Source: an uncultured Planctomycetota bacterium
GTDB taxonomy: Bacteria > Planctomycetota > J058
DNA length: 52,970 nt
Assembly: GCA_964569055.1 (NCBI GenBank)
Contig: CAZMSZ010000004.1
Coordinates: forward strand, 1-52,970
Reading direction: 5' to 3'
Part shown: positions 1 through 52,970 of the stretch, one piece after another
How positions within the stretch are numbered: the first letter of the stretch is position 1
How the letters are laid out: each line of letters begins with the position of its first letter
Position numbers and translations under genes: made by a program
Notes under the pieces: generated by a model
Told to the model about the DNA's origin: nothing
Seen by the model: the letters and a program-made list of their open reading frames with translations, nothing else
Database searches by the model: none

Positions 1-4
1 CGGG

Positions 5-718
5 CTACGTCGCGGCGCGCGCGCCGACCGGCATGCCGCGGCGGAAGGTGACCATGGTCCCCTGCAGCTCGAGCTCGTCGTTGTCGTTGAGCACCGCGTC
101 GAGGCGATGCCGCCCGTTCACGCGCACCGCCTTGCCCCGGGGGCTGACGTCGAGCAACCGGAAACCCTGCTCGTCGCGCACGATCACGGCCACCACGCGC
201 GGGCAGAACCAGCCCGAGACCTGCACGTCGGCGTCGGGCTCGCGCCCGATCACGGTCAGGGCCCGGTCCAGGATCACGTCGGGCCGCCCCGGGATCGCGA
301 GGTGGCCGCGCGAGCGCCCCTGCTCCTCGCGGTGGCGTCGCGCGAGCGTGGCCGCGTCCATCGCCAGGGTCATCATGCCGTCGCGCGCGCCGGTCAGCGA
401 CGGGTTGGTCTCGTCGTCGCTGAGCTCGGCCTCGTAGTGGAGCGTGTACTTCCCGAGCGAGATCACGTCGCCCGAGTTGAGGTTGTGCGCCTGGACCTTC
501 TTGCCGTTGACGAAGGTCCCGTTCCCCGACTGCAGGTCGCGGAGCTGCACGAAGCCCGGCTTGCGCAGGATCTCGCAGTGGACCCGCGAGATGCCGAGGT
601 TGTCGATCTGGACGTCGCAGTCCTCGTTGCGCCCGATGCGAAGCCGCTTGAAGTCGTCGCCGAACTCGTGCCGAGACAAGGTCCGGCCCGAGAGCACGAG
701 CGTCAGCTTGACCGGCAT
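5..718 (-). CDS. FHA-domain protein with two FHA modules
   Basis: Track ORF 5..1024(-) trimmed to the in-frame ATG (cat at 716-718), giving MPVKLTLVLSG.... Two FHA-like modules: RIGRNEDCDVQIDNLGISRVHCEI...GNGTFVNGKKV and VIGREPDADVQV...AVRVNGRH. The discarded upstream 102 codons run through a hexamer microsatellite (VPVPVPVPCPCP) and are not credible coding. Confidence 0.8.
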   Translation of the reverse strand: MPVKLTLVLSGRTLSRHEFGDDFKRLRIGRNEDCDVQIDNLGISRVHCEILRKPGFVQLRDLQSGNGTFVNGKKVQAHNLNSGDVISLGKYTLHYEAELSDDETNPSLTGARDGMMTLAMDAATLARRHREEQGRSRGHLAIPGRPDVILDRALTVIGREPDADVQVSGWFCPRVVAVIVRDEQGFRLLDVSPRGKAVRVNGRHRLDAVLNDNDELELQGTMVTFRRGMPVGARAAT

Positions 719-835
719 GGCTCCCCTCCCCGACCCCGCCGATTGTGCCAGGTCGGGAGGGATCGTGCAGCGGGGGGTAAACGTGACTCTTTCACGGGGA
801 ATCCCTGAGGGTGGGGTCGGACGGTGCCATGCCCT

Positions 836-931
836 CGATTCCGTCCCGTGCCCCGTAACCCGCGGCACGGCGGCGAGGCACGAGCACGAGCACGGGCACG
901 GGCACGGCACGGGCACGGGCACGGGCACGGG
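836..931. repeat. Partial copy of the hexamer-armed intergenic element: short CGTCCC/GTGCCC arm followed by a (GCACGA/GCACGG)n run of about 60 nt
   Basis: Read directly: cgattccgtcccgtgccccgt aacccgc ggcacggcggcgaggcacgagcacgagcacgggcacgggcacggcacgggcacgggcacgggcacgggg. It shares the cgattcc lead-in and the hexamer unit with the elements at 32579-32784 and 43894-44080. It lies in the divergent intergenic region between the FHA gene and the Fe-S/NrfD gene. Confidence 0.8.
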
Positions 932-1010
932 GCTGCCGCTCGGGATCGCCAAGCTGGTCGGACGGAAGGCCACACGCCCCCAAGTCGGCTCGCCTCGGTA
1001 AGATCCGCGC

Positions 1011-2564
1011 GTGCTCTGGGGCAAGCTGATCGATCACGACCGGTGCATCGGCTGCCACGCCTGCAGCGTGGCCTGCAAGGCGGAGAACGACGTCCCGCTG
1101 GGGGTGTTCCGCACCTGGGTCAAGCAGGTCGAGAAGGGGAGCGGCCCCGCGACCAAGCGCCACTTCGGGGTGCTGCGCTGCAACCAGTGCGAGGACGCCC
1201 CCTGCGTAGCGATCTGCCCGACCGCGGCCATGCACCGCCGCCCCGACGGGATCGTCGACTTCGACAAGGACGTGTGCATCGGCTGCAAGGCCTGCATTCA
1301 GGCCTGCCCGTACGACGCGATCTACATCGACCCGAGCAGCCACACCGCCGCCAAGTGCAACTTCTGCGCGCACCGGGTGGAGGTCGGGCTGCAGCCCGCT
1401 TGCGTCTCGGCCTGCCCCACCGGCGCGCTGGTGGTCTCGGACCTCGACGACCCGACCTCGCCGGTGGCGCGCGCCGTGGCGGGCGGCAAGGTGCAGGTGC
1501 GCAAGCCCGAGCTCGCCACGCGACCGAAGGTGTTCTACAAGGGCGCCGACGAGAGCGTGCTCGACCCGCGGGCCGCGACCCGCACGGCGACGGGGATCTG
1601 GGGCGCCAGCCGCGGCTGCGGCGAGGAGCTCGCCGAGCGCTCGGGCGGGACCGGCGCCCCCGCGGCGGCGCGCGTCGCCTACGACGTGCCGCGGGAGGGC
1701 GCCCCCTGGGGCGCCAAGATCTCCGCCTACCTGCTGGCCAAGTCGCTCGGCGCGGGGGCGCTGCTGATCGGCGGCCTGGGCCTGCTCGCCTTCGAGCGCG
1801 GCCCCCAGCTGTTCGGCATGTGGCCGCCCGTGTTCGCGCTCGCGTTCTTGGCCCTGACCCTCCTGCTCCTGGTCGCCGACCTGCGCCGCCCCGAGCGGTT
1901 CTTGCTCCTGCTGTTCCGCCCGCAGCCCAAGAGCTGGCTGGTGCGGGGCGCGTTCGTGCTGTTCGCCGCCTGCGCGGCGGCCGCCGCCTGGCTGGGCGCG
2001 CTCGCCTACGACGGCGGCGTGCCGCCCGCCGCCTGGCGCGGCCTGGGCGCGGCGGCCGTGCTCGGCGGGGTCGGCGCGGCCGGCTACACCGCCTTCCTGT
2101 TCGGGCAGGCCCGCGGCCGCGCCTTCTGGCAGAGCCCGCTCCTGCTCCCGCACCTCGTGATCCAGGCGGCGCTGGCCGGGACGGCGCTGCTGGCGATCGT
2201 CCCGGGCATGCTCCTGGGCGACGTGGGGCCCGGCGCGCGCGAGGCGCGCCTGGTCGGCCTGGGGATCGCCATGGCCGTGGCGCTCGGCCTCAACCTGCTG
2301 ATGGTCCTGGCCGAGCTCGGCGCCCACGGCGGAGCCGACGCCCGCCTGGCGGTGCGCTGGCTCACCAGCGGCGAGCGCGCCACCACGCTCTACCTCGGCG
2401 TGCTCGTGCTGGGCCACGTGTTCCCGGCCACCTGCCTGGTGGCGGCCCTGTCCCTCGAGGGCGCCGGCCCCGCCGTCGCGCTGGGCGGCCTGGGCGCCCT
2501 GAGCGGCCTGTTCCTGTGGGACCACCTCTACGTGCTGGCGGGCCAGGCCCCGCCGCTGAGCTGA
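1011..2564 (+). CDS. Fusion of a 4Fe-4S ferredoxin-type subunit (DmsB/PsrB/NrfC-like) to an NrfD/PsrC-like polytopic membrane anchor
   Basis: GTG start. The N-terminal ~190 aa carry four Cys clusters (CIGCHACSVACK, CNQCEDAPCVAICP, CIGCKACIQACP, CNFCAHRVEVGLQPACVSACP). The C-terminal ~320 aa have multiple hydrophobic helices and a DLRRPERF motif typical of NrfD-family anchors. High GC3. Confidence 0.85.
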   Translation: MLWGKLIDHDRCIGCHACSVACKAENDVPLGVFRTWVKQVEKGSGPATKRHFGVLRCNQCEDAPCVAICPTAAMHRRPDGIVDFDKDVCIGCKACIQACPYDAIYIDPSSHTAAKCNFCAHRVEVGLQPACVSACPTGALVVSDLDDPTSPVARAVAGGKVQVRKPELATRPKVFYKGADESVLDPRAATRTATGIWGASRGCGEELAERSGGTGAPAAARVAYDVPREGAPWGAKISAYLLAKSLGAGALLIGGLGLLAFERGPQLFGMWPPVFALAFLALTLLLLVADLRRPERFLLLLFRPQPKSWLVRGAFVLFAACAAAAAWLGALAYDGGVPPAAWRGLGAAAVLGGVGAAGYTAFLFGQARGRAFWQSPLLLPHLVIQAALAGTALLAIVPGMLLGDVGPGAREARLVGLGIAMAVALGLNLLMVLAELGAHGGADARLAVRWLTSGERATTLYLGVLVLGHVFPATCLVAALSLEGAGPAVALGGLGALSGLFLWDHLYVLAGQAPPLS

Positions 2565-2567
2565 GCC

Positions 2568-5318
2568 ATGGCGGACGCCCCGCACCTCACCTCGCAGCCG
2601 CCCCATGAGCGGTGGGACGACTGGGTCGAGTTCGACCCCGCGGCCTGGCCGCGCAAGGTCGAGCGCCGCTCGGTCGTGGTCCCCACGCTGTGCTTCAACT
2701 GCGAGGCCGGCTGCGGGCTGCTCGCCTACGTCGACCGCGAGGACCTCTCGATCCGGCGGATCGAGGGGAACCCGCTCCACCCCGGCAGCCGCGGCCACAC
2801 CTGCGCCAAGGGGCCCGCCACCCTCAGCCAGGTGCGCGACCCCGAGCGGATCCTGCACCCGCTGCGGCGGAGCGGGAAGCGCGGCGAGGGGAAGTGGGAG
2901 CAGGTCTCGTGGGACGAGGCGCTCGACGCGATCGGGGGGCGGATCCGCGAGGCGCTCCTCGCGGGGCGCCACGACGGCGTGATGTACCACGTCGGCCGCC
3001 CCGGCGAGGACGGGTTCATGGACCGGGTGCTCCAGGCCTGGGGCGTCGACGGCCACAACTCGCACACCAACGTGTGCTCGTCGTCGACCCGCCTCGGGCT
3101 CATGACGATGTGGGGCTCGGACCGCTCCTCGCCCGACTACGCCAACGCCGACTTCATCCTGCTCGTGTCGGCCAAGCTCGAGAGCGGGCACTACTTCAAC
3201 CCGCACGCCCAGCGGATCACCGAGGCGCGCGAGCGCGGGGCGCAGGTGGCGGTGCTCGACATCCGCCTCTCGAACACCGCCTCGGTCGCCGACCACTGGC
3301 TGCCGACCTACCCCGGGTCGGAGGCGTTCGTGCTCCTCGCCATGGCGGGCGTGATCCTGCGCGAGGGGCTGGCCGACCGCGAGTTCATTCGCCGCTGGAC
3401 CAACTGGCGCGAGACCGCGCCGCACCTGCCCGGGCCCGACGGCGCGCCGCTCGGCGAGAACGCGGACTTCGACGCGTTCCTGGCCGCCTTCACGCGCTAT
3501 CTCTCCGAGCGCTACTCGCTCGAGCGCGCCGAGGCCGCCTCGGGCGTGCCCGCCGCCGAGCTGGCCAAGGTGGCCCGCAAGGCGGGGCGGGCCGGCAGCC
3601 GGCTCGCCACGAACATCTGGCGCAACGCCGCCTCGGGCAACCTCGGCGGCTGGCAGATCGCGCGCTCGCTCCTGCTGCTCAACGTGCTGACCGGGAGCGT
3701 CGGCACGCGCGGCGGGATCGCGCCCCACGACTGGCACAAGATGAAGCCGCCCGTGCCCGCGCCGCCTCCGCCGCACGCGCGCTGGAACGAGCTGCTCTGG
3801 CCCAAGGAGTACCCGCTCGCGCACTACGAGACCAGCTTCCTCCTGCCGCACCTCCTGCTCGACGGGCGCGGCCAGCTCGACGTCTACTTCACCCGGGTGT
3901 TCAACCCGGTGTGGACCTACCCCGACGGCGCGAGCTGGATCGAGGCGCTCTCCGACGAGGCGCTCGTCGGGCTGCACGTGGCGCTCACGCCCACCTGGAA
4001 CGAGACCGCGCAGTTCGCCGACTACGTGCTGCCGGTCGGCCACGGGCCCGAGCGGCACGACAACCAGAGCCAGGAGACCCACACCGGCCGCTGGATCGGG
4101 CTGCGTCAGCCCGTCGTGCGTGAGGCCATGCGCCGGCTCGGGCGCGGGGTCGACGACACGCGCCAGGCGAACCCGGGCGAGGTGTGGGAGGAGGCGGAGC
4201 TGTTCATCGCCCTCTCCTGGCGGATCGACCCCGACGGCGCCCTCGGGATCCGGCGCTGGTTCGAGGCGCCGCAGCGCCCCGGCGAGCCCATGACGGTCGA
4301 CGACTACTTCGGCGGCCTGTTCGCGGCGGTGCCGGGGCTCTCCGAGGCGGCGGCGGCCGAGGGGCTCGAGCCGCTCGAGTACATGCGCCGGCGCGGGGTG
4401 TTCGCGGTCGAGCCGGAGGGGGCCGAGCGCCTCGCGCTGCACGAGCGGGAGGTCGGCCCCGACGAGCCCGGGGTGGAGGTCGACGGGGTGCGGCGCGCCG
4501 GCTTCGGCACGCCGTCGCGCAAGCTCGAGCTGTACAGCGCGACCCTGGCCGAGTGGGGCTGGCCCGAGCACGCGCTGCCCGGCGCGATCGAGAGCCAGGT
4601 CGCGCCCGAGCGGCTCGAGGACGGCCAAATGGTCCTGGTCCCGACCTTCCGCCTGCCGGTGCTGGTCCACTCCCGCTCGGGGAACGCCAAGTGGCTGCTC
4701 GAGATCGCCCACAGCAACCCGCTGTGGGTGCACCCCACCGACGCCGAGCGCCTCGGCCTGGAGCTGGGCGCGCTGGCGCGCGTGGAGACGCGGATCGGCG
4801 CGTTCGTGCTGCGGGTGTGGGTGACCGAGGCGGTCCGCCCCGGCGTGGTCGCCTGCAGCCACCACCTCGGCCGCTGGCGCAAGGAGGGCCAGCCCGTGAG
4901 CAGCCGCTGGAGCGCCGCCGAGGTCCGCTTCCAGCGCGAGGGCGCCCGCCTGCTGGTGCGCCGCACGGGCGAGGGGCTCGGCCCGTTCGCCAGCGAGGAC
5001 GCCGACTCCAGCCGGCTGTGGTGGAAGGAGGTCGGCGTGCACCAGAACATGACGTTCCCGGTGCAGCCCGACCCGATCTCGGGCATGCACGTGTGGCACC
5101 AGGCCGTGCGCGTGCGCCCCGCCGGCCCCGACGACCGCGAGGGCGACGTGCGGGTCGACCTCGAAGCCTCGCGCGCGGTGTGGCGCGAGTGGCTGACCCA
5201 GGCGCGCCCGGGGCCCGTGAACGGGCTCCGCCGCCCGACCTGGCTGAAGCGCCCGCTCCGGCCGGTCGAGGCCGCGTTCCGCGCCCCCGACCCAGGCGAG
5301 GCGCCGCCCACGAGCTGA
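2568..5318 (+). CDS. Molybdopterin (Mo/W-bis-PGD, DMSO-reductase superfamily) oxidoreductase catalytic subunit
   Basis: 916 aa, starting 3 nt after the upstream stop. The N-terminal CFNCEAGCGL...HTCAKG motif is the C-x2-C-x3-C...C 4Fe-4S motif of MopB enzymes, and the length and layout fit the family. No twin-arginine signal is visible at the N-terminus. Confidence 0.85.
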   Translation: MADAPHLTSQPPHERWDDWVEFDPAAWPRKVERRSVVVPTLCFNCEAGCGLLAYVDREDLSIRRIEGNPLHPGSRGHTCAKGPATLSQVRDPERILHPLRRSGKRGEGKWEQVSWDEALDAIGGRIREALLAGRHDGVMYHVGRPGEDGFMDRVLQAWGVDGHNSHTNVCSSSTRLGLMTMWGSDRSSPDYANADFILLVSAKLESGHYFNPHAQRITEARERGAQVAVLDIRLSNTASVADHWLPTYPGSEAFVLLAMAGVILREGLADREFIRRWTNWRETAPHLPGPDGAPLGENADFDAFLAAFTRYLSERYSLERAEAASGVPAAELAKVARKAGRAGSRLATNIWRNAASGNLGGWQIARSLLLLNVLTGSVGTRGGIAPHDWHKMKPPVPAPPPPHARWNELLWPKEYPLAHYETSFLLPHLLLDGRGQLDVYFTRVFNPVWTYPDGASWIEALSDEALVGLHVALTPTWNETAQFADYVLPVGHGPERHDNQSQETHTGRWIGLRQPVVREAMRRLGRGVDDTRQANPGEVWEEAELFIALSWRIDPDGALGIRRWFEAPQRPGEPMTVDDYFGGLFAAVPGLSEAAAAEGLEPLEYMRRRGVFAVEPEGAERLALHEREVGPDEPGVEVDGVRRAGFGTPSRKLELYSATLAEWGWPEHALPGAIESQVAPERLEDGQMVLVPTFRLPVLVHSRSGNAKWLLEIAHSNPLWVHPTDAERLGLELGALARVETRIGAFVLRVWVTEAVRPGVVACSHHLGRWRKEGQPVSSRWSAAEVRFQREGARLLVRRTGEGLGPFASEDADSSRLWWKEVGVHQNMTFPVQPDPISGMHVWHQAVRVRPAGPDDREGDVRVDLEASRAVWREWLTQARPGPVNGLRRPTWLKRPLRPVEAAFRAPDPGEAPPTS

Positions 5319-5385
5319 CCTGGCACGTTCGCCCCGCCGGTGCCATGGTCGCCGAAGGAGAGCGCTCGCATCGCCGAGGTGACCC

Positions 5386-6042
5386 ATGCTCGACGTGGCG
5401 CAGTGGGTGGTTGGCGCGCTCGCCGTGGGCGGCGCCGGGGCCTCCATGTTCCTGGGCTGGCGCAACCTCGAGCAGGCGACGCTGCTGGAGAACGACCTCG
5501 CCCCGGGCCAGCTCGGGGCTCACGTCGGGCGCGCCGTCACGGTGGTCGGGACGCCCACGAGCGACTACGGCGGCGACGACCCGTTCCACCGGCGCTGGCT
5601 GTGGTTCCGGCGCGAGTTCCAGGAGTACGACCGCCACCGGAACAACCCCTCCTGGCGCACGGTGCGGGAGGAGACCGCGCCCTGGCACTTCTCCCTCGAC
5701 GTGGGCGGCCGGTCGGTGCGGGTCGAGAACGCGCCCACCGAGGTCTACGGCACCGAGACCGAGACCTCCGGCGGCGGGTGGGGCGAGGACTACCGCACGA
5801 TCACCGAGGTCCTGCCGATCCCGCCGCGCCTCACGGTGTGCGGCGCGCTCGTCAGCCGCGGCCAGGAGCTGTGGGTGGTGCCCGACCGCCGCCTGGGCCT
5901 GCTGTTCGCCCCCGAGCCGCCGCACCGGCGCGCGCGGCGCGAGCGGATCAAGGGCTGGCTGGGCCTGGTCGGAGGGCCGCTCGGGATCATCGCGCTGGCG
6001 CTGTGGCTGACGAGCGCCGGCGGACCGCTCTCCTGGCTGTGA
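5386..6042 (+). CDS. Two-TM membrane protein, GIDE-domain-like (paralogue 1 of 3)
   Basis: ATG preceded by GAGGTGA. N-terminal and C-terminal hydrophobic helices flank a ~170-aa domain. It shares motifs with the next two genes: SWRTVREE..APW.F.LDVGG..V.V.NAPTEV and LTVCGALV....LW.V.D.R.GLLFAPEPPH. The pattern resembles my memory of Pfam GIDE (PF12483). Confidence 0.75.
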   Translation: MLDVAQWVVGALAVGGAGASMFLGWRNLEQATLLENDLAPGQLGAHVGRAVTVVGTPTSDYGGDDPFHRRWLWFRREFQEYDRHRNNPSWRTVREETAPWHFSLDVGGRSVRVENAPTEVYGTETETSGGGWGEDYRTITEVLPIPPRLTVCGALVSRGQELWVVPDRRLGLLFAPEPPHRRARRERIKGWLGLVGGPLGIIALALWLTSAGGPLSWL

Positions 6043-6060
6043 GCCGCCGAGGAGGACGCC

Positions 6061-6714
6061 GTGATCGGCTGGCTGATCATCATCGGGTACTGGGCCGCGG
6101 TGCTGGGGGTGGCCGCCTCCTTCGCGCGCCGCGGCTGGCTGGACCTGGCGCAGGCCCGCGTGTTGACCGAGGAGGTCTCGCCCAGCCGGCTCGATCAGTT
6201 CGTCGGGCGCGCCTGCACGCTGCGCGGCGAGCCCTTCAAGGACGCCGGGATCGGGCTCACGGCCGCGCACGCGCGCACGCTGTGGTTCTGCAAGCGCTAC
6301 CTCGAGAAGAGCGGCTCGGGCGAGGACGTCAGCTACCGCGTGGTCCGCGAGGACGTGGCCCCGTGGGACTTCACGCTCGACGTGGGGGGCGTGCCGGTGC
6401 GCGTCAAGAACGCGCCCACCGAGGTCCACGGGACGACGACGCATGCCTCGGGCGGCGAGGGGCCGTGGCACAGTGAGACCGAGGTCCTCCCGCTCGTCTC
6501 GCGCCTCACCGTGTGCGGCGCGCTGGTGCGCCACGCCGGCGACCTGTGGCTCGTCCGCGACGACCGCGTCGGGCTCTTGTTCGCGCCCGAGCCGCCCCAC
6601 GAGCGGGCTCGGCGCGAGGAGCTCAAGGGCTGGCTCAACCTGCTGCTCGCGCCCGCCGGCATCCTGGCGTTCGCCAGCTGGATCGCATACCAGCTCAGGC
6701 CGCTGTTCCTGTGA
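6061..6714 (+). CDS. Two-TM membrane protein, GIDE-domain-like (paralogue 2 of 3)
   Basis: GTG start preceded by GAGGAGGA, 18 nt after the previous stop. 217 aa, colinear with paralogue 1 (SYRVVREDVAPWDFTLDVGGVPVRVKNAPTEVHG; RLTVCGALVRHAGDLWLVRDDRVGLLFAPEPPHERARREELKGW). Confidence 0.75.
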   Translation: MIGWLIIIGYWAAVLGVAASFARRGWLDLAQARVLTEEVSPSRLDQFVGRACTLRGEPFKDAGIGLTAAHARTLWFCKRYLEKSGSGEDVSYRVVREDVAPWDFTLDVGGVPVRVKNAPTEVHGTTTHASGGEGPWHSETEVLPLVSRLTVCGALVRHAGDLWLVRDDRVGLLFAPEPPHERARREELKGWLNLLLAPAGILAFASWIAYQLRPLFL

Positions 6715-6847
6715 CGCCCGCGCGGCAGCCCGCGCCGAAGTGAGGCCGAGCGGGCGGCGCTCGGCGCCGTCGACCCGTCGCTCGCTCCCGGCCGGCCCGC
6801 TGGCGTCCGCGGCGCACACGTGGCAACGTGAGGCTCGAGGAGGCGGG

Positions 6848-7501
6848 GTGTTCGAGCTGTCGTTCGCGACCGCGGTGGCCTGCTCGCTCTGCGGGGTGGG
6901 CTTTTGCGTGCGTCAGGGCTGGCAACGGCTGCGCGTCGTGCGCGCGCTCGAGCGCGAGCAGTCGCTGGAGGACCTCGAGGCTCGGGTCGGGGAGCTCGTC
7001 GCGATCGAGGGGGCGCCCGTGCGCACGGGTGGCGAGGAGGACGACGACCCCGAGGCGGCGAGCTGCGTGTGGTACCGCCATGAGCTCGAGACCCGCGACC
7101 CGGAGAAGGACAGCTGGCGCACGCTGCGGGTCGAGGAGCCGCGCTGGAGGCTCGCGCTCGACGTCGGGGGCGGGCGCGTCGCGATCGCCGGGGCGCCGAC
7201 CGCGCTAATCGGCAGCAAGCCCTCGATCAGGTCCGACGGGGGCGATCGCTACCGGACGGTCATGACCCGGATCCCCATCACGCCGGTCGTGACGGCCTGC
7301 GGCCGCCTGGAGCGCGCAGGCGGCGCGCTGCAGCTCGTGCCCGACCCGCGGGTGGGCCTGTCCCTGGCGGGCGAACGCGCCCTCGCGCAGGCGGATCGGG
7401 AGCGCGCGTCCGTGCGCTTCTGGCTGCTCGTGGCAGCGCCGGCCACGGTCGCGTTCTCGCTGCTGCTCGCAGGGTTGATCCACCTGCGCATGCACCACTG
7501 A
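6848..7501 (+). CDS. Two-TM membrane protein, GIDE-domain-like (paralogue 3 of 3, more diverged)
   Basis: Track ORF 6443..7501 trimmed to the in-frame GTG at 6848, preceded by GAGGAGG (6838-6844). This gives 217 aa, the same length as the paralogues. Motifs: CVWYRHELETRD..SWRTLRVEEPRWRLALDVGGGRVAIAGAPT; VVTACGRLERAGGALQLVPDPRVGLSLA; terminal TM helix. Confidence 0.7.
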   Translation: MFELSFATAVACSLCGVGFCVRQGWQRLRVVRALEREQSLEDLEARVGELVAIEGAPVRTGGEEDDDPEAASCVWYRHELETRDPEKDSWRTLRVEEPRWRLALDVGGGRVAIAGAPTALIGSKPSIRSDGGDRYRTVMTRIPITPVVTACGRLERAGGALQLVPDPRVGLSLAGERALAQADRERASVRFWLLVAAPATVAFSLLLAGLIHLRMHH

Positions 7502-7505
7502 GGCG

Positions 7506-8105
7506 CTACACGTAGGACGGCCGGCCCTCGTCGAGCACCCAGGGGTGGTCGTGGGTCTCGAACAGGTCGAGCAGGGCGTGGACGCCGTGCTTGATCTTGT
7601 GGTCGCGCTCGGCGGCGGTGATCGGCACCACCCACAGGAACTCGACCGGGTCGCCCTCGACGCTCAGCCGCTTGGGCAGCTCGCGGTCGGGCGAGACGAC
7701 CGAGGTCAGCAGCAGCAGGTGACGCAGCTCCGAGCCGGGGAACGGCGCCTCGGACAGCGCCACCGTGTGGCCGAAGCCCAGCCAGGTCTGGTCGCGGAAG
7801 GGGAAGCGCGCCAGCCAGCGCATGAGCGCGACGTACTCGTCCTTGAGCTCGCGCACGTAGAGCAGCAGCTCGGCGCGGTGGGGGATCCCCTCGGGGAGGT
7901 CGGGCGGGAGGTGCATGCGCCGATCGCTCATGCCGCCGCTGGCGAGCGTGTAGAACGGGCCGTCGCCGAGGTCGCGCGCGAACACGTAGACCGCGATCTG
8001 GGGGACGTCACCCCCCGCGGGCCGCTCGAGGTCGGGGAGGTACACCCCCTCGTACGGTCCGAGCAGCTCCTGGAAGGCTGCCTCGCGCTCCTTCGTCACG
8101 CCCAC
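7506..8105 (-). CDS. SUFU-like (suppressor-of-fused N-domain family) cytoplasmic protein
   Basis: 199 aa with GTG start, 18 nt downstream of the FHA-kinase gene on the same strand. The layout recalls bacterial SUFU-like proteins (YTLASGGMS...ELLLY...W.GFGHTV...FLWVVPITAAERDHK...G...L). Assigned from memory of the family, with no search run. Confidence 0.55.
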   Translation of the reverse strand: MGVTKEREAAFQELLGPYEGVYLPDLERPAGGDVPQIAVYVFARDLGDGPFYTLASGGMSDRRMHLPPDLPEGIPHRAELLLYVRELKDEYVALMRWLARFPFRDQTWLGFGHTVALSEAPFPGSELRHLLLLTSVVSPDRELPKRLSVEGDPVEFLWVVPITAAERDHKIKHGVHALLDLFETHDHPWVLDEGRPSYV

Positions 8106-8123
8106 GCGGTCCAGCCTAACACC

Positions 8124-9542
8124 TCAGCGGAGGAGCTTGACCGCGATGACGGCGGCCGCGAGCACGACCAGGCCGAGCGCGAGGGTGAGCGCGAGCGCGA
8201 GGCCCGGCACGGGCTCGTCCTCCTCCTCGTCGCCGCCCTCGTCGCGCGTCGGGGACGTCCCGCGCCGGGCGGGCGCGCCGGTGTAGGGCCGCACCGTGCG
8301 GTCGCCGGCCAGCCAGGCGTCGAGCTCGTCGGCGAAGGCGGCGGCCGAGGGCGGCCGGTCGGCGGGGTCGCCCGCGAGCGCGCGACGGCAGATCGCGTCG
8401 AGGGCCGGGTCGATCGTGGGGTCCAGCTCGGCGGGCGAGACGATGTCGTTCTCGAGCACGCGCTTGAGCGCCTGCCGCAGGTTGCCGTCGCCGAGCTCGA
8501 GCGGCGCGCGGCCGGTCAGGGCGAAGTACAGGATCCCGCTCAGCCCGTACACGTCGCTCCGCGGGTCCACGCGCTTGCTGTCGCGGACCTGCTCGGGCGG
8601 CATGTAGGTCGGCGTCCCCATGACGGCGCCTGTGGCGGTCAGCCCCTGCACGGCGTCGACCGCCTTGGCGATCCCGAAGTCGGTGAGGCGGACGCCGCCG
8701 TCCGCGGTCACGATCACGTTGTGCGGCTTGAGGTCGCGGTGGATCACCCCGTGCTCGTGGGCGAAGGCCACCACGCGGGCCACGTCGCGCACGAGCTCGA
8801 CGGCCCGTCCGCGCTCGACCCGGTCCACGACCACGTCGAGGGGCTCGCCCGAGACGTAGTCCATCACGTAGTACAGGACGCCCGAGGGGAGCGACCCCGA
8901 CGCGCGCACCGCCACGATCCCGGGGTGCTGCCCGAGGCGCTCCCCGAGCGCGGCCTCGCGGCGGAAGCGCTCCACGTCCTGCGGGCGGGCGCGCGCGGCG
9001 TTGCGCAGCACCTTGACCGCCACGCGCGCGCCGGTCGCCTGATCGAGGCCCGCGTACACCACGCCCATCCCGCCGCGCGCGACCTCGCCCTGGATCGCGA
9101 ACCGTCCGTCGAGGAGCGGCGGGACCGGCGCGGCGTCGCGGGCGGCGCGCCCCTCGGGCGCCAGGCCGGGTCGCGGGGTCGCGGGCGGCGGCGGGGCGGT
9201 CGTGCCGGCGGTCTGGCCGGGCGGGACCCGCGCCGCGTCCCCGCTCACGACGGCGAACGGGTAGCGCGAGGCGCCGAGCTGGATCCGGTCGCCGGGCGCG
9301 GCGAGCGCGGAGCCCGCCACGGGCACCCCATTGACGAACGTGGCGCCGCCGCTGCGGTCCACCACGCTCAGCGCGTCGGGGCCGACGTGGAGCTCGCAGT
9401 GGCGCGGCAGGGTGGCGGGGTCGCCGCAGGGGACGTGGGGCGCCGGGCTCGCGTCCGCGCGCCCGATCACGAGCAGCGCCCCGGGCCGGCAGGGGTGGAC
9501 GGCGCCCGTCACGCCGTCGAGGAGGAGGAGCTGGGCGTCCAC
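8124..9542 (-). CDS. Ser/Thr protein kinase with N-terminal FHA domain and C-terminal TM anchor
   Basis: FHA-like N-terminus (LLVIGRADAS...LPRHCELHV...GATFVNGVPV). Hanks kinase motifs: GEVARGGMGVVY, VAVKVL, HRDLKPHNVIV, DFGIAK, GTPTYMPPE. Hydrophobic tail LALALTLALGLVVLAAAVIAV. Confidence 0.9.
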   Translation of the reverse strand: MDAQLLLLDGVTGAVHPCRPGALLVIGRADASPAPHVPCGDPATLPRHCELHVGPDALSVVDRSGGATFVNGVPVAGSALAAPGDRIQLGASRYPFAVVSGDAARVPPGQTAGTTAPPPPATPRPGLAPEGRAARDAAPVPPLLDGRFAIQGEVARGGMGVVYAGLDQATGARVAVKVLRNAARARPQDVERFRREAALGERLGQHPGIVAVRASGSLPSGVLYYVMDYVSGEPLDVVVDRVERGRAVELVRDVARVVAFAHEHGVIHRDLKPHNVIVTADGGVRLTDFGIAKAVDAVQGLTATGAVMGTPTYMPPEQVRDSKRVDPRSDVYGLSGILYFALTGRAPLELGDGNLRQALKRVLENDIVSPAELDPTIDPALDAICRRALAGDPADRPPSAAAFADELDAWLAGDRTVRPYTGAPARRGTSPTRDEGGDEEEDEPVPGLALALTLALGLVVLAAAVIAVKLLR

Positions 9543-9636
9543 GGCGTCAGCCTACTCGACCGACCGGGCCGCGCGGACACCGCACGCGCGCCGCGGCGCG
9601 CTTGACGTGACCGCCCGACCGCCCCATGCTCGCGGC

Positions 9637-10527
9637 ATGCCGCGCGCGCGAGTGGGCGAGGTCGAGCTCGAGTACGACGTCCGGGGCGCCGGGCCGCCGC
9701 TGGTGCTGATCATGGGGATCGGCGCCCAGCTGATCCACTGGCCCGAGCCGTTCTGCGACCAGCTCGCCGCCCACGGCCTGACGGTGATCCGGTTCGACAA
9801 CCGCGACGCGGGGCGCTCGACCTGCCTCGAGCACCTGCCGCCGCCGCGCCTGCTGCCCAACGTGCTGCGCGTGCTGCTCGGGCGGCGCGCCCACGCGCCC
9901 TACAGCTTGAGCGACATGGCCGCCGACGTGGTCGGGCTCCTCGACGCGCTCGAGCTCGAGGACGCCCACGTGGTCGGGATCTCGATGGGCGGCATGATCG
10001 CGCAGGTCCTCGCAATCGAGCACCCGGCGCGCGTGCGCACCCTGACCTCGTTCGCCTCGACCCCGGGCGACCGCCGCTTCGCCCGCCCGCGCGCGCTGGC
10101 GTCGCTGCTGGATCCGGTGCCGAGCGACCGTCAGGCCGCGATCCGGCGCAGCCTCAAGATCATGAAGGCGATCGGCAGCCCCGACTACCCCATGGACGAG
10201 GCGGCGTTCCTCGAGATCGCCCACCACGCCTACGAGCGCGGCGTCAGCAGCGCGGGGTTCGCGCGCCAGTTCGCCGCGATCCTGGCCTCGGGCAACCGCC
10301 TCCGCCGACTGGCCGACGTGCGCGCGCCCACGCTGGTGCTCCACGGCGCCGAGGACCCGCTGATCCCGCTCGCCGCCGGCGAGGCGACCGCCGCCGCGAT
10401 CCCGGGCGCCGTGCTCGAGGTGATCCCGGGCCTAGGGCACGACCTCCCTCGCCCGCTGTGGCCGAGGATCACCGCCCGGATCGCCGACCACGTGCTTCGC
10501 CACGAGCAGCAGGCTGCGCCGCGCTGA
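9637..10527 (+). CDS. Alpha/beta-fold hydrolase
   Basis: Track ORF 9331..10527 trimmed to the ATG at 9637 (MPRARVGEVELEYDVRGAGPPLVLIMG). Nucleophile elbow GISMGG, and HGAEDPLIP...GHD near the C-terminus. Confidence 0.85.
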   Translation: MPRARVGEVELEYDVRGAGPPLVLIMGIGAQLIHWPEPFCDQLAAHGLTVIRFDNRDAGRSTCLEHLPPPRLLPNVLRVLLGRRAHAPYSLSDMAADVVGLLDALELEDAHVVGISMGGMIAQVLAIEHPARVRTLTSFASTPGDRRFARPRALASLLDPVPSDRQAAIRRSLKIMKAIGSPDYPMDEAAFLEIAHHAYERGVSSAGFARQFAAILASGNRLRRLADVRAPTLVLHGAEDPLIPLAAGEATAAAIPGAVLEVIPGLGHDLPRPLWPRITARIADHVLRHEQQAAPR

Positions 10528-10608
10528 GGCGCTCGCTTCACGCCGCCTCGGCGCTGATCGCGGCACGAGGAGCTGGTCGGGAGCCCTCCTACAGGTCAGG
10601 ATCTCGCC

Positions 10609-11106
10609 GTGACCGCGGCGCGCTGTCCGTACTGCCACGATCGGCTGGAGAAACCCGACCTACCGCTCGCCACGTGCGCGGACTGCGGGACGCCGTTCCA
10701 TCGCCTCTGCCTGGAGGAGCTCGGCCGCTGCACCACCCTCGGCTGCGCGGGCGCCGAGCTCGAGCCTGAGCGCGCCTCGCCCCAGGAGCTGCTCCTGCGC
10801 GCGCTGCTCGACCTACAGTCTTACGCCGCCCACGGCCCTATTCCAGCCGAGGCACGGGCCGAGGTCGGGCACCTCGTATCGCTGCTCGATCCGGCAGAGG
10901 TGGAACGGGTGCGTGAGCGGGCCCGTAAGGTCCGCAGCTACGACGACGTCGTCGAGGACCGCGCGCGGGTGCGTCGCGCCGTCCCTTCCGCGGGCCCCTG
11001 GACCGGCCCGACCCGCCGCCCGCTGAGCCGGACCGCCATCGTGATCCTGTTCGTCTGGTCCCTGGCGGCGCTCGTGCTCGTCGTGTCGGCCGCGATGCGG
11101 GCCTGA
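10609..11106 (+). CDS. C4HC3 zinc-finger (prokaryotic RING-like) protein with C-terminal TM helix
   Basis: GTG start. Residues 6-46, CPYC-x13-CADC-x4-H-x2-C-x6-C-x4-C, provide eight ligands in C4HC3 order. Hydrophobic tail IVILFVWSLAALVLVVSAAM. Confidence 0.7.
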   Translation: MTAARCPYCHDRLEKPDLPLATCADCGTPFHRLCLEELGRCTTLGCAGAELEPERASPQELLLRALLDLQSYAAHGPIPAEARAEVGHLVSLLDPAEVERVRERARKVRSYDDVVEDRARVRRAVPSAGPWTGPTRRPLSRTAIVILFVWSLAALVLVVSAAMRA

Positions 11107-11113
11107 TCGCCTA

Positions 11114-11503
11114 CTACACCGCCCAGCGCCGGCGCCGGGTGGCCTCCCCCTCGCGGGTCCGGCGGCTCGCGATGAACAGGGCCAGCGCGTCGCGGTGCGG
11201 CGGCTCGATGTCGATGAACGTGAGCCCGACCTCGTAGCCTTCGCCGACGCGCACGACCGAGCGGACCTCGCCCAGGGCCTCGACCAGCCGCTCGCGCAGC
11301 GCGATGCTCAGCCGGACGCGCGCGCCGACCTCGAGCGCGCGGTGGAGCTGGACCCGGACGCCGCTGCGCGAGAGGTCGACCGTCCGGCCGAGGATCAGCT
11401 CGCGCGCCCGCGCGCCCTCGGGGTGGGGAGCGAGGTTGATGAGCACGCTCACCCGGAGCCGCGGCTCTCGCCGTCGCTCGGGGAGCAGACGCGGACCGGC
11501 CAC
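11114..11503 (-). CDS. PilZ-domain protein (putative c-di-GMP receptor)
   Basis: 129 aa with both PilZ signatures: RRREPR (RxxxR) and DLSRSG (D/NxSxxG). Confidence 0.8.
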   Translation of the reverse strand: MAGPRLLPERRREPRLRVSVLINLAPHPEGARARELILGRTVDLSRSGVRVQLHRALEVGARVRLSIALRERLVEALGEVRSVVRVGEGYEVGLTFIDIEPPHRDALALFIASRRTREGEATRRRRWAV

Positions 11504-11592
11504 GAGCCACCTCCCGGGCGGAGGTAGCGCAAGCGGCGCGCCCGCCGCCGCCGGGGCGCGAAGGAGCGAAGCGCGGGCCGGGACGGGCGCAC

Positions 11593-11618
11593 CGCGCGGG
11601 ACGTCACGGTCCCGCGCG
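11593..11618 (-). terminator. GC-rich hairpin downstream of the 11676-14335 operon (possible intrinsic terminator without a U-tract)
   Basis: cgcgcgggac / gtcacg / gtcccgcgcg: perfect 10-bp stem with a 6-nt loop, 58 nt past the stop of the upstream minus-strand gene. No T-run follows. Confidence 0.3.
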
Positions 11619-11675
11619 CGCGCGGCTGTCCGCGGCTCGGCTCGGAGCTGGGGCTCGGGGGCGACGAGGGCCGGC

Positions 11676-12809
11676 TCAGGCCTTGGCGATCGCCGCCCGC
11701 AGCCCCTGCTCGCGCGCGCGCTCGAGGTAGTCGCGCAGCAGCGAGCTGATCCGGAACACCAGCGGCGTGAGGGCCGCCCCCAGCACGATCGGCAGGGTGT
11801 AGCGGTACCCCCAGTGGCGCAGGTCCGACCCCTCGGTCAGGGCCACCGCCACGACCACGCCCACGATCGCGGTCAGGATCCCCCAGCCGATCCCGCCGAG
11901 GATGGCGCCGCCGATCACGTTGCCCACGCCGACGGGCTCCTCGACCACCTCCACCGGGCAGCGGAACAGGACCAGCGGCAGGAACACCCCCGCGTGGTCC
12001 TCGGTCAGCTTGAGCTTGGGGGCGCCCTCGTTCTGGTGCTCGGGCTTGAGCGCCAGCTCGAGCACGTAGCTGTTCGCCCCCAGCCCGCTCGCCCGGCGCA
12101 CCGTGACCTTCTCCGCCAGCGGCAGCAGGTAGCTGATCAGGCTGTAGTGCGTCGTGGTGCGGGTCGCGTTGCCGAGGTGCTCGGTCTGGATCGTGGTCCC
12201 CAGCAGGCCGGCGCGCAGGTTGGTGACCAGCAGCTTGGCCTTGCCCTTGGCGCCCGCCGTGCGGAGCTGGCCCTCGTAGTCGACGCCGAAGATGATGTCG
12301 GTCAGGACCTCCTTCTCGGTCAGCCAGCCGGCCAGGATCTCGCGCTCCTTGCCGTCGAGCAGGCCGATCAGGCGGCTCATGCGCTCGGCCTCGTCGTCGC
12401 GGAACACGATCGACATCTCCGCGCCGTCGCGCTGCGCCTGGCCGTAGACGTGGGCCATGGGGCCGATCCCCGACACGCACACGTTCTGCCCGCCCGCGGT
12501 CACCACCAGCCCGGTCTGGCCGTCCATGTCCTTCACCAAGGCCACCCGGGTGACCTTCTGGAGCTGCGGCGCGGCCCCGCCGCTGACGCGCGCGGCGCTG
12601 GCCTCGGCCCCGTAGACCAGGAAGCCGCCGTCGGGGAGCGGCGCGAACGTGGTCGCGCCCATCTGGACCGCCTGCTTGCAGGCCGCCTCCACGGCGGTCC
12701 AGGCGCCGCCGCGCCGCAGCCAGGCGAGCGCCACCAGGCCGAGCGCCACGGCCCCGATCGTGCCGAGGTAGACCGCCAGCGCCCCGTACGCGAACGGATC
12801 GAAGACCAT
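11676..12809 (-). CDS. Hypothetical membrane protein (N-terminal TM, ~270-aa soluble region, C-terminal TM pair)
   Basis: Tail of track ORF 11676..14786(-), trimmed to the ATG at 12809 (MVFDPFAYGALAVYLG...) preceded by GGAGGAGG. It starts 14 nt after the stop of the upstream gene. High GC3. No family recognised. Confidence 0.7.
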   Translation of the reverse strand: MVFDPFAYGALAVYLGTIGAVALGLVALAWLRRGGAWTAVEAACKQAVQMGATTFAPLPDGGFLVYGAEASAARVSGGAAPQLQKVTRVALVKDMDGQTGLVVTAGGQNVCVSGIGPMAHVYGQAQRDGAEMSIVFRDDEAERMSRLIGLLDGKEREILAGWLTEKEVLTDIIFGVDYEGQLRTAGAKGKAKLLVTNLRAGLLGTTIQTEHLGNATRTTTHYSLISYLLPLAEKVTVRRASGLGANSYVLELALKPEHQNEGAPKLKLTEDHAGVFLPLVLFRCPVEVVEEPVGVGNVIGGAILGGIGWGILTAIVGVVVAVALTEGSDLRHWGYRYTLPIVLGAALTPLVFRISSLLRDYLERAREQGLRAAIAKA

Positions 12810-12823
12810 CGCCTCCTCCACGG

Positions 12824-14335
12824 CTACTCCCCCCGCGCTTCGATCGCGCGCACCGCGGCGGCGACCTCGTCCTTGAACATGATGTCCCGCTGCTCGCGGC
12901 CCTTGGGGCCGGTCGTCGTCTCGATGTACGAGTCGGGGTCCTCGGCGTAGCGGGCCAGGATCGGGAGCACCGGCGCGGAGCCGGTGTCCTGCAGCACCTT
13001 GAAGCCCATCTTCTTGTAGATCCAGAACACCTGCGTCGGGTCGCCTTCGGCCTCGTCGAGCAGGCGCGCGAGGTTCTCGCCGATCCGCACCCCGCCGGCC
13101 TCGCCGGTCGCGCGGAGCATCGCCTCGTAGATCTCGACCTCCTTGACCATGAACTGGTCCTTCTTGGCGATGTAGCGGAACATCACGTCGATCAGCTTCT
13201 CGGGCGTCAGGCGCACCTGGAGCGTGTTGGCGCAGTACTCGGCCACCTCGGGGTCGAACGCCGAGAGCCCGTGGACGAAGCAGAAGTCGACCGGCTCGTT
13301 GTCCGGGACCTCGCGCATCGCCTTGAGCATCTCCTTGACCCGGAAGGCGAGCTGCGAGAAGCGCGCGGCCACCTGCCGGGCCTCGGCGACCACCTCGGCG
13401 GGGATCGGCTCGCCGCCGCGGCTCGCCTGCTCCTCGACGGCCATCTGGACCTGCATCGCCCAGCGCAGCCCCCCCTCGGAGAACACGCCCTCCTCGTACG
13501 CGGTCAGCTGCTCCTGGCAGTAGCCGGTCAGGAACTCGATGTTGACGTCGCGCAGCGCCTCGGCCGCGAGGTTCACGATCGAGCGCTCCTCGCGGTACAG
13601 CGCCTCCTTGAGCTCCTCGGTGCCCGCCTTGCCGAACGCGAGCAGGCTCTCGGCCTCCTCCTCGAACCGGCCGCCGCTCCCCTGCGAGGCCACGTACGCG
13701 AGGATCGCGTCGATGTGGGCCGGGTCCTTGGTGCTGGCGAGCACGCGGTGCCAGCGCCCGCGCTCCGCGAGCGGCTCGATCTTCACGACGTGCGGGGCCA
13801 GCGCCTCGGGCGGATAGTCCGCCTCGAGGTGGGCCCGCACCTGCAGGTCGACCTCGCCGTGGAGCTCGCCCTCGCCGAGCAACTCGAACAGCGGCGGGAC
13901 GGCGGCCGCCCCGAACGTGGCCAGGCTCTTCAGCGCCGCGTCGGCGTCCTCGTCGGCCCTCCAGCTGCGGAGGGCGGCCAGGTAGGCCACGATCGCCGGG
14001 GCGTGGCTCGCGTCGCCGGTCGAGGCCAGCGTCGCGTGGAACGCGCCCCGGTCCGCCGGCTCGGAGAGCGCGAGCACCCGCTCGAGCACCTCGGCGGGGG
14101 GGAGCTCCATCGCGTATCGCCGCGCGCGATCCCGGTTGTGCTGGAACTCCCCCTTGTCGGCGAGCACCGCGAAGAAGTGGGGCGCTCGCACCACGTGGAG
14201 GAACCCCACGGCGGCGGCGACCCCCGCGATCACCGCGAGGAGCCCGACGCCGCACGAGCCGTGCGGCTTGATCGGGTCGGGCACGTCGAAGGTCTTGAGG
14301 TCGGAGACGTCGGGCCGGGGGTCTGGTTCGGCCAT
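12824..14335 (-). CDS. Membrane-anchored HEAT-repeat-like protein, function unknown
   Basis: Track ORF trimmed to the ATG at 14335 (MAEPDPRPDV...). One TM helix (GVGLLAVIAGVAAAVGFL). Repeated helical units resembling PBS-lyase/HEAT repeats (APAIVAYLAAL..., AHIDAILAYVAS..., NLAAEALRDV). Confidence 0.7.
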   Translation of the reverse strand: MAEPDPRPDVSDLKTFDVPDPIKPHGSCGVGLLAVIAGVAAAVGFLHVVRAPHFFAVLADKGEFQHNRDRARRYAMELPPAEVLERVLALSEPADRGAFHATLASTGDASHAPAIVAYLAALRSWRADEDADAALKSLATFGAAAVPPLFELLGEGELHGEVDLQVRAHLEADYPPEALAPHVVKIEPLAERGRWHRVLASTKDPAHIDAILAYVASQGSGGRFEEEAESLLAFGKAGTEELKEALYREERSIVNLAAEALRDVNIEFLTGYCQEQLTAYEEGVFSEGGLRWAMQVQMAVEEQASRGGEPIPAEVVAEARQVAARFSQLAFRVKEMLKAMREVPDNEPVDFCFVHGLSAFDPEVAEYCANTLQVRLTPEKLIDVMFRYIAKKDQFMVKEVEIYEAMLRATGEAGGVRIGENLARLLDEAEGDPTQVFWIYKKMGFKVLQDTGSAPVLPILARYAEDPDSYIETTTGPKGREQRDIMFKDEVAAAVRAIEARGE

Positions 14336-14438
14336 GCAGGGCTCCTGGCACGCGTAGGCGCGCCATTGTGCGGCCGGCCCGGCGGGCCGCAAGGCCGTTC
14401 CGGCCAGGCCCGTTATCCTCAGGCGCGGCAAGCAGGAG

Positions 14439-15005
14439 GTGCGGATGGCGCACGACAACCCCTGGCGCACGGTCTCGAGCCGCTGGGTCTACGAGAACGG
14501 CTGGATGCGCGTGCGCGAGGACCAGGTGATCCGCCCCGACGGCTCGCCGGGGCTGTACGGCGTGGTCGTGCCGACCCACGTGGCCACGGGGGTGGTCGCG
14601 CTCGACGAGGCGGACCGCGTCACCCTGGTGGGTCAGTGGCGCTATCCGCTCGAGCGCTACTCGTGGGAGATCGTGGAGGGCGGCGCCGACCCCGGCGAGG
14701 AGCCGCTCGCCGCCGCCCAGCGCGAGCTGCGCGAGGAGGCGGGCCTGCTCGCGGCCCAGTGGAGCCCGCTCGGGGGCGAGCTCCACCTCAGCAACTGCTT
14801 CACGTCGGAGGTCGGCTTCCTCTACCTCGCCCGGCGCCTGACGCAGGTCGAGGCCGAGCCCGACCCGACCGAGCGGCTGACGCTCCGGCGCGTGCCCCTG
14901 GCCGAGGCGGTGGCGATGGTGGAGCGCGGCGCGATCACCGACGCCATGAGCGTGATGGGGCTCCTGCTCGCGGCGCGGGCGCTCAGCGGCTGCCGCTCGG
15001 CGTGA
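14439..15005 (+). CDS. NUDIX hydrolase (ADP-ribose pyrophosphatase-like)
   Basis: Nudix box GGADPGEEPLAAAQRELREEAGL (Gx5Ex7REUxEExGU). The start could instead be the ATG at 14445. Confidence 0.85.
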   Translation: MRMAHDNPWRTVSSRWVYENGWMRVREDQVIRPDGSPGLYGVVVPTHVATGVVALDEADRVTLVGQWRYPLERYSWEIVEGGADPGEEPLAAAQRELREEAGLLAAQWSPLGGELHLSNCFTSEVGFLYLARRLTQVEAEPDPTERLTLRRVPLAEAVAMVERGAITDAMSVMGLLLAARALSGCRSA

Positions 15006-15477
15006 ACGCCGGCTCGATCGCCTGCTCGCGCTGCACGATCAGGGCGTCGCGCTGGTGCTCCGCCTGCTCCGCGAGGCCCTCGAAGTCGAACCCGTCGAGG
15101 CGATGCTCGCGGATCTTGGCCCACGAGAGCGTGCGCCACACCATGGTCTGGGACTCGAGCGCCACGATGAGCGTCTCGAGCTCGTAGATCCGCGCCAGGT
15201 CGGTGTAGCGCAGGGTCATCTCGTTGGGCTTGAGGCGCCCCACCAGCTCGCCGAGGCGGGCGACGCCCGCCTTGAGCCAGCTCTCGCTGCCGCCCACGGC
15301 CTCGAGCGCCCGCCGCATCTCGCGCTGCCCCGTGTGCAGCTCGTCGATCACGCGCTCGAGCACGCCGGCCAGCGGCTGCTCGGGGTTGTTGCGGCGGCAG
15401 CGGCGCGCGAGCGCCAGCGCGCCCGTGTTGGTCGCGAGGTGATCCTGGAGGTAGAGACGCAGGTACTGATCGGGCAC
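14983..15477 (-). CDS. Hypothetical helical protein
   Basis: Track ORF 14983..16503(-) trimmed to the GTG at 15477, which has AGGAGG 6 nt upstream. The 164-aa product is predicted all-helical (YLRLYLQDHLATNTGALALARR...). Its 3' end overlaps the convergent NUDIX gene by 23 nt. No family recognised. Confidence 0.55.
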   Translation of the reverse strand: MPDQYLRLYLQDHLATNTGALALARRCRRNNPEQPLAGVLERVIDELHTGQREMRRALEAVGGSESWLKAGVARLGELVGRLKPNEMTLRYTDLARIYELETLIVALESQTMVWRTLSWAKIREHRLDGFDFEGLAEQAEHQRDALIVQREQAIEPAFTPSGSR

Positions 15478-15700
15478 GGTGACCTCCTGAGCTCGGCGTC
15501 GCTCGGGGTACCCGGCGCAAACGCGAGGCCGGCGGGCGGGCGCGCCGGGCGGCGAGGCGCGAGGCGCGTCAGGGTCGGCCCGTCCCGTCGCGCCCGGTCT
15601 CGGGCGCGAGTCGCCGCCGTTCCCCGCCCGGGCTCCGAGGGGCCGAGCGGCGCACGCTGCGCCCTTTGCTGGGCCGGCGCAGCCGGCGCCAGGAGGATCC

Positions 15701-16822
15701 ATGAGCGACTCGTCGGCCCAAGGGACCGCCCCGGGGCTGCGCGCTGCGCGCGAGGAGCTGGAGCGGCGGTGGACCGGGCGCATGGCGCGCGTCGGGGCCG
15801 GGGAGCTGGTCGCCCCGGCCGTGAGCCGCGCGCTCCCCGACCTCGTCGAGCTGATGGACCGCGCGCTGGCGCGCGAGGAGCCCGCGCCCGAGCGGGCGGC
15901 CGCGGCGCTCGGGCACGCGCTGCCCGACGACGAGGCCGCGCCCCTCGCGCTGTGGCGCAGCTTGCAGGCGCTGCGCGACGCCGCGCTCGAGCTGCTCGCG
16001 GAGCGCGGCGCCGCCGCGCCCGAGGCGCGCGCCCTCCTGGGCGACGCGCTGGCGAGCGTGGCGGTGGGCGCGGGCGCGCACGCGCTCGGTCGCGCCCGGG
16101 CCGAGGCGGCCCTGGCGGCCGGGGACCGCGCGCGGCACCAGGCGTTCATGCGCCAGCTCGCGCACGAGCTGCGCACGCCGCTCAACGCCGTGAGCCTCAG
16201 CTTGCAGCTGTTCGAGCGCGCCCTCGACGAGGTGGGCCGCCAGCGCGCGCTCGACGCCGCGCGCCGCAGCCTGCGCCAGCTCGAGGCCATGTCGCTCAAC
16301 CTGCTCGACGCCAACCGCGTGCTCTCCGACCGGCCGCTCCCGCTGCAGCTCGAGCCGCTCGACCTGCTGGACGTCTGCCAGGCCGTGTGCCGCGACCTCG
16401 AGGCGCACACCTGGCGCGACCGGTGCCGGGTCGAGGGCCCCTCGGTCCACGGCTGGTGGGGCGGGCACGCGGTGCGCCGCCTGCTCACGGCCCTGATCGA
16501 CAACGCGCTCCGCTACGGCAGCTGGCAGAGCCCCGTCACCGTCCGCCTGATCCCCCGCGGGGAGCGGGTCACGGTCGAGGTCCACAACCACGGCAAGCCG
16601 CTGAGCCCCGAGCGCCAGCGCGCGCTGCTGGCCGGACGCCTGCAGCCCACCGAAGAGGGCAGCACCCCCGGCCGCCTCGGCGTCGGCCTCCTCCTGGCCC
16701 GCGGCCTGGCCGAGGCCCACCACGGCCGCCTCTCCGTGCGCAGCGACGCCGACGGGACGACGTTCAGCGTGGACCTCCCGCGCGACACCCGCCTGGCCCG
16801 CAGCCGCCGCCGCGCGGCGTGA
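15701..16822 (+). CDS. Sensor histidine kinase (soluble, no obvious TM)
   Basis: AGGAGGA RBS. H-box LAHELRTPLNAV, N-box DNALRYG, G-box GVGLLLARGLAEAHHGRL. Confidence 0.85.
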   Translation: MSDSSAQGTAPGLRAAREELERRWTGRMARVGAGELVAPAVSRALPDLVELMDRALAREEPAPERAAAALGHALPDDEAAPLALWRSLQALRDAALELLAERGAAAPEARALLGDALASVAVGAGAHALGRARAEAALAAGDRARHQAFMRQLAHELRTPLNAVSLSLQLFERALDEVGRQRALDAARRSLRQLEAMSLNLLDANRVLSDRPLPLQLEPLDLLDVCQAVCRDLEAHTWRDRCRVEGPSVHGWWGGHAVRRLLTALIDNALRYGSWQSPVTVRLIPRGERVTVEVHNHGKPLSPERQRALLAGRLQPTEEGSTPGRLGVGLLLARGLAEAHHGRLSVRSDADGTTFSVDLPRDTRLARSRRRAA

Positions 16823-16853
16823 GGTGAGCCGGCAGCCAGCCTCTCGGTCCGCG

Positions 16854-17972
16854 CTACGGCTCCAGCTCCGGGTCGTACGCCGTCTGCCACCGCCCGCAGC
16901 GGCCGCAGCGGAAGGCGTACACCTCCGCGTCGAGCTCGGGCAGGCACTCCGCCGGGCGGGGGAGGTCGGGCCGGAGGGACTCGACGAACCAGCGCTCGAG
17001 CTCCTGCGTGGCCGGGGCGGTCGCGGCGAGGTCGTGGCCGTACAGGACCGCGTAGTCGCCGCAGCACACCGGCCAGTCGGGCTCGTCGCCCCAGGGCACG
17101 GCCGGGTGGTGGACGAGGTCGCGCGCCAGGGACATCGCGTCCTCCACCCCCGCGAGCGCCAGCTTGATCGCGGGCCAGTGCGGGCTGACGTCCTTGGGGG
17201 GCTGCTCGTCGAGGTCGAGGTCGAGCTCGAGCCCGAACGTGGCCCAGTTCCGACCCGGCCCGTTGCGGGTCGCGGGCTCGAGCTCGGCGCCGTAGGCCTC
17301 GCGCGCGCTCGCGGCGACGTAGCGGAAGTAGGGCTCGGAGCCGGGGACCCGCCACGCGAACGGGCCGTCGGGCGGCGAGGGCTCGCTCGCGCCGAGCAGC
17401 CGCAGCGCGGCGCGCCGCACCGCGGCCCGCCGGTCCTCGCGCGCGAGCTCGAGGGCCGCGCGCGCCACGGGCGACAGCGCGCGCGGGGCCGCCGGCGGGC
17501 CGGCCACGGCCAGCACCGCCGCCTCGCGCACCGCCCAGTCGGGGTCCTCGGCGATCACCCGCCGGAGCGTGGCGAGCGCGTCCGGGACGTGGGCCAGGGC
17601 CTGCACGGCCAGCCGGCGGAGCGGCCAGCCGCCGCCGGTCCGGCGGGCCACCCGCGGGCGCGGCGGCCACGGGCCTTCCCAGGGGACGCCCCGCCGCCCG
17701 AGCGCCCGCGCCGCGAGGTCTGCCGGGTCGGCCCGCCCCGCCGCCGCGAGGTGCAGCCGGCACGTCGCCGCCAGGAACGGATCGACCACCCCCTCGCCGA
17801 GCATGCGCTCCGCCGCCGAGGGCACGACGGGATGGCCGCGGCGCGCCAACCCCTGGAGGGCGGCGAGGCGCCAGGGCTCGGCGGGCCGCGCCAGGGCCTC
17901 GAGCAGCGGCTGCTCGTCCCCGTCGTCCAACCCGCCCAGCCGGTGAAGGTCGGCCAGGCCCGCAGTCGCCAT
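16854..17972 (-). CDS. HEAT-like repeat protein with C-terminal CbrC/UPF0167-like Cys-rich module
   Basis: Track ORF trimmed to the ATG at 17972, because the discarded leader translates the hexamer repeat (PNPNPNPN). The C-terminus (WGDEPDWPVCCGDYAVLYGH...VYAFRCGRCGRWQTAYD) resembles the CbrC family from memory. The N-terminus has Ala/Leu-rich HEAT-like repeats. Confidence 0.6.
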   Translation of the reverse strand: MATAGLADLHRLGGLDDGDEQPLLEALARPAEPWRLAALQGLARRGHPVVPSAAERMLGEGVVDPFLAATCRLHLAAAGRADPADLAARALGRRGVPWEGPWPPRPRVARRTGGGWPLRRLAVQALAHVPDALATLRRVIAEDPDWAVREAAVLAVAGPPAAPRALSPVARAALELAREDRRAAVRRAALRLLGASEPSPPDGPFAWRVPGSEPYFRYVAASAREAYGAELEPATRNGPGRNWATFGLELDLDLDEQPPKDVSPHWPAIKLALAGVEDAMSLARDLVHHPAVPWGDEPDWPVCCGDYAVLYGHDLAATAPATQELERWFVESLRPDLPRPAECLPELDAEVYAFRCGRCGRWQTAYDPELEP

Positions 17973-18063
17973 CGCGCTCCGCTGAAGCTCCTCCGCCGAC
18001 CACCGGCATTGTGCACACCGCGGCCGCGAGGCACCACGCCGAGAGCGCACGTTCGCCCAGGGG

Positions 18064-18284
18064 GGATTCGGATTCGGATTCGGATTCGGGGGGTCGGACT
18101 CGGACTCGGACCGAGGAGCCATCGCTCGAGCGACAGCTCCTTCGCCGGCTTGGTCCGAGGAGGGATGCCCGCAGCGACGGCTCTTCCTTGGCGCTCTTGG
18201 CGCTCTTGGCGGTCATTCTTCATGCCGGGGAGCTGACCTCGTGGGCGACAGCTCTTCTTGGCGGTCTCGCGCTCGTCCTCGCGA
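18064..18284. repeat. (GGATTC)4-GGGGGGTC-(GGACTC)2 hexamer run followed by about three inverted units of the GACCGCCAAG...GAAGAGCTGCCG repeat family
   Basis: Read directly. 18180-18214 is the exact reverse complement of a 35-mer (gaccgccaagagcgccaagagcgccaaggaagagc) found twice in the 34868-35210 array. Two flanking degenerate units are also visible (gaccaagccggcgaaggagctgtcg; gagaccgccaagaagagctgtcg in reverse complement). Confidence 0.8.
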
Positions 18285-18788
18285 TCAGGCGCGCTTGATC
18301 GTGTAGACGGCCTTGGCCACCGCGATCGGGGCCTCGGGCGCGCTCGGGTGCAGCAGCGTCACCGCGCTCACGCCCACCCGGTTGCCCGCGCGGATCACGC
18401 GCGCCACGCCGCGCAGCGTCTCCTGTCGCCCGGGGCGCAGGTAGTCCACGCGCAGGTCGATCGTCGCGACCCGGTCGCCCGGGTCGGTGAGGGTGAACAC
18501 CGCGGCGCCGCCCACCGTGTCGGCCAAGGTCGAGATCACCCCGCCGTGGAGCGCCGGGCGGGTGGGGTCGCCGATCAGCTCGGGGCGGAACGGCAGCTCG
18601 GCCACCACCCGGCCGCGCGCGATCTCGACCAGGCGCATGCCGAGGAACGCGTTGAACGGGATCGCCGAGTCGAAGAACTGGCGGATCGCCTCGAGGTCGA
18701 CGGTCCCCGCCCCCTCGATCGTGGGGAGCGGCTCGTCGGGGTCGTCGCCGCGGTCCTCGCCGCGGCCGTCGGCCGCGCTGGCGGTCAT
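18285..18788 (-). CDS. PaaI-family (hotdog-fold) thioesterase
   Basis: 167 aa. Motifs: FNAFLGMRLVE...G.VVAELP....L....ALHGGVISTLADTVGGAAV, typical of PaaI/YbgC-like hotdog proteins. Starts 4 nt after the upstream stop. Confidence 0.8.
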   Translation of the reverse strand: MTASAADGRGEDRGDDPDEPLPTIEGAGTVDLEAIRQFFDSAIPFNAFLGMRLVEIARGRVVAELPFRPELIGDPTRPALHGGVISTLADTVGGAAVFTLTDPGDRVATIDLRVDYLRPGRQETLRGVARVIRAGNRVGVSAVTLLHPSAPEAPIAVAKAVYTIKRA

Positions 18789-18792
18789 GAGC

Positions 18793-19191
18793 TCAGTAGA
18801 CCGCCCGCTTGAGCTCGTCCACGAAGGCCTGCGGCGTGACCGCCTCGCGGGCCCGGGCGTCGAGCGGGTCGGTGAGGTGCTCGGCCAGCTTCTTGACGGC
18901 GCTCCCGTGGTGCTCGATCCCCTCCTCGCTCAGCGCGGCGCGCGCCTCCTGGCTGAGCGCGCCGGCGTACACCCGGCCGACCTTGCCCAGGATCAGCAGG
19001 TACGCCCCCGCCAACCCGACCGCCGGCAAGGCGACGTCGGACCCGTCGAGCAGGGTGGGGTGAAAGAACAGGGCGTCGCGCAGGGGGGTCAACCCGGGGC
19101 GGTCCGAGGCGAACAGGAGCTTCCCCTCCTGCTCGACTAGGAGCGACAAGCTCTGGCGTGCCAACCGTTCCATGATCGCGTCTTGGGCCAC
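18793..19191 (-). CDS. Small conserved protein, DUF1893 (TM1506)-like
   Basis: 132 aa (LLVEQEGKLLFASDRPGLTPL...LDGSDVALPAVGLAGAYLLILGKVGRVYAGALSQEARAALSEEGIE). The layout recalls DUF1893, from memory only. The start could be GTG 19191 or ATG 19173. Confidence 0.6.
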   Translation of the reverse strand: MAQDAIMERLARQSLSLLVEQEGKLLFASDRPGLTPLRDALFFHPTLLDGSDVALPAVGLAGAYLLILGKVGRVYAGALSQEARAALSEEGIEHHGSAVKKLAEHLTDPLDARAREAVTPQAFVDELKRAVY

Positions 19192-19337
19192 GTGCCCTAC
19201 TTTTACCGTCTGGGCCAGACAATCCCCACTCGGTCCCCGCGGGCGGACGGGAGCCGTCGGCGCAAAACGCTGTGAGTAAGGGTCTTGCGCAAAGTGGCGG
19301 CAAGACTACGGGCGCTGCGAACCAGTGACGCGTCGCG

Positions 19338-22300
19338 TCATTCGCCTCGCCGGGCCTCGAGGACGAGCGCGGTCTGGTCGGCCTCGTCGACCCGCTGCAG
19401 GAACGGCAGCAGCTCGCGGGCGTACTCCGCCGGGTCGATTCGCCCGGGCCGCAGCAGCAGGCGCCGCTCCAGCTCGACCCGGCCGCCCTCGCCGCGCCGG
19501 ATCACCAGCGAGTACTGCCCGAACCGGGCGCTCAGCCGGACGCTGGGCGGGAGCAGGGGGCAGGCGTAGGGGCCGAGCTCGACCTCCACCACGTCGTGCC
19601 GCGCCACGGGCGTGTTGAGCACGAGGTCGAACGCGCGGTGGGGGTGCGTGCCGAAGGTCCGCCGCAGGTGCGTCGGCGAGAGCAGGCCGCGCAGCTCGAG
19701 GGCGCCGTCGCCGCGCGGGCGCACCGCCTTGGGCGCCAGGAACCGCAGCGTGAACGCGAGCGGCACGCCGGGGACGTCGACGTCGGGCGTGGCGCTGTCG
19801 AGCAGGCGCGCCCCCGGCTGGAGCTCGGCCGCCTGGCCGGCGAAGAACGCGCGGAGCTGCGCCGCGGGGGCGCTGGCGAGCGACTCCTTGGAGCGGTAAT
19901 AGCCGAACCCGGGCAGCGAGCGGGTGACGCTGACCTCGGCGTCGCCGCCCGCCTGCAGCGAGTAGCGCGCGGTCGAGCGCTGGGTCTCGGCCTCGAGCCC
20001 CGCGCTGGGGATCACGTCCAGCCAGCCCCCCGCGGGGTCGCACACGAACACCGGCGCCTCGTAGAGCTGGAACGGGAGGCTGCCGTACGGAGCGAGCCGG
20101 TGCGCCTCGGGCAAAAGGTAGTGCGGCGCCCCGTCGCGCGGCGCGACCCGCAGCAGCGGCAGCGAGAAGTGGGACGGCTCGAGCGCGCCCCACTCCACGC
20201 CGTCGGCGTAGGGGCTCGGCCCCGCCAGCGCGACGTCGTGAGGCACGTCGGCCGCGAGCAGCAGGGCCCGCAGGAGCGTCGTCTTGGAGCCGCCGCGCGC
20301 CGCGAGGATCTGGGCCGCCGTGTACCCGCCCGAGCTGCCGGTGACGTGGTCCTGCACGAACCGATACAGCCGCCGGGCGCGCTCGAGGTCGCTCGTGGTC
20401 CCCTCGGTCAGCGCCGCCGCCTGCCGGGCGACGGTCGGGGAGACCGCCCCGAGCGCGAGCGCCTGCTCGACGTAGAGGCTCGCCATCTCGTCGAGGGTCC
20501 GCCGCTCCACCACCTTGATCCAGGGGAGCAGCTCGTCGCGGTCGGGCGCGAACGGCTCGGGCTCGTGGCGCGGCTGGTCCTTGGCCGTGTAGACGTGCAC
20601 CTGCCAGGGGCCGCGCTGCAGCGTGCGCCGGGTGATCCCGGGGCGGTCGAGGTTGCGCTCCACGATCTCCACCGGCGCGTCTTGGTGCACGATCAGCACC
20701 CAGCGAGAGAGCCAGAACGGCTCGCGCAGGTCGGGGTCCTGGAAGTAGAAGGGGCCGTTCGTGTACTGGAAGTCGGGCGCGCCGCGCTCGAACCGGAACG
20801 CGTGCTCGACCACCGCCCCGGGCGCGAGGCCGGGCATCTCGAACCGGTCGGTGCCGGTCCGGATCGGCTCGAGCACCTCCCCCGAGGGGGTGATCGTGCG
20901 CACCTCGAGGAGCTCGCCCGCCCGCGGGCGCGAGCCGTAGCGCTCCTTGCCGTTCTCGTCCAGGATCCGCCACACCTGGTGCACCACGTCGACGGTGGAG
21001 GCGTCAGGGTAGATCTTGGTCACGGTCTGGTCGAACAGACACACCGTGCTGGCGCGCGGCCAGTGCTCGGCGCCCGGCGAGCGCTCGAGGATCTCCGCCA
21101 GCTCGGGGGTCCACTCCTCCCAGAACCGGTCCTCGACCCCGCCGAGCGCCGCGAGCAGCTCGCGCGCCTCGTGCAGCTCGGGCCGCTCCGCGACGAGCCC
21201 CTCCAGCAGCGCGACCGCCTCGGCCCGCGCGCCAGCGTCGGGCCCGGCCTCGGCCAGGCGCTTCGCCAGCGCCAGGCGCCGCCCGACGTCGTGGGGCTGC
21301 GCCTCGAGCCAGCGCCGCATGGCGGCGAGCTCGCGGGCGGGGTTCCCCAGGCTGCGCCACACGCGCGCCTCGAAGTCGGCCCGCTCGCCGGGGGTGGGGT
21401 CGCCCAGCGAGGTGAGGGCGGCCAGCGCCGCCAGCGCGCCCGGCCCGTCCGCGGCGCGCAGCGCCTGCTGCAGCCGCTCGCCCACCACCCACAGCGCGGC
21501 CTGGTCCTGCGCCAGCAGCCGCTCGCGCGCGGCCTGCGCCTCGGCGCGCCGACCGCGCCGCTCGAGCAGGTCGGCCTCGGCCCGCAGGAGCGCGGGGGGC
21601 GCGGGGTCCGGCGCGGGCGCCGAGGCCAGCACCTGCTCCGCGGGGTGCAGCCAGCCCTCCTCCACCAGCGCGCGCACTAGCGCCAGGCGCGTCGCCAGGT
21701 CGCCGGGCGCGCGGGCCAGGCCCTCCTCGAGCAGCAGCGCGCCCTCGGTCACGCGGTCGTCGCGGAACGAGAAGCGCGCCAGCGCGCGCAGCGCGGCGCA
21801 CGACGCGGGGTCGAGGGCGCGCGCCCGCTCGTACGCGGTGCGCGCCCGCTCGCGCTGCACCGCCTGCGGGAGGTGCTCGGCCTGCTCGGCCGCGCGCCCC
21901 GCGAGGTTCCACAGCCAGGCCTGCTCCTCGAGCGTGGGCGCCGCCGCGCGCAGGTCCTGCAGCGCCACGTCGGCCTCCTCGGACAGGCCGGCCTCGAGCA
22001 GCGCGTGCACGTACAGCCCGCGCCGCTCGCCCGCGGGCTCCTGCGCGAGCGCCGCCAGCGCGTGCTGCAGCAGGGGCGCGCTGGGCTCGGTGCGCGCCGC
22101 CGCCACCTCGGCAGGGGTGGCGCTGCAGGGCAGGACGAGCGGGCCGCCGGCGGGCGTGGTCAGGCGCACGTGCACGCTGGGGCCGGACCCGCCGGCCACC
22201 TTGATCAGGAGCCGGTTCCACCCGGCGACCAGCCGGATCGGCAGCCGCACCTCGTGGCTCAGCCGCTCGCGCGCGCGGTCGATCGTCCCGACGTGGGCCC

Positions 22301-23024
22301 GGTTCACCCACACCTTCGCCGACGGGCCGCGGTAGACGAGCTCGGCCTCCAGCGGGCCAGGGGCCTCGACGTGCGTCAGCACGTAGCAGGCCTGCCCGTC
22401 GCCCTCGGCCGCGTCGGAGAGGTCGAGGTGGGCCGCCCGCGGCTCGCGGGTCAGCCGCTCCCAGCCGCGCTCGCCGCGCAGCGCGGCGAACCGCTCGGCG
22501 GGGTCGACCACCGCCCGCGCCGCGGCGAGCTCGGGCGGGAACACCCGCTCGAGCGCGGCCCGGCGGGCGACCCCGAACGGGCCCGCCACGAGCGCCTCGC
22601 CCAGGAGCCCGCGCTCCGCGGTCAGCGCGTAGGCGCCCGCCCGGTCGCCCGCCGCCAGGCGCAGGCGGGCGACCAGCTCGGCCAGCTCGTCGAAGTTGGC
22701 GTGGTCGCGCACCCGCTCCAGGAGCGGCTCCAGGCGGGCCCGCGCCGCGGCGAGGCCGCCGGGCACCAGCTCGATCACGTTGCGCAGGGCGGTGAGGGCG
22801 TACGGCACGCGCGGGTCGCGCGGGTCGGCCTCCAGCGCGCGCAGCAGCGCCTCCTGCGCGGCGGCCGGGTCGCCGTGGTCGAGCACCGGGTCGAGCAGCG
22901 GCTCGCGGGCCGCCGCGGCGGGCTCGGCCGGCTGCGCCGCGGCCGGCTCGCCCAGCGGGGCCGCGAGCAGCAGGAGGGCCATGAGCGGCGCCGCGCGCCG
23001 CGAGCAGTTGGCGAGGTCGCTCAC
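19338..23024 (-). CDS. Secreted TPR / DUF3857-like / transglutaminase-like protein, Cys-less paralogue
   Basis: Track ORF trimmed to the GTG at 23024, which overlaps the TGA of the upstream gene (GTGA). The predicted signal peptide is MSDLANCSRRAAPLMALLLLAAPLGEPAAAQ. The protein is colinear with the upstream paralogue: jelly-roll-like block, TPR-like Ala-rich repeats, DUF3857-like block, transglutaminase-core-like block. The core reads ARGGSKTTLL where the paralogue has FGDCKDKATL. Confidence 0.8.
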   Translation of the reverse strand: MSDLANCSRRAAPLMALLLLAAPLGEPAAAQPAEPAAAAREPLLDPVLDHGDPAAAQEALLRALEADPRDPRVPYALTALRNVIELVPGGLAAARARLEPLLERVRDHANFDELAELVARLRLAAGDRAGAYALTAERGLLGEALVAGPFGVARRAALERVFPPELAAARAVVDPAERFAALRGERGWERLTREPRAAHLDLSDAAEGDGQACYVLTHVEAPGPLEAELVYRGPSAKVWVNRAHVGTIDRARERLSHEVRLPIRLVAGWNRLLIKVAGGSGPSVHVRLTTPAGGPLVLPCSATPAEVAAARTEPSAPLLQHALAALAQEPAGERRGLYVHALLEAGLSEEADVALQDLRAAAPTLEEQAWLWNLAGRAAEQAEHLPQAVQRERARTAYERARALDPASCAALRALARFSFRDDRVTEGALLLEEGLARAPGDLATRLALVRALVEEGWLHPAEQVLASAPAPDPAPPALLRAEADLLERRGRRAEAQAARERLLAQDQAALWVVGERLQQALRAADGPGALAALAALTSLGDPTPGERADFEARVWRSLGNPARELAAMRRWLEAQPHDVGRRLALAKRLAEAGPDAGARAEAVALLEGLVAERPELHEARELLAALGGVEDRFWEEWTPELAEILERSPGAEHWPRASTVCLFDQTVTKIYPDASTVDVVHQVWRILDENGKERYGSRPRAGELLEVRTITPSGEVLEPIRTGTDRFEMPGLAPGAVVEHAFRFERGAPDFQYTNGPFYFQDPDLREPFWLSRWVLIVHQDAPVEIVERNLDRPGITRRTLQRGPWQVHVYTAKDQPRHEPEPFAPDRDELLPWIKVVERRTLDEMASLYVEQALALGAVSPTVARQAAALTEGTTSDLERARRLYRFVQDHVTGSSGGYTAAQILAARGGSKTTLLRALLLAADVPHDVALAGPSPYADGVEWGALEPSHFSLPLLRVAPRDGAPHYLLPEAHRLAPYGSLPFQLYEAPVFVCDPAGGWLDVIPSAGLEAETQRSTARYSLQAGGDAEVSVTRSLPGFGYYRSKESLASAPAAQLRAFFAGQAAELQPGARLLDSATPDVDVPGVPLAFTLRFLAPKAVRPRGDGALELRGLLSPTHLRRTFGTHPHRAFDLVLNTPVARHDVVEVELGPYACPLLPPSVRLSARFGQYSLVIRRGEGGRVELERRLLLRPGRIDPAEYARELLPFLQRVDEADQTALVLEARRGE

Positions 23025-26000
23025 TGGTTCGCCTTCCCGCGCCCGAGCCGGACGCGCTCCTTCTCCGCCCGCTCCACCGCCTCGACGAACCGGCGGAAGG
23101 CGGGGTAGTCCTCGGCCGCGATCCGGTGCGCCTCGACGCGCAGCACGCGCCGCACGCGCAACGTGCTCCCCTCGCGCTGGTAGGTCCGCTCGTAGCGCCA
23201 CTGCGGCCCCTCGAGCTTCACCGCCTCGGGCACGCTCTCGAGCGAGAGCTCGGGCGGGAGCTGGTAGATGACCTCCTCCTCCACGCCCGACGGCACCGGG
23301 AGCACGAGGTCGTGGGTCCGCTCGACGTCGGCGGCGTAGCCCGACAGCCGGCCGCCGCGCAGGTAGACCAGGTCGAACAGCCAGCTCCGCACCTCGGCCA
23401 GCTCGAGCCCGCCGCCCACCTGGCGCACCATGCGGGGCACCTCGACCTCCGCCTTGACGCGCACGGGCGCCTCGAGGTCGTTCACGTCGCTGGTCTCGAC
23501 GGCGGTCACGCGCGCGCCGCTGAAGCTGGCGCCGAAGCGCGGCTCGAGCCGCTCCTTGCGCAGGCCGGCCGTGTGCATCCAGTCGCGCAAGATGCTCTCG
23601 TACGTCCCCGTCCCCTCGATCGTGGCGGTGAACGAGGCCCCGCCGTCGGGGGCGAGCCGCACCTCGTGGCGCTCGCGCAGCGAGTTGGCCTCCGAGCCGC
23701 GATAGGGGATCTCGCGCAGCACCCCGCCCTGCGGCGTGATCACGACCACCTTGGCGCCGTAGTCCATGGCGGGCAGCGCCGGGTAGGGGTGGTACTCGGC
23801 CGTGCCGTCCAGGAAGATCCCGCCCTCGCCGTGTTCGACCCACGAGATGCAGTGGTTGAAGTGGCCCATGAGCGGGAGGCTGAGGTCCTCGCGGCCGCGC
23901 GCCTCCTCGCCGAAGATCAGCACCGGGTGCGCCTCGATCCCGACCACGCCCAGCATGGTCCCGATCAGGGTCGCCTTGTCCTTACAGTCGCCGAAGCGGC
24001 GCGCGAAGATCTTGGTCGCGTTGTAGGGCTTGAAGCCGTGGATCCCGAACTCCCAGGCCGCGTTGTAGCGGACCTCGGTGATCACGAAGTGGTAGATCCG
24101 GCGGATCCGCTCCTCGTCACTGGTGGCGCCGGCGCACAGCTCGTGGACCTTGGCCCGGATCGCGTCGTCCGCCTCGTGCTGGTCGGCCACCAGGCCCCAG
24201 TACCAGCGCGCGAACGCGTCCCAGTCGCCGAAGGTGGAGACCTGCACCTGCGGCACCAGCTCCTTGTCCCAGGGCATGTGGGGCTCGCGCTCGAGCGGCG
24301 CGATCCCCGTGCGCTCGAACACGTGGACCACCTGCTCGCCCTCCTCGCGCCGCTGGTGCAGGGCGGGGTCGAGCCCCGGGGTGTGGAAGAACAGTTGCTT
24401 GGTCTTGGGCGCGATCAGCACGAACCGCCGGCGATCGATCGCCTGGTCCGCCTGGAACTCCGCGACCTCGCCGTAGTAGTCGCCGAAGAAGCCCTGCTGC
24501 AGGTCGTCCACCCGCCAGCGGACCTCGATCACGTCGCCCGGCTCGAGCGGGGGGAAGCGGACGGTGTAGCCGCGGTAGCCCGAGAACTCGCCGCGCGGCG
24601 CCCGGCCCGCCCCGACCGGCGCGTCCTCGTACCCGCCGCCCCGACGCCACACGCGGGCCCGCTGGAACAGGATGCGCTGCTCGGTCGAGAACGGGGCGGT
24701 GAAGCTGACGAGGTCGCGCGCGCCCTGCCGGTTCTCGACCCGGAACACCTGCTGGGTGAACTGGCTCTGCGTCCCGTCCGGGTTGACCCGCGCCACCTCC
24801 TGCAGGAGCAGGTAGCGGTGGGTGCGGCGCGGGTCGAGCGGCGTGCTCTTCGCCGCGGCGACCAGCGGCTCGGGGTCGATCACCCAGGCCGCCTGGAACG
24901 ACGCGACGCGCTCCTGGTGCCGCGCGCGGTACTCGACGTATTTCTTCAGCTCGACCCGCTGCGGGTCGAGGCGCAGGGCCTGCGCGAACAGCTCGTCGGC
25001 GAGCGCCTCGTTCCCGGTCCGCTCGGCGAGCTCGCCGCGCGCCTGCGTCAGCGCGGCGTCGTCGGGCGCGAGCGCGAGCGCCTCGTCGAGCGCGGCGCCG
25101 GCCTCCTCGAGCCGCCCCATCCGCTCGAGGAGCTGCGCGCGCGCGTAGCGCAGCCCGGTGGAGTAGGGCGCGACCTCGCCGGCGCGCGTCAGCAAGGTGA
25201 GCGCGAGCTCGGGCCGGCCGGCCGCCTCATGCAGCCCGGCCAGCGCGTGGAGCGCCCCGGCGTCGGTCCGGTCGAGCTCGACCAGCCGGTCGAGCAGCTC
25301 CACCTGCCGGCGCACGTCGCCGCGCGAGCGGGCCACCCCGAGGGCGGCGCGCAGTACGGGCGCCGGGATGCAGGCGGCCTCCTCGCGCTGCACGCGCGCC
25401 TCCCAGGCGTCGAACAGCGCCTCGGTGGCGGCCACGGCCAGCGGCGCGAGCCCGCGCGCGCGCAGCAGGTCGAGCTCGAGCAGGCGCGCCCCGAGGTCGT
25501 CCGGGTAGGTCGCGAGCGCCGGCTCGAGCAGCCGCCGCGCCTTCTCCACGTTCTGCAGCTCGCGCAGGTAGTAGTGCGCCAGGGCGGCGCGGGCCTGCGC
25601 GTGGTGCGGCGCCACGGCGATCGCCTGCTCGAGCGTGCGGCGGCGCGCGTTCTCCTCCTTGTTGACCGAGAACTCCACGTCGCGCTGGCGCGCGCGCGCC
25701 AGGAGGAGCAGCAGCCCGGGGCGGTCGGGCGCGAGGGCGACCGCCGCCGCGAGCGCCGCCTCGTCGGGGTGCTGGGTGCGGTCGTGCGCCTCGCGCGCGT
25801 GCTGGAGCAGGCCGAGGTGGTAGTAACCCCGCCAGTCGGGCGTGCGCTTCACCTGCGCCGCGAGCACCTCGAGCGCGCCGCGCTCGACCTCGACCGACGC
25901 GGGCGGAGTCTGCTCGAAGGCCGGGCGGGCGGCGATCTCGGCCGCGGTGGCGAACCGCACCCCCGCGGCCGGGCCGCCCTCGGGCGCGCTCACGCGCAGG

Positions 26001-27031
26001 CGGAAGCCCCAGTCGCCCGTCTGGTCGGCGACCTTCAGCAGGACCTCGTTCCAGCCGGGCGCGAGCACCACGCCCACCGCGTCCTGCTCGGCGCGGTAGG
26101 GACGGCGCACGTCGGCGGTGTGGACCTGCTCGCGGTTGACCCACACCGCGACCGCCTCGTCCGAGCCGAGCCGGAGCGCGACCGGCGTCGGCTCCGCCAC
26201 GTGCAGGTAGGCGACCGCGTAGGCGAGCCCCTGGTCCTGCGGGCGCAGCAGCGCGTCGAGGTCGACCGCCCCGCCGGGCGGCAGGTCGACGGGGAGCGCG
26301 CGCCAGGAGACCGGGCGCGACTTGCCGGGGTAGGACGCCTGCGGGTCGAACGGCTCGACCTCCGGCGGGTAGGCCTCGGCGAAGCCGGTGCCGCGCTCGT
26401 TGTCGAAGGGGCCGATCAGGAACCACGAGCGCACCACCCCGAGCTCGGCGTCGAGGGCCGCCGCGGCCTCACGCTCGCCGAGCTGGCGCAGGACGTGGGC
26501 GAGCTGGGTGCGCGCGAGGTCGCGCGCCAGCGGGCTCAGCCCCGGGGCGTCGATCACCCGCTCGAGGAGCGCGGCCTGCTCGCGGGGCGCGAGCACGTGC
26601 TCGCCCACCAGCGCCAGCCGCACCAGGTAGACCTCGGCGCGGGCGCCGGCCTCGGCCGGCGTGAGCGCCCCCGCCCGGGCCGCGAGCAGCAGGTGCTCGA
26701 GCGCGCCCGCCAGCGCGCGGACGGCCCCGCGCAGGTCCCCCTCCCCCTCGAGCGCCAGCGCGGCCTCCTCGCGCCGGTCCGCCAGGGGGACCGCCACCGG
26801 CGCCCCGGGCGCGCGCACCGCCAGCACCTCGCCCAGGGGCAGCCGGACCCGCCAGCCGTCGCCGGCGGCGCCGGTGAGCTCCTCGGCCTCGACCGCCAGG
26901 TCCCACAGGGACAGCGCGGCGCCGCCGCGCCGCACGACCTGCGTCGGCTCACCGAGGTCTTGCGCCGGCGCGAGCGGCGCGAGCGCGAGCAGCGCGGCCA
27001 GCGCGAGCGGGGCGGAGCGGGAGGGCGTCAT
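23021..27031 (-). CDS. Secreted TPR / DUF3857-like / transglutaminase-like protein with catalytic Cys
   Basis: Track ORF trimmed to the ATG at 27031 (MTPSRSAPLALAALLALAPLAPAQD, signal peptide). Transglutaminase-core motif RRFGDCKDKATLIGTMLG, with the Cys codon at 23984-23986, followed by HFNHCISWVE and IFLDGTAEY. TPR-like repeats occupy the middle third. Confidence 0.85.
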   Translation of the reverse strand: MTPSRSAPLALAALLALAPLAPAQDLGEPTQVVRRGGAALSLWDLAVEAEELTGAAGDGWRVRLPLGEVLAVRAPGAPVAVPLADRREEAALALEGEGDLRGAVRALAGALEHLLLAARAGALTPAEAGARAEVYLVRLALVGEHVLAPREQAALLERVIDAPGLSPLARDLARTQLAHVLRQLGEREAAAALDAELGVVRSWFLIGPFDNERGTGFAEAYPPEVEPFDPQASYPGKSRPVSWRALPVDLPPGGAVDLDALLRPQDQGLAYAVAYLHVAEPTPVALRLGSDEAVAVWVNREQVHTADVRRPYRAEQDAVGVVLAPGWNEVLLKVADQTGDWGFRLRVSAPEGGPAAGVRFATAAEIAARPAFEQTPPASVEVERGALEVLAAQVKRTPDWRGYYHLGLLQHAREAHDRTQHPDEAALAAAVALAPDRPGLLLLLARARQRDVEFSVNKEENARRRTLEQAIAVAPHHAQARAALAHYYLRELQNVEKARRLLEPALATYPDDLGARLLELDLLRARGLAPLAVAATEALFDAWEARVQREEAACIPAPVLRAALGVARSRGDVRRQVELLDRLVELDRTDAGALHALAGLHEAAGRPELALTLLTRAGEVAPYSTGLRYARAQLLERMGRLEEAGAALDEALALAPDDAALTQARGELAERTGNEALADELFAQALRLDPQRVELKKYVEYRARHQERVASFQAAWVIDPEPLVAAAKSTPLDPRRTHRYLLLQEVARVNPDGTQSQFTQQVFRVENRQGARDLVSFTAPFSTEQRILFQRARVWRRGGGYEDAPVGAGRAPRGEFSGYRGYTVRFPPLEPGDVIEVRWRVDDLQQGFFGDYYGEVAEFQADQAIDRRRFVLIAPKTKQLFFHTPGLDPALHQRREEGEQVVHVFERTGIAPLEREPHMPWDKELVPQVQVSTFGDWDAFARWYWGLVADQHEADDAIRAKVHELCAGATSDEERIRRIYHFVITEVRYNAAWEFGIHGFKPYNATKIFARRFGDCKDKATLIGTMLGVVGIEAHPVLIFGEEARGREDLSLPLMGHFNHCISWVEHGEGGIFLDGTAEYHPYPALPAMDYGAKVVVITPQGGVLREIPYRGSEANSLRERHEVRLAPDGGASFTATIEGTGTYESILRDWMHTAGLRKERLEPRFGASFSGARVTAVETSDVNDLEAPVRVKAEVEVPRMVRQVGGGLELAEVRSWLFDLVYLRGGRLSGYAADVERTHDLVLPVPSGVEEEVIYQLPPELSLESVPEAVKLEGPQWRYERTYQREGSTLRVRRVLRVEAHRIAAEDYPAFRRFVEAVERAEKERVRLGRGKANQ

Positions 27032-27168
27032 ACGGTCACCTCGCGGCGTCGCCGGGGTCAGCCGGCGGGGCCGCGATTTGAGCACGAACGCGCCGAACCG
27101 GGGCGTGGTATGACGCGGTTGCGCGGCGTCACGGACTCGGTCAGCTTGGGCCCAGCGAGGATGCGACG

Positions 27169-28944
27169 GTGAGCTGGAACTTCTACGCGCTGCAGCGACT
27201 CTCCGACCTCCACTCGCATCCGGAGCCCGGGCGGACGCTCGGGACGGCGATCTTCCGGCTGGCCGAGGTCCCACCGCCCGGCACCTACACCCTGAACGTC
27301 TACGAGCGCGATCAGCAGCTGAGCGAGAGCGCGCCCGAGCGGCGCCGCGGGCGCCAGCCTCGGGGCAGCGAGGACGACCTGCTCGGCTCGATCGAGGCCA
27401 CCGTCGAGGGCCGCACCGTTCGGTTCGCCGAGGAGGTGACCGGCCGCACCGGGTCCGACGGCGACCTGCAGGTCACCGTCGTGATCATGCTCGCAGGCGA
27501 GACCGAGCCCCCGACGAACGAGCGGCGCTGGACCCTGGGCGTCCCGCCGACCGCCCGGGACGACGACGACCAGTGGCTCGAGATCGGGTTGCGGCCCGAG
27601 GGCCAGGACTGGGGCCATCAGGCGCCCGTCCGCCTGCGCGACGGAGATGGCGAGGACCCCGCCTGGTGGCCCGCAGGCAGCGAGACGGGCCCCGCCTGGG
27701 ACGGGCTGAGCGAACCCGAGGAGGGGCAGGTCTGGCACGGACGAAAGTTCGAGCGACGCCGCAGGCTACGGATCCGAGCGGGGGACAAGGGCGTGGTGTT
27801 CACCGTGGCCAAGCGCCGCGGCGCCGGCCCCGACGAGTGGGGCTTCAGGTACGGCGGGAGGAACGCCTATACCTCCCTCGTGGATGCGTGCGACGCGATC
27901 GCGGCCGAGTTCCGCGCCGAGGGGGATCACTACCGCGCGCTGGGCACGGAGTGCTGCCGGGCGCTCAAGGAGGGGGGGATCTCGTCGATCAACACCTACG
28001 ACAACCAGTTCGTCACGCTGGGCATGGGCTGGGGCGCGATGGCGAACACGGCCGTGTTCGAGCGGCTGCGCGGTCGCACCGCCGAGCTGATGCGCGAGGT
28101 GCTCGCCCCGCTCGCCTGCTTCGACGATCAGGCGCGCTGGAACACCGAGCAGTTCGCCCCCCGGACGTCGCCTCAGTGGGACGACGCGGCGCGCGAGCTG
28201 CGCCTCGCCACGCGGGTCTACGAGCGCTACGTCCAGCTCGCCGAGCACCGGTCCCACTGCTTCGAGCTGGCGCGCGCGAACATCGTCTCCTACGTGGAGA
28301 AGGACTGCGTGCACGCCTCGACCGCCGAGGACTTGGCCTGGGCGAACGCGCTCGCGAGCGCTCCCGATGGCCCGCCGGAGCGACGGGCGATCCTCACCAT
28401 GGTGAGCTACTGCCACCACGGTCGCCCCAACTGGCTGCGGCGGATCGCGCGCGAGCTGTACTACCTGTTCGACGAGGACGAGCTGGCGCGTCAGATCGAG
28501 CTGCTGGGCGTGGAGCCCGAGCTGTTCAGCGCGCCCGAGACGGCGGCGGTGGCCCGCGCGGCGCTCGCGCTCAAGCGCCACGCCGAGATCTCGTGGCGAC
28601 GCCGCCAGAGCTTCAGCTTCAAGCTCGTCGAGGCCTCGCTCGGCCGCAAGATGCAGTGCTTCGAGGAGGTCCTGGGCGAGGACACCGGCGCCCCGACGCC
28701 GTTCGCCACCGAGGTCGCGGCGAGGATCCTCCCGTCGTTCGTCGGGAGGCCTGGCCGGACCTGGGCGACCGAGAACATCTGGCGGATCGACACGAGCAAG
28801 CCCGCGGATGGCCGCGTGTACCTCGAGTGGCGCCGGCGGGGCCCGAGGGGGGGACGCGTCGGTCCGATGCTCTACGTGGACTTCGGTCCGCCGCTCCTGT
28901 CGTCCGACGACCCCTGCAACCCCGGCCCCCCGCCGGCCGAGTGA
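27169..28944 (+). CDS. Hypothetical 591-aa protein with a GH24 (phage lysozyme)-like motif
   Basis: GTG start with GAGGAT RBS and strong GC3 bias throughout. No signal peptide or TM. Residues ~267-289 read KEGGISSINTYDNQFVTLGMGWG. No other family recognised. Confidence 0.7.
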   Translation: MSWNFYALQRLSDLHSHPEPGRTLGTAIFRLAEVPPPGTYTLNVYERDQQLSESAPERRRGRQPRGSEDDLLGSIEATVEGRTVRFAEEVTGRTGSDGDLQVTVVIMLAGETEPPTNERRWTLGVPPTARDDDDQWLEIGLRPEGQDWGHQAPVRLRDGDGEDPAWWPAGSETGPAWDGLSEPEEGQVWHGRKFERRRRLRIRAGDKGVVFTVAKRRGAGPDEWGFRYGGRNAYTSLVDACDAIAAEFRAEGDHYRALGTECCRALKEGGISSINTYDNQFVTLGMGWGAMANTAVFERLRGRTAELMREVLAPLACFDDQARWNTEQFAPRTSPQWDDAARELRLATRVYERYVQLAEHRSHCFELARANIVSYVEKDCVHASTAEDLAWANALASAPDGPPERRAILTMVSYCHHGRPNWLRRIARELYYLFDEDELARQIELLGVEPELFSAPETAAVARAALALKRHAEISWRRRQSFSFKLVEASLGRKMQCFEEVLGEDTGAPTPFATEVAARILPSFVGRPGRTWATENIWRIDTSKPADGRVYLEWRRRGPRGGRVGPMLYVDFGPPLLSSDDPCNPGPPPAE

Positions 28945-28953
28945 GGGCGCGCG

Positions 28954-30036
28954 ATGCCCTGGAACCACTGCGACACCGCGGAGATCCCAGACGATGCGCC
29001 CTGCCCCGAGTGCGGCGCCGCGAAGGAGGCCTGGACGCTCGAGTTCCAGGTCACCCGCGAGTTCCGGCTCCGCCGCGCGCCGGCGCTGCGACTCGAGCTC
29101 CTCGACGCGCAGGAGCAGGGCGTCTCCGGCGAGCCCTACCGCGTCGAGCTGCCCGGCGGCGAGGTGGTGGAGGGAGAGCTCGACGAGGAGGGGCGCGCCA
29201 AGCACGAGCTGACGCAGCTCGGTGAGTGCACGATCACCTTCACCGCCCGCGCGCGCGGACGGGTCGTCCCGTACGTGCCGCCCGAGGAGCGCGACGAGGG
29301 CGAGGCTGCCTCGGCCGAGCCCGAGGAGCCCGAGCCCGAGGAGGCCGAGGGCGAGCCGCCGAGCTTCTCCCGCCCGGCCAAGGGGCGCCACGTGTTCCAG
29401 CTCCGCGCCGGGCTGGTGCTCCAGCTGACCCTGTTCGACGAGGAGGGGGAGCGCCCGCTGCCCTTCGCCTCGTACACGCTCGAGGCGGAGGACGGGACCC
29501 GGTTCGAGGGCCAGACGGACGGCCGCGGACGCCTCGACCACGGCGCCGTCGACGCGCCGCGCTTCACGCTCACGGTCACGGCGGAGCGCCCCCCGGCCGA
29601 TCCGGACGACGAGGACGACGAGGACGCCGCCCCCGAGGAGCTCGAGGCGACCCTGGTCGCTCCGGCGGTGCTCCCCGAGGACGCCTTCATGCGCGTGCAG
29701 GTCCCGGGCGTGCCGGCGGCCACCCAGGCGCCGCACGAGCTCGACGACGAGCCCACGTGCGACCGCGCCATCAAGGTGCGCGTGCAGACGGCGAGCGGCG
29801 AGCCGGTCCGCGACGTCGAGTACGTGCTGTACTCGGCCACCGTGGTGCGCCGCGGCCGGACCGACGCCGACGGCTACTTGATCGAGCAGGCGCTCCCCGA
29901 CCAGGGCGACCTGCACGTGAAGCTCGCCGACGGCCGCCTGCTCTACTTCGAGGGAGAGGACGACGACCCCGAGAGCGAGGAGTTCTTCGCCGACCCCGAC
30001 GAGGGCGACGACCATGCGCCCGAGGAGGCGCCCTAG
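28954..30036 (+). CDS. Hypothetical protein: N-terminal zinc-ribbon-like head, three beta-sandwich-like repeats, acidic linkers
   Basis: ATG 9 nt after the upstream stop. MPWNHC-x10-CPEC head. Three ~55-aa repeats (e.g. LQLTLFDEEGERPLPFASYTLEAEDGTRFEGQTDGRGRLDHG). The linkers and tail are extremely acidic. Confidence 0.7.
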   Translation: MPWNHCDTAEIPDDAPCPECGAAKEAWTLEFQVTREFRLRRAPALRLELLDAQEQGVSGEPYRVELPGGEVVEGELDEEGRAKHELTQLGECTITFTARARGRVVPYVPPEERDEGEAASAEPEEPEPEEAEGEPPSFSRPAKGRHVFQLRAGLVLQLTLFDEEGERPLPFASYTLEAEDGTRFEGQTDGRGRLDHGAVDAPRFTLTVTAERPPADPDDEDDEDAAPEELEATLVAPAVLPEDAFMRVQVPGVPAATQAPHELDDEPTCDRAIKVRVQTASGEPVRDVEYVLYSATVVRRGRTDADGYLIEQALPDQGDLHVKLADGRLLYFEGEDDDPESEEFFADPDEGDDHAPEEAP

Positions 30037-30038
30037 CC

Positions 30039-31202
30039 ATGGCGTACCGCTGCGCCGACTGCGCCGAGCTGATCGCGCCCGCGCAGGAGGTCCCGACCAC
30101 CTGCCCCACCTGCGGCGGCGACGTCGAGCGCGTCTCGACCGTGCCGGCCCAGGCCGCGAGCGAGGACGGCGCGGTCGCCCGCGTGAGCGACCCGCCGACC
30201 CGCCTCACCTCCTCGCAGGAGGAGAAGTTCCAGCACTTCCTCGAGCACACCGTCCGCGCCGGCTCGCGCTACGGCGGGTGCGGCGGGTTCGGCTCGGGCA
30301 CGTGGGGCTACGACGCCGAGCACCACACGTGGACCGTCCGCAAGCGAGTCCGGACGGAGGTCGACCTCGGCCCTCAGATCTACTTCGGCTGTGTGGGGCT
30401 CGTCGCCTCGTTCCTGACCTACTGGTACAACTACAACGAGGACGCGGGGCCGGTCTGGTCGCTCGCCGTCGGCCCGGGGATCTCGTACGCGCTCGCGGCC
30501 GAGCTCGGGCCCGGCACCGTCAACGAACGCGAGGGCGTGCTCGGGCTGCGCCCCGCGGTGGCGGATCCGGTCGAGCTCGACTGCCCAGGTCAGTTCACCA
30601 CCTGGCGCTCGTTCGTCAGCGCCACGCAGGTCGGCGGCGAGCAGGTCCCGCTGGTCGGCACCGCGGCCAGCTTCATCAACGACGGCCTGCTGCGCTACGT
30701 CTGCATGCGGGGGGGCAGGGCGCGGTTCGAGTGGGACCCCTCCTACTTCGCGAACTTCAACATCTGCGTGATCTCCAGCCACCACGTGATCCTGTGGGTC
30801 AAGCGCGCGCCCGACGGTGGGCCGCCGCGGGGGGACGGGACCGACCAGATGTGGCGCCTCGGCGCCGACATCAACGGCAAGGTCTTCGGACGAGGCCTGT
30901 CCACGATCGGCGGGCCGACGAGCTGGGAGCTCCGCCCCCTCGCCTTCCGGACCTGCCAGGTGGATCACCGCCACCGCGGGCCGGCCCGCGAGCGAGGCGC
31001 CCGCGGGCTCGCCACCCGGATCCGGGAGGATCTCCCCGGGTTCGAGGAGCTCCCGCGCGCGTATCAGCGCGAGCCGGTCGCGTGGGAGTCCGAGAGGCTC
31101 GGCTGCGCGGCGCCGGTGGCGATCTACAAGCTGCGCGACCTCGAGGGCACGGCGGCGCCGTTCCTCGACCGGCCGAGCCGCCCGATCCAGCTCCTGGAGT
31201 GA
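30039..31202 (+). CDS. Hypothetical protein: N-terminal CxxC-x13-CxxC zinc ribbon plus an unknown ~340-aa domain
   Basis: Track ORF 29226..31202 trimmed to the ATG at 30039, 2 nt after the upstream stop (MAYRCADCAELIAPAQEVPTTCPTCGG). The rest is Trp/Tyr/Gly-rich with no recognisable motifs. Confidence 0.7.
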   Translation: MAYRCADCAELIAPAQEVPTTCPTCGGDVERVSTVPAQAASEDGAVARVSDPPTRLTSSQEEKFQHFLEHTVRAGSRYGGCGGFGSGTWGYDAEHHTWTVRKRVRTEVDLGPQIYFGCVGLVASFLTYWYNYNEDAGPVWSLAVGPGISYALAAELGPGTVNEREGVLGLRPAVADPVELDCPGQFTTWRSFVSATQVGGEQVPLVGTAASFINDGLLRYVCMRGGRARFEWDPSYFANFNICVISSHHVILWVKRAPDGGPPRGDGTDQMWRLGADINGKVFGRGLSTIGGPTSWELRPLAFRTCQVDHRHRGPARERGARGLATRIREDLPGFEELPRAYQREPVAWESERLGCAAPVAIYKLRDLEGTAAPFLDRPSRPIQLLE

Positions 31203-31217
31203 TCGCGCCGGGGCTGC

Positions 31218-32465
31218 CTACTTCACGAGGTGCGCGTCGGCCCAGTCGGCGCGCCCGAGGACGTGGAGCGCGGTCGGGTCGAAGTCGGCCACCAGCGTCA
31301 GGGTGCGCTTGCCGGCCACGTCGACCACGACCTCGACCGGCTCGTCGCCCTTGCGGACGTGGATCCCGGTCGTGTGCTCCCGGGCCGGCTTGCCGTCGAG
31401 CAGGACCCGGAACACCACGCCCCCGAACCCCGGCTCGCCGAGGTAGCGGACCTGGTCGTCGAGGCCGACCACCGCGCGGAACTGCTGATACTCGCCCCCG
31501 AGCTCGTAGGTCAGCGCGCAGTAGGAGTGCACGCCCAGGCCCTTGGAGAAGTCGCGACCGCCCAGCCGCAGGCGGCCGCCGGTCACGTTGGCGTCGCGCT
31601 TGAAGTGCCACACCTTGGGCTCGTAGGTGTACTCGGGCGGGAAGCGCTGGTCGACCTCGACCGGCTGGAGGTCCGAGAGGTAGACGAAGCGCCCGTTCTG
31701 CACCGAGAGGCTCGCCACGCGCGGCAGCGAGAGCTCGAGCGGCTCGCCCCCGCCGAGCGCGTGGCGCAGCACGAGCTTGCCGTCGCCGAGCCGCTGGAGC
31801 TCGCCGCTCAGGCGGCTGCCGTCGAGGAGCCGGACCACCACCGCGAGGCCCTGAGGCTCGGGCGGCGGGTCGCCCAGCGGCACGATCGAGACCAGCTGCA
31901 CCTTCTCGAAGTCGAACTTGGGCACGCCGATCCCCGAGCCGCCCGGGCCGACCATCTCCCGCCGGGTGTCGAGCGCGACGTGGGTCCCGTCCAGCTCCAG
32001 GATCGTGCCCTTGGCCGTGCCGCCGTTGTCGAGCAGCACCCAGTCGAGCTCGCTGGTCTCGTCGAGCCGCGCCAGCAGCTCGCGCTCGCGCTCGGGCGCC
32101 AGACGGGGGAGCACGGCCCGGACCTGCTCGAGCGGCACGCGCAGCGCGCCCAGCGACTCGGAGCGCAGCGCCACCGCGTCCGCGTCGCCGCCCTCGACCG
32201 CCCCCACCAGCCAGTCGCCCCCGAGCAGCACCAGCTTGCTGGCCCCCGCGGCCGGGCCGAGCGGCGCCTCGGGCTGGAACCGGATCGCCTTGACCGAGTC
32301 GAGCGGGATCGTGCGCCCGGCGGTGCGGACGACGAGCTTGCCGCCCTCGGGCTCGATCGCCCGGATCGTCTCGGTCGTGGCGCCGCCGAGCGCCTCCACC
32401 TCGGCGGCGGCGGCCGGCCCGGCGGCGGCGATCAGGAGCGCGGTCAAAGAAGCGAAGCGGCGCAT
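31218..32465 (-). CDS. Secreted protein with C-terminal NPCBM/NEW2 carbohydrate-binding-like domain
   Basis: Trimmed to the ATG at 32465 (MRRFASLTALLIAAAGPAAAAE, signal peptide). The C-terminal ~170 aa (YLSDL...GGRLRLGGRDFSKGLGVHSYCALTYELGGEYQQFRAVVGLDD...VVFRVLLDGK...ADWADAHL) closely match the NPCBM consensus. Confidence 0.85.
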   Translation of the reverse strand: MRRFASLTALLIAAAGPAAAAEVEALGGATTETIRAIEPEGGKLVVRTAGRTIPLDSVKAIRFQPEAPLGPAAGASKLVLLGGDWLVGAVEGGDADAVALRSESLGALRVPLEQVRAVLPRLAPERERELLARLDETSELDWVLLDNGGTAKGTILELDGTHVALDTRREMVGPGGSGIGVPKFDFEKVQLVSIVPLGDPPPEPQGLAVVVRLLDGSRLSGELQRLGDGKLVLRHALGGGEPLELSLPRVASLSVQNGRFVYLSDLQPVEVDQRFPPEYTYEPKVWHFKRDANVTGGRLRLGGRDFSKGLGVHSYCALTYELGGEYQQFRAVVGLDDQVRYLGEPGFGGVVFRVLLDGKPAREHTTGIHVRKGDEPVEVVVDVAGKRTLTLVADFDPTALHVLGRADWADAHLVK

Positions 32466-32578
32466 GGGGCTCCTCTCCTGGAACGAAGGCGCGCGCATCC
32501 TAACCCGCGACCCGGAGACTGGGCGGGCGGGCTCTCGCGCCCTCCGTGCCCGTGAGCCGCCCGTGCCGGTCTCCATTC

Positions 32579-32784
32579 TGACGATTCCACACATCATCCG
32601 CCAAGCGGGTCGTGCCCGTGCCCGTGCCCGTGCCCGTGCGCCGTGCGCGTGGCCCAATCCCCCTCCGCCCCGGCGGAGGAGCGCTGCAAGCGAGAGCGCG
32701 CTCTGCGTCGCTTCTGCGAGAAGCGGCACGAGCACGGGTCACGGGTCACGGGTCACGAGCACGAGCACGGGCACGGGCACGGGC
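32579..32784 (+). repeat. Full copy of the hexamer-armed palindromic intergenic element (~206 bp)
   Basis: Structure read directly. Lead-in tgacgattccacacatcatccgccaagcg. Left arm (cgtgcc)4+. Core ggcggaggagcgctgcaagcgagagcgcgctctg at 32672-32705, containing the palindrome agagcgc(gc)tct. Right arm (cacggg/cacgag)n, complementary to the left arm. Confidence 0.85.
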
Positions 32785-32883
32785 GCGAGGCTCAATGCGA
32801 CAGCCTCTCGGAGCTGGTCATGCGGAGGGAAGCCACCCTCCCCGTCCCTGGCGCGACCCGGCCCGGCGAGGCACTCTGGGCTC

Positions 32884-33249
32884 ATGCTCCCGAGCGAGGA
32901 CACCGCGCTCCGCCGCTGGCGGGCCCTGCTGTCGCGGCTCAACGAGATCGAGGCGCGCTCGGTGCGCGACGTGGACGCGGTGCGCGCCTACGTGCAGGCG
33001 CGGGTCGGCCCCCACATCCGGCCGCTGCTGCTGCTCCGCCCCGCGGCCGTGAGCGCCAGCCCGCCGCTGCCCGAGCTCGGCCCTCCCTGCCCCGAGTGCA
33101 CGGGTCCGATGCGGCAGGAGCGCGAGGCGCTGGTGGCCTGCACCGCCTGCCTGGCGGTGACCCACGCCGCTTGCCTCGCGCCGGGCGTCCCCTGCCGCAC
33201 GCCGGCCTGCCTCGCGGAGCGGGCCGGGCGCCGGGCCACGGGCTCCTGA
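32884..33249 (+). CDS. Small protein with C-terminal C4HC3 zinc finger (prokaryotic RING-like)
   Basis: Track ORF 31918..33249 trimmed to the ATG at 32884 (MLPSEDTALRRW...). Residues 69-109, CPEC-x13-CTAC-x4-H-x2-C-x6-C-x4-C, have the same spacing as the 10609-11106 protein. Confidence 0.6.
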   Translation: MLPSEDTALRRWRALLSRLNEIEARSVRDVDAVRAYVQARVGPHIRPLLLLRPAAVSASPPLPELGPPCPECTGPMRQEREALVACTACLAVTHAACLAPGVPCRTPACLAERAGRRATGS

Positions 33250-33255
33250 GCGGGC

Positions 33256-34335
33256 TCAGCGCGCGAACGGGAACAGGAGCTGACGGGGCGCCGCCTCGTC
33301 GAGGTGCGACACCCCCAAGCCGAGCAGGCGGACCGGCCGCCGCGCGACCTCGGTCAGGGCCAGCAGCGGGGTCGCCGCGGCCAGCAGCGCCTCGGCCTCG
33401 CGGATCGGCTCCTCGAGCGTCTTGCTGCGCGACACCAGCTGGAAGTCGGCGTACTTCACCTTGAGCGTCACCGTCCGCCCCGCCACCCCTTCCCGAGCGA
33501 GGCGCCGCTCGAGGAGCGGGGCCAGCCGCTCGAGCTCGCGCCGGGCGGCCGCCACGCCGACGAGGTCGGCGGCGAACGTGTCCTCCACGCTGCACGAGCG
33601 CCGGCGGCGCTCGGCCTTCACGGGGCGCGGGTCCTCTCCCCGGCAGAGCCTCGCCAGCCGGGCGCCCGCGCTCCCGAGCCACTCCTCCATCCGCTCCTCG
33701 CCGTGGCGCGCGACGTCGCCGCAGGTCCGGATCCCGAGCGCGGCCAGCCGCGCCTCGGTCACGCGCCCCACGCCCGGGACCTTGCCGATCGGCAGCTCGC
33801 GCACGACGTCCGCCACGTCGGACGGCGCGATCACGACCAGGCCGCCCGGCTTGCGCAGGTCCGAGGCGACCTTGGCGAGGAACTTGTTCGGCGCCACTCC
33901 GGCCGAGGCGCTCAGCCCCGTCGCGGCGCGGATCTCGCGCAGGATCGCCGCCGCGGTCGCGGTGGCCGAGCCCAGCCCGCGCCGGTCGGAGGTCACGTCG
34001 AGGTAGCCCTCGTCGAGCCCGAGCGGCTCGACCGCGTCGGCGTAGCGCTCGAGCACCTCGAACACCGCGCGCGAGGCGCGCTGGTAGCGCGCGAAGTCGG
34101 GCCGCAAGAACACCCCCTGCGGACAGAGCCGGGCCGCCTGCGCCGCGGGCATGGCCGAGCGCACGCCGAACGCGCGGGCCTCGTAGGACGCGGTCGCCAC
34201 CACCCCGCGGCTGTTGGGCGCGCCGCCCACGATCACCGGCCGCCCGCGCAGCTCGGGGCGGTCGCGCTGCTCGACCGACGCATAGAACGCGTCCATGTCG
34301 ACGTGGATCACCTTGCGGACGGCCGGTCCGTTCAC
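33256..34335 (-). CDS. dinB: DNA polymerase IV (Y-family translesion polymerase)
   Basis: 359 aa. Hallmark N-terminus IHVDMDAFYASVEQRDRPELRGRPVIVGG...GVVATASYEARAFGVRSAMP. Later KFLAKVASDLRKPGG and LPIGKVPGVG. Confidence 0.95.
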   Translation of the reverse strand: MNGPAVRKVIHVDMDAFYASVEQRDRPELRGRPVIVGGAPNSRGVVATASYEARAFGVRSAMPAAQAARLCPQGVFLRPDFARYQRASRAVFEVLERYADAVEPLGLDEGYLDVTSDRRGLGSATATAAAILREIRAATGLSASAGVAPNKFLAKVASDLRKPGGLVVIAPSDVADVVRELPIGKVPGVGRVTEARLAALGIRTCGDVARHGEERMEEWLGSAGARLARLCRGEDPRPVKAERRRRSCSVEDTFAADLVGVAAARRELERLAPLLERRLAREGVAGRTVTLKVKYADFQLVSRSKTLEEPIREAEALLAAATPLLALTEVARRPVRLLGLGVSHLDEAAPRQLLFPFAR

Positions 34336-34436
34336 CCCTCCATGTTCGCCGCCGGGGCCGACGCTCGCGCGACCGGGTCCTGCTGGCGCGCGCCGGCCGA
34401 GCCACTACCATGGGCCCACCGACAGGAGCAGCGAGC

Positions 34437-34856
34437 ATGCACCACCACGGCCACGAGCACCCGCACGCGCACCACCACCACCACGGCGAGCTGCGCACGC
34501 TGCGCGTCAGCAAGGCCCGCCTGGTCGAGGCGCTCCGCGACAACCGCGAGCGGCACCAGCGCGAGTACCAGGAGGCCCTCGCCGGCTACCGCGGGCAGCT
34601 CGTGACGGCGCTCACGCGCAAGCTCGAGCGGGCGCGGCGCAAGGAGGACGTCGACCACCACATCGACCTCGAGCGGCCCGTCGACCGCACCGCGGACTAC
34701 GACCGGGCGCTCGCGATCCTGGAGTGGGAGGAGCAGGACGCGATCGACCTGCCGCTCGGCGACTTCGAGCGCTGGGTCCTCGACGCCTGGTCCTGGCGGC
34801 CCGCCTTCAAGGCGCTGCACGCGTCCTACACGCTCGGGGCCACCGCGCGCGACTGA
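34437..34856 (+). CDS. His-rich N-terminus hypothetical protein
   Basis: The ATG at 34437 is preferred over 34410 because AGGAG lies ~9 nt upstream. The product begins MHHHGHEHPHAHHHHHGEL and continues as a charged helical protein. No family recognised. Confidence 0.6.
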   Translation: MHHHGHEHPHAHHHHHGELRTLRVSKARLVEALRDNRERHQREYQEALAGYRGQLVTALTRKLERARRKEDVDHHIDLERPVDRTADYDRALAILEWEEQDAIDLPLGDFERWVLDAWSWRPAFKALHASYTLGATARD

Positions 34857-34867
34857 GCCCGCCGCGG

Positions 34868-35210
34868 CTGAGGGGCGCTCTCCTCGGCGGGGAATGGACC
34901 GCCAAGGAAGAGCTGCCGCTGTGGGGGGTCTCCTCGGCGGAGAGTGGACCGCCAAGGAAGAGCTGCCGCTGTGGGGGGCTCTCCTCGCCGGAAGAGTGGA
35001 CCGCCAAGAGCGCCAAGAGCGCCAAGGAAGAGCTGCCGCTGAGGGGCGCTCTCCTCGGCGGAGAGTGGACCGCCAAGGAAGAGCTGCCGCTGTGGGGGGC
35101 TCTCCTCGCCGGAAGAGTGGACCGCCAAGAGCGCCAAGAGCGCCAAGGAAGAGCTGCCGCTGAGGGGCGCTCTCCTCGGCGGAGAGTGGACCGCCAAGGA
35201 AGAGCTGCCG
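34868..35210 (+). repeat. Intergenic tandem array of six units (51, 50, 70, 51, 70, 51 bp), with the last four forming a perfect 2 x 121-bp higher-order repeat
   Basis: Unit boundaries read directly at 34868, 34919, 34969, 35039, 35090, 35160. The short unit is ctgaggggcgctctcctcggcggagagtggaccgccaaggaagagctgccg. The long unit adds (agcgccaag)2. 34969-35089 is identical to 35090-35210. Confidence 0.9.
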
Positions 35211-35514
35211 CTGAGGTTTCCCCAGCCTCGCCCCGCTCGACCCACCCGGCGCTGCGGCGCGGGAGAACCCGTGCCGCGCGGGGAAGGCTGCGTGCCGTCC
35301 CTGGAACACTTCCCCGCTCGCGCGATTCAGCGCGCGCTGTCCGCCGACCGCCCACCCGTTGTGCGGAGACGGCGCGCGGCGGGGGCTTGGGCGTCGCGGT
35401 CGGCGCCCGGCGCGCGTCCCGTGAACCCGTTGGAGCGCGTCCCCTGGCCGCGGCGCGACGGTTGCTCCTCCTCCGTGCGGCCGCTCGCGTCGAGCGCGCC
35501 CGAAGGAGGAGCAC

Positions 35515-36234
35515 GTGCTTGCCTGGCAGCGCGTCGCGCTCGGGGTCCTGGCGGCCGCCTGGGTGGGGTGCGCCACTCCTGACCTGGGCGCGAGCGAATG
35601 GCTCCGGCTCCGAGACGTCACCCACCGCTGGGTGTACTACCCCAGCGCCCGGGTGTTCGCCTGCGACGCCCACCATCACTTCTGGGTGTATCGCGGCGGG
35701 CGCTGGCTCGAGGAGGAGCAGCTCGCGCTGGACCTCGACGGCCTCGATCACCTCCAGCTCTCGGGGCGGCCCGCCCCCGAGCCCGACCCCGACGCGCACC
35801 AGTGGGTGTTCTATCCGGGCCAGGAGGTCTACCGCTGCACGGTCCACGAGCGCTACTGGGTGCGCGTGGCGGGAGGCTGGGTGCTCCGCGACCAGGCCCC
35901 GGGCCCCCTGCCCGACGGGGTGGCCATCGCCGCGACGGGCCCCGCGCCGCACACCCTGCGCGCGAGGCACGGGCCGCGGGGTCCGGAGCTGAGCGTCGAG
36001 GCGGCGGCGCCGCACACCGCGTGGGCCGCCGACCGGCCCACCAGCCTCCGCGGCGGCGACCTCCGCCCGGTGCGGCTGCTGTCGGACACGGCGGCGCGCG
36101 CCCCGTCGCCTCACTCGATCGCGACGGTGCGCAGCTCGAGCTGGTCGAACCGCGCCGAGGCCGGCGCCGGCGGGTCGGTCGGGTCGGAAGCCACCAGGGC
36201 CGCCTCGAGCGGCGACGCGCTGCGCGGCAAGTAG
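35515..36234 (+). CDS. Putative lipoprotein with duplicated H-x-WV(Y/F)YP...C..H..(F/Y)WV motif
   Basis: GTG start preceded by AAGGAGGAG. Signal peptide with lipobox (LAAAWVGC). Two internal repeats (HRWVYYPSARVFACDAHHHFWVYRGGRW and HQWVFYPGQEVYRCTVHERYWVRVAGGW). The last 124 nt overlap the 3' end of the convergent kinase gene, so the C-terminal tail is uncertain. Confidence 0.55.
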   Translation: MLAWQRVALGVLAAAWVGCATPDLGASEWLRLRDVTHRWVYYPSARVFACDAHHHFWVYRGGRWLEEEQLALDLDGLDHLQLSGRPAPEPDPDAHQWVFYPGQEVYRCTVHERYWVRVAGGWVLRDQAPGPLPDGVAIAATGPAPHTLRARHGPRGPELSVEAAAPHTAWAADRPTSLRGGDLRPVRLLSDTAARAPSPHSIATVRSSSWSNRAEAGAGGSVGSEATRAASSGDALRGK

Positions 36235-39200
36235 AGCGGCGCCTCGAGCACCTCCACCCCATGCTCCGGATCGGGCCCGACGCGCACCGCGAGGCGGTCC
36301 CCCCGGCGCTCCAGCTCGAACACCAGCCACGAGGCGTCGGGCGACCAGGCGCGCGCCCCCAGCAGGAGCGGCGGCTGATCGCCGTGCACCAGCTCCACGG
36401 TGACCTGCGTCGCGCGGGACGCGGCGCGCTCGCGCAGCAAGACGCGCAGCTCGGGGCCTGGCTCGGCCGCGAGGCGCAGCGTCACCCCCGCGGCGCGCTC
36501 GCGCTCGGGACGAAAGCGCAGCCGCACGCGCAGCACGAGCTCGCCCCGCACGGGCGGCAGCGCCAGGCGCTCGCCGCCGCCGCCGCACGCGCGCAGGAGC
36601 GCGCCCTCCGCCGCGAGGTCGCCCAGCGTGAGGGCGGGGCGCTCGCTGGCGGGCGTCCTCACCACGGCCAGGTGCGCGGGTGCGGCGGCGAGCCGCGCGG
36701 GCGCGAGCGCGGGGAGCGCCGAGCCGCGCCAGGAGCCGACCAGCTCCAGCCGCGTCAGCCGGCCGCCCGCGCGCTGAACGAGCCGCACGTGCTCCTCGGG
36801 GCCGAGCGAGCCGGGGAGCGGCGCCCTGCGCAGGAGCGCGCCGTCCTGCCAGGCCGCGAAAGACGCGCGACCGAAGGCGACGTCGAACCGAGCGACCGGC
36901 GCCTCGGCCGCTCCCGGCTGACCGCCCACGCCGAGGCTCACGCCTGCCGGCGCGAGCAGCGAGCGCGGCGCATAGGCCTCGATCCGGAGCGGGCTCGCGA
37001 GCGTCGCCACCAGCCGGATCGAGCGTAGACCCTCGAAGGGGAACGCGGTCACGAGCGCCAGCGGGCCCTCGACCCCGCGCGGCCCGGCGGACTCCTCCGC
37101 GAACACGTCGATCCCGTCGGCCGCGCGCGGCGACGCCGCCGCGCCGAACGGGGCGATCACGCGGAGCCGACCGTGAGGCGCCGGGAGCGCCAACAGGCCG
37201 TATTGCGCGGCGAACGCCAGCCGGACCCGCGCCTCCTCGAGGGCGAGGGGATCGGCCCCGGGGACGGCCAGGGGCCCGGCCTCGGGCGCCGCGTCGGGCG
37301 CGAGCCGCAGGACCGCGAGCGAGGCCTCGAGCGCCGCCGCGTCGGCCGAGCTGGGCGCGACCGCCCGCGCGTGGCTCGCCGCGGCCGCGCCTGCGTCGTC
37401 GCCGCGGGCCACCATCCGCTCGGCGGCCGCGAGCTGGTCGTCGGGACCGAGGTCGCTGCGCGTGGCGACATGGGACTCGAAGCGGCCCTCGTCCAGCGCC
37501 GGGTCGGCCCCGGGGAGCGCGAGCAGGCCGCCCGCCAGGCGCAGCGCCGCGCGGGGCGGGCCGGCCGCGACCGGCGGCTCGGGGTCGAGGTCGTGCAGCA
37601 GCCCGAGCGCGCCGAGCGCCGCCGCGGCCGCGGCCGCCACGCGCGGCTCGGGGTCAGCGCGCAGCGGCTCGAGCCGGGCGCTCGCGAGCGCGGCCGGCAG
37701 GCCGCCGGCGCGGCTGGCCGACACCGCGAGCGCGAGGGCGGACGCCGCGCGCAGGGTGGGGCTCGGCGCGCGGGTCAGCGCCTCGAGCGCGGCGGCCTCG
37801 CGCTCGCCCAGGCGCGGCGCGAGCTCGAGGAGGGTCAGCGCGGCGGCGGGCCCGCTCGCGGCGTCGCCGGCGGCCGCCGCGGCCCAGCGGGGGAACCCCT
37901 CCAGCGGGTCGCTCGTGCCGGGCGGCGCCAGGGCGCCGAGCGCGAGCAGACTGGCTCGCGCCGCCTCGCGCAGCAGCGGCGCCTCCGCGCCCCGCGCCGC
38001 CTCGAGCCCCGCCGCCGCCGCGTCGCTCGGGAGGCGCGGGGCCGCCAACGCCGCCGCGACCCGCGCGGCGAGGGGAGCGGCGGGGTCGAGCAACACGGCC
38101 TCGGGCGCGGGGGCGCCCGCGTCGCGCCGGAGCGGCTCGCGCCGCGCGAGCCGCAGACGCAGCGCGCTCCAGCCGTCGGTCAGCGCGTCGACCGCCCCGG
38201 CCGCGAGCCACCCGTCCACCAGCTCGGCCAAGGGCGCCAGGTCGTGGGGCGCGCTGGCGAGCGCGCGCCAGCGCGCCTCCTCGGCGGTCCGGCGCCAGCC
38301 GCGCGCGTCGGCGTCGCTGGCCTCGGCGCGCGCGAGCCGGAGCGGGAGGTCGCGCGCCGCGCACCCGCCGTCGCGCGCCGCGCGGTAGGCCACCAGCGCC
38401 TCGCTCGCGCGCCCCGCGGCCTCCGCCAGTCGCCCGGCCAGGTAGTGGCCGGCGGGCGTGCGCGGGCCGTCCGCCGCGAGCGCGCTCGCGCCCACGAGCT
38501 CGTCGGGCTCGCGCCCGGCCACGAGCTCCAGCGCCGCCAGCCCTTCGCGAGGCCCGGCCGCGTCCGGCGCGAGCGCGGCCGCGCGCTCGAGGGCGGCGCG
38601 CCCCTCGGCGCGAGCCCCCTCGCCGGCGGGGCCCTGCTCGGCCGCGAGGGCGGCCGTCAGCGCGCGGGTCGCCTCCGCCCAGGACCGCTCGAGCGCGGCG
38701 GGGTCGGGGCCTCGCGGCAGGAGGGCCCCCGCGACGAACGCGGCCAGCGCGCTCAGGAGCGGCGGGAGCGCGCGCCGAGCGAGCGACGGCGCGGGGAGCG
38801 GCGGCGGCGCGGCGCTCGCGGCGCGCTCGCCGGCCCGCCAGGCCGCGAGCGCGTCGGCCAGCGCGGCGGCGCTCGGGTAGCGCCCCTCCGGCTCCTTCTC
38901 GAGGCAGCGCAGGCAGATCGCCTCGAGGGTCGGGTCGAGCCCGGGCCGCAGCGCGCTCGGGCGCGGCGGCGGCCGGCGCACGACCGCCACGACCACGTTC
39001 ATGGAGGCGTCGCCGCCGAAGGGCGCCTCCCCGGTGAGCGCCTCGAACAGCGTCGCGCCCAGGGCGTAGACGTCGCTGCGCGCGTCGATCCGCTCCTTCT
39101 GTCCGCGGACCTGCTCGGGCGGCATGTAGGCCGGCGTGCCGAGCATCTGCCCGGTGGCGGTCAAGCTGAGCGCCTCGTCCACGGCCTTGGCCAGGCCGAA

Positions 39201-40112
39201 GTCGGTGACGAGCGGCTCGCCCGCCCCGTCGATCATGACGTTGCTCGGCTTGAGGTCGCGATGCAGCACGCCCTGCTCGTGGGCCGCGTGCAGCGCCCGC
39301 GCCAGCTTCTCGACGAGCTGGGCCGCCTCCTCGGGCGCGAGCGGGCCGGCGCGCTCGATCCGCGCCCCGAGCGACTCGCCCTCGATCAGGTCCATGGCTA
39401 TGAAGCTCTGCCCCTGATCGGTGCCGACCTCGTGCACGGCGACGATGTTGGGGTGCCGCAGGCGCGCCGCCGCGCGGGCCTCGACGCCGAACCGCTGCAG
39501 GGCGTGCGCGTCCGCGCCGAGCACGACCTTGACCGCCACCTTGCGCCCGAGGGCCACGTGCCGCGCCACGAACACCGCGCCCATGCCGCCGCGCGCCAGC
39601 TCCTCGCCCAGCTCGTAGGGGCCGAGCCGTCGCGGGCGCGCCGCGGGGACCCAGGTGCGCGCGGCGGGCGCCAGCGGACGGTCGATCGTCACGTCCGCCG
39701 GCGCCGGGCTGGGCGGCGCGAGCGGCCGCTCCACGGTGAGGTCGGGCGCGTCGCCGCCCGGCCCGCCCGCGGGCGCGCCGTAGCGGTCCGTGCCCGGCGC
39801 CGCGCCGTAGCGGTCGGCGACGGGCGCGGCGCGGAGGCGATCGCTCGCAGGCGCGCCGCCCGGGCGCTCGGCCTGCGGCGACCGGGCGGCCGGGGCCGCC
39901 GCGCCGAGCGCGCGCAGGTAGGCCCCCTCGAGCTCACGGACCGCGGGAGCGGGCAAGCGCTCGCGGAGGAGCGACAGCAGCTCGCGCGCGGCGCCGGCGG
40001 CGCGCAGCCGGGCCAGCTCGGCACGAGCGGCGTGGGCCGCCGGCTCGGAGAGGAAGCCCCGCTCGATCGCGAACCGCAGCACGGCCTGCTCGGCCGCCTC
40101 GCGCGGCTGCAC
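36111..40112 (-). CDS. Large Ser/Thr protein kinase with long Ala-rich helical-repeat C-terminal region
   Basis: GTG start directly after the stop of the upstream FHA-kinase gene. Kinase motifs: LARGGMGAVFVARH, VAVKVV, HRDLKPSNVMI, DFGLAK, GTPAYMPPE. About 900 aa of TPR/HEAT-like Ala/Leu-rich sequence follow, then a beta-rich C-terminal ~200 aa. Confidence 0.9.
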   Translation of the reverse strand: MQPREAAEQAVLRFAIERGFLSEPAAHAARAELARLRAAGAARELLSLLRERLPAPAVRELEGAYLRALGAAAPAARSPQAERPGGAPASDRLRAAPVADRYGAAPGTDRYGAPAGGPGGDAPDLTVERPLAPPSPAPADVTIDRPLAPAARTWVPAARPRRLGPYELGEELARGGMGAVFVARHVALGRKVAVKVVLGADAHALQRFGVEARAAARLRHPNIVAVHEVGTDQGQSFIAMDLIEGESLGARIERAGPLAPEEAAQLVEKLARALHAAHEQGVLHRDLKPSNVMIDGAGEPLVTDFGLAKAVDEALSLTATGQMLGTPAYMPPEQVRGQKERIDARSDVYALGATLFEALTGEAPFGGDASMNVVVAVVRRPPPRPSALRPGLDPTLEAICLRCLEKEPEGRYPSAAALADALAAWRAGERAASAAPPPLPAPSLARRALPPLLSALAAFVAGALLPRGPDPAALERSWAEATRALTAALAAEQGPAGEGARAEGRAALERAAALAPDAAGPREGLAALELVAGREPDELVGASALAADGPRTPAGHYLAGRLAEAAGRASEALVAYRAARDGGCAARDLPLRLARAEASDADARGWRRTAEEARWRALASAPHDLAPLAELVDGWLAAGAVDALTDGWSALRLRLARREPLRRDAGAPAPEAVLLDPAAPLAARVAAALAAPRLPSDAAAAGLEAARGAEAPLLREAARASLLALGALAPPGTSDPLEGFPRWAAAAAGDAASGPAAALTLLELAPRLGEREAAALEALTRAPSPTLRAASALALAVSASRAGGLPAALASARLEPLRADPEPRVAAAAAAALGALGLLHDLDPEPPVAAGPPRAALRLAGGLLALPGADPALDEGRFESHVATRSDLGPDDQLAAAERMVARGDDAGAAAASHARAVAPSSADAAALEASLAVLRLAPDAAPEAGPLAVPGADPLALEEARVRLAFAAQYGLLALPAPHGRLRVIAPFGAAASPRAADGIDVFAEESAGPRGVEGPLALVTAFPFEGLRSIRLVATLASPLRIEAYAPRSLLAPAGVSLGVGGQPGAAEAPVARFDVAFGRASFAAWQDGALLRRAPLPGSLGPEEHVRLVQRAGGRLTRLELVGSWRGSALPALAPARLAAAPAHLAVVRTPASERPALTLGDLAAEGALLRACGGGGERLALPPVRGELVLRVRLRFRPERERAAGVTLRLAAEPGPELRVLLRERAASRATQVTVELVHGDQPPLLLGARAWSPDASWLVFELERRGDRLAVRVGPDPEHGVEVLEAPLYLPRSASPLEAALVASDPTDPPAPASARFDQLELRTVAIE

Positions 40113-40113
40113 G

Positions 40114-41241
<1,128 letters not shown>

Positions 41242-41358
41242 GCGCGCGAGCTTAACCGACCAGCCTGCGGCGAGTTGCGCACCTGTCGCCAAATCCCTCC
41301 CCACGCGGCGCGCCCCGCGCAGAGAACAGAGGCAAACCCAAGGAGGGACACGCCGCCA

Positions 41359-41583
41359 ATGGACCGAACCCGCCGTAGCCTGCTCGTCGCCTACCTGCTG
41401 TGGTTCTTCGTCGGCCTGCTGGGGATCCACCGCTTCTACCTCGGCCGCTGGATCACCGGCACGATCTGGCTCGTCACGGGCGGGCTGCTCGGGGTGGGCT
41501 GGTTCGTCGACGCGGTGCTGACCTACTTCATGGTCGAGCAGGAGAACGAGGCCGCGCCGTACTGGCATCCCGCGCGCGCCTGA
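41359..41583 (+). CDS. TM2-domain small membrane protein
   Basis: The ATG at 41359 is preceded by AAGGAGGG. 74 aa (LLVAYLLWFFVGLLGIHRFYLGRWITGTIWLVTGGLLGVGWFVD), which is the classic TM2 signature. Confidence 0.8.
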   Translation: MDRTRRSLLVAYLLWFFVGLLGIHRFYLGRWITGTIWLVTGGLLGVGWFVDAVLTYFMVEQENEAAPYWHPARA

Positions 41584-41640
41584 CCTCGTCGCCGTCGCCG
41601 AGCCAGCCTTGCGCGCTTCGGCCGCTGTCGGTCGAATCGG

Positions 41641-43113
41641 GTGATGCCGACGGTGGACAAGGTCGTCAGCCTCCTCGAGCGCTCGAAGCGCGGCCGCGCC
41701 CTCGACCCAGGCGAGCGCCGCCGCGTGGCGGAGGCCCTGGTCGCCGTGACGGACGCGCGCGGGCGCGTGCGCGGGCTCCCGGCGCTCGAGGTCCTCGCCA
41801 GCCGCCCCGAGCACTTCGAGGGGAGCGGGCGGTTCTCCGCGATCTTCCGCGCGGTGCTCGACCCCGACCGGCTCACGCGGGAGCAGCTCGAGGAGGTGCT
41901 GCTCGACCTCGAGGTGCAGGCGCACTTCCTCGCCGCGCCCGACCGCTCGATCGCCGACTACAAGCGGGTCCGCTCGGCCAAGCAGCGCGAGCTCGAGGCG
42001 CTCACCCCGCGCGACGTGCGCGGGCGCGTGCTGGAGCGGCTCAAGCGGATCGGCTTCTGGAGCGGTCGGCGCCGCCGCTACGAGGGCGTGGTCCTGATCG
42101 GGATCGACGAGCTGGCGGCGCCGCGGCGCGGGCGGCCGCGCCGCGAGCTGCGCCAGGAGTTCCTGTACGGGTTCGAGCACCCCAACCTCCTGTGCATAGC
42201 GCTCGGCTCGGTGGTCGAGGGGCGGCTGGTGCAGTTCGAGGAGTACTGGGGCTACCGCGACTGGCGCAGCCTCGGCCTGCGCGAGCGGGCCCGGGTCGCG
42301 CTCGACGCGGCGCGCGGCGTCGCGCACCTGCACCGGCTCAACGTGATCCACCGCGACATCAAGCCCGAGAACGTGCTGGTCAAGGGGCGCAAGCGGCCGC
42401 AGGCCAAGCTGTGCGACTACGGGCTGATCGACTCCGAGGACCTCTCGGCCCACGGGGTGACCCGCACCGAGGACGGCACGGTGGTCGGCACGATCCTGTA
42501 CATGGCGCCCGAGCAGGCGCGCGGGCAGCCGCACAAGGCGAGCGACGTGTTCGCGCTGGGCGGCCTGCTCTACACCTACCTGACCGATCAGCCGCCGACC
42601 CCGATCCCGCCCGACGCCACCCGCCACGAGCAGTCGGACCAGGTGCTCCACCGCCGGATCAAGCCGCACGACCCGGTCCGGGCCGCCCCCGCCGCGGGGC
42701 GGGGGAGCGGGCGCGGCGAGGCGGTGCTCGTGGAGCGCCTGTCCCTGGTGGTGGCCGCCTGCCTGCAGGAGCGCCCCGAGGAGCGCTACGCGGGCGTCGA
42801 CGAGCTGGTGTCCGACCTCGAGGCCGTGCTCGCAGGCGAAGAGCCCGAGCACGCGCGCGAGCGCGCCCGCGCGCTGCGGATCCCAATCGACCTCTACCGC
42901 GGCGCCGTGTTCTCCCCGGTCCCCCCCTTCCCGACCGGCGAGGTCGTGGCGGAGCTGGTGGGGCCACGTCCCGGGCCGAGCTGGGGGCGCCGCCTGCTGC
43001 TCGCCGTCGCGCTCGCCCTCGCCGCCCTCGCCGCGGTGACGGCGGCCGACGTGGGCGGCGCGCGCGGGCGCGTGCGCGCCGCCCTCGACGCGGTGCGGGC
43101 GGCGCTCCGCTGA
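41641..43113 (+). CDS. Atypical Ser/Thr kinase-like protein (degenerate N-lobe) with C-terminal TM helix
   Basis: HRDIKPENVLV catalytic loop. CDYG replaces DFG. GTILYMAPEQ is present. No GxGxxG loop or obvious VAIK lysine is recognisable upstream. C-terminal LLLAVALALAALAAV helix. The start is GTG 41641 or ATG 41644. Confidence 0.75.
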   Translation: MMPTVDKVVSLLERSKRGRALDPGERRRVAEALVAVTDARGRVRGLPALEVLASRPEHFEGSGRFSAIFRAVLDPDRLTREQLEEVLLDLEVQAHFLAAPDRSIADYKRVRSAKQRELEALTPRDVRGRVLERLKRIGFWSGRRRRYEGVVLIGIDELAAPRRGRPRRELRQEFLYGFEHPNLLCIALGSVVEGRLVQFEEYWGYRDWRSLGLRERARVALDAARGVAHLHRLNVIHRDIKPENVLVKGRKRPQAKLCDYGLIDSEDLSAHGVTRTEDGTVVGTILYMAPEQARGQPHKASDVFALGGLLYTYLTDQPPTPIPPDATRHEQSDQVLHRRIKPHDPVRAAPAAGRGSGRGEAVLVERLSLVVAACLQERPEERYAGVDELVSDLEAVLAGEEPEHARERARALRIPIDLYRGAVFSPVPPFPTGEVVAELVGPRPGPSWGRRLLLAVALALAALAAVTAADVGGARGRVRAALDAVRAALR

Positions 43114-43120
43114 GCGAGCC

Positions 43121-43777
43121 TCAGATCGTGCTGATCACCTTCAGGCCCGGCGCGCCGCAGGACTTGCAGCTCTCGCCGACCTCGTCGGTCTCGAAGGTCG
43201 AGTCGCAGTACTCGCACACCTTGACGTCGCGCTTCTCCTTGAAGGCGGGGAACACGTAGACGTCGCGCTCGCCGTCCTCGCGCAGGTAGCACACGTCCTG
43301 CTGCACGAGCGCCTGGAGCGTGTCGAGGGCGAGGCGCTGCGAGATGTCGAGCTCGGTCATGATCTGGAACGAGGTCAGCTCGCCCTGGTGCTGCTGCGCG
43401 AGCTTGGCCACGACCATCTGCATGCGTTTGGGGTCGGACTTGAGCAGCTCCTCGTCGACGGTCTTCTTGACGAAGGCGATCCCCGAGCGCAGCTCGTCCT
43501 CGCCGACCCGCAGCAGCATGCCGAGCGCCTGGTTGCCGACGCCGGTCCCGAGGCCGCGCCCGCTGGTCAGGGCGCCCGCCACGCCGGCGCTCAGCACGCC
43601 GGCCGCGCCGCCGGCGGCGCCGAGGGCGCCCGACACCGCGTCCGACATGAGGCTCGTCGCCTGCTTCGCCGCGCCGCCCGCGACCCGGCGGAAGGCGAAC
43701 ACGGCCACCGCCACGAGCAGCACGAAGAACAGGACCCCGCCGGCGAACAGGCCGAGCAGCACGAGCACGGCGCTCAC
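43121..43777 (-). CDS. Membrane-anchored hypothetical protein with C-terminal CxxC-x12-CxxC zinc ribbon
   Basis: GTG start. N-terminal TM (VLVLLGLFAGGVLFFVLLVAVAVFAF), a Gly/Ala-rich linker, a helical region that may be winged-helix-like, then CEYCDSTFETDEVGESCKSCG. Confidence 0.65.
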   Translation of the reverse strand: MSAVLVLLGLFAGGVLFFVLLVAVAVFAFRRVAGGAAKQATSLMSDAVSGALGAAGGAAGVLSAGVAGALTSGRGLGTGVGNQALGMLLRVGEDELRSGIAFVKKTVDEELLKSDPKRMQMVVAKLAQQHQGELTSFQIMTELDISQRLALDTLQALVQQDVCYLREDGERDVYVFPAFKEKRDVKVCEYCDSTFETDEVGESCKSCGAPGLKVISTI

Positions 43778-43893
43778 GGTCCAACCTCCTCCCGCCCGGC
43801 GTGCCGCGCGAGCTCGCCTCGCCCGGGCGCCGGCCCGGCGATCATAGCGCGCTGAGCTTCGAAGGGTCCGACGCGGGTCCGCGTTGGCTTTCT

Positions 43894-44080
43894 CCGTGCC
43901 CGTGCCCCTGCCCGTGCCCGTGCTCGAGACCCGTGCGCGTGCCGGTTGTCGAAGGAGCGACCCAGAGCGCTCTCGCTTGCAGCGCTCCTCCGCCGCAGCG
44001 AAGTGGGACGGGCCACGGACACGGGCAGAGGCACGGGCACGGGCACGATTCGCTTGGCGCGACGATGGGTGGAATCGTCA
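43894..44080 (-). repeat. Full copy of the hexamer-armed palindromic intergenic element, inverted relative to 32579-32784
   Basis: The reverse complement aligns by eye to 32579-32784 over about 190 bp. The lead-in is tgacgattccacccatcgtcgcgccaagcg. The core at 43963-43994 is identical to 32672-32705 apart from a 2-nt indel. Both hexamer arms are present. I estimate roughly 75-85% identity overall, by hand alignment only. Confidence 0.85.
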
Positions 44081-44188
44081 GGCCAAGACAGGCAAGGGCA
44101 GGGCGGCTCGGCCTGGGCGCGCAGGTGAACCGGGAGCCAAGGGACCATCCCAGGCCCATGGGTTACGCTCCGCTCAGGAGCGTGGCGC

Positions 44189-47302
<3,114 letters not shown>

Positions 47303-47393
47303 GGAGCTGTCGAGAACGGCAGCGTGGTCACCCGATGGCGAGACCCGCCCGCGGCGCTACCTGCTGACCCCTCCCGCGCGCTAGGGTGGGTGC

Positions 47394-48461
47394 GTGCGCC
47401 TCCGCTGCCTGCGCCGGCTCCTGCTCCTCGCGCTCCTGCTCGCGCCCGCCGCGGGCTGCGACGACCCGATCCTGTTCGACATCGACGCCGCGGGGCGGAT
47501 CCTGGTGGCGGTCGACCCGGCCGGGCGGACGGCGGTGATCGGCGACGGGGCGCGGCCGCGGCACGTGTGCCGGGTCGACCCGGCGAGCGGCGCGGTGGAG
47601 CGGCTCACCGAGCGACCGCGTCAGGTGAGCTGGCTGCGCGCCCTGGGCGACGGCGCGCTGTTCGTGGAGGAGCGGCGGCGGCTGGTGCTGCTCGAGGGCG
47701 GCGCGGCGCGCACGCTCTTCGAGAGCGAGCGCCGGCTGCAGGGGCCCGTCCCCAGCCCCGACGGCCGCCGGGTGGCCGTGCTCGAGGCCGAGCGGCTCGG
47801 GGTGCCGGGGACGCTCCACGTCCTCGAGCTGCGCGCGGGCGCGCCCGCCGAGCGGGTGGCCTCGATCCCAGACGCCCTCCTCGGCGCGAGCTGGACCGAC
47901 GCGGGGCTGCTGGTGCCGCGCTCCACCGGGCCGCGCAGCGGCGCCTTCGAGCTCGGGCCCGGCGAGCTGGTCGAGGTGCGCGGCGCGCAGCGGCGCCGCT
48001 GGGCGGCGCTGCCCCTGCCGGGGGTGGTGCTGATGGGCACCGCCGACGGCCTGGCCGTGGCCTCGGTCCCGCTCACGCCGGGCGCCGAGCGCGTGGGCCT
48101 GGCCGTGTTCCGCGGCGACCCCCCGGGGGTCCGCAAGGCGCCCGACCCGGGGGTCTGCGACCTGTGGCCTCAGCTCGAGCCGGGCGGGGGTCAGCGGATC
48201 CTGTTCACCCGGGCTCGCCCCGAGCGGCCGACGCTGGAGGGGGAGCTGCGCCTGACCCGGGTCGACGCGCTCGACGGCTCGCGCCAGATCCCCACGCCCG
48301 GGCCGGTCTCGGCCCCGCGCTGGCTCGGGGCCGATCGGGTCGTGTTCGTGACCCGCGACGACCACCTGGTGGTCCAAGACCTATCGGGCGAGCATCGGAC
48401 CGACTTCTCTGCCATGCTGCAGCGGGCCGCCGCTGGCGCGAACCCCGGAGCGAAACGATGA
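47394..48461 (+). CDS. Putative lipoprotein, TolB-like beta-propeller
   Basis: GTG start. Signal peptide with lipobox (LLLAPAAGC). Repeated beta-strand blocks (PSPDGRRVAVLE..., similar to TolB/PD40 repeats). Confidence 0.7.
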   Translation: MRLRCLRRLLLLALLLAPAAGCDDPILFDIDAAGRILVAVDPAGRTAVIGDGARPRHVCRVDPASGAVERLTERPRQVSWLRALGDGALFVEERRRLVLLEGGAARTLFESERRLQGPVPSPDGRRVAVLEAERLGVPGTLHVLELRAGAPAERVASIPDALLGASWTDAGLLVPRSTGPRSGAFELGPGELVEVRGAQRRRWAALPLPGVVLMGTADGLAVASVPLTPGAERVGLAVFRGDPPGVRKAPDPGVCDLWPQLEPGGGQRILFTRARPERPTLEGELRLTRVDALDGSRQIPTPGPVSAPRWLGADRVVFVTRDDHLVVQDLSGEHRTDFSAMLQRAAAGANPGAKR

Positions 48462-49111
48462 CCCGTGCCGCCCTCCCGACCCGCCGCGCGCCGCTCGCGC
48501 TCCTCGTGCTGCTCCTCGCGCTGCCCGCGCTGGCCGACCCGGCCGCGGAGGAGCGCCTGGCCCGGCTGGTGCGGGAGGCCAACGCCGCGCCGGTGCCGGT
48601 GCTGGCGTTCCTGGAGGGGATCGGCGAGCTGGGCGCCCTCGAGCTCGACGGGGCCGCCGTGCAGCGCTCGCTCGACCTCGCCGAGCTCCCCCCCGACAGC
48701 CCCTTGCGCGCGCTGCTCGACGGCACCGAGCGGCTCGCCTTCGACGGCGAGCGCGCCCGCCTGCAGCGCTCCCACCCCGCGACGTTCAGCATGGGGAGCG
48801 GCGCGCTGGAGCTGGGCGAGCGGGTCGAGCTGCGCCTCCGCAGCGACGGTCAGCGGATCGTGCTCGACGACATCGAGGGCGTGAAGGTGGGCGAGAGCGG
48901 GGGCGACCTGTACGGGCTGAGGCGCGCGGAGTTCCTCGAGGAGGGCGGCCGCCCCGTGGCCAAGGTCACCGCGGGCGCGTTCGTGTTCTCGAAGACGGTC
49001 ACGATCGACCTCAGCCCGCCCGAGCCGCCGACCGCCGCGGCGCAGGCCGCGCCCGGCGGCCCCTCGCCGGGCATCTCGGGCGCGCTCGGCGAAGCGACCG
49101 GGCAGCAGTAG
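48458..49111 (+). CDS. Secreted hypothetical protein
   Basis: The ATG at 48458 overlaps the upstream TGA (ATGA coupling). Signal peptide MTRAALPTRRAPLALLVLLLALPALADP. No family recognised. Confidence 0.65.
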   Translation: MTRAALPTRRAPLALLVLLLALPALADPAAEERLARLVREANAAPVPVLAFLEGIGELGALELDGAAVQRSLDLAELPPDSPLRALLDGTERLAFDGERARLQRSHPATFSMGSGALELGERVELRLRSDGQRIVLDDIEGVKVGESGGDLYGLRRAEFLEEGGRPVAKVTAGAFVFSKTVTIDLSPPEPPTAAAQAAPGGPSPGISGALGEATGQQ

Positions 49112-49168
49112 CCCGAGCGCTCCTCCCACGCCGTCCGCCCCGCGAGTCAGCGGGGCGTGGTGGTCGGC

Positions 49169-51465
<2,297 letters not shown>

Positions 51466-51469
<4 letters not shown>

Positions 51470-52071
51470 GCGCCGGCCTCGAGGGCCACCCGCAGGCGCC
51501 GCAGCGCGCGCACGTAGCGGTTGCTCGCCCCCGCCTTGGTGATCCCGAGCGCCGCGGCGACCTCGTTGTTGGTCAGCTCCTCGAAGTGGCGCATCACGAG
51601 CACCTCGCGGTCGGTCTCGTCCAGCTCGTCGAGCGCCTGCTGCACCCGGCTCACCAGCTCGGCGCGCTTCATGCCCTGGCTGGGCGAGGAGAAGCTCCCC
51701 GCCAGGCGCTCGGCGAGCGAGGCGGTGGAGGCGCTCGGCCCGGCGTGGAGCGGCACCTCGCGCCGCACGTCGCGCTGCTGCGCGCCGTGGCGCCGCTGCA
51801 GCTCGGCCAGCTTCTGCACGGTGAGGAAGCGCAGCCACACGAACAGCGGCATGGTCGGCTTGGCGAGCCACTCGTCGAACCGGCGCGCCACGTCGAGCCA
51901 CGCCTCCTGGAGCACGTCGGCGGGGTCGATCCGCCCGCGCAGGTGCGGGTCGATCCGCAGCGCGATCAGGCCCTCGAGCCGGCGCTGGTGGTTGGTGAAC
52001 AGCTCGCCGAGGGCGTCGCGCTCCCCCGCGCGGATCCGCGCGACGACCTCGTCATCCGCCTCGCTCGCCAC
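51466..52071 (-). CDS. ECF-type RNA polymerase sigma-70 family factor
   Basis: 201 aa. Region 2 (LFTNHQRRLEGLIALRI...DVLQEAWLDV) and region 4 (REVLVMRHFEELTNNEVAAALGITKAGASNRYVRAL). Directly coupled to the downstream kinase gene. Confidence 0.85.
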
Positions 52072-52199
52072 CGCGCCTCCGTCGTAACTCGTGTCGCATG
52101 GTAATCCCGCGGCGGTCGGTCGGGGCAGGGATCTTGGGCCGTGTATCGGCCCGGGCCGGGCGCAGTAACCTCCTTACGGCCGATCCCCAGGAGGACGCC

Positions 52200-52913
52200 T
52201 TGAAGCTCCCGACGTTGCTGTTGACCGCCGCCGCGCTGCTCTCCCCCGTCTACGCGCAGGAGGGCGCGCCGGACGCCCCCGAGGCGCCCGCGCCCGCCGA
52301 GCCGCACCCGTTCCTCGTGCAGTACGACGTGGACCACGACGGCCTGGTCACGCTCAGCGAGCTCGAGGCGACCGCCATGGCCTTCCTCGCCAAGGCCGAC
52401 GCCGACGAGGACGGCGCGCTGACGCCCGAGGAGCTGGCGAACGGGCAGGCCAAGGTCCGGTTCGAGGCGCTCGACGCCGACAAGGACGGGAGCCTGGCGC
52501 CGACCGAGTTCAAGCTGGAGCGCGGCTTCGGGCGGTTCGCGCCGCGGGGTCGCGACGCGGACGGCGACGGCAAGATCGGGATCGACGAGCTCACCGCCAT
52601 GCCCCGGCGCATGTTCGAGCGGTTCGACGCCGACAAGGACGGCGAGGTGACCAGCGAGGAGCTGGCCGCCGCGCCCCAGCGGGGTCGGCGCGGCCGCGGG
52701 GACGGCCGGCGCGGCCGCCGCGGCGGCGAGGGTCAGGGGCGGCGCGGCCCGTCGGCCGAGGAGCTGTTCAAGCAGCTCGACAAGGACGAGAGCGGCGGCT
52801 TGAGCCTGGAAGAGTTCAAGGCCATGCCGCGCCCCGAGCGCGGCCGGCGCGGTCGGCGCGGCGGCGAGGGCGACGGCGAGGAGGGCGGCCGCGACGGGGA
52901 CGGCTACATCTAG
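52200..52913 (+). CDS. Secreted EF-hand calcium-binding protein with Arg/Gly-rich spacers
   Basis: Track ORF trimmed to the TTG at 52200, preceded by AGGAGGA, because it yields a clean signal peptide (M)KLPTLLLTAAALLSPVYAQE. Six DxDxDG-type loops are present (DVDHDGLVTLSE, DADEDGALTPEE, DADKDGSLAPTE, DADGDGKIGIDE, DADKDGEVTSEE, DKDESGGLSLEE). The start codon is uncertain. Confidence 0.75.
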   Translation: MKLPTLLLTAAALLSPVYAQEGAPDAPEAPAPAEPHPFLVQYDVDHDGLVTLSELEATAMAFLAKADADEDGALTPEELANGQAKVRFEALDADKDGSLAPTEFKLERGFGRFAPRGRDADGDGKIGIDELTAMPRRMFERFDADKDGEVTSEELAAAPQRGRRGRGDGRRGRRGGEGQGRRGPSAEELFKQLDKDESGGLSLEEFKAMPRPERGRRGRRGGEGDGEEGGRDGDGYI

Positions 52914-52970
52914 GTTCTGTCTCGAAACTCGGATCGCGCCATCGCGAAGCAATCGTCGCCGCTGGCGAGG

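Follow-up and report, generated by a model that had tools for sequence, protein, structure and literature searches.

An orphan three-gene unit of family-less proteins as a candidate cargo cassette of a contractile injection system

What can be the role of three tightly packed genes whose products belong to no recognised family? The question is raised by genes A, B and C, which occupy positions 27169-28944, 28954-30036 and 30039-31202 on the forward (+) strand of the window, that is, the whole 52,970-nucleotide stretch of DNA analysed here, and encode proteins of 591, 360 and 387 aa. The A-B gap measures 9 nt (28945-28953) and the B-C gap 2 nt (30037-30038), and GAGG-type Shine-Dalgarno motifs stand 7-12 nt ahead of all three starts. 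The three ORFs are coding, since their GC content at third codon positions (GC3) is 0.941, 0.967 and 0.961, respectively, versus 0.52-0.76 in the alternative ORFs that overlap them. Coordinates, co-directional order, gaps and GC3 bias are all as the original prediction had them. Gene A starts with GTG, a start supported by the conservation of N-terminal sequences among relatives (MSWNFYALQ, MSLNFYALQ or MTWHFYALQ). A divergent intergenic region of 137 bp (27032-27168; 133 bp in its L001 counterpart) separates A from an upstream minus-strand gene. The latter most likely starts at the ATG at 27031, a choice that endows it with both a signal peptide, MTPSRSAPLALAALLALAPLAPA, and a ribosome-binding site of sequence GAGGTGA. 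The promoter presumably lies in this same region; no sigma-70 consensus was found there, which is uninformative because GC content reaches 75%.

At curated cut-offs, searches of Pfam, NCBIfam, PADLOC and PHROGs with the three proteins returned nothing except a phrog of unknown function for B, and sequence searches of the PDB gave no match, so that their presumed family-less status is borne out. Signal peptides, already judged absent by eye, were not detected, nor were TM segments (maximum 19-residue hydropathy 1.39). Net charges are -13 for A, -55 for B and -5 for C, and the AF2 models of A and C were both unusable. The three genes are nearly unique in public data: of 1.84 billion representative clusters, only 10 besides its own contain relatives of A, and C has a sole relative (P0004, 80% identity) among 5.8 billion clusters.

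These few relatives reveal a constant pair followed by a changing third gene. Full-length relatives of A are present in L001, L004, L010 and L058, each followed by a B gene, and every lineage with a full-length A (four to five) has B immediately downstream; the co-localisation of homologues, on which the original prediction depended, is thereby established for A and B. The order A-B-C is seen in the window and L001, A-B-C' in L004 and A-B-C'' in L007, L008 and L058, while L010 has A-B on a contig whose end cuts the locus and L003 has B-C'' without A. The third position is taken in L004 by an unrelated protein of 683 aa (C'), and in L003, L007 and L058 by proteins of 499-549 aa with an HEFGH motif (C''). 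Overall, the cassette is rare, its distribution is patchy, and it sits as an insertion among housekeeping genes. The view of the trio as a tight, operon-like unit of family-less proteins acting as a multi-component module is thus supported.

Our preferred reading, to which we give a probability of about 55%, is that the trio, an orphan cassette, supplies cargo to a contractile injection system, for which a type VI secretion system (T6SS) is the most likely identity. Homologies, a fusion/fission relationship and gene neighbourhoods, all directly observed, connect the trio to such systems; from these we infer that A and/or C would be tethered to B, exported on the spike and directed to an enzymatic attack on peptidoglycan. 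B would act as a secreted adaptor, A as a cargo effector whose C-terminal module probably attacks the target cell wall, and C as a second, exchangeable cargo protein. The likely target is the bacterial cell wall, that is, peptidoglycan. Delivery by an injection machine fits, because the proteins have no signal peptide or TM segment despite the peptidoglycan-binding domains of their family.

The connection with spike proteins comes from B. Its head (residues 1-40; 28954-29073, +) follows the pattern MPWxHC-x10-CPxCG..K..WT[LV]EF.VTR, with an HC...CxxC zinc-binding signature. Within the opening MPWNHC-x10-CPEC, H5, C6, C17 and C20 are invariant in seven family members, the complete invariant set of the head being M1, P2, W3, H5, C6, C17, P18, C20, K24, W27 and T28. 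Among 5709 ORFs, a profile of this head matched B-family loci only (11 loci fetched), and it missed the head of C even at E<=100; the two zinc-ribbon heads of the trio, described at first reading as different, are indeed not detectably homologous. Behind the head come the three related beta-sandwich repeats and the acidic linkers that had been noticed by eye. Repeat 1 (residues 44-102; 29083-29259, +) is a putatively transthyretin-like beta-sandwich of the VgrG C-terminus type, repeat 2 (residues 155-211; 29416-29586, +) is a second beta-sandwich, and repeat 3 (residues 247-329; 29692-29940, +) is of the type that precedes PG_binding_1 in partner proteins of VgrG operons. Relatives of B (P0006-P0011) are 45-74% identical, and several end in PG_binding_1 after the counterpart of repeat 3; the window's B has at this place an acidic tail (29950-30033, +).

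A profile made from VgrG-linked sequences only matches repeat 1 (residues 45-100) at 5.3e-15. This repeat shares 43-54% identity with the extension at the C-terminus of the L011 VgrG, as well as with small proteins whose genes follow VgrG. B thus carries a loading-platform domain of the VgrG C-terminal-extension type. Repeat 2 matches the TTR-like profile at 2.8e-5, the independent, VgrG-only profile at 0.019 and phrog_5348 at 1.9e-10. Repeat 3 gives 0.034 with the profile of the PG_binding ("pg") partners and, weakly, 5e-4 with CarboxypepD_reg. Since matches of B-type domains to the transthyretin clan are weak (CarboxypepD_reg 5e-4, SpaA 0.08), the transthyretin-like fold of the repeats, suggested by these matches together with context, is putative.

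Gene neighbourhoods point in the same direction. The B-type domain is fused to VgrG or lies less than 400 bp after it in six loci. It is part of a TIGR03361 VgrG in L011; in L040-L043 it forms the C-terminus of VgrG or comes right behind it. Among the 23 B-type-domain loci with 3 kb or more of sequence upstream, 10 contain VgrG, and a PG_binding partner gene lies directly downstream of the domain in 14 of 32 loci. A further arrangement is found in Sandaracinus amylolyticus (L027), where an operon g197 - g213 - P0016 is divergent from a VgrG-TPR-PAAR/RHS cluster of a T6SS. The C-terminal domain of g197 is 51% identical to residues 45-85 of B, g213 (LysM-like, beta-sandwich and PG_binding_1) matches the C-terminal half of B relatives, and P0016 carries the A module. 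By these alignments, the two small genes g197 and g213 correspond to the two halves of B, in a fusion/fission relationship.

The VgrG transthyretin-like (TTR) domain is known to bind Tle1 (PMC10433429), and proteins combining RIX and TTR, encoded in orphan three-gene operons of Vibrio, serve as secreted adaptors, with RIX standing in for VgrG or PAAR (PMC10435454). By analogy, B is a putative secreted adaptor or co-factor. Its 40-residue zinc-ribbon head would take the place that related cassettes give to VgrG or another N-terminal region. Its further repeats would correspond to the separate LysM-like/beta-sandwich/PG_binding_1 protein whose gene comes after that of the TTR protein in VgrG operons; a peptidoglycan-binding domain still closes this repeat region in most relatives of B. 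PG_binding_1 domains in relatives of B, and in one relative of A, also sustain the connection with the cell wall that had been suspected at the outset.

The same features of B could be read differently: instead of fastening A and/or C to a spike, B would serve mainly as a neutraliser or immunity-like partner that binds and inactivates them inside the producer's cytoplasm. The net charge of B (-55) and its constancy alongside different putative enzymes would suit such a role; furthermore, VgrG binding inactivates Tle1 (PMC10433429), and therefore adaptor and inhibitor roles can coincide. However, A and C are acidic too, co-variation with a single toxin, not pairing with unrelated ones, is what an inhibitor should show, and PG_binding_1 would be of no obvious use in a purely cytoplasmic inhibitor. 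We regard a mainly neutralising B as quite unlikely.

If B is the adaptor, A is the first candidate for its cargo. The N-terminal domain of A (residues ~1-188; 27169-27732, +) has eight predicted beta-strands (AF2 secondary structure, at a low pLDDT of 50-68). It is kept in P0002, P0012, P0013 and P0015 and is confined to A proteins whose gene is followed by that of a Zn-ribbon B, a co-occurrence which by itself suggests that this domain may dock onto B. The C-terminal module of about 400 aa (residues ~189-591; 27733-28941, +) is, judged from sequence, an undescribed conserved domain of toxin type, in toxin position. Alignment A5, which comprises 10 sequences of the module, shows E268, G269, S272, N275, D278, T283 and G287 as invariant and H417 and H471 as nearly so (numbering of the window's A). 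The most conserved motif, KEGGISSINTYDNQFVTLGMGWG (27967-28035, +), has E, D and T invariant in 10/10 members and is the motif that the original prediction called lysozyme-like, from a by-eye spacing resembling E11/D20/T26 of T4 lysozyme. This resemblance finds no profile support: hhalign of the module against T4 lysozyme gave 0.5% probability in a different register, a profile search against the PDB had no match at E<=10, and Pfam families matched none of the 10 members. Membership of the lysozyme-like superfamily (GH24/T4 lysozyme) is therefore not supported for the module, and any enzymatic activity of A and C is putative, given the lack of Pfam or PDB relatives and the negative lysozyme comparison.

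The module is joined to varied N-terminal partners, as is characteristic of polymorphic toxins: the A-type beta domain, DUF4157, DUF4157+DUF4347+PG_binding_1, a coiled-coil region, or none. Two distant relatives lead to eCIS. P0014 combines DUF4157 and PG_binding_1 with the module directly after the latter, and P0017, an eCIS_core/DUF4157 protein with the module, is encoded by the last gene of an eCIS operon, after CIS_tube and AAA ATPase genes. An N-terminal DUF4157 with a C-terminal toxin is a documented eCIS toxin architecture (PMC8213781). The cassette might consequently be eCIS rather than T6SS cargo, with A and C loaded into a phage-tail-like particle and B aiding loading or targeting. 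The missing immunity gene would match this, because eCIS toxins often have none (PMC8213781). But the spike proteins linked to the B-type domain are, without exception, TssI/VgrG proteins of the T6SS (490-679 bits on TIGR03361, for a cut-off of 186) that carry Gp5_trimer_C and DUF2345, with PAAR-Rhs and Tla1-like neighbours. Moreover, DUF4157 is found in none of A, B and C, and the eCIS-toxin architecture is confined to P0014 and P0017, with no CIS gene near the window's A. On this balance, eCIS cargo is an unlikely identity for the trio. Through either link, the trio does not represent a wholly undescribed kind of system, as had been proposed: the domains of B tie it to VgrG-associated T6SS cargo cassettes, and that of A to eCIS cargo.

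C, in the variable cargo position, opens with a CxxC-x13-CxxC zinc ribbon (CADC-x13-CPTC; 30045-30134, +), which a linker joins to an orphan body (30204-31199, +). Matches of the head to Zn_ribbon_8, DUF7130 and FmdB are sub-threshold (21.9-23.8 bits for FmdB/Zn_ribbon_8, against cut-offs of 31-35), and the CxxC...CxxC motif is kept in the orthologue. Residue conservation is uninformative for C, its single orthologue being 80% identical. The stretch GCVGLV...SHHV in the body may resemble an NlpC/P60 or papain-like peptidase; this candidate is not supported, as Pfam, NCBIfam and PDB gave no match. The replacement of C by unrelated proteins in other lineages does not agree with its proposed role as a conserved adaptor or neutraliser partner. 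The idea of an effector module with a Zn-ribbon adaptor comes close to the comparative evidence for A and B, and fails for C.

Several features of the locus count against the cassette reading. A lies upstream of the adaptor, a departure from the usual adaptor-effector-immunity order. T6SS and eCIS genes are absent from the 53-kb window and from contigs with a Zn-ribbon-type B (up to 14 kb), and the window's own B has no PG_binding_1 domain. No immunity gene conserved with the cassette was found: directly downstream of A stands the adaptor-type B in five lineages, and no gene other than those with B-type domains is conserved across A-module loci.

The peptidoglycan-binding domains of the family and the missing immunity gene could also denote a self-directed module of wall lysis or remodelling, acting for instance in development or in a programmed lysis that releases particles; eCIS particles do leave the cell by lysis, a process in which eCIS toxins may take part (PMC8213781). 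There is, however, no holin, signal peptide or TM segment to bring the proteins to the wall, and both the variability of the third gene and the association with VgrG suggest conflict between cells, which makes self-lysis very unlikely. Rarity, patchiness and insertion between housekeeping genes would befit an anti-phage defence or abortive infection system of Zn-ribbon sensors and lytic effectors, and the Sandaracinus locus has a CBASS system in its vicinity. Yet PADLOC gave no match, viral contigs hold no relatives, nucleotide-sensing and NTPase/nuclease domains are lacking, and the trio is tied specifically to VgrG and eCIS; we consider defence highly improbable.

The neighbours were correctly described as secreted proteins: on the minus strand, those upstream are TPR-DUF3857-transglutaminase-DUF3858 proteins and the one downstream is an NPCBM protein. 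A functional link to the trio does not follow, as these flanks are shared with just one close relative (L001, L002) and are absent from more distant cassette loci.

Among known systems, Vibrio cholerae VgrG-3 and Tge-type effectors are T6SS peptidoglycan glycoside hydrolases. The cassette resembles them in coupling a wall-degrading domain, delivered in association with a spike (both putative here), to a peptidoglycan-binding domain, and differs in that the A module has no detectable sequence or profile similarity to lysozyme-like families or PDB entries. It is similar to DUF4157/eCIS_core toxins (Geller et al. 2021, PMC8213781) by the C-terminal position of the A module behind DUF4157 in P0014 and P0017, by its 3'-terminal place in an eCIS operon and by the lack of an adjacent immunity gene; unlike them, the window's A has a beta-rich N-terminal domain in place of DUF4157, and no eCIS genes nearby. 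Repeat 1 of B is homologous to C-terminal domains of bona fide TssI/VgrG proteins (L011, L040-L043), which share position and presumed role with the Tle1-loading TTR extension of VgrG in enteroaggregative E. coli (PMC10433429); in the cassette, the domain is detached from VgrG and resides on a separate multi-domain protein. In comparison with the RIX-TTR adaptors of the Vibrio T6SS (Kanarek et al. 2023, PMC10435454), the head of B is a zinc ribbon and not arginine-rich, B has two further beta-sandwich repeats to which relatives add PG_binding_1, and an effector-like gene, A, is present upstream as well, with no immunity gene recognised. Both nonetheless are three-gene orphan operons, remote from T6SS clusters, where a small N-terminal domain replaces VgrG or PAAR before a loading platform that is transthyretin-like (putatively so in B, for which T6SS secretion is predicted), and in which an exchangeable neighbouring gene encodes the cargo effector, here putative.

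The three adjacent plus-strand genes A, B and C (27169-31202) are best filed as a probable orphan contractile-injection cargo cassette, consisting of a putative zinc-ribbon-headed transthyretin-like (TTR) adaptor and two family-less putative cargo proteins. Since the window has a G+C content of 76%, long spurious ORFs are plentiful, and coding ORFs were picked out by codon-position GC. This confirmed the three co-directional CDSs of the original prediction: A (27169-28944, +; 591 aa, GC3 0.94), B (28954-30036, +; 360 aa, GC3 0.97) and C (30039-31202, +; 387 aa, GC3 0.96), with gaps of 9 nt (A-B) and 2 nt (B-C), against a GC3 of 0.52-0.76 for the alternative ORFs that overlap them. A GAGG-type ribosome-binding site precedes each of the three starts. 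All three proteins lack a hydrophobic N-terminus and any TM-grade segment; the net charge of B is -55. Scans for promoter and terminator consensus sequences, which are uninformative in DNA this GC-rich, returned no match.

In the original prediction the neighbours of the trio were described as secreted envelope or extracellular proteins. Upstream lie two giant, adjacent, paralogous proteins with TPR repeats (~1340-1500 aa; 19338-23843 and 23021-27031, both on the minus strand), the second of which combines TPR, DUF3857, Transglut_core and DUF3858 domains; it probably starts at 27031, with a signal peptide, leaving a divergent intergenic region of 137 bp before A. Downstream, an NPCBM gene is convergent with the trio. 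The giant-protein pair adjoins the trio only in the closest relative (contig L001), and the flanks differ in each lineage (adh_short, argS, kinases), so that the transglutaminase-like and NPCBM neighbours are incidental; we therefore rejected a functional tie. The GC content of the trio (72.3-74.5%) is slightly below that of its flanks and the window average, and in the marine metagenome contig L058 the trio is placed between argS and kinase genes, both of which would fit the arrival of the three genes together as a mobile unit.

Elsewhere, the window is rich in Ser/Thr kinase (at least five genes in 53 kb), FHA, ECF sigma and TPR genes; together with the 76% GC, this gene content would suit Myxococcota or a similar lineage. 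One 1037-aa protein (44189-47302, +) carries a tandem pair of Ser/Thr kinase domains, after which comes a weak beta-propeller match. The 1333-aa Ser/Thr kinase gene at 36111-40112 (-) holds a stretch of unusually high GC (36001-40000, 81.5%; strong AT skew of 0.225 at 36-38 kb), which suggests a low-complexity region of that gene. A SUFU-family protein (PF05076, 1.4e-29) is encoded at 7506-8105 (-), adjoining a Ser/Thr kinase gene (8124-9542). In bacteria, SUFU-like proteins frequently provide the immunity function of polymorphic toxin systems; no toxin gene was seen beside this one.

As the original prediction had it, no family could be named for A, B or C: none scored above the curated thresholds of Pfam, NCBIfam or PADLOC, and nothing in the PDB matched by sequence. 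The only PHROGs match of the trio is that of B repeat 2 (29416-29586) to phrog_5348, a phage family of unknown function (E=1.9e-10). Among IMG/VR viral contigs no relatives were found, for B or for the others, and a phage defence system is disfavoured by this lack of viral relatives and of any PADLOC match. Plasmid searches (tblastn with B and the A module) and a genome-contig search with A gave no match either. A and C were each matched by just one non-self relative in 5.8 billion protein clusters (71% and 80% identity), both on L001, which reproduces the whole locus including its flanking genes and thus belongs to a related organism. Searched exhaustively by HMMER with an A profile, 1.84 billion representatives yielded only 10 non-self clusters. 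AlphaFold2 models built from two-sequence alignments were unusable (pLDDT 44 for A, 34 for C).

B has relatives at 45-51% identity; several end in PG_binding_1, and their contigs present the same tight co-directional layout. In L004, A (559 aa, 32% identical) and B are followed by an unrelated 683-aa protein, C', with no Pfam or PDB match. In three marine metagenome contigs (L007, L008 and L058), A and a B with PG_binding_1 are followed by a 499-520-aa HEFGH-motif protein, C''. A Planctomycetota-labelled MAG has B and C'' without A on one contig (L003) and A-B on another (L010), which ends there; in L029, B comes after a Ser/Thr kinase gene. Every full-length A, in five lineages, is followed by a zinc-ribbon B. 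Of the trio, whose co-occurrence across genomes the original prediction proposed to examine, A and B are the constant pair, and C is replaced elsewhere by C' or C''.

In the C'' proteins (L003:6740-8389, L007:1729-3291, L058:5365-6864; 499-549 aa) the N-terminus is very acidic and bears the conserved pattern HPxCG...QT[LI]C; there is also an HEFGH motif and, downstream, ATEG[YF]xExY. Kinship with anthrax-LF/M34-like metalloproteases is a motif-level guess from HEFGH...EGxxExY. As their profile has no significant match in Pfam or PDB, they are probably a cargo family of zinc metallopeptidase-like proteins not described before.

As first read, B and C carry zinc-ribbon signatures and B acidic linkers, and B does contain three beta-sandwich repeats, related to one another. 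The head ligands of B (H5, C6, C17, C20) are invariant across seven family members. Homology of the B and C ribbons was rejected, the B-head HMM missing C at E<=100; hence no shared head marks both proteins. Scanning species-representative genomes and metagenomes with the B alignment revealed 40 further loci that share only its first ~55-residue repeat. This repeat is a C-terminal extension of VgrG in L011, lies at the VgrG C-terminus or within 400 bp after it in L012 and L040-L043 (in L012, on a separate gene right after VgrG), and has a VgrG within 10 kb in L017-L020, L027 and L054; of the 23 repeat loci whose upstream sequence extends for 3 kb or more, 10 have a VgrG. To judge from their TIGR03361 scores (490-679 bits, cut-off 186) and their PAAR and Tla1-like neighbours, these are unambiguous T6SS TssI/VgrG proteins. 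A profile from the VgrG-linked sequences alone matches residues 45-100 of the window B at 5e-15. In 14 of 32 repeat loci, moreover, the next gene encodes a LysM-like/beta-sandwich/PG_binding_1 protein that matches the C-terminal half of B-family proteins. By these two matches, B is a fusion of two VgrG-operon accessory proteins with a zinc-ribbon head of its own in front, the window B having an acidic tail where most of its relatives have PG_binding_1.

Other genes of the VgrG-linked loci also deserve mention. OmpA-like proteins with PG_binding_1 are encoded downstream of the TTR and PG-partner genes (L020:10902-12443, L012:10897-12585), the former also with Phage_base_V (gp5 OB-fold), an unusual fusion of spike element and wall-binding domain. 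Right after the VgrG-TTR fusion of L011, between two LysM/beta-sandwich/PG_binding_1 genes, a 448-aa protein (10926-12272) has no Pfam match at E<=0.001; its metallophosphatase-like motifs, seen by eye (GDxxD...GNHD...GHTH), make it a candidate T6SS cargo.

Distant matches of A share only its C-terminal ~400 residues, the A module, with strongly conserved motifs EGGxSAINTYDxxxFTLGxG, AAYLxHGR, LLKLHAQR and a C-terminal YxDFGP. In protein P0017 the module stands behind eCIS_core/DUF4157, and its gene closes an operon that also encodes a CIS tube protein and the AAA ATPase of an extracellular contractile injection system (eCIS); in P0014 it stands behind DUF4157, DUF4347 and PG_binding_1. Documented eCIS-associated toxins have an N-terminal DUF4157 and a C-terminal toxin and are encoded at the 3' end of eCIS operons, immunity genes being missing for many of them (PMC8213781). 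By this likeness the A module takes the place of the toxin in polymorphic cargo proteins; the PG_binding_1 fusion points to the cell wall as a possible target. Beside the T6SS VgrGs linked to B-type repeats, these arrangements bring in a less likely rival reading, delivery of the cassette by an eCIS rather than a T6SS. The lysozyme-like motif proposed for A rests on residues that are indeed invariant in the module (E268, D278, T283), yet for T4 lysozyme hhalign returned a probability of 0.5%, in a different register, the module profile had no PDB match at E<=10, and ten members compared with Pfam at E<=10 showed no consistent family; the lysozyme resemblance found no support in these tests.

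The strongest evidence that A and B work together, in a contractile-injection context, is the arrangement in Sandaracinus amylolyticus (CP011125.1, L027). There, the A-module protein P0016 is encoded third in an operon whose first gene ends in a B-type repeat and whose second is the beta-sandwich/PG_binding_1 partner; this operon diverges from a VgrG-TPR-PAAR/RHS cluster. A distant lineage thus has the three components together, in another order and fusion state, beside a T6SS spike. Through this fusion/fission relation the model becomes testable in an organism that is in culture. Within a few kb on the downstream side of the operon lie a CBASS-type pair (DncV-like nucleotidyltransferase and SAVED effector; L027:15022-17465, -) and a large helicase-like gene.

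Through TTR extensions, VgrG and PAAR carry built-in adaptors for cargo effectors, EAEC VgrG-Tle1 being an example (PMC10433429). The secreted adaptors of orphan three-gene Vibrio operons have, in place of VgrG/PAAR, the small N-terminal domain RIX before a TTR platform to which the effector encoded next door is tethered (PMC10435454). Beyond the homology, fusion/fission and neighbourhood that we observe for the cassette, we infer a mechanism by analogy with these two systems. The zinc-ribbon head would dock B to the injection machine; repeat 1 would tether cargo, either A through its private N-terminal beta domain, the downstream variable protein, or both; the further repeats, with PG_binding_1 in most relatives, would act in the target periplasm; A would be a wall-directed effector and C an exchangeable second one. 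Neither the 53-kb window nor any of the contigs that bear a zinc-ribbon B holds T6SS or eCIS genes, and no immunity gene is apparent for the cassette. Two unlikely rivals are a self-lysis module and a role of B as neutraliser. The original observation is confirmed, and the effector/adaptor reading offered with it as speculation is partly supported.

The lack of universal signals makes T6SS and eCIS effectors difficult to detect, and each new marker or adaptor domain exposes orphan effectors that are otherwise invisible. The cassette offers three such handles, all absent from Pfam and with no description found in the searched literature: the zinc-ribbon head of B; the VgrG-type beta-sandwich with its LysM/PG-binding partner, recurring beside VgrG in several phyla; and the ~400-aa toxin-position domain common to T6SS-linked and eCIS-linked proteins, which would be a new antibacterial fold if A degrades the wall. 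The most far-reaching reading, tentative at a probability of roughly 0.3, is that the 40-residue head MPWxHC-x10-CPxCG..K..WT[LV]EF.VTR serves as a new domain for delivery or marking of contractile-injection cargo, like RIX, MIX and FIX, letting a VgrG-unfused TTR platform ride the spike, that the A module is a new peptidoglycan-directed toxin fold of T6SS and eCIS, and that the whole is an immunity-less two-effector cassette of high-GC lineages (Myxococcota or Planctomycetota by named relatives). Compared with known systems, the locus is best filed under contractile-injection cargo cassettes, already known as a kind, with the zinc-ribbon head of its putative TTR adaptor as the novel element.
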